The notes beneath the pieces were generated by a model. The model saw only the letters and a list, made by a program, of their open reading frames with translations. It was not told where the DNA came from and did not search any database. Positions 1 through 38,223 of a stretch of 38,223 bases of DNA are shown here, one piece after another. Source of the DNA: an uncultured Erysipelotrichaceae bacterium (lineage in GTDB: Bacteria > Bacillota_I > Bacilli_A > RF39 > UBA660); the NCBI GenBank assembly GCA_902783555.1, contig CACZRB010000073.1, positions 1-38,223 on the forward strand, in the 5' to 3' direction. Each line of letters begins with the position of its first letter. Position 1 is the stretch's first letter. Both the position numbers and the translations under genes were made by a program.

Positions 1-1
1 A

Positions 2-691
2 ATTTTTGATAAAATAAAAGATGATGAAAAGAGAATATGGTATATAAATCAAACTGCAAAAAATGGTTGGGGATATTATGATTTATTTGATGAAATAAAG
101 TATAATGCATATTCAAGACATAAATCAGCTGACAAACTAAATAATTTTAATAAAACATTACCAAATCCACAAGATAAAATTGCAAAAGAAATTATGAAAG
201 ATCCATATATATTCGATATAACAACATTAAGAAAAGATTATATAGAGAAAGAATTAGAAACTGCTATGGTAGATAAAATTAAAATGACTCTATTGGCACT
301 TGGTAATGGCTTTAGCTTTGTTGGAAATCAATATAGAATAACAGTAGAAAATGAAGATTATTTTATTGATTTATTATTCTATCATATAAAATTACATTGT
401 TATATTGTAGTAGAATTAAAAAGCACTAAGTTTAAACCAGAATATACTGGAAAAATGAATTTTTATTTGTCAGCAATAGATGAATTGTTAAAAAGTAAAA
501 ACGATAATCCTTCAATTGGACTTATTTTATGCAAAGATAAAAACAAATATTCAGTTGAGTATGCATTAAAAGATATTAATAAGCCAATTGGAGTTAGCTC
601 TTATGAACTAAAAAAATATCTACCTAATGATATCTTAAAAGAATTGCCAACTGAAGAAGAGTTAAATTTACATATAAATATAGAAAAATAG
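2..691 (+). CDS. PDDEXK-nuclease domain protein, YhcG/DUF1016 family (5' end outside window)
   Basis: The frame of the 194..691 ORF stays open back to nt 2 (IFDKIKDDEKRIWYINQTAKNGWGYYDLFDEI...). The C-terminal core GNQYRITVENEDYFIDLLFYHIKLHCYIVVELKSTKF looks like the D...ExK nuclease core of YhcG-like proteins. Confidence 0.8.
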   Translation: MFDKIKDDEKRIWYINQTAKNGWGYYDLFDEIKYNAYSRHKSADKLNNFNKTLPNPQDKIAKEIMKDPYIFDITTLRKDYIEKELETAMVDKIKMTLLALGNGFSFVGNQYRITVENEDYFIDLLFYHIKLHCYIVVELKSTKFKPEYTGKMNFYLSAIDELLKSKNDNPSIGLILCKDKNKYSVEYALKDINKPIGVSSYELKKYLPNDILKELPTEEELNLHINIEK

Positions 692-1032
692 CACCATTTT
701 GTAGCCACAAGAAATTTAGCAAGATTATATAAACGTACTAATCGGGAAAAACTATAGATTTAGCAGTTAATAGAAATATTGAAAGATTTCCAGGAAATTT
801 TTATTTCCAATTGACTAAGGAAAAATACAATAATTTGAAGTTTCAATTTGAAACTTCAAATTATAGTAATAATATAGGTGATGTCAGAAAGTTATCATAT
901 GTATTTACAGAATAGGGTGTTGCCATGTTAGCAACTGTTTTGAGAACAAAAATTGTTTCTCAAATGAGTGTTTCAATAATGAGAGCCTTTGTGACAATGC
1001 GTAAATATATATCGTCCAATTTAATTGAATAA
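692..1032 (+). pseudogene. Decayed ORF6N-domain (KilA-N-like DNA-binding) gene remnant
   Basis: Conceptual translation gives ..NLARLYKRTN.. then, after a frame change, TIDLAVNRNIERFPGNFYFQLTKEKYNNLKFQFETS...RKLSYVFTE*GVAMLATVLRTKIVSQMSVSIMRAFVTMRKY. This matches the ORF6N signature (NIERFP..F.FQLT, GVAMLS.VL.S..A..V.I.IMRAFV). There is an in-frame TAG at 913-915, at least one frameshift, and no N-terminus or RBS. Confidence 0.55.
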
Positions 1033-1185
1033 AAATTTATCAATAAACAAGTATTAATAGAATTGGATATAAAACATTTTCAATTAATCTAATAGATGTT
1101 GGAAAAGTTTGCAATCTATTTATGTTTAGTAAATATTTTAGTTTCTTTTTCCTTTTGAATTTTATATAATTAAATAGGTGATAAC

Positions 1186-2061
1186 ATGCAAAGATTTAAA
1201 GATGTTAAAAAAGCAAGCATTTTAGGTATTGCTGGCAATTTATTTTTACTAATTATTAAAGGAATTATTGGGCTTATTACAAGAAGTGAAGCTATGATAG
1301 CTGACGCTTTTAATAGTGCTGGTGATATTGTCTCATCTTTAATGACTTATATTGGAAATAGAATTGCAAGTAAACCTTCAGATGAAGATCATAATTTAGG
1401 CCATGGTAAAGCCGAATATATCTATTCTATGTTAGTTAGTATTATCATTATAATGACTTCATATATTGTTTTAAAAGATAGTATTATATCTATAATTAAG
1501 CACTCTAAATTTACGTTTTCACCTTACTTAATAATAGTTTGTATAATTACAATAGTAGTAAAATTATCTCTTTATTTATATACGTCAAAATTAGGTAAAA
1601 AATATCATAATTTACTCATTGAAGCTAATTCTAAAGACCATCGTAATGATATATTTATTTCTTTATTAAATTTAATATCATGTATATTTGCTTTAAAAAA
1701 TATTTATATAGTAGATAGCATAGTTGGTATTTTAATTGGTCTTTGGATTTTGTTAACCGGAATTAAAATATTTAAAGAAAGTTATAATGTATTAATGGAT
1801 AAATGTATATCTGATGAAGTAAAGACTCAAGTATTTAAAATAATTAATACTCATGAAGAAATAAAGAAAGTAATTCATTTTAATTCAACACCAGTCGGAT
1901 ATAAATATCAAATATCTTTTACAATATATGTAGATGGTAATTTATCTACTTTTGAAAGTCATAAAATAGCTGATACTTTGGAAAAAGAAATTGATAAAAA
2001 GATAGATGAAATATATTTAACAGTTATTCATGTCAATCCTTGGGAAGAATTAAATTTATAA
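1186..2061 (+). CDS. Cation diffusion facilitator (CDF) family divalent-metal efflux transporter
   Basis: 291 aa with about six hydrophobic helices. CDF motifs are present: ADAFNSAGDIVSS (TM2), HNLGHGKAEY and DHRNDIF (TM5), plus a C-terminal cytoplasmic domain. RBS AGGTGA lies upstream. Confidence 0.9.
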   Translation: MQRFKDVKKASILGIAGNLFLLIIKGIIGLITRSEAMIADAFNSAGDIVSSLMTYIGNRIASKPSDEDHNLGHGKAEYIYSMLVSIIIIMTSYIVLKDSIISIIKHSKFTFSPYLIIVCIITIVVKLSLYLYTSKLGKKYHNLLIEANSKDHRNDIFISLLNLISCIFALKNIYIVDSIVGILIGLWILLTGIKIFKESYNVLMDKCISDEVKTQVFKIINTHEEIKKVIHFNSTPVGYKYQISFTIYVDGNLSTFESHKIADTLEKEIDKKIDEIYLTVIHVNPWEELNL

Positions 2062-2100
2062 ATTAAACTATTATAACAAAAATTATGCAAGATTATTAAC

Positions 2101-2130
2101 TTGACGCGGTGTGGGTACTAATTATATAAT
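2101..2130 (+). promoter_or_regulatory. Sigma-A type promoter of the surface-protein gene (TTGACG-18-TATAAT)
   Basis: TTGACG at 2101-2106 and TATAAT at 2125-2130. RBS AAAAGGAG at 2143-2150 precedes ATG 2163. Confidence 0.6.
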
Positions 2131-2162
2131 AAAGTAGAAAATAAAAGGAGAATTATTAACTA

Positions 2163-2897
2163 ATGAAAAGAAAACAAAAAGGAATATTAATTGTAAGTTT
2201 AATAGCTTTAATACTTATGACAATTGGTATAACTTATGCATATTTTACCGCAAGTATAGAAAATAATGAAACTGCTTCTACTGTTGTAGTAACCGGCGGT
2301 ATAATGCAAATAGAGTACTCAGAGAATTCTAATGTCATACTTATGGAAAATATATATCCAAGAGAGGAAGCCTTGGTAACTAAGACAATAACTATAACGG
2401 GAACTAATACAACTGATTTACAAATGAGATATGACTTAGGAATAAACGTTGTTGATAATACATTTGGGCACTACTTATCATGTAATTTAACACTACTAGA
2501 AGGAGATAATGGAGCACCAATAGAAAATATAACAGATAAAGTAATAGCAGGAACCGGATATAAAAGATTTGGCATAGGATATTTTGCAAATGCCAATGAA
2601 AAGGTACATAAGTATGAATTAAAAATATATTTTAAAGATAATGGTAATAATCAAAATGATGTTCAGGAAGCAGTATTTAATGCTAAAGTGGAAATGCGTG
2701 ATGCCGGAAGTGGTGATTCTAATGAAGCACCAACAATGTTTTTAACAGGAAAAGAAGTAAATATCAAGATGAAAAATTTAGCCAATATTGCTAACGGTGA
2801 TGAGACTATAGTAACAGCTGCTAGTACAGAAAATACAACTATAACTGCTATTCGAAGAAGCAATACATTAAAAGAAGGGTTGACGAAGAAAATATAG
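2163..2897 (+). CDS. Surface protein, N-terminal segment: TasA/camelysin (SipW-type)-like signal peptide plus beta-rich domain; reading frame broken near 2877-2897
   Basis: N-terminus is MKRKQKGILIVSLIALILMTIGITYAYFTASIENNE (K-rich n-region, hydrophobic core, TYAYF(T/S)A). It is paralogous to 18713..18958+18975.. (NIYPREEALVTKTITITGTNTTD versus NIYPRKEAWITKK-ITLTGYNTTD; YELKIYFKDNGNNQN versus YELKIFFKDTGKNQN). Confidence 0.8.
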   Translation: MKRKQKGILIVSLIALILMTIGITYAYFTASIENNETASTVVVTGGIMQIEYSENSNVILMENIYPREEALVTKTITITGTNTTDLQMRYDLGINVVDNTFGHYLSCNLTLLEGDNGAPIENITDKVIAGTGYKRFGIGYFANANEKVHKYELKIYFKDNGNNQNDVQEAVFNAKVEMRDAGSGDSNEAPTMFLTGKEVNIKMKNLANIANGDETIVTAASTENTTITAIRRSNTLKEGLTKKI

Positions 2898-2929
2898 TAT
2901 CAACAGATACTAGTGCATATCCAATTTAT

Positions 2930-3616
2930 ATGTGGTATGAGGATGGAATAATCTATTATTATACTAGTGCATATAACCCAAGTTTAAATAGTGATGCAGA
3001 ACAGATGTTTGGACTTCTTAGCAATTTATCAGATATATCTGGAATAAGGGATATTGATGTTTCAAATGTGATAAGTATGAAATATATGTTTGTAAGGTGT
3101 ATCAATTTAGTAGAAGCTGACTTAAGTAATTGGAATACTAATAAATTAACAAATATAGCTGCTATGTTTCAAATGGCTATCACTCCTGATGAAATGCATA
3201 ACTCAATAAATAATAAATTAAAAAGAATAATACTATCTGAAAACTTTACTTTTGATCCTAATGCTACAGAAACAGCAGTATGGCAATTTGCATCGGGTGC
3301 TATTAACTTAGAAGATTATGAATTTGTAAAATACATTGATGTAAGTAAAGCAAAATCACTTGGTAGTTTTTTTAGCAATAACAGAAAACTTAAAAATCTA
3401 AATGGGTTAAAAAACTGGGATGTATCTAATTCAACAGAATTTCAATTTATGTTTAAAGGATGCACATCATTAACTGATGCAAGTGCTATAAATAATTGGA
3501 ATATCAAATCTAATGCAAATTTTAGAGAAATGTTTCGTTATGCTCCTATTCATGCAAATTTTACAAAAATTGCTGGTACATGGAATAGTGTAGGCACTTT
3601 TGTACCTAATAGTTAA
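2930..3616 (+). CDS. Surface protein, C-terminal segment with DUF285/BspA-like (about 25-26 aa) repeats; same gene as 2163..2897 in another frame
   Basis: This frame is open from 2825 and reads ..VDEENIVSTDTSAYPIYMWYEDGIIYYYTS.., then repeats of the type DVSNVISMKYMF, DLSNWNTNKLTNIAAMF, LKNWDVSNSTEFQFMF and INNWNIKSNANFREMF. No RBS precedes ATG 2930. Confidence 0.75.
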   Translation: MWYEDGIIYYYTSAYNPSLNSDAEQMFGLLSNLSDISGIRDIDVSNVISMKYMFVRCINLVEADLSNWNTNKLTNIAAMFQMAITPDEMHNSINNKLKRIILSENFTFDPNATETAVWQFASGAINLEDYEFVKYIDVSKAKSLGSFFSNNRKLKNLNGLKNWDVSNSTEFQFMFKGCTSLTDASAINNWNIKSNANFREMFRYAPIHANFTKIAGTWNSVGTFVPNS

Positions 3617-3628
3617 AAATATGTAATT

Positions 3629-3668
3629 AACCTTATTTCATTAATCTGAAATAAGGTTTTATATTTTT
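3629..3668 (+). terminator. Rho-independent terminator
   Basis: Perfect 12-bp stem AACCTTATTTCA/TGAAATAAGGTT with loop TTAATC, followed by a T-rich tail. Confidence 0.8.
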
Positions 3669-3729
3669 AAAAATACATCTTTAAATAATTATAAAAATAA
3701 AGTATAATAATATAAGAATAGAGGGGCAT

Positions 3730-4950
3730 ATGAATATAATTGATATAATTAATAAGAAAAGATTAAATCAAGCACTTACATATGATGAATTATCATATGC
3801 TTTTAATGGTTATTTAAAAGGTGATATAGAAGACTATCAAATGAGTTCATTGTTAATGGCAATAACTATTAATGGCTTATCATTTGATGAGACATATATG
3901 CTAACTAAAATATTTATTTTAAGTGGAGAAAGATATCATTTTGATAAAAAAGTATGTGATAAACATAGTACTGGAGGAGTAGGAGATACTGTAACATTAG
4001 TAATTGCTCCTATTTTAGCTGCATTAGATGTTCCAATTGCTAAAATGAGCGGCAAAGGATTAGGTATAACAGGTGGTACGATTGATAAATTAGAAAGTAT
4101 TCCTGGATTTAATGTTAATTTAACTAAAAAAGATTATATTAATAATATTAATAAATGTAATATTGCAATTGGAGCTCAAACTTCCGATTTAGTTCCTCTA
4201 GATAAAGTAATATATGCTTTAAGAGATGTAACAGGTACTACTGAATCTATTCCATTAATTGCTTCATCAATCATGAGTAAAAAAATAGCATCAGGAGCAT
4301 CATTTATTGTAATCGATATTAAATGTGGTGAAGGTGCTTTAATTAAGACTAAAGATGATGCTAATATGCTTAGTGAATGGTTAATTAAATTAGGCAGAAG
4401 ATATGGTGTTAATGTAAAAACCTTAATTACTAATATGGATGAACCATTATCTAATTCAATTGGAAATGCATTAGAAGTAGTAGAAGCTATTGAAGTATTA
4501 AAAGGAAAAGAAACTCGTCTTACCAAAATATCTTTAGAAGTAGCTGCAACATTAATTGCTGCATATAAAGGACTTACTTATGAATCTGGTTATATATTAG
4601 CTAAAAAAGTAATTAACAATGGTTCAGCATATAAATCATTTGAAAAATGGATTAAAACACAAGGTGGAGATTTATCTAAACTAAAAGTAAGTAAATATAT
4701 ATTTCATTTAAAAAGTAATAAAGAGGGAATAATAACTAATGTTAGTGCACTTGCATGTGGAAAATTATCCGTTAAATTAGGGGCTGGAAGACTTACCAAA
4801 AATTCTAAGATTGATTACGGAGTTGGCATCAAACTCAATAAAAATAAAGGCGATAAAGTTAAAGTAGGAGATTTACTTGCTGATATATATGTTCCTAATA
4901 ATGACTTTGAACTTTCTAAAGAAGATTTGAAAATATTTACAATTGAATAA
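3730..4950 (+). CDS. pdp: Pyrimidine-nucleoside (thymidine) phosphorylase
   Basis: Family motifs DKHSTGGVGD, KMSGKGLGITGGTIDKLESIPGF, ALRDVTGTTESIPLIASSIMSKK. RBS GAGGGG lies upstream. Confidence 0.92.
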   Translation: MNIIDIINKKRLNQALTYDELSYAFNGYLKGDIEDYQMSSLLMAITINGLSFDETYMLTKIFILSGERYHFDKKVCDKHSTGGVGDTVTLVIAPILAALDVPIAKMSGKGLGITGGTIDKLESIPGFNVNLTKKDYINNINKCNIAIGAQTSDLVPLDKVIYALRDVTGTTESIPLIASSIMSKKIASGASFIVIDIKCGEGALIKTKDDANMLSEWLIKLGRRYGVNVKTLITNMDEPLSNSIGNALEVVEAIEVLKGKETRLTKISLEVAATLIAAYKGLTYESGYILAKKVINNGSAYKSFEKWIKTQGGDLSKLKVSKYIFHLKSNKEGIITNVSALACGKLSVKLGAGRLTKNSKIDYGVGIKLNKNKGDKVKVGDLLADIYVPNNDFELSKEDLKIFTIE

Positions 4951-4960
4951 AATAATTATA

Positions 4961-4992
4961 AGAACTTTTATGCTATGAAAAGTTCTTTTTAA
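4961..4992 (+). terminator. Rho-independent terminator after pdp
   Basis: Stem AGAACTTTT/AAAAGTTCT with loop ATGCTATG, then a T-run. Confidence 0.75.
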
Positions 4993-5072
4993 TTTTAAAA
5001 TTTTTTTAAATATAACTTTACAAATATCATTTAAAAATATATAATAAATTACATATTTTGGAGGCGAATAAA

Positions 5073-7343
5073 ATGGATAAAAACTTACCTGTTTTACTAC
5101 TAAAAAAACTATCCCTTTTACCAACCCAAGAAGTCCGTTTAGAATTAAATAATGAATTATCTGAAAAAATAATAGATAAATCAATATCTACATTTGATAA
5201 GAAAATAATTGTAATTTTACCAAATAATTCTTTAGAAGAATCACCTACAATTACAGATTTACCTGAAATTGGAGTATTAGCTCAGGTTAAATCATGTGTT
5301 ATTCTTCCAAATAAGAATTATCGCATTGTTTTAAGAGGTTTAAATAGAATTAAAATTAATAAATATTCTAATTATAAAGAAGATAAAAGTATCTTAATTG
5401 CAAATATTAAAAGAATTTTTATTGAAAAAGAAGAAACTGTAGAACAAAAAGCGCTAAAAAAGAAAATTATTTCTCTTTTAAACAAATATATTTCAGTATC
5501 TAGTCAAACTTCAAATAGTATTTTATCTAAAATTAAAGATGATATTACTTTAGATATATTAACCGATTTAGTTGTTAATTTTTTAAAGTTTCCCATGGAA
5601 AAGAAACTTTTATATATGAATGAGTTTGATGAAACATTAAGAGCTAAAATGCTTATTAAAGACTTAAATATTGAACTTGAAGTAATTGAATTAAACAATA
5701 AAATTGATGAGGAAATAAGAGAGTCATTTGATAATGAGCAAAAAGAATACTTAATTAAAGCTAAAATTGATAAATTAAATGAAGAATTAGGTATAAAATC
5801 AACTAAAGATAGTGAAGTAGATTTATATTATCAAAAGGTAAAAGATTTAAATGTATCAGACAAAATAAAGAAAAAATTAGAAAATGAAATATCTAAATAT
5901 GAATATACTCCTAGTAATAATCCGGAAATTTCCGTAATAAGAAACTATATTGATACATTTTTATCATTACCATTCAATAAATCATCTAAAGAAGAAACTA
6001 AAGAAGAAAAAATTAGTAAAGTATTAAATGCATCTCATTATAAAATGGATAATGTAAAAAGACGTATTATAGAGTATGCTATTTTAAAAGAAAAAAATAA
6101 ATCATTAGAAAATCCTATTATATGTTTAATTGGTGCACCTGGTGTAGGTAAGAGTACCATTGCAATGGCTATAGCATCTTCCTTAAAGCGTGAATTTTAT
6201 AAAATAAGTGTTGGTGGATTAAATGATTCAGCTGAACTTATTGGGCACAGACGTACTTATTTAGGTGCAGCACCAGGAAAAATAATTGAGGCTTTAATAA
6301 AATGTGGAAATAATAATCCTGTTATCTTAATTGATGAAGTAGATAAAATGGTAAAGGATTATAAAGGAGATCCTGCTAGTGTTCTATTAGATATATTAGA
6401 TCCTAATTTAAATAAAGAATTTATTGATAATTATATTGAAGAACCTTTTGATTTATCTAATGTATTATTTATCTTAACTGCTAATGATATAGATGGTATA
6501 CCAGCTGTTTTAAGAGATCGATTAGAAATTATTACATTAGATAATTATACAGTTTTTGATAAAAAAGAAATTGCAGTAAACTATTTAATTCCAGATATTT
6601 GTAAAAAATATGGTATAAGAAAAATAAATCTTACTGATGATGAAGTTTTATCTTTAATAAAAGAATATACTAGTGAACCAGGTGTTCGTGAATTAGAAAG
6701 AACATTAGATGATATAATTAGGTATATGATTATTCATAATATTAAAGAAGAACCTAATTTAAAAGAAATACTTGGAAAGCCAAAGTTTATTTATAAAGAG
6801 CCACATAATCTAGTCGGAGAAGCTAATATAATTGGAGTATCTCCTTTAGGAGGATCATTAATTAAAATATCTTCTATTATGGTACCAATGATGTATGATT
6901 CTAATATTACTGGTAATATTGGAGAAGAATTAAGAGATTCTATTAAAGTAGTTCAAAGTTATTTAAAATCGAATAATTATATGGATTATAAAAAGAGTAC
7001 TAATGGAATTCATATTCATTTTGATACTCATAAATTTAAACTTGATGGTTCAAGTGGTTCTCTTGGAGTTGCTATGAGTTTATGTAGTTTATTTAGTAAT
7101 AAACAAATACCTTCTGATATAGCTTTTTTAGGTTCATTAGATTTATATGGAAGAATATTAAAAGTTGCTCGTCTTAGAGATAAAGTTATAACTGCATATA
7201 ATAATGGTATTAAAATGTTATTTGTCCCTTTAGATAATAAAGTAGATGAAGATGATATTCCAGAATTTATATTAAAAGAATTAAATATAATTTATGTTTC
7301 TTCTTTTGAAGAAGTATACAGTTTAATAATTAAAAAGAAATAG
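5073..7343 (+). CDS. lon: ATP-dependent Lon protease (LonA type)
   Basis: Has an N-terminal LON substrate-binding domain, Walker A GAPGVGKST and Walker B ILIDEVDKM. The protease domain has Ser in DGSSGS and Lys 43 residues downstream (LRDK), the same spacing I recall for E. coli Ser679 and Lys722. GGAGG at 5060-5064 favours ATG 5073 over the TTG at 5058 used by the ORF track. Confidence 0.92.
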   Translation: MDKNLPVLLLKKLSLLPTQEVRLELNNELSEKIIDKSISTFDKKIIVILPNNSLEESPTITDLPEIGVLAQVKSCVILPNKNYRIVLRGLNRIKINKYSNYKEDKSILIANIKRIFIEKEETVEQKALKKKIISLLNKYISVSSQTSNSILSKIKDDITLDILTDLVVNFLKFPMEKKLLYMNEFDETLRAKMLIKDLNIELEVIELNNKIDEEIRESFDNEQKEYLIKAKIDKLNEELGIKSTKDSEVDLYYQKVKDLNVSDKIKKKLENEISKYEYTPSNNPEISVIRNYIDTFLSLPFNKSSKEETKEEKISKVLNASHYKMDNVKRRIIEYAILKEKNKSLENPIICLIGAPGVGKSTIAMAIASSLKREFYKISVGGLNDSAELIGHRRTYLGAAPGKIIEALIKCGNNNPVILIDEVDKMVKDYKGDPASVLLDILDPNLNKEFIDNYIEEPFDLSNVLFILTANDIDGIPAVLRDRLEIITLDNYTVFDKKEIAVNYLIPDICKKYGIRKINLTDDEVLSLIKEYTSEPGVRELERTLDDIIRYMIIHNIKEEPNLKEILGKPKFIYKEPHNLVGEANIIGVSPLGGSLIKISSIMVPMMYDSNITGNIGEELRDSIKVVQSYLKSNNYMDYKKSTNGIHIHFDTHKFKLDGSSGSLGVAMSLCSLFSNKQIPSDIAFLGSLDLYGRILKVARLRDKVITAYNNGIKMLFVPLDNKVDEDDIPEFILKELNIIYVSSFEEVYSLIIKKK

Positions 7344-7367
7344 TTCACTTGGGTGGACTATTTTTTA
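7342..7367 (+). terminator. Probable lon terminator
   Basis: Stem AGTTCAC/GTGGACT (7 bp, one G-U pair) with loop TTGG, followed by ATTTTTT. It overlaps the lon stop codon. Confidence 0.55.
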
Positions 7368-7380
7368 AAGTTTATATATT

Positions 7381-7465
7381 CAAGTGAACAATTTTGCTAA
7401 AAATGTAAAAATCGTTCACTTGACTGAACAATTTTATTGACTTTGATAAAATTGTTCACTATAAT
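7381..7465 (+). promoter_or_regulatory. Consensus promoter (TTGACT-17-TATAAT) embedded in an operator-like palindrome and repeated GTGAAC/GTTCAC motifs
   Basis: -35 is at 7437-7442 and -10 at 7460-7465. A perfect inverted repeat TGAACAATTTT (7425-7435) / AAAATTGTTCA (7448-7458) brackets the -35. A third copy, GTGAACAATTTT, is at 7384-7395. GTTCACTTG occurs at 7343, 7413 and, inverted, at 7381. Confidence 0.65.
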
Positions 7466-7487
7466 TAATTTAGAGGTGAATAGATTT

Positions 7488-8678
7488 ATGATTAAGCGTG
7501 AACATTATCTTGCACAAATTAGAGGTTTTTATGATTCTGATTTAATAAAAATTATTGTTGGAGTACGTAGATGTGGTAAATCAATTATTTTGGAGCAAAT
7601 TATGAAAGAAATAAAAAAACAAAGTAATAATATTATATATTTAAATTTTGAAGATGAACGTATTAAATCAAATATATTTGATTGTAATAAACTTCTTGAA
7701 TATGTTGAAAATAATAAAAAAGATGGAAAATGTTATTTATTCTTTGATGAAATCCATGAGGTTAAAGATTGGGAAAAAGCTATAAAGACTTTAAGATTAT
7801 ATGATAATTCTGTTTTTATAACAGGTTCGAATTCTAAAATTCTTTCAAAGGAATATACTGACGCTTTTAGTGGTAGATATGTATCTTTTAGAATAAGACC
7901 ATTCGTTTATAAAGAAATACTTGCTTATGCTAAAGAGTTAAATAAAGATGTATCCATAACTGATTATTTAATATGGGGCGGATTCCCAAAAAGATTTGAA
8001 TTTAATCAAAATGATATGATAACTTATTTAAATGATTTAAATGAGTCAATAATTGTTAAAGATTTAATACTAAGGTTTAATATTAAAAATGAAGAATTAT
8101 TTAGAAGAATAGTGAACTATGTTCTTGTGTCTAATTCTAGAATTTTTTCTTCAAGATCAATTGAAACTTACTTAAAAAATGAAAATGTAAATGGGTCAAT
8201 TAATACAATTATTAAATATTTAGGCTATTTAGAAAAAGCTTTTGTTATTAATAAGATTAATCCATATTCAACTAAAACAAAAAATGAATTATTATATTAT
8301 TTTAAAATTTATGATGAAGATGTATCTTTTAATTCATTAAGAAGTTTGAATAATCGTTATGATTTATCTCATAATTTAGAAAATATTGTATATAATGAAT
8401 TATTATATATGAATTATAGTTTAAAAGTCTTAAACAAGAATGATGATAAGGAAATAGACTTTGTTGCGTATAAAGATGGTAAAGAATATTATATTCAAGT
8501 TGCTTATAGTGTAGAAAATGAAAAAACTTATGAAAGAGAGTTTTCTGCGTTTAATAATTTAGATAATGCGCATAAAAAAATAATTATTACTAATGATGAA
8601 ATTGATTATTCTACAAGTACAGTTGAACATATAAAATTAAAAGATTTTCTATTAATGAACTCTCTTGATGAAATATAA
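7488..8678 (+). CDS. AAA+ ATPase of the AAA_14/DUF4143 type (function unknown)
   Basis: Walker A GVRRCGKS and Walker B LFFDEIH, about 400 aa, with the architecture typical of the widespread ATP-binding protein family carrying a C-terminal DUF4143 domain. ATG 7488 has RBS AGAGGTG. The track start, TTG 7437, lies inside the promoter. Confidence 0.85.
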   Translation: MIKREHYLAQIRGFYDSDLIKIIVGVRRCGKSIILEQIMKEIKKQSNNIIYLNFEDERIKSNIFDCNKLLEYVENNKKDGKCYLFFDEIHEVKDWEKAIKTLRLYDNSVFITGSNSKILSKEYTDAFSGRYVSFRIRPFVYKEILAYAKELNKDVSITDYLIWGGFPKRFEFNQNDMITYLNDLNESIIVKDLILRFNIKNEELFRRIVNYVLVSNSRIFSSRSIETYLKNENVNGSINTIIKYLGYLEKAFVINKINPYSTKTKNELLYYFKIYDEDVSFNSLRSLNNRYDLSHNLENIVYNELLYMNYSLKVLNKNDDKEIDFVAYKDGKEYYIQVAYSVENEKTYEREFSAFNNLDNAHKKIIITNDEIDYSTSTVEHIKLKDFLLMNSLDEI

Positions 8679-8825
8679 AAATAATTTTTAATGAAAATTA
8701 ATTACTTTATTCAAAATGCATGTTAATCCTTACATTTTTTTAAGTTTTTAGAAAGGGATAACCTTTAATTTTTCTTTATTAAAATTTATTTTTTTGATAG
8801 AATTGTATTTATGGAAGTGATTTAA

Positions 8826-10601
8826 ATGGATCATATAAGAAATTTTTGTATTATAGCGCATATTGATCATGGTAAAAGTACTTTAGCTGATCGTATATTA
8901 GAAATAACAGGTGCTATAGATAAAAGAGAGATGAAAGATCAAATACTAGATAGTATGGATTTGGAAAGAGAAAGAGGTATTACAATTAAATTAAATGCTG
9001 TTGAACTACATTATAAAGGATACACTCTTCATTTAATTGATACTCCAGGCCATGTCGATTTTAGTTATGAAGTATCTCGTTCACTAGCTGCTTGTGATGG
9101 AGCTCTTTTAGTAGTAGATGCTGCTCAAGGAATTGAGGCTCAAACTCTTGCTAATCTATATTTAGCTTTAAATAATGATTTAAATATAATTCCCGTTATT
9201 AATAAAATTGATTTACCTAATGCTGATGTTCCTAAAGTTAAAAAAGAAATTATGGATGTTTTAGGATTTAGAGAAGATGAAATTCTTTTAGTATCTGGTA
9301 AAACTGGAGAAGGGGTACCTGAATTATTAGATGCTATAATTGAAAGAATAAATCCACCTAAAGAGTATATAGATAATAAAACAAGAGCCCTTATTTTTGA
9401 TTCTTATTTTGATTCATATCGTGGCGTTATAGCGTCAGTTTGCGTTAAATCTGGTGAAATAAAACGTGGAGATATGCTTATTATGATGAGTACTGGTGCT
9501 GAATATGAAGTAGTAGAAATGGGCGTAAATACTCCTAAAGAAAAACTAATTGATAAATTATCTACTGGGTCAGTAGGTTGGGTTTCAGGTAGTATTAAAA
9601 CAATAGATACCGTAAGAGTTGGAGATACCATTACAACTAAAGAAAATAGAGCAGATACTCCACTTTCTGGTTATAAAGCAATGAAGCCAATGGTTTATAG
9701 TGGAATATATCCAATTGAACCAAATAAATATGAAGCCCTAAAAGAAGCTTTAGAAAAGTTAAAATTAAATGATGCATCTCTTGTCTTTGAACCAGAAACT
9801 AGTGAAGCTTTAGGCTTTGGTTTTCGCTGTGGCTTTTTAGGACTTTTACATATGGATATTATTGAAGAGAGAATAAGAAGAGAATTTAATATAGATATTA
9901 TAGCTACTAGTCCTTCAGTTATTTATAAAGTTACTTTAACTAATGGAGAAGAAATAGAAGTAGATAATCCATGTGAAATGCCAGATAAAGTTAAAATAGA
10001 AAGTATTAGTGAACCATTCGTAAAAGCAAGTATTTTAGTACCAAGTTCATATATAGGACCAATTATGGAATTATGTCAAGATAAACGTGGGATATATAAA
10101 ACAACTGAATATATTGATAGTACTAGAGTTAATATAATTTATGAGCTTCCACTAGCTGAAATAGTTTATGATTTCTTTGATAAATTAAAAAGCTATACTA
10201 AAGGTTACGCATCATTTGATTATGAATTATCAGATTATAAAGTTAGTAATTTAGTTAAAATGGATATTCTAATTAATGGAGAAGTAGTTGATGCTCTTAG
10301 TATAATAGTTCATAAAGATGCAGCATATTCACGTGGTATGCAAATAACTAAATCACTTAGAACTCTAATTCCAAGGCAATTATTTGAAGTACCTATTCAA
10401 GCATCTTTAGGTTCTAAGGTAATAGCTCGCGAAACTATAAGCGCCATGAAGAAAAATGTTTTAGCTAAATGTTATGGTGGAGATGTTACAAGAAAAAGAA
10501 AACTATTAGAAAAACAAAAAGAAGGTAAAAAACGTATGAAAATGGTAGGATCTGTTGAAGTACCACCAGAAGCATTCTTATCTGTTTTAAGTAATAATTA
10601 G
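8826..10601 (+). CDS. lepA: Translation elongation factor 4 (LepA)
   Basis: [35 protein letters not shown]-motifs and the LepA C-terminal domain ([25 protein letters not shown]). Confidence 0.97.
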
Positions 10602-10608
10602 GAGGATT

Positions 10609-10938
10609 ATGGCAAGTTTTGAAGATTTTTTAAAATTAGACATTAGGGTAGGCACTATTATAGAGGCTAAAGTTTTTGAAAAGGCTAAAAAGCCTGCTTA
10701 TCAATTGAAAATAGATTTAGGTAGTAAAATAGGTATTAAAAAAACATCTGCTCAAATTACAAATCTATATAAACCAGAAGATTTAATTGGCAAACAAGTT
10801 TTAGCTGTTGTAAATTTTCCTCCTAGACAAATTGCTGACTTTATGAGTGAAGTTTTAGTACTAGGAACTTATAGTGAAGGTGGAGTAATTTTAATAACTC
10901 CTGATAAACCAGCCCAAAATGGAGATAAATTAGGTTAA
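10609..10938 (+). CDS. csaA: tRNA-binding-domain protein, CsaA-like
   Basis: Collinear with my recollection of B. subtilis CsaA: FEKLDIRVGTI, AYQLKIDLGS.IGIK.SSAQIT..YKPE.LIGKQV.AVVNFPPR.IA.F.SEVLVLG. Confidence 0.85.
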   Translation: MASFEDFLKLDIRVGTIIEAKVFEKAKKPAYQLKIDLGSKIGIKKTSAQITNLYKPEDLIGKQVLAVVNFPPRQIADFMSEVLVLGTYSEGGVILITPDKPAQNGDKLG

Positions 10939-10939
10939 T

Positions 10940-11479
10940 ATGAGATGTAAATGGGTAAACTTAAATAATCCCCTATATATAGAATATCATGATAAGGAAT
11001 GGGCAGTTCCTTCTTATTCTGATAGATATTTATTTGAAATGCTAGTATTAGAGAGCTTTCAGGCTGGGCTTTCTTGGGAATGTATCTTAAATAAAAGAGA
11101 AAGTTTTAGAGAATCTTTTGATAACTTTGATTATAAAAGGGTTGCTAATTATAATGAAGAAAAAATTATTAATCTTATGAATAATCCTAATATAATAAGA
11201 AATAAATTGAAAATTATATCTGCTATTAATAATGCTAGAATCTTTATGAATATTCAAAAAGAATATGGCTCTTTTTCAAATTATATATGGCATTTTACAA
11301 ATAACAAAATTATTAAAAATGTTGATGATAATTTTAAAACTACTTCTAGTTTATCAGATGAAATAAGTATTGATTTAAAAAAGCGTGGAATGAAGTTTGT
11401 GGGAAGTACAATTATCTACTCTTATTTACAAGCCATAGGAGTTATAAATGATCATGAACTTAATTGTGCTCTTTATTAA
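10940..11479 (+). CDS. tag: DNA-3-methyladenine glycosylase I
   Basis: MRCKWV...PLYIEYHDKEWAVP...LFEMLVLESFQAGLSW..IL.KRE..R..F, a C-terminal FVG.TI.YS.LQA.G..NDH and the Cys/His zinc ligand pattern, as in E. coli Tag. Confidence 0.92.
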   Translation: MRCKWVNLNNPLYIEYHDKEWAVPSYSDRYLFEMLVLESFQAGLSWECILNKRESFRESFDNFDYKRVANYNEEKIINLMNNPNIIRNKLKIISAINNARIFMNIQKEYGSFSNYIWHFTNNKIIKNVDDNFKTTSSLSDEISIDLKKRGMKFVGSTIIYSYLQAIGVINDHELNCALY

Positions 11480-11513
11480 ATTATGATAATATTAATATGG
11501 TAGGTGCGTAGTA

Positions 11514-12596
11514 ATGAATCATGTTTATATTCATATCCCTTTCTGTAAAAGTATTTGTTCTTACTGTGATTTTTGCAAAATGTTTTATGATAAGAATATT
11601 GCAAATACATATTTAGATAATTTAAAGAAAGAAATAGAAGAATACTATGAAGATGAAGAAATTAATACTTTATATATTGGAGGAGGTACTCCTTCAAGTT
11701 TAGATTTTGATTTACTAGATAAATTATTTAATATTATTAAAATATTTAAATTAGCCGATAATTATGAATTTACATTTGAATGTAATCCAGATGATATAAA
11801 TGAATTCTTAGTTAAAAAATTAGCATCTAATGGTATTAATCGAATAAGTATAGGAGTAGAATCTTTTAATAAAGAAAAACTTAAATTTATGGAAAGATGC
11901 GCTGATTTTGATGATATTAGAACTAAAATGAATCTATTAAGATATTATGGTATAAATAATATTAATCTTGATTTAATGTATGGTATTCCTGGAGAAACTT
12001 TAGAAGTCTTAAAGAAGGATGTTAAGTTATTCTTAAAATTAAATCCTAATCATATTAGTACTTATTCATTAATTATTGAAGATCATACTAAAATCAAAAT
12101 AGCAAATATTCAAAATATATCAGAAGATTTAGAAGTAAAAATGTATGAATACATTTGCAAAAAATTAGCATCTAAAGGATTTAATCATTATGAAGTTTCT
12201 AACTTTGCTACTAAAAATTATGAATCTAAACATAATTTAGCATATTGGAATAACGAAGAATACTTTGGTTTTGGTCTTGGAGCATCTGGCTATATAAATG
12301 GATTTAGATATGATAATACTCGCAATATTAAAGAATATACAGAAGGTAAATATCATGCCAGTGAAGCATTATTATCTAAAAGAGAAGTAATGGAATATGA
12401 GGTAATGCTTGGCTTAAGAAAAATGGAAGGTATAAACTTACAAGAATTTTTTGATAAATATGATGTTAATATGCAAGAAGTATTTCCTATTAAGCCATTA
12501 GTACGTAATAAAGATTTGATCTATAAAAATGGTTATATTTATATTAATCCAGAAAAAATATATGTTATGAATGAAATATTAAATAAGATGATATAA
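11514..12596 (+). CDS. hemW: Radical SAM family heme chaperone HemW (HemN-like, oxygen-independent coproporphyrinogen oxidase family)
   Basis: HIPFCKSICSYCDFC (CxxxCxxC radical-SAM motif), YIGGGTPS, and the HemN C-terminal domain. It follows lepA as in the conserved Firmicute gene order. Confidence 0.9.
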   Translation: MNHVYIHIPFCKSICSYCDFCKMFYDKNIANTYLDNLKKEIEEYYEDEEINTLYIGGGTPSSLDFDLLDKLFNIIKIFKLADNYEFTFECNPDDINEFLVKKLASNGINRISIGVESFNKEKLKFMERCADFDDIRTKMNLLRYYGINNINLDLMYGIPGETLEVLKKDVKLFLKLNPNHISTYSLIIEDHTKIKIANIQNISEDLEVKMYEYICKKLASKGFNHYEVSNFATKNYESKHNLAYWNNEEYFGFGLGASGYINGFRYDNTRNIKEYTEGKYHASEALLSKREVMEYEVMLGLRKMEGINLQEFFDKYDVNMQEVFPIKPLVRNKDLIYKNGYIYINPEKIYVMNEILNKMI

Positions 12597-12630
12597 TAAT
12601 ACTTGTATGATAGTTAATAATTGTTGTATA

Positions 12631-12660
12631 ATCACACTATAGAGTAGGTGTGATTTTTCT
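12631..12660 (+). terminator. Rho-independent terminator after hemW
   Basis: Stem ATCACAC/GTGTGAT with a 10-nt loop, followed by TTTTCT. Confidence 0.65.
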
Positions 12661-12744
12661 ATGGAAAAAAGAAATAGATTAATAGCAGCATTTTCAATAT
12701 TTGCATTAGTATTACTTATGGTAGGAATAACATATGCCATTTAA
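12661..12744 (+). pseudogene. Remnant of the signal-peptide end of a TYAYF-family surface-protein gene
   Basis: Encodes MEKRNRLIAAFSIFALVLLMVGITYAI*. This is the family n-region, h-region and GITYA motif, but it stops at the cleavage-site motif. There is no RBS (it directly abuts the terminator) and no downstream similarity. Confidence 0.5.
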
Positions 12745-12852
12745 CTTCATTATATTTAAGCATATTGGTTACAAGTTCTACAAAAACATGGCTAACTATA
12801 TATGAGCGTATAGTTCTATTTCTTATACAAAATTAATATTATTAATAGATAC

Positions 12853-12880
12853 TTGAAAAAAATATGATTTATGATACAAT
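12853..12880 (+). promoter_or_regulatory. Promoter with extended -10 (TTGAAA-16-TGaTACAAT)
   Basis: TTGAAA at 12853-12858, TG at 12872-12873 and TACAAT at 12875-12880. RBS AAGAGGT precedes ATG 12905. Confidence 0.55.
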
Positions 12881-12904
12881 GTTTATAGTAAAAGAGGTTG
12901 TTAA

Positions 12905-14296
12905 ATGAAAATAAAATATTTTTTATTTGGAATACTAACTAGTTTAAGTTTTGCTACAATAGTAAATGCTGCAACTCTAGAACTTAAAACTGATGATAAA
13001 TTAGTAATTAATGAAAAGAATAATATAAAAGTATATGTAAATTTAAAATTGGATGAATCTGAAGAATTGGAAAATATTTCTTTTGATTTAGACTTTAATA
13101 GTGAATTATTAACTATTAGCGCCGTCGAAAATGAAAATGGATATGCCCAAGTTTATAAAGCTGGTACAGCCCAATTGTATAATGCTAAAGATTTTATAGA
13201 TGGTACAGTTATGTCATTTAATGTTACAAATATTTCATCAGAGGATGGTACAGCTCAAATTGGTATTAAAAATATTAAAGTAAAACATAAAGACGAAGAA
13301 GTTAAAGAATTAGAATATGAAGTTAAGCCTTTAAATGTTACTTTAAAAAAAGAGGTAACAACTACAACTAGAGCTTTAAATACAAGTGCTGAATTAAAGG
13401 GAATTAAACTTAATAATAATGCAACATTAAAACCAGCTTTTTCTAAAGATATAACAGAATATAAAATATATATTAGTAAAGATACTATTAAACAAGTTAC
13501 CATATCTCCACAATTTGAACAAAGTGGTGTTCAAATGGAAGTAGAGTGTACTTTAGGATGTACTCCAGTAGATAACGCTATGAATAAGTTAAACTTAGTT
13601 ATTGGAAAAAATGAAGCTACGTATACATTTACTTCAGAAGATGGTAAAGATAAAAAAGTTTATAAATTCATAATATATCGTGGTGCTACTACTGATGGAT
13701 CAAATCTACTAGCAGATTTAAAAATTGATGGATATGAAATAAAAGAAAAATTTGATAAATCTAAATTGGATTATACCGCAACAGTACCATATTCTACTGA
13801 AAAATTAACTGTTGTAGCTACCCCAGAAGATTCTAATGCCGATGTTAGCATAAAGGGAAATGATAGCTTATCAGTTGGTGAAAATGTAATTACAGTTACA
13901 GTTACTAGCACAGAAACTGAAGAGAAAAAAATCTATAATATTACCGTTACTAGAGAAGACTTTGTTCCAGATGAAGAAAATACTACTGCTGTAACCCCTA
14001 AGATTGAAAAAACAGAACTACCTAAAAAGAATAATAATATAAAACTTATTATTATAATTGGTGTAATTAGTACACTTATTATAGGAGTAGCAGCATATTT
14101 TATATTCTTCTATAAAGGAAAGAATAAAAAGAATAAGTCTAAAGATACTAATTTAGAAGTAAATAATACTCCTAAAATTCAAAATTCATTAATTGATGAA
14201 GACATTGAACCAACTAGTGTAGATGATGCACTTAAAGATTTAATGGCTACTAAAGAAATGAGTGAAATTGATGATGAAACTACTTTAAATAAGTAG
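12905..14296 (+). CDS. Secreted, C-terminally TM-anchored surface protein with two cadherin-like beta-sandwich repeats
   Basis: Sec signal peptide with VNA/A cleavage. Two repeats fit the Cadherin-like (PF12733-type) pattern: AELKGIKLNNNATLKPAFSKDITEYKIYI... and LADLKIDGYEIKEKFDKSKLDYTATVPYSTEKLTVVATPEDSNADVSIKG...GENVITVTVTS...KIYNITVTRE. One TM helix (IKLIIIIGVISTLIIGVAAYFIFF) is followed by a K-rich, then acidic, cytoplasmic tail. The N-terminal domain may be cohesin-like, with low confidence. Confidence 0.8.
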   Translation: MKIKYFLFGILTSLSFATIVNAATLELKTDDKLVINEKNNIKVYVNLKLDESEELENISFDLDFNSELLTISAVENENGYAQVYKAGTAQLYNAKDFIDGTVMSFNVTNISSEDGTAQIGIKNIKVKHKDEEVKELEYEVKPLNVTLKKEVTTTTRALNTSAELKGIKLNNNATLKPAFSKDITEYKIYISKDTIKQVTISPQFEQSGVQMEVECTLGCTPVDNAMNKLNLVIGKNEATYTFTSEDGKDKKVYKFIIYRGATTDGSNLLADLKIDGYEIKEKFDKSKLDYTATVPYSTEKLTVVATPEDSNADVSIKGNDSLSVGENVITVTVTSTETEEKKIYNITVTREDFVPDEENTTAVTPKIEKTELPKKNNNIKLIIIIGVISTLIIGVAAYFIFFYKGKNKKNKSKDTNLEVNNTPKIQNSLIDEDIEPTSVDDALKDLMATKEMSEIDDETTLNK

Positions 14297-14369
14297 GTTT
14301 TTACATTTAATTAAGTCTTTAAATTTCTATTATTATGTTATATAATATTTATAGAATAGGAGAGTATAA

Positions 14370-16064
14370 ATGAAAAAAGGTTTTATTGCTACAACGTTAA
14401 TATATTCTTTCTTTTTAATATTTTGTGCTGTCTTATTAAGCTATATTGGTATTAGTATGCATAATAAAAATTTATTAAATAAGGCTAATGAAAATATTAG
14501 AAATGATATTGCTGAAAAAATTGTTGGAAATATAGATATTGGTTCTTTTGTAACATTAGATTTATCTACTTCATTAGTTGATACTAAAGATGTAGATTGG
14601 ATAGTTTTTAATAATAGTAATGGAGTTACAGAATTAGTATCTTCTGCAATAATATTTTCTAATGATGATATTGATTATATAAAAAATAATGTTCAATCAT
14701 TTCATAATGCATGTTTATCTAAAACTACAAGAATATTATCACATGATGATTTATATACAATTATTAAAAATAACGTTAGTACCATAAGAATGTTAAAATC
14801 TATAGTAAATGTTGATAATGCTAATAATAGTATCGATTATTTACTAGTTAATGGTAATAATGTTGAAAAATATACTTTTAATGAGCCAAGTAGTGATACT
14901 ATATCATTAAATGAATATATATCTGCAGTTCTAGCAGACAGTAATATAAGTACATATAATACTGGTGATAATATGAATGTTAGATTAGTAATAACTATTC
15001 CTAATAATATAAAAATAATAGGTGGTAGTGGAAGCTCATCTAATCCATATCGTATTTCAACTAGTACTTGTTATGAAGATATGTCTTTAGTTAATAAAAT
15101 TATTGGTAATGGCTATGATAATAAGAATAATTATACTATTCCGGGAGTAGATGTATCTATAAGAGATGAAGGATTACGTACTACACAAGATGATTATGGA
15201 ATCAGCTATTATTTTAGAGGAACTGTGGATAACAACTATTTATTATTTGCTGGTAAATGCTGGAGAATAGTAAGAATTACTGGTAATGGTGCCATAAAAT
15301 TAATACTTTATAATAATAATAATAGCAATTGTAATATTTCGGATAATTCAGGCTATATTATGGAAAATAGTCAACCTATTTTAAGTGCATATAATGCTAA
15401 TTCTAATAGTAATACCTATATTGGTTTTATGTATAATGTTAATGGAACAAATTATACTCAAACTCATACTAATACTAATGATAGTACTATACTTCAAAAA
15501 TTAAAAGTTTGGTATGATGGTGCATTTTCTAATGAGCAAAAGAATAAACTTGCTGATGTTATTTGGTGCAATGACAAATCTATTAATACCTCCCTTTATA
15601 ATGGTTATGGTAGAAATACTACTTATTATTTAGGTGAAAAAAGAGGAAATGATCCAACAAATAATCCTCCTTCACTAATATGTCCATCATCTAATGATAC
15701 AACAAAAAAACTATCTAAATTCACTGGCTCTGATACTATTAATGGTAATGGCTCTTTAAAAGGGTATAAAGTTGGAATTTTAACCGCCGATGAAGTAGCG
15801 TATGCCGGCCTTAGTGGCAATAACAATACTAATAATCCAGCAAGTTCGTATTTACTTCAAGGGGCATCTTTATCATGGTGGACATTGACCCCAAGATATT
15901 TTAATACAAATGCATTTATTTATTATGTAAATAATGTTGGTAGATTAAACTCAACTAATGCAAATGTTAATAATACTATTAGTATTCGTCCATCTATAGC
16001 TCTTAATGCTAATACATTAGTTACAGGTGCTGGTACTATTAATGATCCATATGTGGTACAGTAG
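14370..16064 (+). CDS. Large pseudopilin-like protein (ComGG-like GFI N-terminus without Glu+5) with conserved four-Cys C-terminal domain
   Basis: The N-terminus MKKGFIATTLIYSFFLIFCAVLL resembles minor-pseudopilin leaders such as my recollection of B. subtilis ComGG (RGFIYPAVL). The C-terminal ~327 aa (nt 15081-16061) are paralogous to 16637-17635. RBS AGGAGAG. Confidence 0.8.
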   Translation: MKKGFIATTLIYSFFLIFCAVLLSYIGISMHNKNLLNKANENIRNDIAEKIVGNIDIGSFVTLDLSTSLVDTKDVDWIVFNNSNGVTELVSSAIIFSNDDIDYIKNNVQSFHNACLSKTTRILSHDDLYTIIKNNVSTIRMLKSIVNVDNANNSIDYLLVNGNNVEKYTFNEPSSDTISLNEYISAVLADSNISTYNTGDNMNVRLVITIPNNIKIIGGSGSSSNPYRISTSTCYEDMSLVNKIIGNGYDNKNNYTIPGVDVSIRDEGLRTTQDDYGISYYFRGTVDNNYLLFAGKCWRIVRITGNGAIKLILYNNNNSNCNISDNSGYIMENSQPILSAYNANSNSNTYIGFMYNVNGTNYTQTHTNTNDSTILQKLKVWYDGAFSNEQKNKLADVIWCNDKSINTSLYNGYGRNTTYYLGEKRGNDPTNNPPSLICPSSNDTTKKLSKFTGSDTINGNGSLKGYKVGILTADEVAYAGLSGNNNTNNPASSYLLQGASLSWWTLTPRYFNTNAFIYYVNNVGRLNSTNANVNNTISIRPSIALNANTLVTGAGTINDPYVVQ

Positions 16065-16072
16065 GTGATAAA

Positions 16073-17638
16073 ATGAAAATAAGAAATAATAAAGGTTTTG
16101 TTATGATAGAAACTATTATTGTTATGAGCATTCTTGCCTTAGGGTTAATATCATTATATACATCTTATGTATTAATAATGAAAAGAACTCAAAATAGTAA
16201 TAGTGATAGTGCTACAAATACTTATATTGCATATCAAATTAATAACTATAAGATTTATGAATATGCATCTAATATTGATACACCATATTATGTAGAAATA
16301 TATAGACTAGGTAATTATTATTTAAAAAGGGACTGTGGTATTTTAGGTGAAGCTATAACATGTAGTGAATCAACTGTATTAGATACTGAAGAAATAAATA
16401 TATTTTTAAATTTAAATATAGAAAAAATATATTATATAACTAGGACTTTAAGGGATGTATTTGATGATAATATAATTCTTTTATTTGATGGAAGTACAAT
16501 AAATTATTTAAATAAAATTAAAAATGATGTTTATATTAATAATAGTGCTGAAAGAACTGTTATAGTTAAAACTAAGGAAAATTCTGAAACTAAATTTTCA
16601 TTTTATCAGCAAGAAACTAATTATGAAACTAAAAATATTAGAAGAATACTTCTTGGCGAAAATAATAGTAATGTTTCTAATGCAGTAACAGTTCCAGGTA
16701 TTAGTTTATCTAATGCAAGTGAAAATGTTATAGCAACAACTATGGATGATAGTGGTTTAAGTTATTATTACAGAGGAAATGTTCAAAATAATTATTTAGT
16801 ATTTGCTAATATGTGCTGGCGAATAGTAAGAATAACAGGGAATGGTTCAATAAAATTAGTCCTATATAATGCTAATGATGATTCTTGTAATATTAATAGT
16901 TCTAGTTTTGCCTTTGCTAAGTATAATAATGTTTCCAGTACAACAGTGTTTAATTTAAATTCTGCCTATAATAGTTATATTGGTTATATGTATAGTGATA
17001 AAGCAAATTCTAATGATTATTCAGAAAATCATTTAAATAATAAAGATAGTACAATTTTGACAAGATTAAAAGGATGGTATGACAATAAATTTTCTAATAA
17101 TGAGAAAAAGTTATTAGCTGATGTGATATGGTGTAATGATAAAAGAGTAGTAGCTTCAGTATCTTATAATCCTAATGGGTTACAAAATCTAAGAGGTACG
17201 GGTGTAAAAAATGATGCTTCTTATTATCAAACATCTATGAGAATTAATCCATATACAAGTTCTAATCCAACTCTTTCATGCGGTGGAGGAGACAATGCTA
17301 TTTCTAAGTTTACTTCATTTTCTAATTTAAAGGGTTATAAAATAGGTTTACTAACTGCCGATGAAGTAGTCTTTGCAGGTTCTAATGCTAATGCTAGTGG
17401 GACGAATAATACTTATTATTTATATCAAAATGCCCAAAGTAATCGTTATTGGACTATTAGCCCTGCATATTTTAATGGTAGTAATGCATTTATGTGGATT
17501 GTTAATCGTAATGGCGTTTTAACTACTACGAATGTTAATGATGATAGTATTGCTTTAAGACCAGCAATTGCATTACTTCCATCAGTAAACGTAATTGGAT
17601 CTGGGACAGCAAATGATCCATATATAGTTATTGAATAA
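16073..17638 (+). CDS. Large type IV pilin/pseudopilin-like protein (canonical prepilin cleavage/methylation motif) with conserved four-Cys C-terminal domain
   Basis: MKIRNNKG/FVMIETIIVMSILALGLISLY fits the class III signal consensus (K/R)G-F(T/V)(L/M)IE, with Glu at +5. It lies 8 nt after the previous stop and has RBS AGGTGA. Shared C-domain motifs: YY(F/Y)RG.V.NNYL.FA..CWRIVRITGNG.IKL.LYN, DSTIL..LK.WYD..FSN..K..LADVIWCNDK, LKGYK.G.LTADEV..AG, IRP.IAL, G.GT.NDPY.V. Confidence 0.85.
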   Translation: MKIRNNKGFVMIETIIVMSILALGLISLYTSYVLIMKRTQNSNSDSATNTYIAYQINNYKIYEYASNIDTPYYVEIYRLGNYYLKRDCGILGEAITCSESTVLDTEEINIFLNLNIEKIYYITRTLRDVFDDNIILLFDGSTINYLNKIKNDVYINNSAERTVIVKTKENSETKFSFYQQETNYETKNIRRILLGENNSNVSNAVTVPGISLSNASENVIATTMDDSGLSYYYRGNVQNNYLVFANMCWRIVRITGNGSIKLVLYNANDDSCNINSSSFAFAKYNNVSSTTVFNLNSAYNSYIGYMYSDKANSNDYSENHLNNKDSTILTRLKGWYDNKFSNNEKKLLADVIWCNDKRVVASVSYNPNGLQNLRGTGVKNDASYYQTSMRINPYTSSNPTLSCGGGDNAISKFTSFSNLKGYKIGLLTADEVVFAGSNANASGTNNTYYLYQNAQSNRYWTISPAYFNGSNAFMWIVNRNGVLTTTNVNDDSIALRPAIALLPSVNVIGSGTANDPYIVIE

Positions 17639-17653
17639 AGGAGAATATGAATT

Positions 17654-18061
17654 ATGAGTTTAGATATGTTTATTGAATATATATCAAGGTTATATGATGG
17701 GGATAATTTGTCTTTAGAAGAATTAAAAAATCTTGATATTAAAGCTAGTAGTTTAATAGATTTAATGGAAAAAGATGAAATTGATTATGATACACAAAAC
17801 GCTATAGATTTATATATATCATATTTTGATGGTGAACGTTATTTAGATGGTGAAAAAACTAAGAATGTTTTAAATTACTATCGAATTATTGAAGATAAAA
17901 ATAATAAAAAATTAGCTGCTGAAAAGGAAAATAAAACTAGAACATTACGTATTAAACCAATTAATAGTGATGGAGTTATTAGTGCAGTAACTATTATTGA
18001 AGCTGTAGTTGTAATTGGAATGCTATTAGCATTTTTAACTCTTGCTTTACTTAAAATATAA
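17654..18061 (+). CDS. Tail-anchored small protein (acidic soluble N-domain, single C-terminal TM helix), unknown function
   Basis: 135 aa. RBS AGGAG at 17639-17643 lies 10 nt from the ATG. The C-terminus GVISAVTIIEAVVVIGMLLAFLTLALLKI is a terminal TM segment. I recognise no family. Confidence 0.65.
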   Translation: MSLDMFIEYISRLYDGDNLSLEELKNLDIKASSLIDLMEKDEIDYDTQNAIDLYISYFDGERYLDGEKTKNVLNYYRIIEDKNNKKLAAEKENKTRTLRIKPINSDGVISAVTIIEAVVVIGMLLAFLTLALLKI

Positions 18062-18091
18062 TGTATAATAATATTAAGAAAGAGGAATAAT

Positions 18092-18631
18092 ATGGATATA
18101 TTAAATGAAACTGAAACTAAAATGAAAAATGCAATTTCTGCAATGGAATCAAGATTTTTAAATGTAAGAGCTGGGCGTGCTAATCCTGCTATGCTAAATG
18201 GTATTATGGTAGAATACTATGGGGCTCCAACACCACTTCAAAGTTTAGCTAATATTACTGTTCCAGAAGCAAGACAATTATTTATTAAACCATTTGATAG
18301 AGGAATATTAAAAGATATTGAAAGAGCTATTAATGAAGCTAATTTAGGAATTACGCCAACTAATAATGGTGAAATGATAATTTTAACTATTCCTGAACTT
18401 ACTGAAGAAAAGAGAAAAGAATATGTTAAACAAGTAAAATCTATTGCAGAAGAAACTAAAATAGCTTTACGTAATGCCAGAGAAGATGCCAGAAATAATA
18501 TAAAAAGACAAGAACTTCCTGAAGATGAAACTAATTCTTATTATGATGATATTCAGGATTTAATTAATGAATATAATAAAATAATTGATGAAAAGAGTAA
18601 AGTTAAAGAGCAAGAGTTAATGACTGTATAA
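18092..18631 (+). CDS. frr: Ribosome recycling factor
   Basis: R.GRANP..L..I.VEYYG..TPL.Q.A.I.VPE.R.L.I.P.D, LG..P.NDG and LTEE.R...VK are all characteristic of Frr. It lies 30 nt after the preceding gene. Confidence 0.95.
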   Translation: MDILNETETKMKNAISAMESRFLNVRAGRANPAMLNGIMVEYYGAPTPLQSLANITVPEARQLFIKPFDRGILKDIERAINEANLGITPTNNGEMIILTIPELTEEKRKEYVKQVKSIAEETKIALRNAREDARNNIKRQELPEDETNSYYDDIQDLINEYNKIIDEKSKVKEQELMTV

Positions 18632-18660
18632 GCTTGGCAATGTATTGCTAAGCTTTTTAT
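18631..18660 (+). terminator. Rho-independent terminator after frr
   Basis: Stem AGCTTGGCAAT/ATTGCTAAGCT (one G-U pair) followed by TTTTT. Confidence 0.8.
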
Positions 18661-18712
18661 TGAATTTAAATTTTGATTATAATATAATTATATAAAATAT
18701 AGGATGATTAAA

Positions 18713-18958
18713 ATGTATAGAAAAGAAAAAAATATAATAATTGTAAGTGTTATAGCACTAATGCTAATGTTAATTGGAGTAACATATGCGTACTTTAGTG
18801 CTAGAATTATAGGGAAAAATTCTACTAGTACAATTAGTGTGACATCTGGTAGGATGGAAATACATTATTCAGAAGATAATAATACTATTAGCATTAGTAA
18901 TATCTATCCAAGAAAAGAAGCATGGATAACAAAAAAAAATAACTCTTACAGGATATAA
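18713..18958 (+). CDS. Surface protein, N-terminal segment (SipW-type-like signal peptide), truncated by a frameshift in an A9 tract
   Basis: MYRKEKNIIIVSVIALMLMLIGVTYAYFSARI... AGGATGA at 18701-18707 favours ATG 18713 over the track start at 18704, in the same frame. The frame ends 6 codons after the A-run. Confidence 0.8.
   Translation: MYRKEKNIIIVSVIALMLMLIGVTYAYFSARIIGKNSTSTISVTSGRMEIHYSEDNNTISISNIYPRKEAWITKKNNSYRI
18931..18939 (+). repeat. Homopolymeric A9 tract at the frame junction of the 18713-20180 gene
   Basis: Nine consecutive A (c-AAAAAAAAA-t). The downstream frame is open from 18930. Removing one A joins ..EAWITKK to ITLTGYNTTDQDMYYELGFN.., matching the paralog ..EALVTKTITITGTNTTDLQMRYDLGIN... 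Confidence 0.9.
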
Positions 18959-18974
18959 TACTACTGATCAAGAT

Positions 18975-20180
18975 ATGTATTATGAATTAGGCTTTAATAT
19001 TTCAACTAATACTTTTAAAAAAGGTGAATTAATATTAAGCTTGACTGGAATTGGTGATAATGGTTCGAAGATATCAGATATAACATCAAAATCAATAGTA
19101 GGTCATGATAGGTTTTTTAGAATTGGAACTGGGCACTTTAGCCAATCTGATGGAGATACGCACATATATGAATTGAAGATATTCTTCAAAGATACTGGAA
19201 AAAATCAAAACTATAATCAAAATGCTGTATTTAATGCTCAAATAAATACTATTGAGTCTCATAGCGATTTAGTAACCTTTAAACAACTTCAAGATGCAAC
19301 TGTAAATGAAACAGCATGTAAGGAGTACTTTTCTGAATATTCAAGCTATTTCTCAGAAGAAGATTTTACAACTATTTGTACTGGAGGAACAATTAACTTT
19401 ATGGGGAATAATATAAGTGTTGTAAGCTATTTTGGAAATGAATATGAATCATTAATCGAAAATGGTGTTATAAGTGATCCTATTTTTAGTGAAACTGAGA
19501 CTCCAAAAATCGGAACCAATTTTACTGAAGGAATTTATAATTATTCTTATAATGATAATGGTTGGGTGGTATCATTAGCTGACCCATCTTCAACTGCTCC
19601 AATAACAACTGCTCCAAGGGTAAGCATTAATGGAGAAAAAATTACCACATTAGCTTCCTTATTTTATGAAAGCGCTGCTACTAGTATTGATTTAAGTACA
19701 TTTGATACGTCAAATATAACAAATATGGCATCTATGTTTAGGGCTAGCCATGCTACAAGTTTAGACTTATCATATTTAGATACATCAAACGTAACAAACA
19801 TGACATATATGTTTAGTTCCAGCTACGCTACAAGTCTAGATTTATCATATTTAGATACTTCAAACGTAACTAATATGACATATATGTTTGCACACTGTAA
19901 TGCTTCAATTTTGGATATAAGTTCCTTTAACACATCAAATATACCATCTAAGGGTGGAGTAAATAGAATGTTTGCAGACTCACCAAACTTAGTAACAATA
20001 TATGCATCTAATAATTTTAGACTTGTGCCTGAGGTTTCAGGTGATGATTATGTATTTGAAAATTCAACTGCTATAGTAGGCGGTAGTGGAACTACTTATG
20101 ATTCAAATAGAATTAGTAGAAATTATGCTCATATAGATGGAGGAGTTTCTAATCCGGGATATTTTACTTTAAAAACTTAA
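18975..20180 (+). CDS. Surface protein, C-terminal segment with DUF285/BspA-like 25-aa repeats (continuation of 18713..18958)
   Basis: The rest of the family N-domain (YELKIFFKDTGKNQNYNQNAVFNAQI) is followed by tandem units ATS(I/L)DLS.(F/L)DTSN(I/V)TNM(A/T)(S/Y)MF. No RBS precedes ATG 18975. Confidence 0.8.
   Translation: MYYELGFNISTNTFKKGELILSLTGIGDNGSKISDITSKSIVGHDRFFRIGTGHFSQSDGDTHIYELKIFFKDTGKNQNYNQNAVFNAQINTIESHSDLVTFKQLQDATVNETACKEYFSEYSSYFSEEDFTTICTGGTINFMGNNISVVSYFGNEYESLIENGVISDPIFSETETPKIGTNFTEGIYNYSYNDNGWVVSLADPSSTAPITTAPRVSINGEKITTLASLFYESAATSIDLSTFDTSNITNMASMFRASHATSLDLSYLDTSNVTNMTYMFSSSYATSLDLSYLDTSNVTNMTYMFAHCNASILDISSFNTSNIPSKGGVNRMFADSPNLVTIYASNNFRLVPEVSGDDYVFENSTAIVGGSGTTYDSNRISRNYAHIDGGVSNPGYFTLKT
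19677..19901 (+). repeat. Three tandem 75-bp (25-aa) coding repeats, with a fourth degenerate unit from 19902
   Basis: Units start at 19677, 19752 and 19827. Units 2 and 3 are near-identical at the DNA level (GCTACAAGT(T/C)TAGA(C/T)TTATCATATTTAGATAC(A/T)TCAAACGTAAC...ATGACATATATGTTT). Confidence 0.85.
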
Positions 20181-20472
20181 TAATAGTGATTATGAAAATA
20201 TTCATTTATTGTATAATTATTAAAGATGGTGTCAATATTATTATTGCTGCTTAATGTTCACACTGATTTGATACAAATGTCAGGAACATGGATAGGAAAC
20301 TTTGTTTTATATAATTAAGATTATATTATAAATATATAGTCTTTTTATTTACAATAAATATGTAAAGTTTAATTTTTTTAAAATAAATTGTAAAATAAAA
20401 AAAGGAAATTAATGTTTTATCGGTAATATAAATAGTAGAGGGACTAAATGGTTATCTGGAAAGGAGATTAAA

Positions 20473-20958
20473 ATGAGGAATATAAGTTTACTAAATCCTT
20501 ACTCAATTTATCATTTATGGCAATATGAATATAGTAAAGATTTTATTAATAATATGATTAATTCAATTATTAAAAGTAATGATAATTATAATTTATTAGA
20601 CTTTTTTAATAAAAGTATTAATAACGTTAGAAGCTACTTAATATTTGAAAGTAATAATAATATTGTTTTAATAGATTTTAATTTAAATGGACGTAATATT
20701 GATGATGATTTAGGTATTATTAATTTCTTAGAATCAACTTCAAATAAAAAAATTTATTTAATCATGTTTAATAATTTTAAAGGTATTAATAGTTCTTATA
20801 ATAATATTTATAATATTTTTATGAGTGATAATATTATGTTTGCTGATAATATGGAAAAAGAATTTACTTATGATAAAAAAATTGCTGATATTTTATATAC
20901 TATGAGTGATGAACTATATAAGCTATATTTACATGAAGAAATGCTACTTAATAAGTAA
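20473..20958 (+). CDS. Hypothetical Asn/Ile-rich cytoplasmic protein, no recognisable family
   Basis: 161-aa ORF with a good RBS (GGAAAGGAGA) 7 nt upstream and its own terminator. No signal peptide or TM segment. Confidence 0.55.
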   Translation: MRNISLLNPYSIYHLWQYEYSKDFINNMINSIIKSNDNYNLLDFFNKSINNVRSYLIFESNNNIVLIDFNLNGRNIDDDLGIINFLESTSNKKIYLIMFNNFKGINSSYNNIYNIFMSDNIMFADNMEKEFTYDKKIADILYTMSDELYKLYLHEEMLLNK

Positions 20959-20979
20959 TTAGCGCAAGCTAATTTTTTC
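20957..20979 (+). terminator. Rho-independent terminator
   Basis: Stem AATTAGC/GCTAATT with a GCAA tetraloop and a T-run. Confidence 0.7.
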
Positions 20980-21000
20980 TTTTGACAAATTTTCTAAAAA

Positions 21001-21028
21001 TTAGCACTCATATATTGACAAGTGCTAA
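21001..21028 (+). promoter_or_regulatory. CIRCE operator 1 (HrcA binding site) overlapping the -35
   Basis: TTAGCACTC-atatattgac-AAGTGCTAA versus consensus TTAGCACTC-N9-GAGTGCTAA. There is one arm mismatch and the spacer is one nt longer than consensus. Confidence 0.85.
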
Positions 21029-21043
21029 GCATAATATTATAAT
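21015..21043 (+). promoter_or_regulatory. hrcA operon promoter, perfect consensus TTGACA-17-TATAAT
   Basis: TTGACA at 21015-21020 and TATAAT at 21038-21043. Confidence 0.8.
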
Positions 21044-21047
21044 GATA

Positions 21048-21074
21048 TTAGCATTTGAATGTTGAAAGTGCTAA
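21048..21074 (+). promoter_or_regulatory. CIRCE operator 2 (degenerate) in the 5' UTR
   Basis: TTAGCATTT-gaatgttga-AAGTGCTAA has exact N9 spacing and three arm mismatches to consensus. It lies between the -10 and the RBS. Confidence 0.7.
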
Positions 21075-21088
21075 AAGGAAGTGATGGT

Positions 21089-22078
21089 GTGAATAATCGT
21101 CAAAAAGAATTGTTAAGGTTAATTGTAGAAACATATATTGATACAGTTAAACCTGTAGGTTCAAAGTCATTAGTTAAAAAATTAAAGTGTTCTAGCGCTA
21201 CAATTAGAAATGATATGGCATATTTAGAAACATTAGGGTATTTAGAAAAAACTCATACATCTAGTGGTAGAGTTCCTAGTGAAGCTGGCTATAAATATTA
21301 TGCTCAAAATCTAATGCAGCAAAAAGAAATAACTAATAGTGAGATGAATAAACTTCAAACTATTTTAGATAACAAGAACTTAGCAACTTCTGATGCTATT
21401 ATTAAATGCATGGAAATAATTAGTGATATAACTAATTATACTAGTGTTGTTTTAGGTAAAGAATCGGATAATAATACTTTAAAACATATTAGTATAGTAC
21501 CAATTGATGATAGAAAAGTTGTCGCAGTAGTAGTTACTAATACAGGCCACGTTGAAAATAATCAGTCTGTAATTCCAGATAGTATTAGTATTAGTGATAT
21601 AGTTAAAGCTTGTGAAATTATAAATAAATCATTAATTGGTACTAAATTATCTGAAATAAATCAAAAATTAGAATATGAAATTAAGCCAGTTATTATTGAA
21701 AAAATTAAAGAATATGATAGTGTAATGAAATTCTTCTATGATGCATTTAATGACTTTACAATGCAAAATAGTGATGTGTTTTTTGGCGGCAAAACTAATA
21801 TTTTAAAACAGCCTGAATATGATGAACCAGATAAGATAAAAGGAATTATTGGTAAACTTGAAAATATTGAACTTGTTAAAAAAATAGAAACTGATGATAA
21901 AGAAATTAATATCTTTATTGGAGAAGAAAATGAATTTGATGATAATGTAACAGTTATTAAAACAAGTTATAATGCAGGTGGTGAAGAAGGTACTATTGCT
22001 GTTATTGGGCCAAAAAGAATGGAATATGACAAAGTAGTATCACTCTTAAATTATTTAAAGACTTACATAGAAAGGTAA
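21089..22078 (+). CDS. hrcA: Heat-inducible transcription repressor HrcA
   Basis: (V/M)NNRQKELLRLIVETYIDTVKPVGSKSLVKK... is the canonical HrcA winged-helix N-terminus. GTG 21089 is preceded by AAAGGAAG. The track start, ATG 21059, lies inside CIRCE 2, so I consider it unlikely. Confidence 0.9.
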   Translation: MNNRQKELLRLIVETYIDTVKPVGSKSLVKKLKCSSATIRNDMAYLETLGYLEKTHTSSGRVPSEAGYKYYAQNLMQQKEITNSEMNKLQTILDNKNLATSDAIIKCMEIISDITNYTSVVLGKESDNNTLKHISIVPIDDRKVVAVVVTNTGHVENNQSVIPDSISISDIVKACEIINKSLIGTKLSEINQKLEYEIKPVIIEKIKEYDSVMKFFYDAFNDFTMQNSDVFFGGKTNILKQPEYDEPDKIKGIIGKLENIELVKKIETDDKEINIFIGEENEFDDNVTVIKTSYNAGGEEGTIAVIGPKRMEYDKVVSLLNYLKTYIER

Positions 22079-22081
22079 TTT

Positions 22082-22630
22082 ATGGAAAATAAAGAATTAG
22101 AAATAAAAAAAGAACAAACAAATCAAAAGGTAGAAAAGAAAAAACATGAAAAACACGAAAAACATGATAAATTAGAAGAGTTAAATCAAAAATTAACCGA
22201 AGCCTTAAATGAAGAAAAGGCTAAAAACATGCGAATTAGTGCAGAAATGATTAACTTTAAAAAGCGCAAAGAAGATGAACTTAGTACATATTTAAAATAT
22301 GCTAATGAAGGATTAGTTACGGATTTACTTCCAATTGTAGATAATTTTGAACGAGCTATTAAAATGGACACCCCAGATTTAACTGATGAACTTAGCAGAT
22401 TCTTAGAAGGATTTAAAATGATTTATACGAATTTAATAAATATTTTAAATAAATGTGAAGTTAAAGAAATAGTTGCTGAGGGAGTTGAATTTGATCCTAC
22501 TTATCATCAAGCGGTTTTAACTGAAAAAGATGAAAATAAACCTGCAGGAGTAGTACTTGAAGTACTTCAAAAAGGTTATATGTATAAAGATAAAGTTATA
22601 AGACCAGCAATGGTTAAGGTTAATGAATAA
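22082..22630 (+). CDS. grpE: Nucleotide exchange factor GrpE
   Basis: Coiled-coil N-terminus, then R..AE..N..KR, LLPV.DNFERA, HQAV and V.Q.GY.....VIRPA.V.V. Confidence 0.95.
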   Translation: MENKELEIKKEQTNQKVEKKKHEKHEKHDKLEELNQKLTEALNEEKAKNMRISAEMINFKKRKEDELSTYLKYANEGLVTDLLPIVDNFERAIKMDTPDLTDELSRFLEGFKMIYTNLINILNKCEVKEIVAEGVEFDPTYHQAVLTEKDENKPAGVVLEVLQKGYMYKDKVIRPAMVKVNE

Positions 22631-22685
22631 ATATAAAAATTACTCGAAGAATAGGCAAAATGCCTGATATAAATGAAAGGAATGA

Positions 22686-24506
<1,821 letters not shown>

Positions 24507-24512
24507 AGAAAT

Positions 24513-24542
24513 TAAGTTCTAGATTTCTAGAACTTATTTTCT
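24513..24542 (+). terminator. Rho-independent terminator directly after dnaK
   Basis: Palindrome TAAGTTCTAGA-tt-TCTAGAACTTA followed by TTTTCT. Confidence 0.75.
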
Positions 24543-24560
24543 TGAATTAATGGAGGATTA

Positions 24561-26351
24561 ATGAAAATATACAAGTCAAGAAATGAAGTGCCAGACAAAT
24601 ATAAATGGGATTTAAAAGAGTATTTTTCGAGCAATAAAGAATTTAATAAAACATACGATAAATGTATTAAACTTATTGATAAAATAGATGATTATAAAGG
24701 TAAAATTAATAAACCTGATAAGCTATATGAATATCTTAAATTAGATGAAGAAATTATGATTATGGTTGAAAATCTTTATGTTTACGCTTATTTAATGAAT
24801 GATCAAGAATTAGGAGTTAGTTCATCAATTGAAAATAAAAGTAAAGCGGAGAATTTAATGGCTTTATATGAAAGCAAAGTATCCTTTTTTGCTCCTGAAT
24901 TATTAAATTTATCTAAAGAAGAGTATACTGCTTTATTTAAAAATAAAAATTTATGTTTTTATAAAGATTTATTAGATAAAATTTATCGTGCGAAGTCACA
25001 TATTTTAAATGAAGAAAATGAAAAAATTATTACTCTTTTAGATTCTTCAATGAACCATTTTGATGATTTATCTTCAACTATGTTAAATAGTGCTCATGAT
25101 TATGGTAAAGTAAAAATAGATAACCATGTAACTCAAATAACTTCAACTAACTATTCAAAATTAATAAAAAGCAAAAATACAAATATACGTAAAAAAATAT
25201 ATAGACAATATTCAAAAGTATTAGATCAATATGGGGATATATCTGCCGGACTTTTAAATGCGTTTGTTAAAAGTCAGAGTACTAATGCTATACTTCATAA
25301 ATATAAAAATAGTTGGGATAATAAATTGTTTAATAATAATATGCCTAATGAAGCATATGAATCCTTAGTTAAAAATGTAGAAGGAAATATTTCATCTTAT
25401 CAAAGATATCTTAAATTATTTAAAAAATTACATAAGTTAAATATATTACATCTTTATGATTTAAATTTAGATGTAGTAAAAGGTGCAAGGGAATATACCG
25501 TAGAAGAAGCAAAAGATTTAGTTTTTAATTCTATTAAAGTATTAGGGCCAGAATATCAAGAAAAATTTCAAAAAATATTTGACAATCATTATATTGATTA
25601 TATGCCTTATAAAGGAAAATGCTCTGGTGGATATTCATTTTCAACTAGTACTACTAATTCCCGTATTTTGATGAGTTATAATGGAGATTTATCAAGCATT
25701 TCAACCATTGCTCATGAAGGTGGACATAATGTACATCATCAATTTGTTAAAGATAATAATCCTGTAATATATCGTAATGTTACATCTTTAGTTAGTGAAG
25801 TTGCATCCCTTACGAATGAATGTTTACTTTCATCATATCTAGTTAAGAATGCTAAAAGTAAAGAAGAAAAACTTATGGGGCTTTCAAATATTATTGGGGT
25901 AATTAATTCAAACTTGTTTGGTGCTGTTCGTGAAGGCAAAATGGAACAAGAATTTTATAAACTTGTTGATAATGGTGGAACAATAACTAAAGAATACATG
26001 GATAATTTAACAATTGATTCTTTAAAGAAATATTATGGTAATATAGTTAAATTAGATAAATATTCAGGCGTTTCATGGACTAGAAGAAGCCATTACTATA
26101 TGTTTTATTATTTATATGCATATTCATTTTGCATATCAATTGCTGCTTATGTAGCTAATGAAATATTAAATGGCAATAAAATAGTACTAGCTAAATATCT
26201 TGAATTCTTAAAAACTGGTTCTGATAAATGGCCAATTGAAGCTTTCAATGTCCTTGGTGTTGATTTAACTAAAGATGATGTATATTTAGGCGCAATTAAG
26301 TATTATAATTCATTACTTGACGAATTTGAAAGATTAATAAAGGAGAATTAA
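24561..26351 (+). CDS. pepF: Oligoendopeptidase F (M3B metallopeptidase)
   Basis: About 600 aa with zinc motif HEGGHNVHH (HExxH) and the M3B-typical N-terminus KYKWDL. RBS GGAGGA. Confidence 0.9.
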   Translation: MKIYKSRNEVPDKYKWDLKEYFSSNKEFNKTYDKCIKLIDKIDDYKGKINKPDKLYEYLKLDEEIMIMVENLYVYAYLMNDQELGVSSSIENKSKAENLMALYESKVSFFAPELLNLSKEEYTALFKNKNLCFYKDLLDKIYRAKSHILNEENEKIITLLDSSMNHFDDLSSTMLNSAHDYGKVKIDNHVTQITSTNYSKLIKSKNTNIRKKIYRQYSKVLDQYGDISAGLLNAFVKSQSTNAILHKYKNSWDNKLFNNNMPNEAYESLVKNVEGNISSYQRYLKLFKKLHKLNILHLYDLNLDVVKGAREYTVEEAKDLVFNSIKVLGPEYQEKFQKIFDNHYIDYMPYKGKCSGGYSFSTSTTNSRILMSYNGDLSSISTIAHEGGHNVHHQFVKDNNPVIYRNVTSLVSEVASLTNECLLSSYLVKNAKSKEEKLMGLSNIIGVINSNLFGAVREGKMEQEFYKLVDNGGTITKEYMDNLTIDSLKKYYGNIVKLDKYSGVSWTRRSHYYMFYYLYAYSFCISIAAYVANEILNGNKIVLAKYLEFLKTGSDKWPIEAFNVLGVDLTKDDVYLGAIKYYNSLLDEFERLIKEN

Positions 26352-26352
26352 C

Positions 26353-27480
26353 ATGGCTAAAAAAGATTTTTATGAAGTATTAGGTGTCAGTAAAACTGCT
26401 ACAGAAGCTGAAATAAAAAGTGCATTTAGAAAAAAAGCTAAAATGTATCATCCAGATAATAAAGAAACTGGAAATGCTGAAAAGTTTAAAGAAGTAAGCG
26501 AGGCTTATGGAGTACTTTCTGATGCAACTAAAAGAAAACAATATGATCAATTTGGATCTGCTGCTTTTGATAATAATGCCGGTGGATTTTCTGGCTTTGG
26601 CGGTGGATTTGATGGCTTTGGTGGTGGCTTTTCTGGCTTTGGCTTTGAAGACATTAACCTAGGTGATATATTTGAACAAATGATGGGTGGCGGCAGATCT
26701 AGAAGTTCATCAAAAAGAAGTGCTAAAGGGCAAGATGTGTTAGTTAAACTAGATTTAACTTTTGAAGAAGCCGTTTTTGGTACAGAAAAGACATTCAAGA
26801 TAAATCTTGATGAAATATGTTCAGAATGTAATGGTAAAGGTGGTAAAAATCCGCAAAAATGTAGTACTTGTAACGGTAGGGGTAGTGTAATTAGAGAGCA
26901 ACGTAGTATATTAGGTATGATTCAGACTCAGACTACTTGTCCTGATTGTCATGGTACTGGTGAAATATTTAAAGAAATTTGTTCTCATTGTCGTGGTAAA
27001 GGATTTGTAAGTACTAGTAAAGAAATTAAACTAAAAGTACCAAGCGGTGTTGATAATGGTGATCAAATGCGTATGGCTGGTAAAGCAAATGCAGGTATAA
27101 ATGGTGGCCCGAATGGGGATATTTATATTGAGTTTACTGTAAAAAATCATCCATTATATAAAAGAGATGGCAAAGATTTATATTTAGTAGTTCCTTTAAC
27201 TGTTACTGAAGCGGTACTGGGTTGTAAAAAAGAAATACCGACTATTTATGGTAATGAGACTGTTACCTTTGCACCTGGTACACAAAATAATGAAAATATT
27301 AAATTAAAAGGTAAAGGAATAGATGATAAGAAAACTGGCAAATTAGGAGATATGTATTTAATTACCAATATTATTATTCCAACTAAATTAGATCGTAACC
27401 AAAAGTCTTTATTTAACGAATTAAATGATACTAAATTAGATAATGAAGAAGCCTTTAAAAAATTCAAGAAATATTTATAA
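26353..27480 (+). CDS. dnaJ: Co-chaperone DnaJ (Hsp40)
   Basis: J-domain with YHPD, a G/F-rich linker and four CxxCxGxG zinc-finger repeats. The ATG lies 1 nt after the pepF stop. Confidence 0.97.
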   Translation: MAKKDFYEVLGVSKTATEAEIKSAFRKKAKMYHPDNKETGNAEKFKEVSEAYGVLSDATKRKQYDQFGSAAFDNNAGGFSGFGGGFDGFGGGFSGFGFEDINLGDIFEQMMGGGRSRSSSKRSAKGQDVLVKLDLTFEEAVFGTEKTFKINLDEICSECNGKGGKNPQKCSTCNGRGSVIREQRSILGMIQTQTTCPDCHGTGEIFKEICSHCRGKGFVSTSKEIKLKVPSGVDNGDQMRMAGKANAGINGGPNGDIYIEFTVKNHPLYKRDGKDLYLVVPLTVTEAVLGCKKEIPTIYGNETVTFAPGTQNNENIKLKGKGIDDKKTGKLGDMYLITNIIIPTKLDRNQKSLFNELNDTKLDNEEAFKKFKKYL

Positions 27481-27506
27481 AGTTCTTTAAAGAACTTTTT
27501 TCTTTT
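27479..27506 (+). terminator. Rho-independent terminator after dnaJ
   Basis: Stem AAAGTTC/GAACTTT followed by TTTTCTTTT. Confidence 0.7.
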
Positions 27507-27531
27507 GATATAATAAATTATAGGTGAGATC

Positions 27532-28035
27532 ATGAATAAAGATGATTTTAAAAAGAAAATATTAGAATGGCTTCCATACATAATAATAATTATTATAGTT
27601 ATTTTAATTAGAACATATTTATTTACTCCAATTAGAGTAAATGGAACTAGTATGTATCCTACATTAAAACAAAATGATTTAATGATTTTAAATAAAATAG
27701 GACTATCTAAAGGAATAAATAGATGGGATATCGTAGTTGTTAAGGAAGATAATAAATATATCATTAAAAGAGTAATTGCTCTTCCTGGTGAATCAGTAGC
27801 ATATATTGATGGAAAACTTTATATAAATAAAAAACAAGTAGATGATAATTATTCTTTAAGTAATACTAAAGATTTTAATGAGATCTATTTAAAAGATAGT
27901 GAATATTTTGTCATGGGAGATAATAGGGCAGTATCAGCTGATAGCAGATCAATTGGACCAGTTACTAAAGAACAGATATTAGGCAAAACTCATATAAGAT
28001 TTTTTCCATTTAATGAAATAGGTAATGTTGAATGA
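27532..28035 (+). CDS. lepB: Signal peptidase I (S26A, Ser/Lys P-type, SipS-like)
   Basis: N-terminal TM helix, catalytic-Ser box NGTSMYPTL, Lys box IKRVIALPGE and GDNRAVSADSR. TGA stop. Confidence 0.92.
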   Translation: MNKDDFKKKILEWLPYIIIIIIVILIRTYLFTPIRVNGTSMYPTLKQNDLMILNKIGLSKGINRWDIVVVKEDNKYIIKRVIALPGESVAYIDGKLYINKKQVDDNYSLSNTKDFNEIYLKDSEYFVMGDNRAVSADSRSIGPVTKEQILGKTHIRFFPFNEIGNVE

Positions 28036-28934
28036 ATACGTATTTATTAAATATTTATAGTATTAGATTATTAAATGATGAAATAAACAAAATAACATCT
28101 GGTAAAGAAAACATTGTAAATATTAATTATGATGAATCTAATATTGATAATGTTTTAGATGAATGCGCTTATTTTTCGCTTCTAAATGAAGAAAAAATAG
28201 TTATCGTTAAAAATTTTAAAATTAATGCATCTAGTAAAGTTCTTGAAAAATATTTAGATAATCCTAATCCGAATACTAAGTTAATATTAGTGGTAGATTC
28301 ATTAGATAAGCGTAGTAGTATTTATAAAAAGATAAAAGATAAAGGTACTGTCATTGAAATAGCTGAATTAAAGGCAAATGAACTTGCTAATAAAGTTAAT
28401 AATTATGCCAAAAGTATTGGGGTCTCAGTTGATTATTCATCTGTTAATAAACTAATAGAATACAATTTAAATAATTATGATTTAATCTTAAATGAAATAG
28501 ATAAAATATCAATTATAACTAATAAAATAACTTCTGATATAGTCGAATCTTATAGTGCTAAATTAAATGGCGAAGATACCTTTGGATTATGTGATGCGAT
28601 AACTAGCAAGAATTATAAAAATACAAGTGAACTTGTAGAAAAATTCATAATTGAAAAGATGGAAGTAGTTCCACTAGTTGCTCTTTTAGCTGGACAGTAT
28701 CGAATTATTTATGCAACTAAGGAATTAAATGAATCTAATGAATCAATTGCTGCTAAGTTAAATATTCATCCATATAGAGTTAAACTTGCTAAGGATAAAG
28801 CTTATTTATACAGTAAAGATGAATTAAAAAACATTATTTTGAATTTATGTGATTTAGATAAAAATTTAAAATCATTAAATGTTAATCAGTATACTTTATT
28901 AAAAGAATTCTTAATTAAATTAGTTAATATATAA
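28032..28934 (+). CDS. holA: DNA polymerase III delta subunit
   Basis: The 300-aa protein has HolA-like layout and motifs. ATGA overlap with lepB. The call rests partly on size and context, so confidence is moderate. Confidence 0.75.
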   Translation: MNTYLLNIYSIRLLNDEINKITSGKENIVNINYDESNIDNVLDECAYFSLLNEEKIVIVKNFKINASSKVLEKYLDNPNPNTKLILVVDSLDKRSSIYKKIKDKGTVIEIAELKANELANKVNNYAKSIGVSVDYSSVNKLIEYNLNNYDLILNEIDKISIITNKITSDIVESYSAKLNGEDTFGLCDAITSKNYKNTSELVEKFIIEKMEVVPLVALLAGQYRIIYATKELNESNESIAAKLNIHPYRVKLAKDKAYLYSKDELKNIILNLCDLDKNLKSLNVNQYTLLKEFLIKLVNI

Positions 28935-28958
28935 TTGGTATATAGAAAAGAAGAACTA

Positions 28959-28987
28959 TTGATTTATGGAAATACTTTTGATATAAT
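28959..28987 (+). promoter_or_regulatory. Orphan strong promoter, TTGATT-17-TATAAT with TG extension
   Basis: TTGATT at 28959-28964, TGaTATAAT at 28979-28987, directly followed by the perfect 9-bp palindrome TATGCAAAT-gaa-ATTTGCATA (28991-29011). There is no substantial ORF downstream. Confidence 0.5.
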
Positions 28988-28993
28988 GAATAT

Positions 28994-29118
28994 GCAAATG
29001 AAATTTGCATAAAATTAAAAAGGAAACATATCAGTTTTGTGATGCTGAATGTCTACCTAATGAAGAATGTGACATTTAAGTCTTATAATTAAATTACAAG
29101 GCTTAGATGTCTATTTTA
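28994..29118 (+). ncRNA. Candidate small RNA or leader of unknown class (promoter to hairpin plus T-run)
   Basis: The predicted start lies after the -10 above. A 12-bp stem GACATTTAAGTC (29071-29082) / GGCTTAGATGTC (29100-29111), with two G-U pairs, is followed by TATTTTA. The only ORF is 16 codons (29042-29092) and has no proper RBS. Confidence 0.3.
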
Positions 29119-29325
29119 ATTACAAGTTCTTTTGTTTATAGCATCAACCTCCTTCTAATTTTTATAGTAAAATCAGATAAAGATTTCTGAAAGGGGCAGA
29201 CACCTAGCAACTAATATATTTCCTTATTTAATTGTACCAAATGGAGTATATATTGTAAATATATTTCTTTCTAATTGATTAACTTTTTTATTTTAAATTA
29301 ACTTATAAAAAATTTGTAAAAATAA

Positions 29326-29354
29326 TTGACTTATTCTATTAAAAAAGATACAAT
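29326..29354 (+). promoter_or_regulatory. Promoter of the T-box leader (TTGACT-17-TACAAT)
   Basis: TTGACT at 29326-29331 and TACAAT at 29349-29354. Confidence 0.65.
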
Positions 29355-29360
29355 AATTAT

Positions 29361-29568
29361 TGTAAATTACTAGAAGAAACAAAGGGTTTACTTTATTTAT
29401 TCAAGAGAAGATATGTTTGGTGCAAATATCTATAAATAGTAAATTTCGAGACAGTTCTTTAATGATGTAAACGTGTTATTCGCGATAAGAATTATAGAGC
29501 GCAAGTGAAATAAGGTGGCACCGCGGGGGAACTCGTCCTTATGTAATTTGTGCTTTTATTTATTTTAA
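29361..29568 (+). promoter_or_regulatory. T-box riboswitch leader upstream of hisS-aspS-asnS
   Basis: Stem I elements are AGAGA (29404-29408), distal loop GGTGCAA, and a specifier-loop candidate CGA-GAC-A (29447-29453). The conserved T-box sequence AATAAGGTGGCACCGCG is at about 29508-29524, followed by a helix and the T-rich tract GCTTTTATTTATTTT. Confidence 0.85.
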
Positions 29569-29583
29569 GAAAGGATTGATAAA

Positions 29584-30843
29584 ATGATTACTAAACAAAA
29601 GGGAACTTATGATATCTCAGGAGACGATGCTAAAAAAAGAGAATATGTAAATGAAATAATAAGGGGAATATGTGAAAAATATAATTATAATTATATTGAA
29701 ACTCCAGTATTTGAAGCATCAGAACTATTTCATCGTAGTGTTGGAGAAACTTCTGATGTAGTAAAAAAAGAAACTTATGATTTTCTAGATAGAGGAGAGC
29801 GTAATCTTACCTTAAGACCAGAAGGAACTGCAGGTGTTGCTAGATGGTTTATTGAAAATAAATTATATGGTAATATGACTGAACCTGTAAAAGTGTTTTA
29901 TAATGAAAAAATGTATCGTTATGAAAGACCACAGTCAGGTAGAAATAGAGAATTTACTCAATTTGGAGTAGAATTTATTGGTTCTGATGATGTAATGGCA
30001 GATGTTGACGTAATATCACTTGCATATCAAACTTATTCGCTTTTAGGACTAGATACTGTAATTAAAATTAATTCTTTAGGTGATACTGAATCTAGAGATA
30101 ATTATCGTAAGGCACTAGTTGATTATTTAGCGCCACATATAGATGAGTTATGTGAAGATTGCAAAGAAAGATTAAATAAAAATCCCCTTAGAGTATTAGA
30201 TTGTAAAATAGATGGTGATTCAGATATTATTGCATCAGCTCCTAAAACAACTCAGTATTTAAATCAGGAATCATTAGATAGATATAATAAATTAAAAGAT
30301 TACTTGGATTTATTAGAAATACCTTATGAAGAAGATGACAGATTAGTTAGGGGTTTAGATTATTATAATCATATAGTATTTGAAATCTATGCTGATATTC
30401 CCAATGTTGGACACCTAGCCCTTGGTGGTGGTGGTCGTTATAATGGACTAATCAAAAAGTTAGATGGACCAGATATGCCAGCTGTTGGTTTTGCAATGGG
30501 ATATGACCGAACAATGCTTGCTATTGAAGAAGCAGGTAACAATATTCCAATAAAAAAAGATATAGATGCTTATGTAATGTATGTATCTGATAGTGAAAAA
30601 GAAACTGCTGCTTTTATAACTCAAAACTTAAGACTAAATGGTTTTACAACTGAAACGGATTATTTAAATAAAGGATTAAAAGGTGAGTTTAAATCAGCAG
30701 ATAGATTTAATGCTAAATATTTGGTTATACTAAATGATGAAGACTTAGCAAAGAATGAAGTAAATGTTAAAGATAATGTAACTAAAGAAGAAGAAAAAGT
30801 TAATATAAATGATTTGATAGATTATTTAGATATGCACGATTAA
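29584..30843 (+). CDS. hisS: Histidine--tRNA ligase
   Basis: Class II motifs, LRPEGTA, YRYERPQ.GR.REF.Q.G.E..G, GGGRYNGL, and a C-terminal anticodon-binding domain. Confidence 0.96.
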   Translation: MITKQKGTYDISGDDAKKREYVNEIIRGICEKYNYNYIETPVFEASELFHRSVGETSDVVKKETYDFLDRGERNLTLRPEGTAGVARWFIENKLYGNMTEPVKVFYNEKMYRYERPQSGRNREFTQFGVEFIGSDDVMADVDVISLAYQTYSLLGLDTVIKINSLGDTESRDNYRKALVDYLAPHIDELCEDCKERLNKNPLRVLDCKIDGDSDIIASAPKTTQYLNQESLDRYNKLKDYLDLLEIPYEEDDRLVRGLDYYNHIVFEIYADIPNVGHLALGGGGRYNGLIKKLDGPDMPAVGFAMGYDRTMLAIEEAGNNIPIKKDIDAYVMYVSDSEKETAAFITQNLRLNGFTTETDYLNKGLKGEFKSADRFNAKYLVILNDEDLAKNEVNVKDNVTKEEEKVNINDLIDYLDMHD

Positions 30844-30852
30844 GGAGAAAAT

Positions 30853-32607
30853 ATGGAAAGAATATATAATGAAACTTTAAACTTAGATAAATTAAATGAA
30901 AAAGTAACTCTTTATGGTTGGGTTCAAAAGAAACGTAATTTAGGTGGTTTAATCTTTATTGATTTAAGAGACCGCAGTGGTATAGTACAACTAAGAGTAA
31001 AACCCGAAAATAAGAATTATGATTTAGCTGAAAGTTTAAAAAATGAATATGTTATTAAAGTTCAAGGAATAGTTGTTGAAAGAGAAAGTAAAAACCCTAA
31101 ATTAAAAACTGGTGATATTGAAATTGAAGTTAATGATTTAGAAATATTAAATACTTGTGAAGAATTACCATTTACTATAGATGATAATACTAATGCCTTA
31201 GAAGATACCAGATTAAAATACCGTTACTTAGATATTAGAAGAAATAAATTAAAAGAGAATTTATTCTTAAGAAATGAAGTATTACATTATATTCGAAATA
31301 AAATGTATGATTTAGGTTTTATTGAAGTACAAACGCCAATTTTAACTGCATCTAGCCCAGAAGGAGCTAGAGACTTTGTTGTTCCATCTCGTAACTTTAA
31401 AGGAAAGTTTTATGCTTTACCACAAGCGCCTCAAATATATAAAGAATTATTAATGGTTGGTGGCTTTGAAAAGTATTTTCAAATAGCGCCTTGTTTTAGA
31501 GATGAAGACCCAAGAGCTGATCGTACATTAGAATTTTATCAATTAGACCTTGAAATGTCATTTTGCACTGAAGAAGATGTTTTAAATATTGGCGAAGAAA
31601 TATTTTATGATACATTTAGTAAGTTTTCTGACAAACATGTCTCTCCTAGACCATTTAGAAGAATCTCTTATTTAGATGCAATTGATTTATATGGTACTGA
31701 TAAACCAGATTTAAGATATGAAATGCTTATTAATGACATAACCGATACTTTTAAAAATAGTGATTTTACAGTATTTAAAAACGTAATTGAAAGTAATGGT
31801 ATTATTAACGCTATTGTTGCTAAAGATGCTGCTAATAAGTATTCAAGGAAGGATATTGATAAGTTAACTGAAGTTGTTAAAAAACGTGGAGCATCTGGCT
31901 TAGCTTATTTAAAAATAGATGAAGAAATAACTGGAAGTATTGCTAAATATATATCTGAAGAAGAAGTAAATAATTTAAAAGAAAAATTAAATCTTCAAAA
32001 TAATGATTTAGTATTTATTGTATCAGGGCCTAAAAAAACAGTTAAAGCATCTTTAGGTGCTTTAAGAATTGAAGTTGCTACCTTTTTAGATATAATTCCA
32101 AAAGATCGTTTAGAATTATGTATTGTTAATGATTTCCCAATGTTTGAATATGATGAAGCAAATAAAAAATGGGATTTTTGCCATAATCCATTTAGCTTAC
32201 CACATGATGGAATTGACGCTTATAAAAATAAGAATTATGAAGACATTTTAGCTTATCAATATGACTTTGTATGTAATGGTAATGAGATGGCTAGTGGCGC
32301 AATTAGAAATCATGATTTAGAATCACTTGCTAAAGGATTTGAAATAGTAGGATATTCGAGAGAAGAAGTAGAAAAAAGATTTAGATCTATCTTTACAGCC
32401 TTTAAGTATGGCTGCCCACCCCATGGTGGTATGGCTCCTGGAATTGACAGAATTCTTATGCTTATTCAAGATGAGCCTAATTTAAGAGAAGTTCAAGCGT
32501 TTCCACCAAGTGCATCTGGTCAAGATTTAATGATGGGTGCTCCATCTGATTTAACACCAGTTCAATTAGAAGAATTAGGTATTATAATAAAGAAAGGAAA
32601 TGAATAA
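30853..32607 (+). CDS. aspS: Aspartate--tRNA ligase (bacterial type)
   Basis: N-terminal OB fold (GWV...R.LGGLIFIDLRDR.G), FRDED.RADR, QLDLEMSF, the bacterial insertion domain and GG.A.GIDR..ML. Confidence 0.96.
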   Translation: MERIYNETLNLDKLNEKVTLYGWVQKKRNLGGLIFIDLRDRSGIVQLRVKPENKNYDLAESLKNEYVIKVQGIVVERESKNPKLKTGDIEIEVNDLEILNTCEELPFTIDDNTNALEDTRLKYRYLDIRRNKLKENLFLRNEVLHYIRNKMYDLGFIEVQTPILTASSPEGARDFVVPSRNFKGKFYALPQAPQIYKELLMVGGFEKYFQIAPCFRDEDPRADRTLEFYQLDLEMSFCTEEDVLNIGEEIFYDTFSKFSDKHVSPRPFRRISYLDAIDLYGTDKPDLRYEMLINDITDTFKNSDFTVFKNVIESNGIINAIVAKDAANKYSRKDIDKLTEVVKKRGASGLAYLKIDEEITGSIAKYISEEEVNNLKEKLNLQNNDLVFIVSGPKKTVKASLGALRIEVATFLDIIPKDRLELCIVNDFPMFEYDEANKKWDFCHNPFSLPHDGIDAYKNKNYEDILAYQYDFVCNGNEMASGAIRNHDLESLAKGFEIVGYSREEVEKRFRSIFTAFKYGCPPHGGMAPGIDRILMLIQDEPNLREVQAFPPSASGQDLMMGAPSDLTPVQLEELGIIIKKGNE

Positions 32608-33977
32608 TGGATTTAGTAGATTTATTTAAAACTAAAAAAATAGGTGATAAGGTTGTCATCGAAGGATGGATACGTAATAATCGTAATCAAAAAGAATTTG
32701 GGTTTATTGATTTCTATGATGGAACAACTATTAATACTTTACAAGTTGTTTATACTAAAGAATTGTCTAATTTTGATGAAGTAAGTCATTACTTAGTAGG
32801 TTCTAGTATTAGAATAAGTGGAACTTTAGTAGAATCTAATGGTAAGCAAGAATATGAATTAAAGTGTGAAAATATTGAATTATTAGGAGATTGTCCAGCA
32901 GATTATCCAATTCAACCTAAAAGACATACAATGGAGTTTTTAAGAAAGGAAGCATATTTAAGACCTAGAACTAAAACATTCCAGGCTGTCTTTAAAATTA
33001 GAAGTGTAGCAGCATTTGCTATTCATGAATACTTTCAAAGTCATAACTATGTTTATGTACATACACCACTTTTAACTAATACTGACTGTGAAGGGTCTGA
33101 TCAAATGTTTAAGGTAACAACGTTTGATTTAAAAAATGTCCCTTTAAATGACCAAAAAGAAGTAGATTTTACTAAAGATTTATTTGGTAAAAATACTTAT
33201 ATTACTGGTTCAGGTCAATTACATGGAGAAGCTTTTGCAATGGCTTTTAAAAAGATTTATACTTTTGGGCCAACTTTTAGAACTGAAAACTCAAATACTA
33301 AAACTCATGCTAATGAATTCTGGATGATTGAGCCAGAAATGGCATTTATGCATTTAGAAGATTTAATGAATGTTGAAGAAGAAATGCTTAAATATGTAGT
33401 TAATTATGTATTAAAAAATGCGTCAGATGAAATAGATTTCTTAGATAAATTTGTTTCTAATGGTTTAAGAGAAAAACTAGAAAAATTAATTAGTTCTGAT
33501 TTTGTTAGAATTACTCATCATGATGCGATTGAACTTTTACTTTCATCTGGTGAAAAATGGGAATTTGCTCCTGATTATGAAGGAGATATTGCTAAAGAAC
33601 ATGAAAGATGGCTTACTGATCATTTTAATAGTCCTGTCTTTATTTATAACTGGCCAAGAGATATTAAAGCTTGGTATATGAAAGTTAATCCAGATGGTAA
33701 AACAGTAGCAGCTGTTGATTTAGAAGTTCCTGGTTCAGGGGAACTAATGGGTGGTTCTGAAAGAGAAACTGACCTTAGTATTTTAGATGAGCAAATTAAG
33801 AAACATGGTGTTCAAAAAGACCAAATAGAATGGTATTTAAATTTAAGAAGATTTGGTGGAGTTTATCATTCAGGTTTCGGTATGGGCTTCGAAAGACTTA
33901 TTATGTACTTAACTGGTATTGAAAATATTCGTGATGCGATTCCATTCCCAAGAACACCTGGTTCATGTGAATATTAA
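32607..33977 (+). CDS. asnS: Asparagine--tRNA ligase
   Basis: GW.RN.R......F....DG, FRTENSNT..H..EFWM.EPE.AF, GFG.GFERL..Y.TG..NIRD.IPFPR. TAATG overlap with the aspS stop. Confidence 0.95.
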   Translation: MDLVDLFKTKKIGDKVVIEGWIRNNRNQKEFGFIDFYDGTTINTLQVVYTKELSNFDEVSHYLVGSSIRISGTLVESNGKQEYELKCENIELLGDCPADYPIQPKRHTMEFLRKEAYLRPRTKTFQAVFKIRSVAAFAIHEYFQSHNYVYVHTPLLTNTDCEGSDQMFKVTTFDLKNVPLNDQKEVDFTKDLFGKNTYITGSGQLHGEAFAMAFKKIYTFGPTFRTENSNTKTHANEFWMIEPEMAFMHLEDLMNVEEEMLKYVVNYVLKNASDEIDFLDKFVSNGLREKLEKLISSDFVRITHHDAIELLLSSGEKWEFAPDYEGDIAKEHERWLTDHFNSPVFIYNWPRDIKAWYMKVNPDGKTVAAVDLEVPGSGELMGGSERETDLSILDEQIKKHGVQKDQIEWYLNLRRFGGVYHSGFGMGFERLIMYLTGIENIRDAIPFPRTPGSCEY

Positions 33978-33998
33978 AATAAATAAGGATAACTTATA

Positions 33999-34532
33999 AT
34001 GAATATTGTATTTTTGGATATTGATGGAGTATTAAATAGTCTAAATTATTTTATAGAAAGAGAACCCAAGGTTTTAGAATTATATCAAAATGAGAATTAT
34101 AATAAAGATACTTTTTTAAAACTAAAAAGATTAATGTTAGATATCGATATTAATAAAGTAAAAGTATTAAAAGAAATTATAGATGAAACAAAGTCATTAG
34201 TTGTAGTAATTTCTTCTTGGAAAAATATGGGGACTTTTTCTTATGTTCAAAATGAACTAATTAAAATGGGGATTCCCATAATAGGCATTACAGATGATTG
34301 TAATTCTAATCGGGGAGCGGGAATAAAAAATTATTTACAAGAAAACAATGTTCAAAAATATATTATCTTAGATGATGAAATATTTGACGACTATGATGTA
34401 GAATTATTATCACATTTAGTAAAAACATCATTTAATAAAAATGGACTTACAAATAAGCATAAATCCATAGCTATTAAGATGATGATAAACAATAATATTG
34501 GAGGTAATAAATGTTTAGTAAAGAAGAAATAA
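33999..34532 (+). CDS. HAD-superfamily-like small protein (FLDIDGVLN motif I)
   Basis: The N-terminus MNIVFLDIDGVLNS carries the DxDG nucleophile motif, VVISSW is a candidate motif II and ILDD a candidate motif IV. 177 aa. Substrate unknown. Confidence 0.6.
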   Translation: MNIVFLDIDGVLNSLNYFIEREPKVLELYQNENYNKDTFLKLKRLMLDIDINKVKVLKEIIDETKSLVVVISSWKNMGTFSYVQNELIKMGIPIIGITDDCNSNRGAGIKNYLQENNVQKYIILDDEIFDDYDVELLSHLVKTSFNKNGLTNKHKSIAIKMMINNNIGGNKCLVKKK

Positions 34533-34801
34533 TAAATTATGCTGATAAATTATTAATTGGTTTAACCGATGAAGAAGCCAATATGCTTTTAGATGAATTT
34601 GATATAATTGATAAAAATATTGATCAAATAAATGAAATAGAAGGTTTATCTGAAGTAGAGCCTGCTTTTATGCCATTTAATTTATATACAGCCACATTAA
34701 GAGAAGATAAGGTGGAAGAATCTGTAGATGTTGATGTGGCTTTATCTAATACTAAAGATAAACTAGGCCGTGAAATAAGAGTGCCAAAGGTGGTGGATTA
34801 A
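34511..34801 (+). CDS. gatC: Asp/Glu-tRNA amidotransferase subunit C
   Basis: 96 aa with a GatC-like sequence (A.LA.I.L...E.......L..IL.....L.E.D....EP). It directly precedes gatA and overlaps the HAD-like gene by 22 nt. Confidence 0.88.
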   Translation: MFSKEEIINYADKLLIGLTDEEANMLLDEFDIIDKNIDQINEIEGLSEVEPAFMPFNLYTATLREDKVEESVDVDVALSNTKDKLGREIRVPKVVD

Positions 34802-36235
34802 ATGTTTGAAGGAATAGAAGAATTACGTAAGAAATTAGATAGTGGTAAATTAAAAGTCAAAGATTTAGCCCAACAAGCGGTAGATGCTTCAAAAAAAGTA
34901 AATAGTAAATGCAATGCTTTTGTAACTATTATTGATAAACCTAAAATAAAAGAAAATAAAAAAAGTATTTTATCTGGAATTCCATATTCTGCTAAAGATT
35001 TATTTTCTACTAAAGGTATTTTAACAACTGGTTCATCTAATGCACTAAAAGATTATATACCATTTTTTGATGCTACCGTTATTTCTAGATTAAAGAAAAG
35101 TGGGGCTGTTTTAACAAGTAAAAGTGCTTGTGATGAATTTGGTTTAGGTGGTACTGGTACTACTTGTCATACAGGAATAGTTAGAAATCCTTATGATGAA
35201 AATCGTGAAGCTGGAGGTTCATCAGCTGGTTCAGCAGTAGCAGTTGCCTCTGGTGTTGTTCCATTTGCACTAGGTACTGATACCGGAGATTCTGTAAGAA
35301 AACCCGCATCATTTTGTGGAATAGTAGGATATAAGCCTACATATGGATTAATACCTAGATATGGTGTCTTACCATTTGCATCATCACTAGATCATGTTGG
35401 AGTATTTACCAGAAGTGTAAAAGATGCTGCTATTGTAGTCGATAGTATTAAAGGACCAGATAGCAAAGATATGACAGCTTTACCTAAAACAGATGATTTA
35501 ACCCCTTTATTAGATGGAAATGTAGAAGGTAAAAGATTATTCTATATTAAAGAAATATGTGATATTAGATCTTATGATAATCCATCTGATGAACTAAAAA
35601 AATCTATTAAATTATTTAATGAAATAATAGAAAAAGCTAAAAAACTTGGTATGCAAGTAATACCTGAGTCTATAGATCAAAAACTACTTAATGCTATTCA
35701 ACCAACATATCAAGTTATAAGTTGTGCTGAAGCAACTAGTAATCTTTCAATGTATACTGGTATTATTTATGGCCCAAGAGGAAATGGTTCTAATATTAAT
35801 GAAATGGTAAAAGATTATCGTGCTCATGGTTTTAGTTCTTTAATTAAAAGAAGATTAGTAATAGGTTCTTATGTTTTACAAAAAGAGAATCAAGAAAGAT
35901 ATTATTTAAATGCTTGCCGTGTACGCCAAATGATAATTGATAAATTTAATGAATTATTTACACAGTATGATGGCTTTATTACTCTTGCAAGTGGAGGAGG
36001 AGCACCACTATTTGATGGCAAAACTGAAGTATTATCTAATGAAGCTGTATTAGAAAATCATCTTGCAATTGGTAACTTTGGGGGATTTCCTTCAATTACT
36101 ATACCAGCGGGATTCATAAATAACCTACCAATAGGTATTAATATTACTGGTAAAGTACAAGATGATGTAAATGTATTAAATATAGCTTATGCTTTAGAAA
36201 AAGATATTAAATTTAAAGGAGGATTACATGAGTAA
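34802..36235 (+). CDS. gatA: Asp/Glu-tRNA amidotransferase subunit A
   Basis: Amidase signature GGSSAGSAVAVASG....ALGTDTGDSVR.PA.FCG..G.KPTYG. Confidence 0.96.
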   Translation: MFEGIEELRKKLDSGKLKVKDLAQQAVDASKKVNSKCNAFVTIIDKPKIKENKKSILSGIPYSAKDLFSTKGILTTGSSNALKDYIPFFDATVISRLKKSGAVLTSKSACDEFGLGGTGTTCHTGIVRNPYDENREAGGSSAGSAVAVASGVVPFALGTDTGDSVRKPASFCGIVGYKPTYGLIPRYGVLPFASSLDHVGVFTRSVKDAAIVVDSIKGPDSKDMTALPKTDDLTPLLDGNVEGKRLFYIKEICDIRSYDNPSDELKKSIKLFNEIIEKAKKLGMQVIPESIDQKLLNAIQPTYQVISCAEATSNLSMYTGIIYGPRGNGSNINEMVKDYRAHGFSSLIKRRLVIGSYVLQKENQERYYLNACRVRQMIIDKFNELFTQYDGFITLASGGGAPLFDGKTEVLSNEAVLENHLAIGNFGGFPSITIPAGFINNLPIGINITGKVQDDVNVLNIAYALEKDIKFKGGLHE

Positions 36236-37655
36236 ATATGAAGTTGTAATAGGATTAGAAATACATGCAGCAGTACTTTCTAATACTAAAGTATTTAGTC
36301 CAAGTAAGAATTCATATTCAGATGTTCCTAATGAAAATATTAATGAAATAGATTTATCATTTCCTGGAATTATGCCTTCTTTAAATAAAGAAGCAGTACG
36401 TAAAGCTTTAAAAATGAGTATGGTATTAGGTTGTGTGCAGCCTGATGAATTAATGTTTGATCGTAAAAACTATTATTATCCTGATTTACCTAAAGGCTTT
36501 CAAATTACACAAGTTACTAAACCTGTCGGTATAAATGGAAAAGTAGAACTATACGTTGATAATCATGATTTTACTGTTAATATTCATGATATTCATTTAG
36601 AAGAAGATACAGCTTCTATGGATCATTATGATTATTATACTCTAATTGATTATAATCGTGCAGGCACTCCTTTAGTAGAAATTGTTACTGAACCATGTAT
36701 TCATTCTGGTGAAGAAGCAGTTGCTTTCTTAGAATTTTTAGCTAATAGTTTAAGATATTGTAATGTATCAGATGCTGATATGAAAAAAGGACATTTAAGA
36801 TGTGATGTTAATATTAATTTAAAAAATGAAAATGGAGAATTTATTACTCCAAGAGTTGAAATTAAAAATGTTGGCTCAATATCTTATGTTCTAGATGCAG
36901 TAAATTATGAAGTAGCAAGACAAATTAAAGCATATGAAACTGGAATAGAAGAATTAGTTCAAGAAACAAGAAGATTTGATGAAGCAACTAAAACTACTAT
37001 TAGAATGCGTACTAAAGAAGATGCGGTTGATTATAAATATTTTGTAGAGCCAAATATTCCAAGAATTAAAATCGATAAATCTTGGTTAAAAGAAATAAGA
37101 AAAGAAATACCATCTCTTCCAAACGAAAGATTAAAAAGATATATTAAAGAATATAGTTTATCTGAAAGTGAAGCAAAAACACTTGTAAAAGACTTTGAAC
37201 TTAGTAATTATTATGAAGAATGTATAAAGATAGGTATTAATCCCAAAGTTGCTTTTAACTGGTTATCTACTAATATTATAGGTTATTTGAATAAAGAATT
37301 TATGACCATTAGAGATTTTTATATAACACCTAATTATTTAAAATTCATTGTTGATAAAATTAATAGTGGAGAGATATCATCTAAACAAGGAAAAGAACTA
37401 TTTAATTATTGTTTAGAAGAAAAAGAAGAACCAAGCATTTTAATGAAGAAACATAATTTAAAACAAATGGATAATTCTAATGAATTAGAAGGAATTATTG
37501 ATAATATTTTAAAGAATAATCTTAAATTAATAGAAGATTATCATAATGGTAAAACTAATTTGTTTGGATTCTTTATTGGTGAAGTTATGAAACAAACTAA
37601 AGGAAAGGCTAATCCAGTTATAGCTAAACAAATATTAACTGATAAGTTAAAATAA
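36228..37655 (+). CDS. gatB: Asp/Glu-tRNA amidotransferase subunit B
   Basis: YE.VIGLEIH..L...TK.F, FDRKNYYYPDLPKG.QI.Q, DYNR.G.PL.EIV.EP, CDVN.., and the C-terminal GatB/YqeY tail. Confidence 0.96.
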   Translation: MSKYEVVIGLEIHAAVLSNTKVFSPSKNSYSDVPNENINEIDLSFPGIMPSLNKEAVRKALKMSMVLGCVQPDELMFDRKNYYYPDLPKGFQITQVTKPVGINGKVELYVDNHDFTVNIHDIHLEEDTASMDHYDYYTLIDYNRAGTPLVEIVTEPCIHSGEEAVAFLEFLANSLRYCNVSDADMKKGHLRCDVNINLKNENGEFITPRVEIKNVGSISYVLDAVNYEVARQIKAYETGIEELVQETRRFDEATKTTIRMRTKEDAVDYKYFVEPNIPRIKIDKSWLKEIRKEIPSLPNERLKRYIKEYSLSESEAKTLVKDFELSNYYEECIKIGINPKVAFNWLSTNIIGYLNKEFMTIRDFYITPNYLKFIVDKINSGEISSKQGKELFNYCLEEKEEPSILMKKHNLKQMDNSNELEGIIDNILKNNLKLIEDYHNGKTNLFGFFIGEVMKQTKGKANPVIAKQILTDKLK

Positions 37656-37682
37656 TTAATATTTCAAATTTTTAAAATATGT

Positions 37683-37720
37683 AAGCAATCCTAGATAAAT
37701 AATGGGATTGCTTTTAATTT
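37683..37720 (+). terminator. Rho-independent terminator after gatB
   Basis: Stem AAGCAATCC/GGATTGCTT followed by TTAATTT. Confidence 0.75.
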
Positions 37721-37724
37721 ATTC

Positions 37725-37753
37725 TTGTTTTTGTATATCATATTATGTATAAT
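37725..37753 (+). promoter_or_regulatory. Promoter of the small hydrophobic-peptide transcript (TTGTTT-17-TATAAT)
   Basis: TTGTTT at 37725-37730 and TATAAT at 37748-37753. The predicted start, near 37760, coincides with the 5' arm of the long-range helix. Confidence 0.55.
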
Positions 37754-37843
37754 TAGATTTAGAGATGAGATATTATTTTTGGCCTTTCGGATTTTTCGCG
37801 ACTCTATAAAGGGGGGTTAATAAAATTGGAAGGAGAGATTACT

Positions 37844-37969
37844 ATGGAAATAGTAGAATTTATTTTGCTTATTTTCATATTTATTCTTTTACTGATTGTA
37901 AATAACTTATTACATTATGTTTTAATGTTATTACAGTACGTAACAAAAACACTACCTAAAAATAGGTAG
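37844..37969 (+). CDS. 41-aa hydrophobic peptide, candidate type I toxin
   Basis: MEIVEFILLIFIFILLLIVNNLLHYVLMLLQYVTKTLPKNR. Strong RBS GGAAGGAGAG lies 6-7 nt upstream and the C-terminus is basic. The ORF is below the size cutoff of the supplied ORF track. Confidence 0.55.
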   Translation: MEIVEFILLIFIFILLLIVNNLLHYVLMLLQYVTKTLPKNR

Positions 37970-38017
37970 TGACCCAAATACCGAAAGGTGATGGGATTAA
38001 TAATCTCATCTCTTTCT
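37945..38017 (-). ncRNA. Candidate cis-antisense antitoxin sRNA overlapping the 3' end of the peptide mRNA
   Basis: A minus-strand promoter TTGTAA-17-TAAAAT is present (plus-strand coordinates 38052-38047 and 38029-38024). The perfect 9-bp hairpin CACTACCTA/TAGGTAGTG (37950-37971) is followed by TTTTT on the minus strand only (37949-37945). Confidence 0.45.
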
Positions 38018-38117
38018 TTTTTAATTTTAGCATATCAATTAGGATATTACAAGTAAAAAAGACTTGCTAGAATCTCTACTAATATTGTAAAATATAAATA
38101 GATAATTGGAGGCACCT

Positions 38118-38223
38118 ATGACAAGTAATAAAAAGGTAATTATTAGTTTATCTATAATAGGATTATTATTAGTAAGTTTAGCTATTAGTTATGCTTATTT
38201 TAGTGCTAAAATAACTAATAATG
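38118..38223 (+). CDS. Start of another TYAYF-family (SipW-type-like signal peptide) surface protein; 3' end outside window
   Basis: GGAGG at 38108-38112, then ATG 38118: MTSNKKVIISLSIIGLLLVSLAISYAYFSAKITNN... Confidence 0.75.
   Translation, partial: MTSNKKVIISLSIIGLLLVSLAISYAYFSAKITNN

Follow-up and report, generated by a model that had tools for sequence, protein, structure and literature searches.

A three-gene cassette upstream of frr in uncultured Bacilli encodes two pilin-like proteins with C-type-lectin-like heads and a tail-anchored protein

Within the window, by which we mean the whole 38,223-nucleotide stretch of DNA analysed here, a cassette upstream of frr encodes two large proteins with pilin-type N-termini, called 14370 and 16073 after the first positions of their genes, and a small tail-anchored protein (17654). 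With moderate confidence, we interpret 14370 and 16073 as modular minor type-4 pilins and 17654 as their membrane partner, which together would form an adhesive complex at a pilus tip. A surface or adhesion role had already been suggested by a sequence-only reading of this DNA, and an adhesion role is plausible. The pilin-type N-termini, the linkage and conservation of the genes, and the lack of machinery in cis are supported as well. The features of the region are as follows.

12630..12655, + strand: terminator-like hairpin after hemW (9-pair stem, then a T run), upstream limit of the transcription unit
12853..12880, + strand: promoter-like site 5' of the first gene (TTGAAA-16-TACAAT, extended TG; consensus match only)
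12905..14296, + strand: cadherin-like surface protein in a variable adhesin slot (PF12733 and hydropathy)
14370..15074, + strand: N-module of 14370 (N-terminus invariant in nine orthologs; no match to a pilin model)
15075..16064, + strand: head of 14370, expanded C-type-lectin-like, DUF6273 type (likeness to the 16073 head; weak PF19789 match)
16073..16630, + strand: type-4-pilin-like module of 16073 (motif, TIGR02532 at its cutoff, AF2 model)
16631..17638, + strand: head of 16073, expanded C-type-lectin-like, aa ~190-521 (AF2, Foldseek)
17654..18061, + strand: 135-aa tail-anchored protein (orthologs in eight loci; hydropathy)
18092..18631, + strand: frr, ribosome recycling factor (TIGR00496, E 1.1e-56)
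18630..18655, + strand: terminator-like hairpin after frr (11-pair stem, then a T run)

By ORF calling in the window, four co-oriented genes lie on the + strand at 12905-14296, 14370-16064, 16073-17638 and 17654-18061 (463, 564, 521 and 135 aa), separated by gaps of 73, 8 and 15 nt and each preceded by a Shine-Dalgarno-like motif (4/4). The tight packing described earlier was thus borne out, and the flanking genes are indeed hemW (TIGR00539, E 1.7e-91) and frr. The only two terminator-like sites on the + strand are those after hemW (12630-12655) and after frr (18630-18655). None lies within the unit, in agreement with the claim that transcription meets no terminator until after frr, and frr may be co-transcribed with the cassette.

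The region had been delimited as a four-gene module, but the conserved unit comprises three genes (the 14370 type, the 16073 type and the ~135-aa protein) directly 5' of frr, whereas the cadherin-like gene is replaced elsewhere. Every related locus with enough flank carries the three-gene unit followed by frr. At least nine distinct related loci share this arrangement, with protein identities of 31-57%, and the three genes are adjacent at all loci, with spacings of 1-33 nt or frames that overlap by 1-7 nt. Gene-neighbourhood comparison therefore confirmed that homologs of 14370, 16073 and 17654 co-localise in other genomes; the genes of the cassette are conserved as a set and linked in function. 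The carriers are uncultured low-GC Bacilli from gut and rumen that form a clade and bear the label Erysipelotrichaceae or Bacilli in public MAGs; among them are GCA_028709545.1, RUG11246 and the Hadza MAGs CAKOIQ01 and CAKOIE01.

The 12905 protein matches PF12733 (Cadherin-like) in two stretches with 80.9 bits against a gathering cutoff of 24.2 (E 9.7e-23). Hydropathy adds an N-terminal Sec-type signal-like segment and a TM segment at aa 382-400, followed by a predicted cytoplasmic tail of ~60 aa, which matches its earlier description as a Sec-secreted, TM-anchored protein with two cadherin-like repeats. An ortholog with 66% identity is present in L002/L003. At L001, L005, L007, L009, L013 and L016 different genes take its position, and in other lineages it is swapped for a sortase plus a VWA/MucBP adhesin, or for unrelated genes. 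The cadherin-like gene is a separate adhesin in a variable slot, outside the conserved unit.

The 16073 protein begins with MKIRNNKG followed by FVMIETIIVMSILALGLISLY and reads MKIRNNKG/FVMIETIIV, with an 8-aa leader, Phe+1 and Glu+5; a long helix and a small alpha/beta globule complete the module. Gly-1, Phe+1 and Glu+5 (G8, F9, E13) do not vary among 16 full-length orthologs or 26 short relatives, and the class III features G8, F9, E13 and T14 are kept across orthologs of 44-70% identity and in the short relatives. The prepilin leader with Glu+5 was hence read correctly from the start. Against TIGR02532, 16073 scores exactly at the cutoff (16.3 bits), and two short orthologs exceed it with 19.4 and 18.7 bits; against Pfam N_methyl (PF07963), its 16.5 bits stay under the cutoff of 21.2. 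The best named matches are the competence minor pilins ComGE, ComGF and ComGD, all under their cutoffs: ComGE (NF041013) gives E 5.7e-7 and 29.5 bits (cutoff 49), ComGF 13.4 bits (cutoff 80) and, further, ComGC 12.9 bits (cutoff 75), with the ComG alignments spanning the N-terminal ~60 residues only. In the AF2 model of the N-module (pLDDT 87), helices 7-39 and 47-59 are followed by beta hairpins. A Foldseek search of this model against the PDB yielded nothing at E<=0.001, the top 50 contained no pilin, and profile searches of PDB sequences reached at best E ~0.1, for geopilin N-termini; the pilin assignment therefore derives solely from the N-terminal motif and the helix.

The 14370 protein starts with MKKG followed by FIATTLIYSFFLIFCAVLLSY, reading MKKG/FIATTLIY with the 4-aa leader MKKG. 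In the N-module, this leader is followed by a hydrophobic helix of invariant sequence, FIAT(S/T)LIYSFFL, and then by a globule of ~200 aa that closes with VRLVI..I.GG.G...NPY. Gly4, Phe5 and nine more N-terminal residues are invariant among nine orthologs, and position +5 is Thr or Ser in 9/9, so the leader without Glu+5 reads as claimed and Glu5 is missing throughout the family. In Pfam and NCBIfam, 14370 has no N_methyl, class III, ComGG or GspK/T2SSK match at E<=1. With regard to N_methyl and class III models, the pilin-type N-termini thus fail all of them in 14370, and 16073 reaches the TIGR02532 cutoff and falls short of that of Pfam. The 14370 N-module is rare, matching just 105 clusters at 50% identity in a search of 1.84 billion representatives. 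When the N-modules of 14370 and 16073 were aligned by hhalign, only a 33-residue terminal motif was matched, with no detectable homology beyond the hydrophobic helix. The description of the two proteins as paralogs accordingly holds for their C-terminal ~330 aa, which are 44% identical (E 1e-80), and not for their N-modules.

These C-terminal regions form the heads. An ortholog alignment shows four invariant Cys in the 16073 head, whose AF2 model (pLDDT 91) has a single significant PDB match by Foldseek, 9qa6, with E 3.7e-6, a probability of 1.00 and 322 aligned columns. This entry is the Thomasclavelia ramosa IgA peptidase, and the matched part is its C-type-lectin-like N-terminal domain, annotated as DUF6273, which catalysis does not require and to which no function has been assigned. 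In BFVD, the head matched DUF6273 and tail-fibre phage proteins, and phage DUF6273 proteins of the receptor-binding type match it as well. At the sequence level, 14370 reaches 19.0 bits against PF19789 (DUF6273; cutoff 23.5) over its last ~55 residues only, and 16073 has no match to this Pfam family; precomputed PF19789 matches are found on several orthologs. A role of the head in ligand binding may be extrapolated from these resemblances.

The same ~330-aa head is present in more than 1200 proteins, mostly with non-pilin N-termini. Short forms of 154-211 aa and 234-260 aa lack it (L007, L009, L013), and at L006 a long 14370-type protein is paired with a short 16073-type one. Other relatives bear a Laminin_G_3 head (L016, P0392, P0403) or a Big_2 domain (P0459) instead. 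The head is accessory and swappable between relatives, and 14370 and 16073 are large because a ~330-aa head is grafted on. Both show the combination that defines modular pilins, a pilin module plus an extra domain that also occurs in non-pilin proteins (PMC8179133). The grafted, swappable head would therefore place them among modular minor type-4 pilins, like PilA/B/C of S. sanguinis. Calling them giant pseudopilins of an undescribed kind was an overstatement, given the grafted head, the relatives that are short or carry another head, and the modular pilin as an already published design (PMC8179133, PMC9934059).

The third protein, 17654, has no signal peptide. A helical cytoplasmic N-domain is predicted, followed by a C-terminal TM segment at aa 114-132 with a conserved Gly ahead of it. 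Pfam and NCBIfam gave no match above noise and PDB sequences none, in keeping with the earlier remark that this 135-aa tail-anchored protein belongs to no recognised family. Its ortholog lies directly 3' of the Glu5 pilin gene at L001, L002, L005, L006, L008, L009, L013 and L016. We know of no type-4 filament system with a tail-anchored protein of this type.

Several known systems resemble the cassette in part. In S. sanguinis, adjacent genes encode PilA, PilB and PilC, i.e., a Glu5-less pilin and canonical pilins of ~50 kDa; the large ones consist of a short pilin module, a linker and an adhesive module (vWA in PilB, a ConA-like lectin in PilC), and the three are proposed to act together as an adhesive complex at the tip (PMC8179133, PMC9934059). 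The cassette likewise combines Glu5-less and canonical large modular pilins from adjacent genes, and the Laminin_G_3 head of some 14370 relatives is ConA-like as in PilC. However, there is no detectable sequence homology to PilA/B/C, the Glu5-less 14370 is itself modular unlike PilA, there is no pil or com locus near the cassette, and its tail-anchored protein has no counterpart in S. sanguinis. The DUF6273-type, C-type-lectin-like head is not listed among the architectures of published modular pilins; this head type is what is new here, whereas the overall design was already known. CofB and TcpB are also large minor pilins (400-520 aa), whose C-terminal extra domains mediate binding at the pilus tip (PMC8179133), but they belong to diderm T4b systems, are encoded inside the pilus operon, carry beta-repeat and beta-sandwich domains and have no Glu5-less modular partner.

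The K subunit of the GspK/PilX type (HIJK tip complex), ComGG and 14370 are alike in a leader that ends in Gly, the lack of Glu5 and a size exceeding that of their neighbours. All of them are expected to cap a filament because no subunit above can be neutralised. The globular part of 14370 nevertheless looks unrelated to GspK and ComGG (no T2SSK or ComGG match at E<=1); it shares just a terminal motif with DUF6273-type domains, and genes for I, J or H partners are missing from the neighbourhood of 14370. The N-domain of 9qa6 has the same expanded fold of ~300 aa, its host protein belonging to the same broad lineage, Erysipelotrichales, and the phage receptor-binding proteins, from gut phages, share the fold too. 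In T. ramosa the domain is located behind the Sec signal of a protease anchored by sortase, and in phages it is part of tail proteins and can serve as a target of DGRs, whereas in the cassette it is fused to pilin modules. DGR-like repeats were absent at the cassette, and sequence similarity of the head to the 9qa6 and phage DUF6273 domains was undetectable by HMM.

Taken as a mechanism, each pilin would provide an N-terminal carrier module, built from a leader of the class III type, the hydrophobic alpha1 helix and a small globule, to which the lineage of the window adds the ~330-aa C-type-lectin-like, DUF6273-type head. A prepilin peptidase encoded elsewhere would cut after Gly. The Glu5-less 14370 would then go in first and cap the filament, like GspK, PilX-type subunits and S. 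sanguinis PilA, and the Glu5 subunit 16073 would dock under it. A type-4 filament (Com-type or T4P) would in this way present both lectin-like heads at its tip, and there they could bind a glycan or another host, dietary or microbial ligand. The likely task of the tail-anchored 17654 protein is to hold or prime the two pilins in the membrane. Experiments have established modular pilins that carry lectin or vWA heads at the pilus tip (PMC8179133, PMC9934059), and the Glu5-less cap subunits K and PilA have been described (PMC9934059), to which 14370 with its invariant Gly-Phe is a parallel.

Each ORF in the window that reaches 80 aa was accounted for, and none encodes a T2SSE ATPase, T2SSF platform or A24 peptidase. 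As noted earlier for the 38-kb window, prepilin peptidase, ATPase, platform and major pilin were not found there, nor in the 10 kb flanking it at each end; none of the four was found within 10 kb of the cassette at ~15 related loci. A comG locus was sought via synteny with efp and not found; comG loci are reported to be vertically inherited in Erysipelotrichales (PMC12786226). With no machinery in cis at any locus, the pilin-like helices, cleaved or not, might simply anchor the lectin-headed pair in the membrane without a filament, perhaps bundled with the TM segment of the 135-aa protein, as a self-contained display that needs neither ATPase nor platform; plain anchoring was the second option of the earlier reading. 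The position of the cassette, surrounded by housekeeping genes and in every case next to frr, would suit such a display, as would the conserved third membrane protein, of a kind we do not know from type-4 filament systems, the N-module fold without a match to known pilins, and genomes that appear small (contigs of 0.73-1.1 Mb). However, a plain anchor needs no Gly-1/Phe+1/Glu+5 signature that stays invariant over deep divergence, and filament tip complexes typically pair a Glu5-less with a Glu5 subunit. It is also common for pilin genes to be orphans, remote from their machinery, and related genomes contain further orphan canonical pilins (L010, L022). On balance, we regard membrane anchoring without a filament as unlikely, and favour the tip complex.

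The ComGE, ComGF and ComGD matches could instead mark the pair as relocated competence minor pilins (Com, T4dP), equivalent to ComGG plus ComGE/ComGF, which would serve mainly DNA capture and uptake and carry the heads as lineage-specific decoration. A four-subunit minor-pilin complex caps Com pili, and ComGD-GG share with the cassette pilins the monoderm Bacilli type, class III leaders and a tip complex (PMC12153270), ComGE being the best named match; comG is also widespread in Erysipelotrichales. Yet the ComG scores lie far under curated cutoffs (29.5 vs 49; 18.6 vs 80) and concern the N-terminal helix only, 14370 has no ComGG match, the globular parts are 2-4 times the size of ComG minor pilins, and no com genes are nearby. 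The cassette pilins, much larger and outside a comG operon, carry lectin-like heads, and the grafted heads of the family (C-type-lectin-like, Laminin_G_3, Big_2) point to ligand adhesion, which leaves a competence role decidedly improbable. A chance juxtaposition or mis-annotation of unrelated surface proteins with accidental pilin-like N-termini in an AT-rich genome would accommodate the sub-cutoff Pfam N_methyl score of 16073, the missing match of 14370 and the Ile-, Asn- and Lys-rich proteins of a low-GC genome. It is effectively refuted by conservation, as nine or more distinct loci with identities of 31-57% keep both motif and synteny, and a six-frame scan of the window found pilin-type N-termini only in 14370 and 16073; we consider it scarcely credible.

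Beside the favoured tip complex, a more radical possibility, which we think rather doubtful, is a minimal pilin-based display device without the canonical machine. These small genomes would have lost, or never had, ATPase and platform, and the Glu5-less, Glu5 and tail-anchored proteins would build a membrane stub or short fibre with interchangeable lectin heads. In a weaker version, one C-type-lectin-like head may have been shuffled within one lineage between two display scaffolds that are unrelated to each other, pilin modules and SipW-signal, TasA-like proteins.

The GC content of the window is approximately 26%, and all of its genes are located on the + strand. The cadherin-like gene, the two pilin-like genes and the gene for the tail-anchored protein lie between hemW and frr in the following arrangement.

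Gene layout between hemW and frr (window coordinates)
upstream of the four ORFs, + strand: hemW (TIGR00539, E 1.7e-91)
12630-12655, + strand: terminator-like hairpin after hemW
12853-12880: promoter-like site with an extended -10, ahead of the 12905 gene
12905-14296, + strand: cadherin-like gene, 463 aa
14370-16064, + strand: Glu5-less pilin-like gene, 564 aa
16073-17638, + strand: Glu5 pilin-like gene, 521 aa
17654-18061, + strand: tail-anchored protein gene, 135 aa
30 nt downstream of the four ORFs, + strand: frr (TIGR00496, E 1.1e-56)
18630-18655, + strand: terminator-like hairpin after frr

The four ORFs are separated by 73, 8, and 15 nt, each is preceded by a Shine-Dalgarno-like motif, and + strand terminator-like hairpins were found only after hemW and after frr. 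The sequence-only reading had placed four co-oriented genes at exactly these positions with no terminator before the end of frr, and both statements were borne out. The same applies to its description of the outer two proteins, which was confirmed by Pfam/NCBIfam searches and hydropathy. The 12905 protein contains two Cadherin-like domains (PF12733, E 9.7e-23), a signal-like N-terminus and a single TM segment near the C-terminus, and the 17654 protein carries a C-terminal TM segment and matched no family in Pfam, NCBIfam or PDB sequence searches.

Gene contexts in other genomes were collected by exact-protein look-ups and one scan of species-representative genomes, and the loci were compared by BLASTP. 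In every locus with enough flank, the order was Glu5-less pilin-like gene, Glu5 pilin gene, tail-anchored gene and frr (L001-L007, L009, L013-L017), with spacers of 1-33 nt or reading frames overlapping by 1-7 nt. Among the source assemblies, the rumen MAGs RUG11246 (CACXGV01) and RUG11168 (CACXEC01) are labeled uncultured Erysipelotrichaceae, the Hadza gut MAGs uncultured Bacilli, and GCA_028709545.1 Bacilli bacterium; the cassette-bearing Hadza MAGs include CAKOIQ01, CAKOIE01 and CAKOMI01, and P0144 lies on cassette-bearing contigs of 0.73-1.1 Mb. The GC content of all related loci is 25-29%. The short contig L008 (CAVIQT010000070.1, 4.4 kb, 28.6% GC) holds only the Glu5 pilin and tail-anchored genes; it was found in a bin named Phocaeicola vulgatus, almost certainly as a contaminant that stems from a low-GC Bacilli genome. 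What precedes the trio differs between loci.

Genes ahead of the trio
window, L002/L003: cadherin-like protein
L001, 1306-8148: sortase and 2038-aa VWA/MucBP protein
L005, 2608-5140: 573-aa VWA/GBS104-like-Ig/MucBP protein and sortase
L007, L009, L013-L016: SpoVID-like LysM protein and 290-aa protein
L005 762-2394, L007 7446-9135, L009 5923-7630, L013 7422-8946, L016 6868-8551: three-element set described below

Since the gene ahead of the trio varies, the conserved unit comprises three genes, and the cadherin-like gene occupies a variable adhesin slot. The proposed four-gene module thus holds for 14370, 16073 and 17654, which co-occur upstream of frr, but not for 12905, which is replaced elsewhere. 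In L001 and L005, a sortase-dependent adhesin adjoins type-4-pilin-like genes, and the 573-aa protein of L005 contains a GBS104-like tip-pilin Ig domain. In most loci with short pilin-like proteins, a set of a SpoVID-like LysM protein (~221 aa), an unannotated ~290-aa protein and a hydrophobic ORF on the opposite strand (61-69 aa) lies ahead of the cassette. The set is missing from the window; it may be connected with sporulation or the envelope. A 27-codon ORF of the window (MEKRNRLIAAFSIFALVLLMVGITYAI*; 12663-12746, + strand), situated after the hemW terminator and before the promoter of the module, looks like a lone signal peptide (..GITYA..) of the surface-protein family with SipW-type signals and may be the remnant of an earlier occupant of the adhesin slot.

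The two large proteins had been regarded as paralogs. This is correct for their C-terminal ~330 residues, which are 44% identical and to which the similarity is confined. For the 16073 protein, 17 full-length orthologs (44-70% identity) were found, and all with an intact N-terminus start with (K/N)GF(V/I/A)xxETIIV; Gly8, Phe9, Glu13, Thr14, Ile15, Ile16 and Val17 are invariant in 16 aligned sequences. Nine orthologs of the 14370 protein have an almost unchanging N-terminus, (K/N)GF(I/V)A(T/S)(T/S)L(I/L)Y(S/T)FF, in which Gly4 and Phe5 are fixed and Glu5 is replaced by Thr/Ser. A six-frame scan of the window for pilin-type N-termini returned only these two proteins. Of the two proteins with claimed pilin-type leaders, 16073 reached the TIGR02532 cutoff exactly (16.3 bits) but stayed under that of Pfam N_methyl, whereas 14370 matched no pilin model in Pfam or NCBIfam. 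Among named families, 16073 matched the competence minor pilin ComGE best (E 5.7e-7), with 29.5 bits where the cutoff is 49. The AlphaFold2 model of its N-module alone (residues 1-186, pLDDT 87) shows helices at 7-39 and 47-59 followed by beta hairpins; Foldseek against the PDB gave nothing significant and no pilin among the top matches, and PDB sequence-profile searches with the three conserved parts found nothing. It is therefore the conserved class III motif and helix, rather than the modeled fold, that support the putative pilin assignment. By hhalign, the 14370 N-module aligned with a DUF6273-type domain over its last 33 residues only (E 9e-5, probability 60%), which is suggestive of a shrunken DUF6273 domain without establishing it.

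The full-length 16073 protein was modeled with confidence (AlphaFold2, 69-sequence alignment, pLDDT 91); the model has a helix at 7-41 and a large head at 190-521, with a small alpha/beta module reaching ~180 between them. In the Foldseek check suggested earlier, the only significant PDB match was 9qa6, the Thomasclavelia ramosa IgA peptidase (E 3.7e-6, 322 aligned columns), and the length of this match corresponds to the N-terminal domain of that enzyme. This domain is annotated as DUF6273, dispensable for catalysis and of unknown function; in its published descriptions, it is an expanded C-type-lectin-like domain akin to the C-terminal domain of Legionella Lcl (PMC12402451, PMC12237041). Among viral models, the head matched DUF6273 and tail-fibre proteins, and a C-type-lectin-like nature has also been ascribed to DUF6273 domains in receptor-binding proteins of phages (PMC10743442). 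Four Cys and two motifs, CWRIVR and GLLTADE, do not vary across the head family. DGR targeting of the heads was considered and rejected, as neither a template/variable repeat pair nor a reverse transcriptase was found; the repeats in the window are solely paralogous head-coding regions (71-76% nucleotide identity).

A search with the 16073 protein returned >1200 relatives (>1200 clusters at 90% identity), all of them unnamed metagenomic proteins. Apart from the full-length orthologs, most of them have the C-terminal domain of 16073 joined to an N-terminus of quite another kind, typically a signal-like segment with ..(S/T)YA(Y/F)F.. at its end, and the head is thus a promiscuous extracellular domain for which the pilin-like N-terminus is one carrier among several. 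P0014, P0036, P0042 and P0073 (among P0019-P0120 and other related proteins) list the same 472,561-nt longest contig; the head belongs to a large paralogous family, apparently with several copies in one genome. The (S/T)YA(Y/F)F N-termini resemble TasA/camelysin-type SipW signals, so that one head type may be displayed on two unrelated scaffolds within one lineage. The SipW-dependent label is provisional, since only an 84-aa ORF at 18704 in the window reaches TIGR04088 (19.2 bits, cutoff 19), and eight full-length non-pilin paralogs had no NCBIfam match at E<=0.01.

The sequence-only reading had emphasized the giant size of the two pseudopilins, which is true of the window but secondary as a family trait, as relatives are headless or carry other heads. 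Both pilin-like proteins are headless in L007, L009 and L013 (234-260 and 169-211 aa), only the first carries a head in L006 (597 vs 172 aa), and in L016 and L017 the first (435-443 aa) ends in Laminin_G_3, a ConA-like lectin domain. A profile of the 16073 N-module found 178 further proteins, and all 120 listed were short (113-272 aa); GFxxET was present in 35 of 35 N-termini inspected among these short relatives, and Gly, Phe, Glu and Thr were invariant in a 27-sequence alignment. One short-form species was found on 168 contigs in public assemblies. For the 14370 N-module, an exhaustive HMMER search of 1.84 billion representatives yielded no more than 105 clusters (50% identity), in three size groups (212-258, 387-487 and 548-599 aa). 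Laminin_G_3 was detected by Pfam in five of eight mid-length relatives scanned and no domain in the other three; two exceeded the Pfam cutoff of 27.6 (P0392, 35.6 bits; P0403, 29.2 bits). One 825-aa relative carries Big_2. The 14370 family is therefore of limited size and confined to one clade, and various binding-type domains have repeatedly been added to its carrier. The gene contexts of two distant relatives (P0414, P0459) were uninformative.

As had been claimed, the window encodes no pilus machinery. T2SSE, T2SSF and Peptidase_A24 were absent from its ORFs, from 10 kb on each side (~57 kb) and from ~15 related loci, and in no locus did the 10 kb next to the cassette contain a prepilin peptidase, ATPase, platform or major pilin. 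All other ORFs of the window encode housekeeping or surface proteins (YhcG, cation efflux protein, DUF285/PARCEL proteins, pyrimidine nucleoside phosphorylase, Lon, AAA_14 ATPase, LepA, tRNA-binding protein, Tag, HrcA, GrpE, DnaK, PepF, DnaJ, signal peptidase I, HolA, HisS, two class-II aspartyl/asparaginyl-type aminoacyl-tRNA synthetases, HAD-family protein and GatCAB). The comG loci of Erysipelotrichales are reported to be vertically inherited and, in Bulleidia, to be flanked by efp (PMC12786226), and efp neighbourhoods were therefore inspected via EF-P homologs. Neither of two on long contigs of related MAGs had an adjacent comG, and an orphan canonical pilin was seen in L022 only. There, a textbook 145-aa pilin (MKKENGFTLVELLAVIV..) and a pilin-like 151-aa neighbour lie downstream of gyrBA (5643-6627); in L010, a 16073-like 184-aa pilin is followed by a canonical 201-aa N_methyl pilin beside ruvAB (9992-11151). 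These genes are far from any machinery. As these genomes evidently often contain orphan pilin genes, machinery in trans is plausible but unproven.

Modular type-4 pilins, in which a carrier pilin module bears a grafted functional domain, are widespread and have been proposed to sit at filament tips (PMC8179133), and the features of the cassette match this concept. The closest analogue is PilA/PilB/PilC of S. sanguinis, adjacent genes for a Glu5-less pilin and for pilins of ~50 kDa that bear a vWA or ConA-like lectin module, whose products form a tip complex binding glycans and host proteins; the Glu5-less 14370 protein has its parallel in K, the capping subunit of HIJK complexes (PMC9934059). 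On the strength of this match and analogue, we propose a tip complex and infer its steps beyond gene structure, conservation and fold. Both proteins would be processed by a prepilin peptidase, with 14370 as the capping subunit and 16073 as its Glu5-bearing partner, and a Com-type or T4P filament would carry them at its tip, where their two lectin-like heads would act as adhesins. The 17654 protein may serve to hold the pair in the membrane or to prime it there; to our knowledge, such a tail-anchored protein has no counterpart in known systems. Alternatively, both proteins could be displayed in the membrane without a filament, which we consider unlikely because invariant Gly-1, Phe+1 and Glu+5 are hard to explain for a mere anchor. 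That the cassette is a pilin-based display device independent of any machinery seems improbable. If the genomes do lack the machinery, the question is what pilin-like proteins do without a pilus.

No paper on the cassette was found, and its proteins are unnamed in all sources save for generic prepilin or pseudopilin labels. The cassette, which the sequence-only reading did not recognize as a described system, is itself undescribed, but its design principle is already known from modular pilins. New are the expanded C-type-lectin-like DUF6273-type head as pilin cargo, a Glu5-less cap subunit that is modular, a tail-anchored protein conserved alongside the pilin pair and the fixed site beside frr, remote from any machinery. 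If the tip complex is real, abundant, uncultured gut and rumen Bacilli would possess a clade-wide, vertically conserved adhesion organelle tip whose binding specificity is retuned by head swaps (none, C-type-lectin-like, ConA-like lectin, Ig-like). The modular-pilin catalogue would gain a head shared with the T. ramosa IgA protease N-terminal domain and phage receptor-binding proteins, hinting at surface or glycan targeting for this unexplained protease domain. The cassette would also be a case of a modular cap subunit without Glu5 and of a small tail-anchored protein that co-evolves with the pilin pair.

Upstream of hisS/aspS, where a T-box leader might be expected, ~650 nt (28935-29583) contain no ORF of at least 80 aa and no Rfam match at gathering threshold; regulatory RNAs and tRNAs were found nowhere in the window. 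Downstream of frr, the 84-aa SipW-type ORF (18704-18958, + strand) is followed after 16 nt by a 401-aa DUF285/PARCEL-repeat protein (18975-20180, + strand). As the equivalent in L001 is one 543-aa gene, the copy in the window is probably split by a stop codon or frameshift, be it a pseudogene, phase variation or an assembly error. A similar pair, of 244 aa and a 228-aa DUF285 protein, is located at 2163-2897 and 2930-3616 (+ strand).

Follow-up and report, generated by a model that had tools for sequence, protein, structure and literature searches.

What is encoded in the 462-nt spacer that separates the end of gatB from the gene starting at 38118 in this uncultured Erysipelotrichaceae bacterium? 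The whole stretch of DNA analysed in the present study, referred to as the window, is 38,223 nt long and has a base composition of 26% GC; all of its gene-like ORFs lie on the + strand, and no - strand genes were observed. A first-pass annotation had described in this spacer a compact unit resembling a type I toxin-antitoxin (TA) module, comprising a hydrophobic 41-aa peptide, an mRNA whose two ends pair with each other and a convergent antisense RNA. Upon re-checking of the sequence, every element of that description was located where it had been placed, and the elements of the unit jointly exceed chance. The case for a small membrane peptide and for two transcripts that converge draws on several independent signals in the sequence.

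Setting and sequence signals of the unit

The context of the unit is chromosomal and housekeeping (gatCAB), neither prophage nor plasmid. The upstream gene order is hisS, aspS, a class II D/K/N-type synthetase gene, HAD, gatC, gatA and gatB, with gatB (36228-37655, + strand) as the last gene of the cluster; the gene downstream, also on the + strand, is a surface-protein gene whose 630-aa product has no Pfam domain. The closest named genomes are MAGs of rumen "uncultured Erysipelotrichaceae", the GatB proteins of which are 81-84% identical. The unit has the conserved gatB terminator on one side and the promoter of the following gene, likewise conserved, on the other, and carries its own signals inside these borders. 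Terminator-like sites number three in 2.2 kb, compared with 0.2 expected, and two of the three lie inside the unit.

The Shine-Dalgarno (SD) sequence GGAAGGAGAG (37828-37837, + strand) is located 6 nt ahead of an ATG at 37844, its AAGGAG core (37830-35) lying 8 nt upstream of this codon, and is followed by a 41-codon ORF encoding MEIVEFILLIFIFILLLIVNNLLHYVLMLLQYVTKTLPKNR (37844-37969 including the stop codon, TAG at 37967-69). Initiation at a TTG further upstream (37826), which is in frame, would extend the peptide to 47 aa. The earlier description of a strong SD and a transmembrane (TM) ORF with a basic tail was confirmed in all of its parts: the maximum Kyte-Doolittle score is 3.0-3.5, AlphaFold2 places residues 2-36 in one helix (pLDDT 92.8), no Pro or Gly occurs before residue 38, and the C-terminal tail, KTLPKNR, is basic. 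Membrane toxins of type I systems are small (<60 aa) and hydrophobic, with one alpha-helical TM segment and usually a cationic C-terminus (PMC8309996), and the 41-aa ORF shows this combination of a small one-TM hydrophobic peptide and a cationic end. When both strands of the 38 kb were scanned for ORFs of 25-80 codons with an ATG 4-10 nt past an SD core, four were obtained, and a strongly hydrophobic segment was observed only in the 41-codon ORF; a looser scan of all spacers in the window revealed no other free-standing candidate ORF. No leader ORF overlaps the 41-codon ORF. Codon usage was ambiguous: none of the six frames scores higher than that of the ORF, but in a likelihood test its score was lower than that of all windows from real genes and fell among the highest-scoring fifth of antisense frames. 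T-rich sequence yields a hydrophobic ORF for free, and hairpin arms take up much of this ORF.

The annotation had also anticipated that pipelines would miss the ORF. In a collection of 15 billion proteins, neither the 41-aa nor the 47-aa sequence has an exact match, and no gene was called at the ORF on a longer contig carrying the same locus (L016); thus, annotation pipelines do miss it, as expected.

Upstream of the ORF, a putative promoter for the peptide mRNA, TTGTTT-17-TATAAT, is present on the + strand at 37725-37753 (-35 at 37725-30, -10 at 37748-53). The presence of these hexamers was as described; however, the site carries little significance by itself, as it has only 3/6 matches at the -35 and falls below the scan threshold, and promoter-like sites in the scanned region are no more frequent than in shuffles. 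Promoter-like hexamers are common in DNA of 26% GC. The ends of the transcript were set from the signals, with the +1 placed 7-8 nt past the -10 and the 3' end at the U-run of the terminator, giving a predicted peptide (toxin) mRNA of ~262 nt (37761-38022, + strand). Its 5' UTR measures ~83 nt, in agreement with the ~84 nt proposed earlier, and its predicted intrinsic terminator (37983-38022, + strand) consists of a 15-bp interrupted stem at 37983-38016 and a U6 run at 38017-22.

On the opposite strand, the proposed TTGTAA-17-TAAAAT promoter, the 9-bp hairpin with a T5 run on the minus strand only and the resulting RNA of ~73 nt were all recovered as signals. The putative antisense promoter (38052-38024, - strand) has an extended -10, TGcTAAAAT. 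The pattern TTG-N17-TGnTAWAAT occurs twice in 76 kb (both strands of the window) against 0.38 expected, a count that is indicative, as the pattern was chosen post hoc. Approximately 70 nt downstream of this promoter, a perfect 9-bp hairpin (37950-37971), the top-ranked terminator-like site in 19000-38223, takes in the final codons of the ORF together with its stop codon. It is followed by T5 at 37949-37945 on the - strand and by no T-run on the + strand, and is thus a putative intrinsic terminator in the - direction only. The antisense RNA predicted from the promoter and terminator signals, the antitoxin candidate, would span 37945-38017 (- strand, ~73 nt) and would be complementary to the entire 3' UTR as well as to the stop codon and the seven codons before it (35-41).

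Predicted folds of the two RNAs

The minimum free energy (MFE) of 37760-38022 is -77.6 kcal/mol, compared with -45.5 +/- 4.0 kcal/mol in dinucleotide shuffles (z = -8.03), and 0/200 shuffles folded as well. The reverse complement reaches -56.7 kcal/mol (z = -5.85), so that the + strand folds better by 21 kcal/mol, and neither the 5' UTR nor the start-codon hairpin folds on the - strand; the structure is therefore one of the + strand RNA. Within the mRNA, the 3' domain has z = -7.04, and a second hairpin inside the ORF (37890-37942, z = -2.08) is also part of the MFE fold.

The panhandle claimed in the annotation rested on two inverted repeats, both of which are perfect: an 11-nt repeat (37761-71 / 38003-13) and an 8-nt repeat, CCTTTCGG / CCGAAAGG (37783-90 / 37981-88), with TTTCTTTTTT following the inverted-repeat arms. 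The window contains this two-arm pattern a single time, where chance would give 0.00, and further copies of the 11-nt arm were absent from the window even when one mismatch was allowed. In both the MFE and the centroid fold, the 5' arm (37761-37775) pairs with 37998-38013 to form a closing helix that contains the 11-nt repeat. In other words, the first 15 nt after the inferred +1 are predicted to pair with the bases directly ahead of the terminator U-run, and the descending arm of the mRNA terminator is at the same time the 3' arm of the closing helix. The closed form is ~7 kcal/mol better than a conformer with a local terminator hairpin. The second half of the claim did not stand in the MFE fold, in which CCTTTCGG and CCGAAAGG are not paired with each other, the CCUUU being engaged with the SD. 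A fold constrained to contain both repeat pairings is only 2.6 kcal/mol worse and partly frees the SD, the P(unpaired) of which becomes 0.33 compared with 0.12.

The ribosome-binding site is deeply buried in these predictions, so that the mRNA displays the highly structured form with a hidden SD that is typical of type I toxins. An anti-SD segment in the 5' UTR (CUUUC.GAUU, 37784-37793) pairs with 37824-37833 (AAUU.GAAGG) in the MFE, the mean P(unpaired) of the SD being 0.12, and a start-codon hairpin (37835-37888, z = -4.15) buries the AUG, whose P(unpaired) is 0.004, together with the 3' half of the SD. At a transcript length of ~130 nt this hairpin is predicted to be in place, and both the SD and the AUG remain buried in all longer transcripts, irrespective of how the 3' end is folded. 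In the models, the sequestration of the SD and AUG is local, through the 5'-UTR anti-SD and the start-codon hairpin, and not via the 3' tail. An additional proposal, that the CU-rich 3' tail pairs with the SD, found no place here: seven Watson-Crick pairs and one G-U pair could form, but the predicted folds do not use them.

For the antisense RNA, the predicted fold (-22.1 kcal/mol, z = -3.69) consists of two hairpins with a single-stranded linker of 11 nt between them. Its hairpin loops contain only 3-4 nt, which was counted against the TA reading. The duplex between the antisense RNA and the mRNA reaches -127.8 kcal/mol. Folded by itself, the 3' domain of the mRNA leaves single-stranded the stretch that lies opposite the linker, and it is plausible from the modelled structures that the linker would make the first contact with the mRNA.

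Homologues and distribution in relatives

No diverged homologue was detected in the protein, metagenome, viral, plasmid or phage collections searched. The peptide had no match among 5.8 billion proteins in a word-indexed search, none among 1.84 billion representatives with phmmer, and none in a back-translated scan of JGI metagenome contigs and viral contigs. Pfam, NCBIfam, PADLOC and PHROGs returned only noise with the peptide, in keeping with the earlier remark that it resembles no nameable toxin family. At the DNA level, blastn against plasmids and phages gave only short AT-rich chance matches. The two-arm pattern had 16 matches in metagenomes, all in unrelated simple-repeat or GC-rich sequence, and none in viral contigs, where the hairpin-plus-CCGAAAGG pattern was likewise absent. 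A second copy of the unit was found neither in the window nor in ~30 related loci, and the search for further copies of the peptide that the annotation had suggested yielded, across all collections, nothing beyond identical assemblies. For the RNA itself, Rfam 15 at the gathering score gave no match anywhere in the window, and a scan of 37500-38223 on both strands at E up to 10 returned only eukaryotic snoRNA/miRNA noise. The permissive scan is a fair negative, as the same mode recovers a T-box at 29362-29543 (E = 6e-15, 69.5 bits) that the gathering cut-off had missed.

The unit is carried by three assemblies, the window and two others, and is identical across them. One (L016) is the contig identical to the window over the whole overlap, including 100% identity in the unit. 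The other (L025) derives from another sample and has a different GatB allele, and its unit is also 100% identical. The identity extends over 336 nt, where a local divergence of ~0.6% would lead one to expect ~2 changes; with flank divergence this low, the identity says nothing on constraint.

Synteny was followed through GatB relatives at 78-92% identity. In L023 and L024, which fall into the same 90% GatB cluster as the window, the unit is missing from a spacer of 138 nt, and the promoter and SD of the downstream gene are retained. In L018 (GatB 92%), ~37728-37969 is missing, and apparently also 37981-37998; TTGACC is kept at the -35 position, and TGACCTAAATA, TCTCATCT plus a T-run and a region homologous to 38015-38060 are retained. 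From the aligned sequence, this pattern looks like the decay of an ancestral copy, in which the ORF and the antisense terminator were lost together. A more distant relative (L043, GatB 85%) has TTGACT-17-TATAAT after the gatB terminator, in the same register as the promoter in the window, and then the tail-like AATTTCATCTTTTC before the contig ends. Other lineages have unrelated genes after gatB. Because nearly all lineages have sequence of their own downstream of gatB, synteny yielded no diverged copy. The unit is accessory, being wholly or partly missing in close relatives, and its left border, which includes the promoter, does not coincide with the inverted repeat. As to whether the locus is conserved as a unit, which the annotation had made a test of its reading, conservation was observed only as identical copies, whereas relatives with GatB at least 90% identical have either no unit or a remnant, an outcome that comes close to going against the reading.

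A candidate type I module and its alternatives

On the strength of the sequence signals and the modelled folds, we consider the chances about evenly balanced that this unit, a candidate at present, is a chromosomal type I toxin-antitoxin module whose architecture is bsrG/SR4-like; judged from sequence, it is plausible as a sequence-orphan member of type I, with a peptide of no described family. The same SD, ATG and TM ORF would also be expected of a gene for a non-toxic small membrane protein, the mRNA of which would be structured by chance and the level of which might be tuned by a cis-antisense RNA, without addiction. The chromosomal housekeeping context would suit such a gene, and small membrane proteins are widespread among Gram-positive bacteria (PMC10730256). 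However, a sequestered ribosome-binding site, an end-to-end closed mRNA and a convergent antisense unit are the hallmark of a product that is kept off, and the unit has been lost in close relatives, so that we regard this explanation as unlikely. The very strong strand-specific fold, which is also found inside the ORF, the almost complete inaccessibility of the AUG and SD in the predicted ensemble and the atypical codon usage of the ORF could instead reflect non-coding RNA, namely a structured + strand sRNA of ~260 nt from an undescribed class, with or without the antisense RNA, in which the ORF would be a by-product of U-rich arms. Such an RNA had no Rfam match even at E up to 10, in the mode that recovers the T-box, and conservation of its structure would have no homologues to support it; moreover, the occurrence of AAGGAG 8 nt before the ATG of the only strongly hydrophobic small ORF in the window would be an unlikely accident, and the candidate frame scores best of six. 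A purely non-coding unit is thus quite improbable.

The perfect 11-bp terminal inverted repeats, together with the presence of the unit in some close relatives and its absence from others, might suggest a MITE or the relic of a mobile insertion, with the repeats as transposase sites and the RNA features incidental. This reading was rejected and is very improbable: the unit is single-copy in 38 kb and absent from ~30 related loci, with unrelated matches in metagenomes and none in viral contigs, the repeats have no flanking target-site duplication, and the borders of the indel relative to L018 and L023 lie outside the repeats, ~33 nt beyond the left one, so that the promoter is removed too, while L018 retains part of the right arm. 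The position of the unit between gatB and the next + strand gene, with a terminator at its end, raised the further idea of a leader, attenuator or second terminator region governing read-through from gatB into the downstream surface-protein gene. It was also rejected, its probability being slight in the extreme, as gatB is already followed, ahead of the unit, by a conserved terminator of its own, L023 keeps the independent promoter and SD of the downstream gene without having the unit, and entirely different genes follow gatB in relatives.

The type I reading draws its detail from bsrG/SR4. In the probed structure of the bsrG mRNA, nt 1-35 and nt 232-262 come together in a helix, P1, and the SD is double-stranded; the complementarity of SR4 takes in the terminator as well as the 3' half of P1 (PMC3834814). 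The likeness to the probed structures (PMC3834814; PMC6562991) extends from dimensions (a hydrophobic toxin of 38 aa and an mRNA of ~294-296 nt, compared with 41 aa and ~262 nt here) to layout: a long helix, predicted in the present unit, closes the 5' end of the mRNA onto the segment adjoining the terminator, the SD is double-stranded, as probed in bsrG and predicted here, and a convergent antitoxin RNA covers the 3' end of the mRNA, the terminator and the 3' half of the closing helix (37945-38017 against 37761-75/37998-38013). There are also differences. SR4 has ~180 nt, whereas the antisense RNA here would have ~73 nt, with an overlap of ~73 nt; no clear extension of the SD helix is seen in the folds predicted with the antisense target blocked; and bsrG/SR4 resides in a prophage, whereas this unit has a housekeeping location. 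In addition, the closing helix is predicted here to use the terminator's own descending arm as its 3' strand, so that a single strand would be contested by the 5' end, the antisense RNA and the terminator itself. At the level of family-library searches (Pfam and NCBIfam for the peptide, Rfam for both strands of the RNA), no similarity to BsrG or SR4 came up at E up to 10. The annotation had likened the closure to the fold-back inhibition of hok mRNAs, but bsrG is the nearer parallel: the closure corresponds to the bsrG design (PMC3834814), and the predicted antisense RNA lies at the 3' end. The panhandle is thus not a hok-type novelty in a Firmicute, the bsrG mRNA architecture having already been published; of the TA reading originally put forward, the anatomy of the 3'-overlapping type I systems of Firmicutes survives, whereas the hok-like novelty and the burial of the SD by the 3' tail do not.

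Convergent RNAs pairing at their 3' ends are also the arrangement of txpA/RatA in the skin element of B. subtilis and of C. difficile modules such as CD2517.1/RCd8. Newly found type I toxins of Clostridioides difficile, too, were unannotated and had no sequence homologues at the time (PMC6563280). The toxins of these systems are longer than the present peptide (50-59 aa), their overlaps are also longer, and they are located in prophages, in the skin element or beside CRISPR arrays; no sequence similarity of the unit to txpA/RatA or to the C. difficile modules was found. Antitoxins of the RatA type act by RNase III-dependent degradation and leave SD pairing unchanged (PMC6562991; PMC3834814). 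In the present models, the P(unpaired) of the SD goes from 0.12 to 0.08 when 37945-38017 is blocked, and as the SD is still buried, degradation would be likelier than translational control as the mode of antisense action. No route to translational activation of the peptide is evident, which counts against the TA reading, as do the codon usage of the ORF, the ease with which T-rich sequence yields hydrophobic ORFs, the weak + strand promoter, the housekeeping setting and the failure to find a diverged homologue.

Herein, we propose how the unit would work if it is a type I module. A promoter just past the gatB terminator would give rise to the ~262-nt mRNA for the 41-aa single-helix membrane peptide. 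This mRNA would be stable and translationally silent, its 5' end being closed onto the descending arm of the terminator, its SD paired with the upstream CCUUU anti-SD and its AUG held inside a hairpin. The convergent ~73-nt antisense RNA would start beyond the mRNA terminator and stop at the minus-only terminator in the last codons of the ORF. By analogy with txpA/RatA and bsrG/SR4, its binding would open the closing helix and form a long RNase III duplex, leading to degradation of the mRNA; the exposed 5' end and the RNase III substrate would both be consistent with RatA-like degradation.

A bolder version takes all of these parts jointly and sees in the unit the first representative of a type I toxin family, so far unrecognised, from uncultured rumen Erysipelotrichaceae, a proposition that we hold to be unlikely. 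According to this version, three partners, namely the antisense RNA, the mRNA 5' end and the terminator's ascending arm, would compete for the pyrimidine-rich strand at 37998-38016, the antitoxin would strip the 5' end from the closing helix, and the spacer downstream of gatB would be a recurrent landing site for small cassettes in the clade. In a literature search, no report of type I systems in rumen Erysipelotrichaceae (a lineage of 26% GC) was found. If the type I reading were confirmed, a sequence-orphan toxin family from rumen Erysipelotrichaceae would be added to the type I systems, and the bsrG/SR4 design would exist outside Bacillus prophages, in a housekeeping spacer. The understanding of the type I mechanism would be unchanged even then. 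Such units are invisible to annotation, yet may be detected by RNA fold and signal geometry alone.

Two further groups of type I systems share some of these features. In hok/Sok of plasmid R1 and aapA1/IsoA1 of Helicobacter pylori, pairing of the 5' and 3' ends keeps the full-length mRNA inert and the toxin is a small membrane peptide, as the present unit would have it; there, it is the 5' leader that the antitoxin binds, the mRNA must be trimmed at its 3' end to become active, and a leader ORF, mok, is present in hok. Here, by contrast, the antisense RNA is directed at the 3' end, and the burial of the SD and AUG is independent of the 3' end. Membership in hok/Sok is not indicated, as there is no match to Pfam HOK_GEF, no overlapping leader ORF, and the antisense signals lie at the 3' end. 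The par system of Enterococcus faecalis pAD1 (fst RNA I/RNA II) is similar in its Firmicute host, its convergent transcripts and its membrane toxin of ~33 aa. Fst-family toxins share an APxxxG motif (PMC8309996); the peptide, with no Pro or Gly in its helix and no Pfam or NCBIfam match, shows no sign of Fst/Ldr (par) membership. Furthermore, RNA II of par also pairs through 5' direct repeats (PMC3834814), and in the present unit, in contrast to par, each of the two predicted RNAs has a terminator hairpin of its own.

The spacer downstream of gatB in related genomes

Small cassettes apparently have a hot spot in the spacer downstream of gatB. In relatives with a GatB 84% identical to that of the window, a small unit unlike the candidate toxin-antitoxin module was observed 3' of gatB on three contigs (L020, 4426-4702; L046, 3426-3702; L002, 5420-5631), and on L020 the spacer that holds it is located upstream of lepA. 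This unit comprises a hairpin, CCACCTAAC...TTAGGTGG, the 3' arm of which is the SD of a 16-codon ORF, MAKLGTAILNVPFYFM, followed by a terminator. The unit matched no Rfam family, and its fold z was only -1.9.

In another relative (contig L043, GatB 85% identical), a near-consensus promoter, TTGACT-17-TATAAT, and after it a short putative transcript start are located at 3487-3565. The distance register of this promoter from the gatB terminator is the same as that of the promoter of the window's module; the contig stops after the short transcript start, which ends in AATTTCATCTTTTC, a sequence resembling the 3' arm of that module. In addition, a metagenome scan with the two-arm inverted-repeat pattern of the module matched a dozen contigs (L026, L029-L032, L034, L035 and L037-L041) from two JGI samples, Ga0114932 and Ga0209992. 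These contigs are packed with GAGATGAGATGGTA-type short repeats and were rejected as unrelated to the module.

The T-box leader upstream of hisS and two promoters in the same spacer

Real RNAs are missed by the Rfam gathering cut-offs in this 26% GC genome. A T-box leader is located upstream of hisS (29362-29543, + strand; 69.5 bits, E = 6e-15), and because this score is below the T-box gathering score of 93, the Rfam scan of the whole window with default gathering cut-offs reported nothing, this leader included. Two promoters on the + strand were recognized from sequence signals in the same spacer (28935-29583). The T-box has its own promoter, TTGACT-17-TACAAT, at 29326-54, and approximately 370 nt upstream of the T-box lies the second match in the window to the extended -10 pattern, TTGATT-N-TGATATAAT (28959-28987).

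Possible surface-protein ORFs and a promoter overlapping an inverted repeat

Two + strand spacer ORFs with N-terminal membrane anchors, of 27 aa (12661-12744) and 81 aa (18713-18958), are located just upstream of, and separate from, the long ORFs of a Cadherin-like protein (12905) and a DUF285 protein (18975), respectively. The motif (I/V)(T/S)YAYFSA(K/R)I is common to both and recurs where the gene at 38118 begins (compared over 38118-38223). Each of these anchor ORFs may belong to a surface-protein gene that is frameshifted or split, or may reflect an assembly error. A 521-aa ORF starting at 16073 (+ strand) has a prepilin-type N-terminus (G/F-x-x-x-E), MKIRNNKGFVMIETIIVMS (16073-16160), and the adjoining 564-aa ORF (start 14370) begins with MKKGFIATT; no Pfam domain was found in either ORF.

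A perfect consensus promoter, TTGACA-17-TATAAT, is located at 21015-21043 (+ strand). It shares sequence with an 11-bp inverted repeat (21028-21001), which is scored as a terminator on the - strand, and this site (21001-21043) may be an operator.
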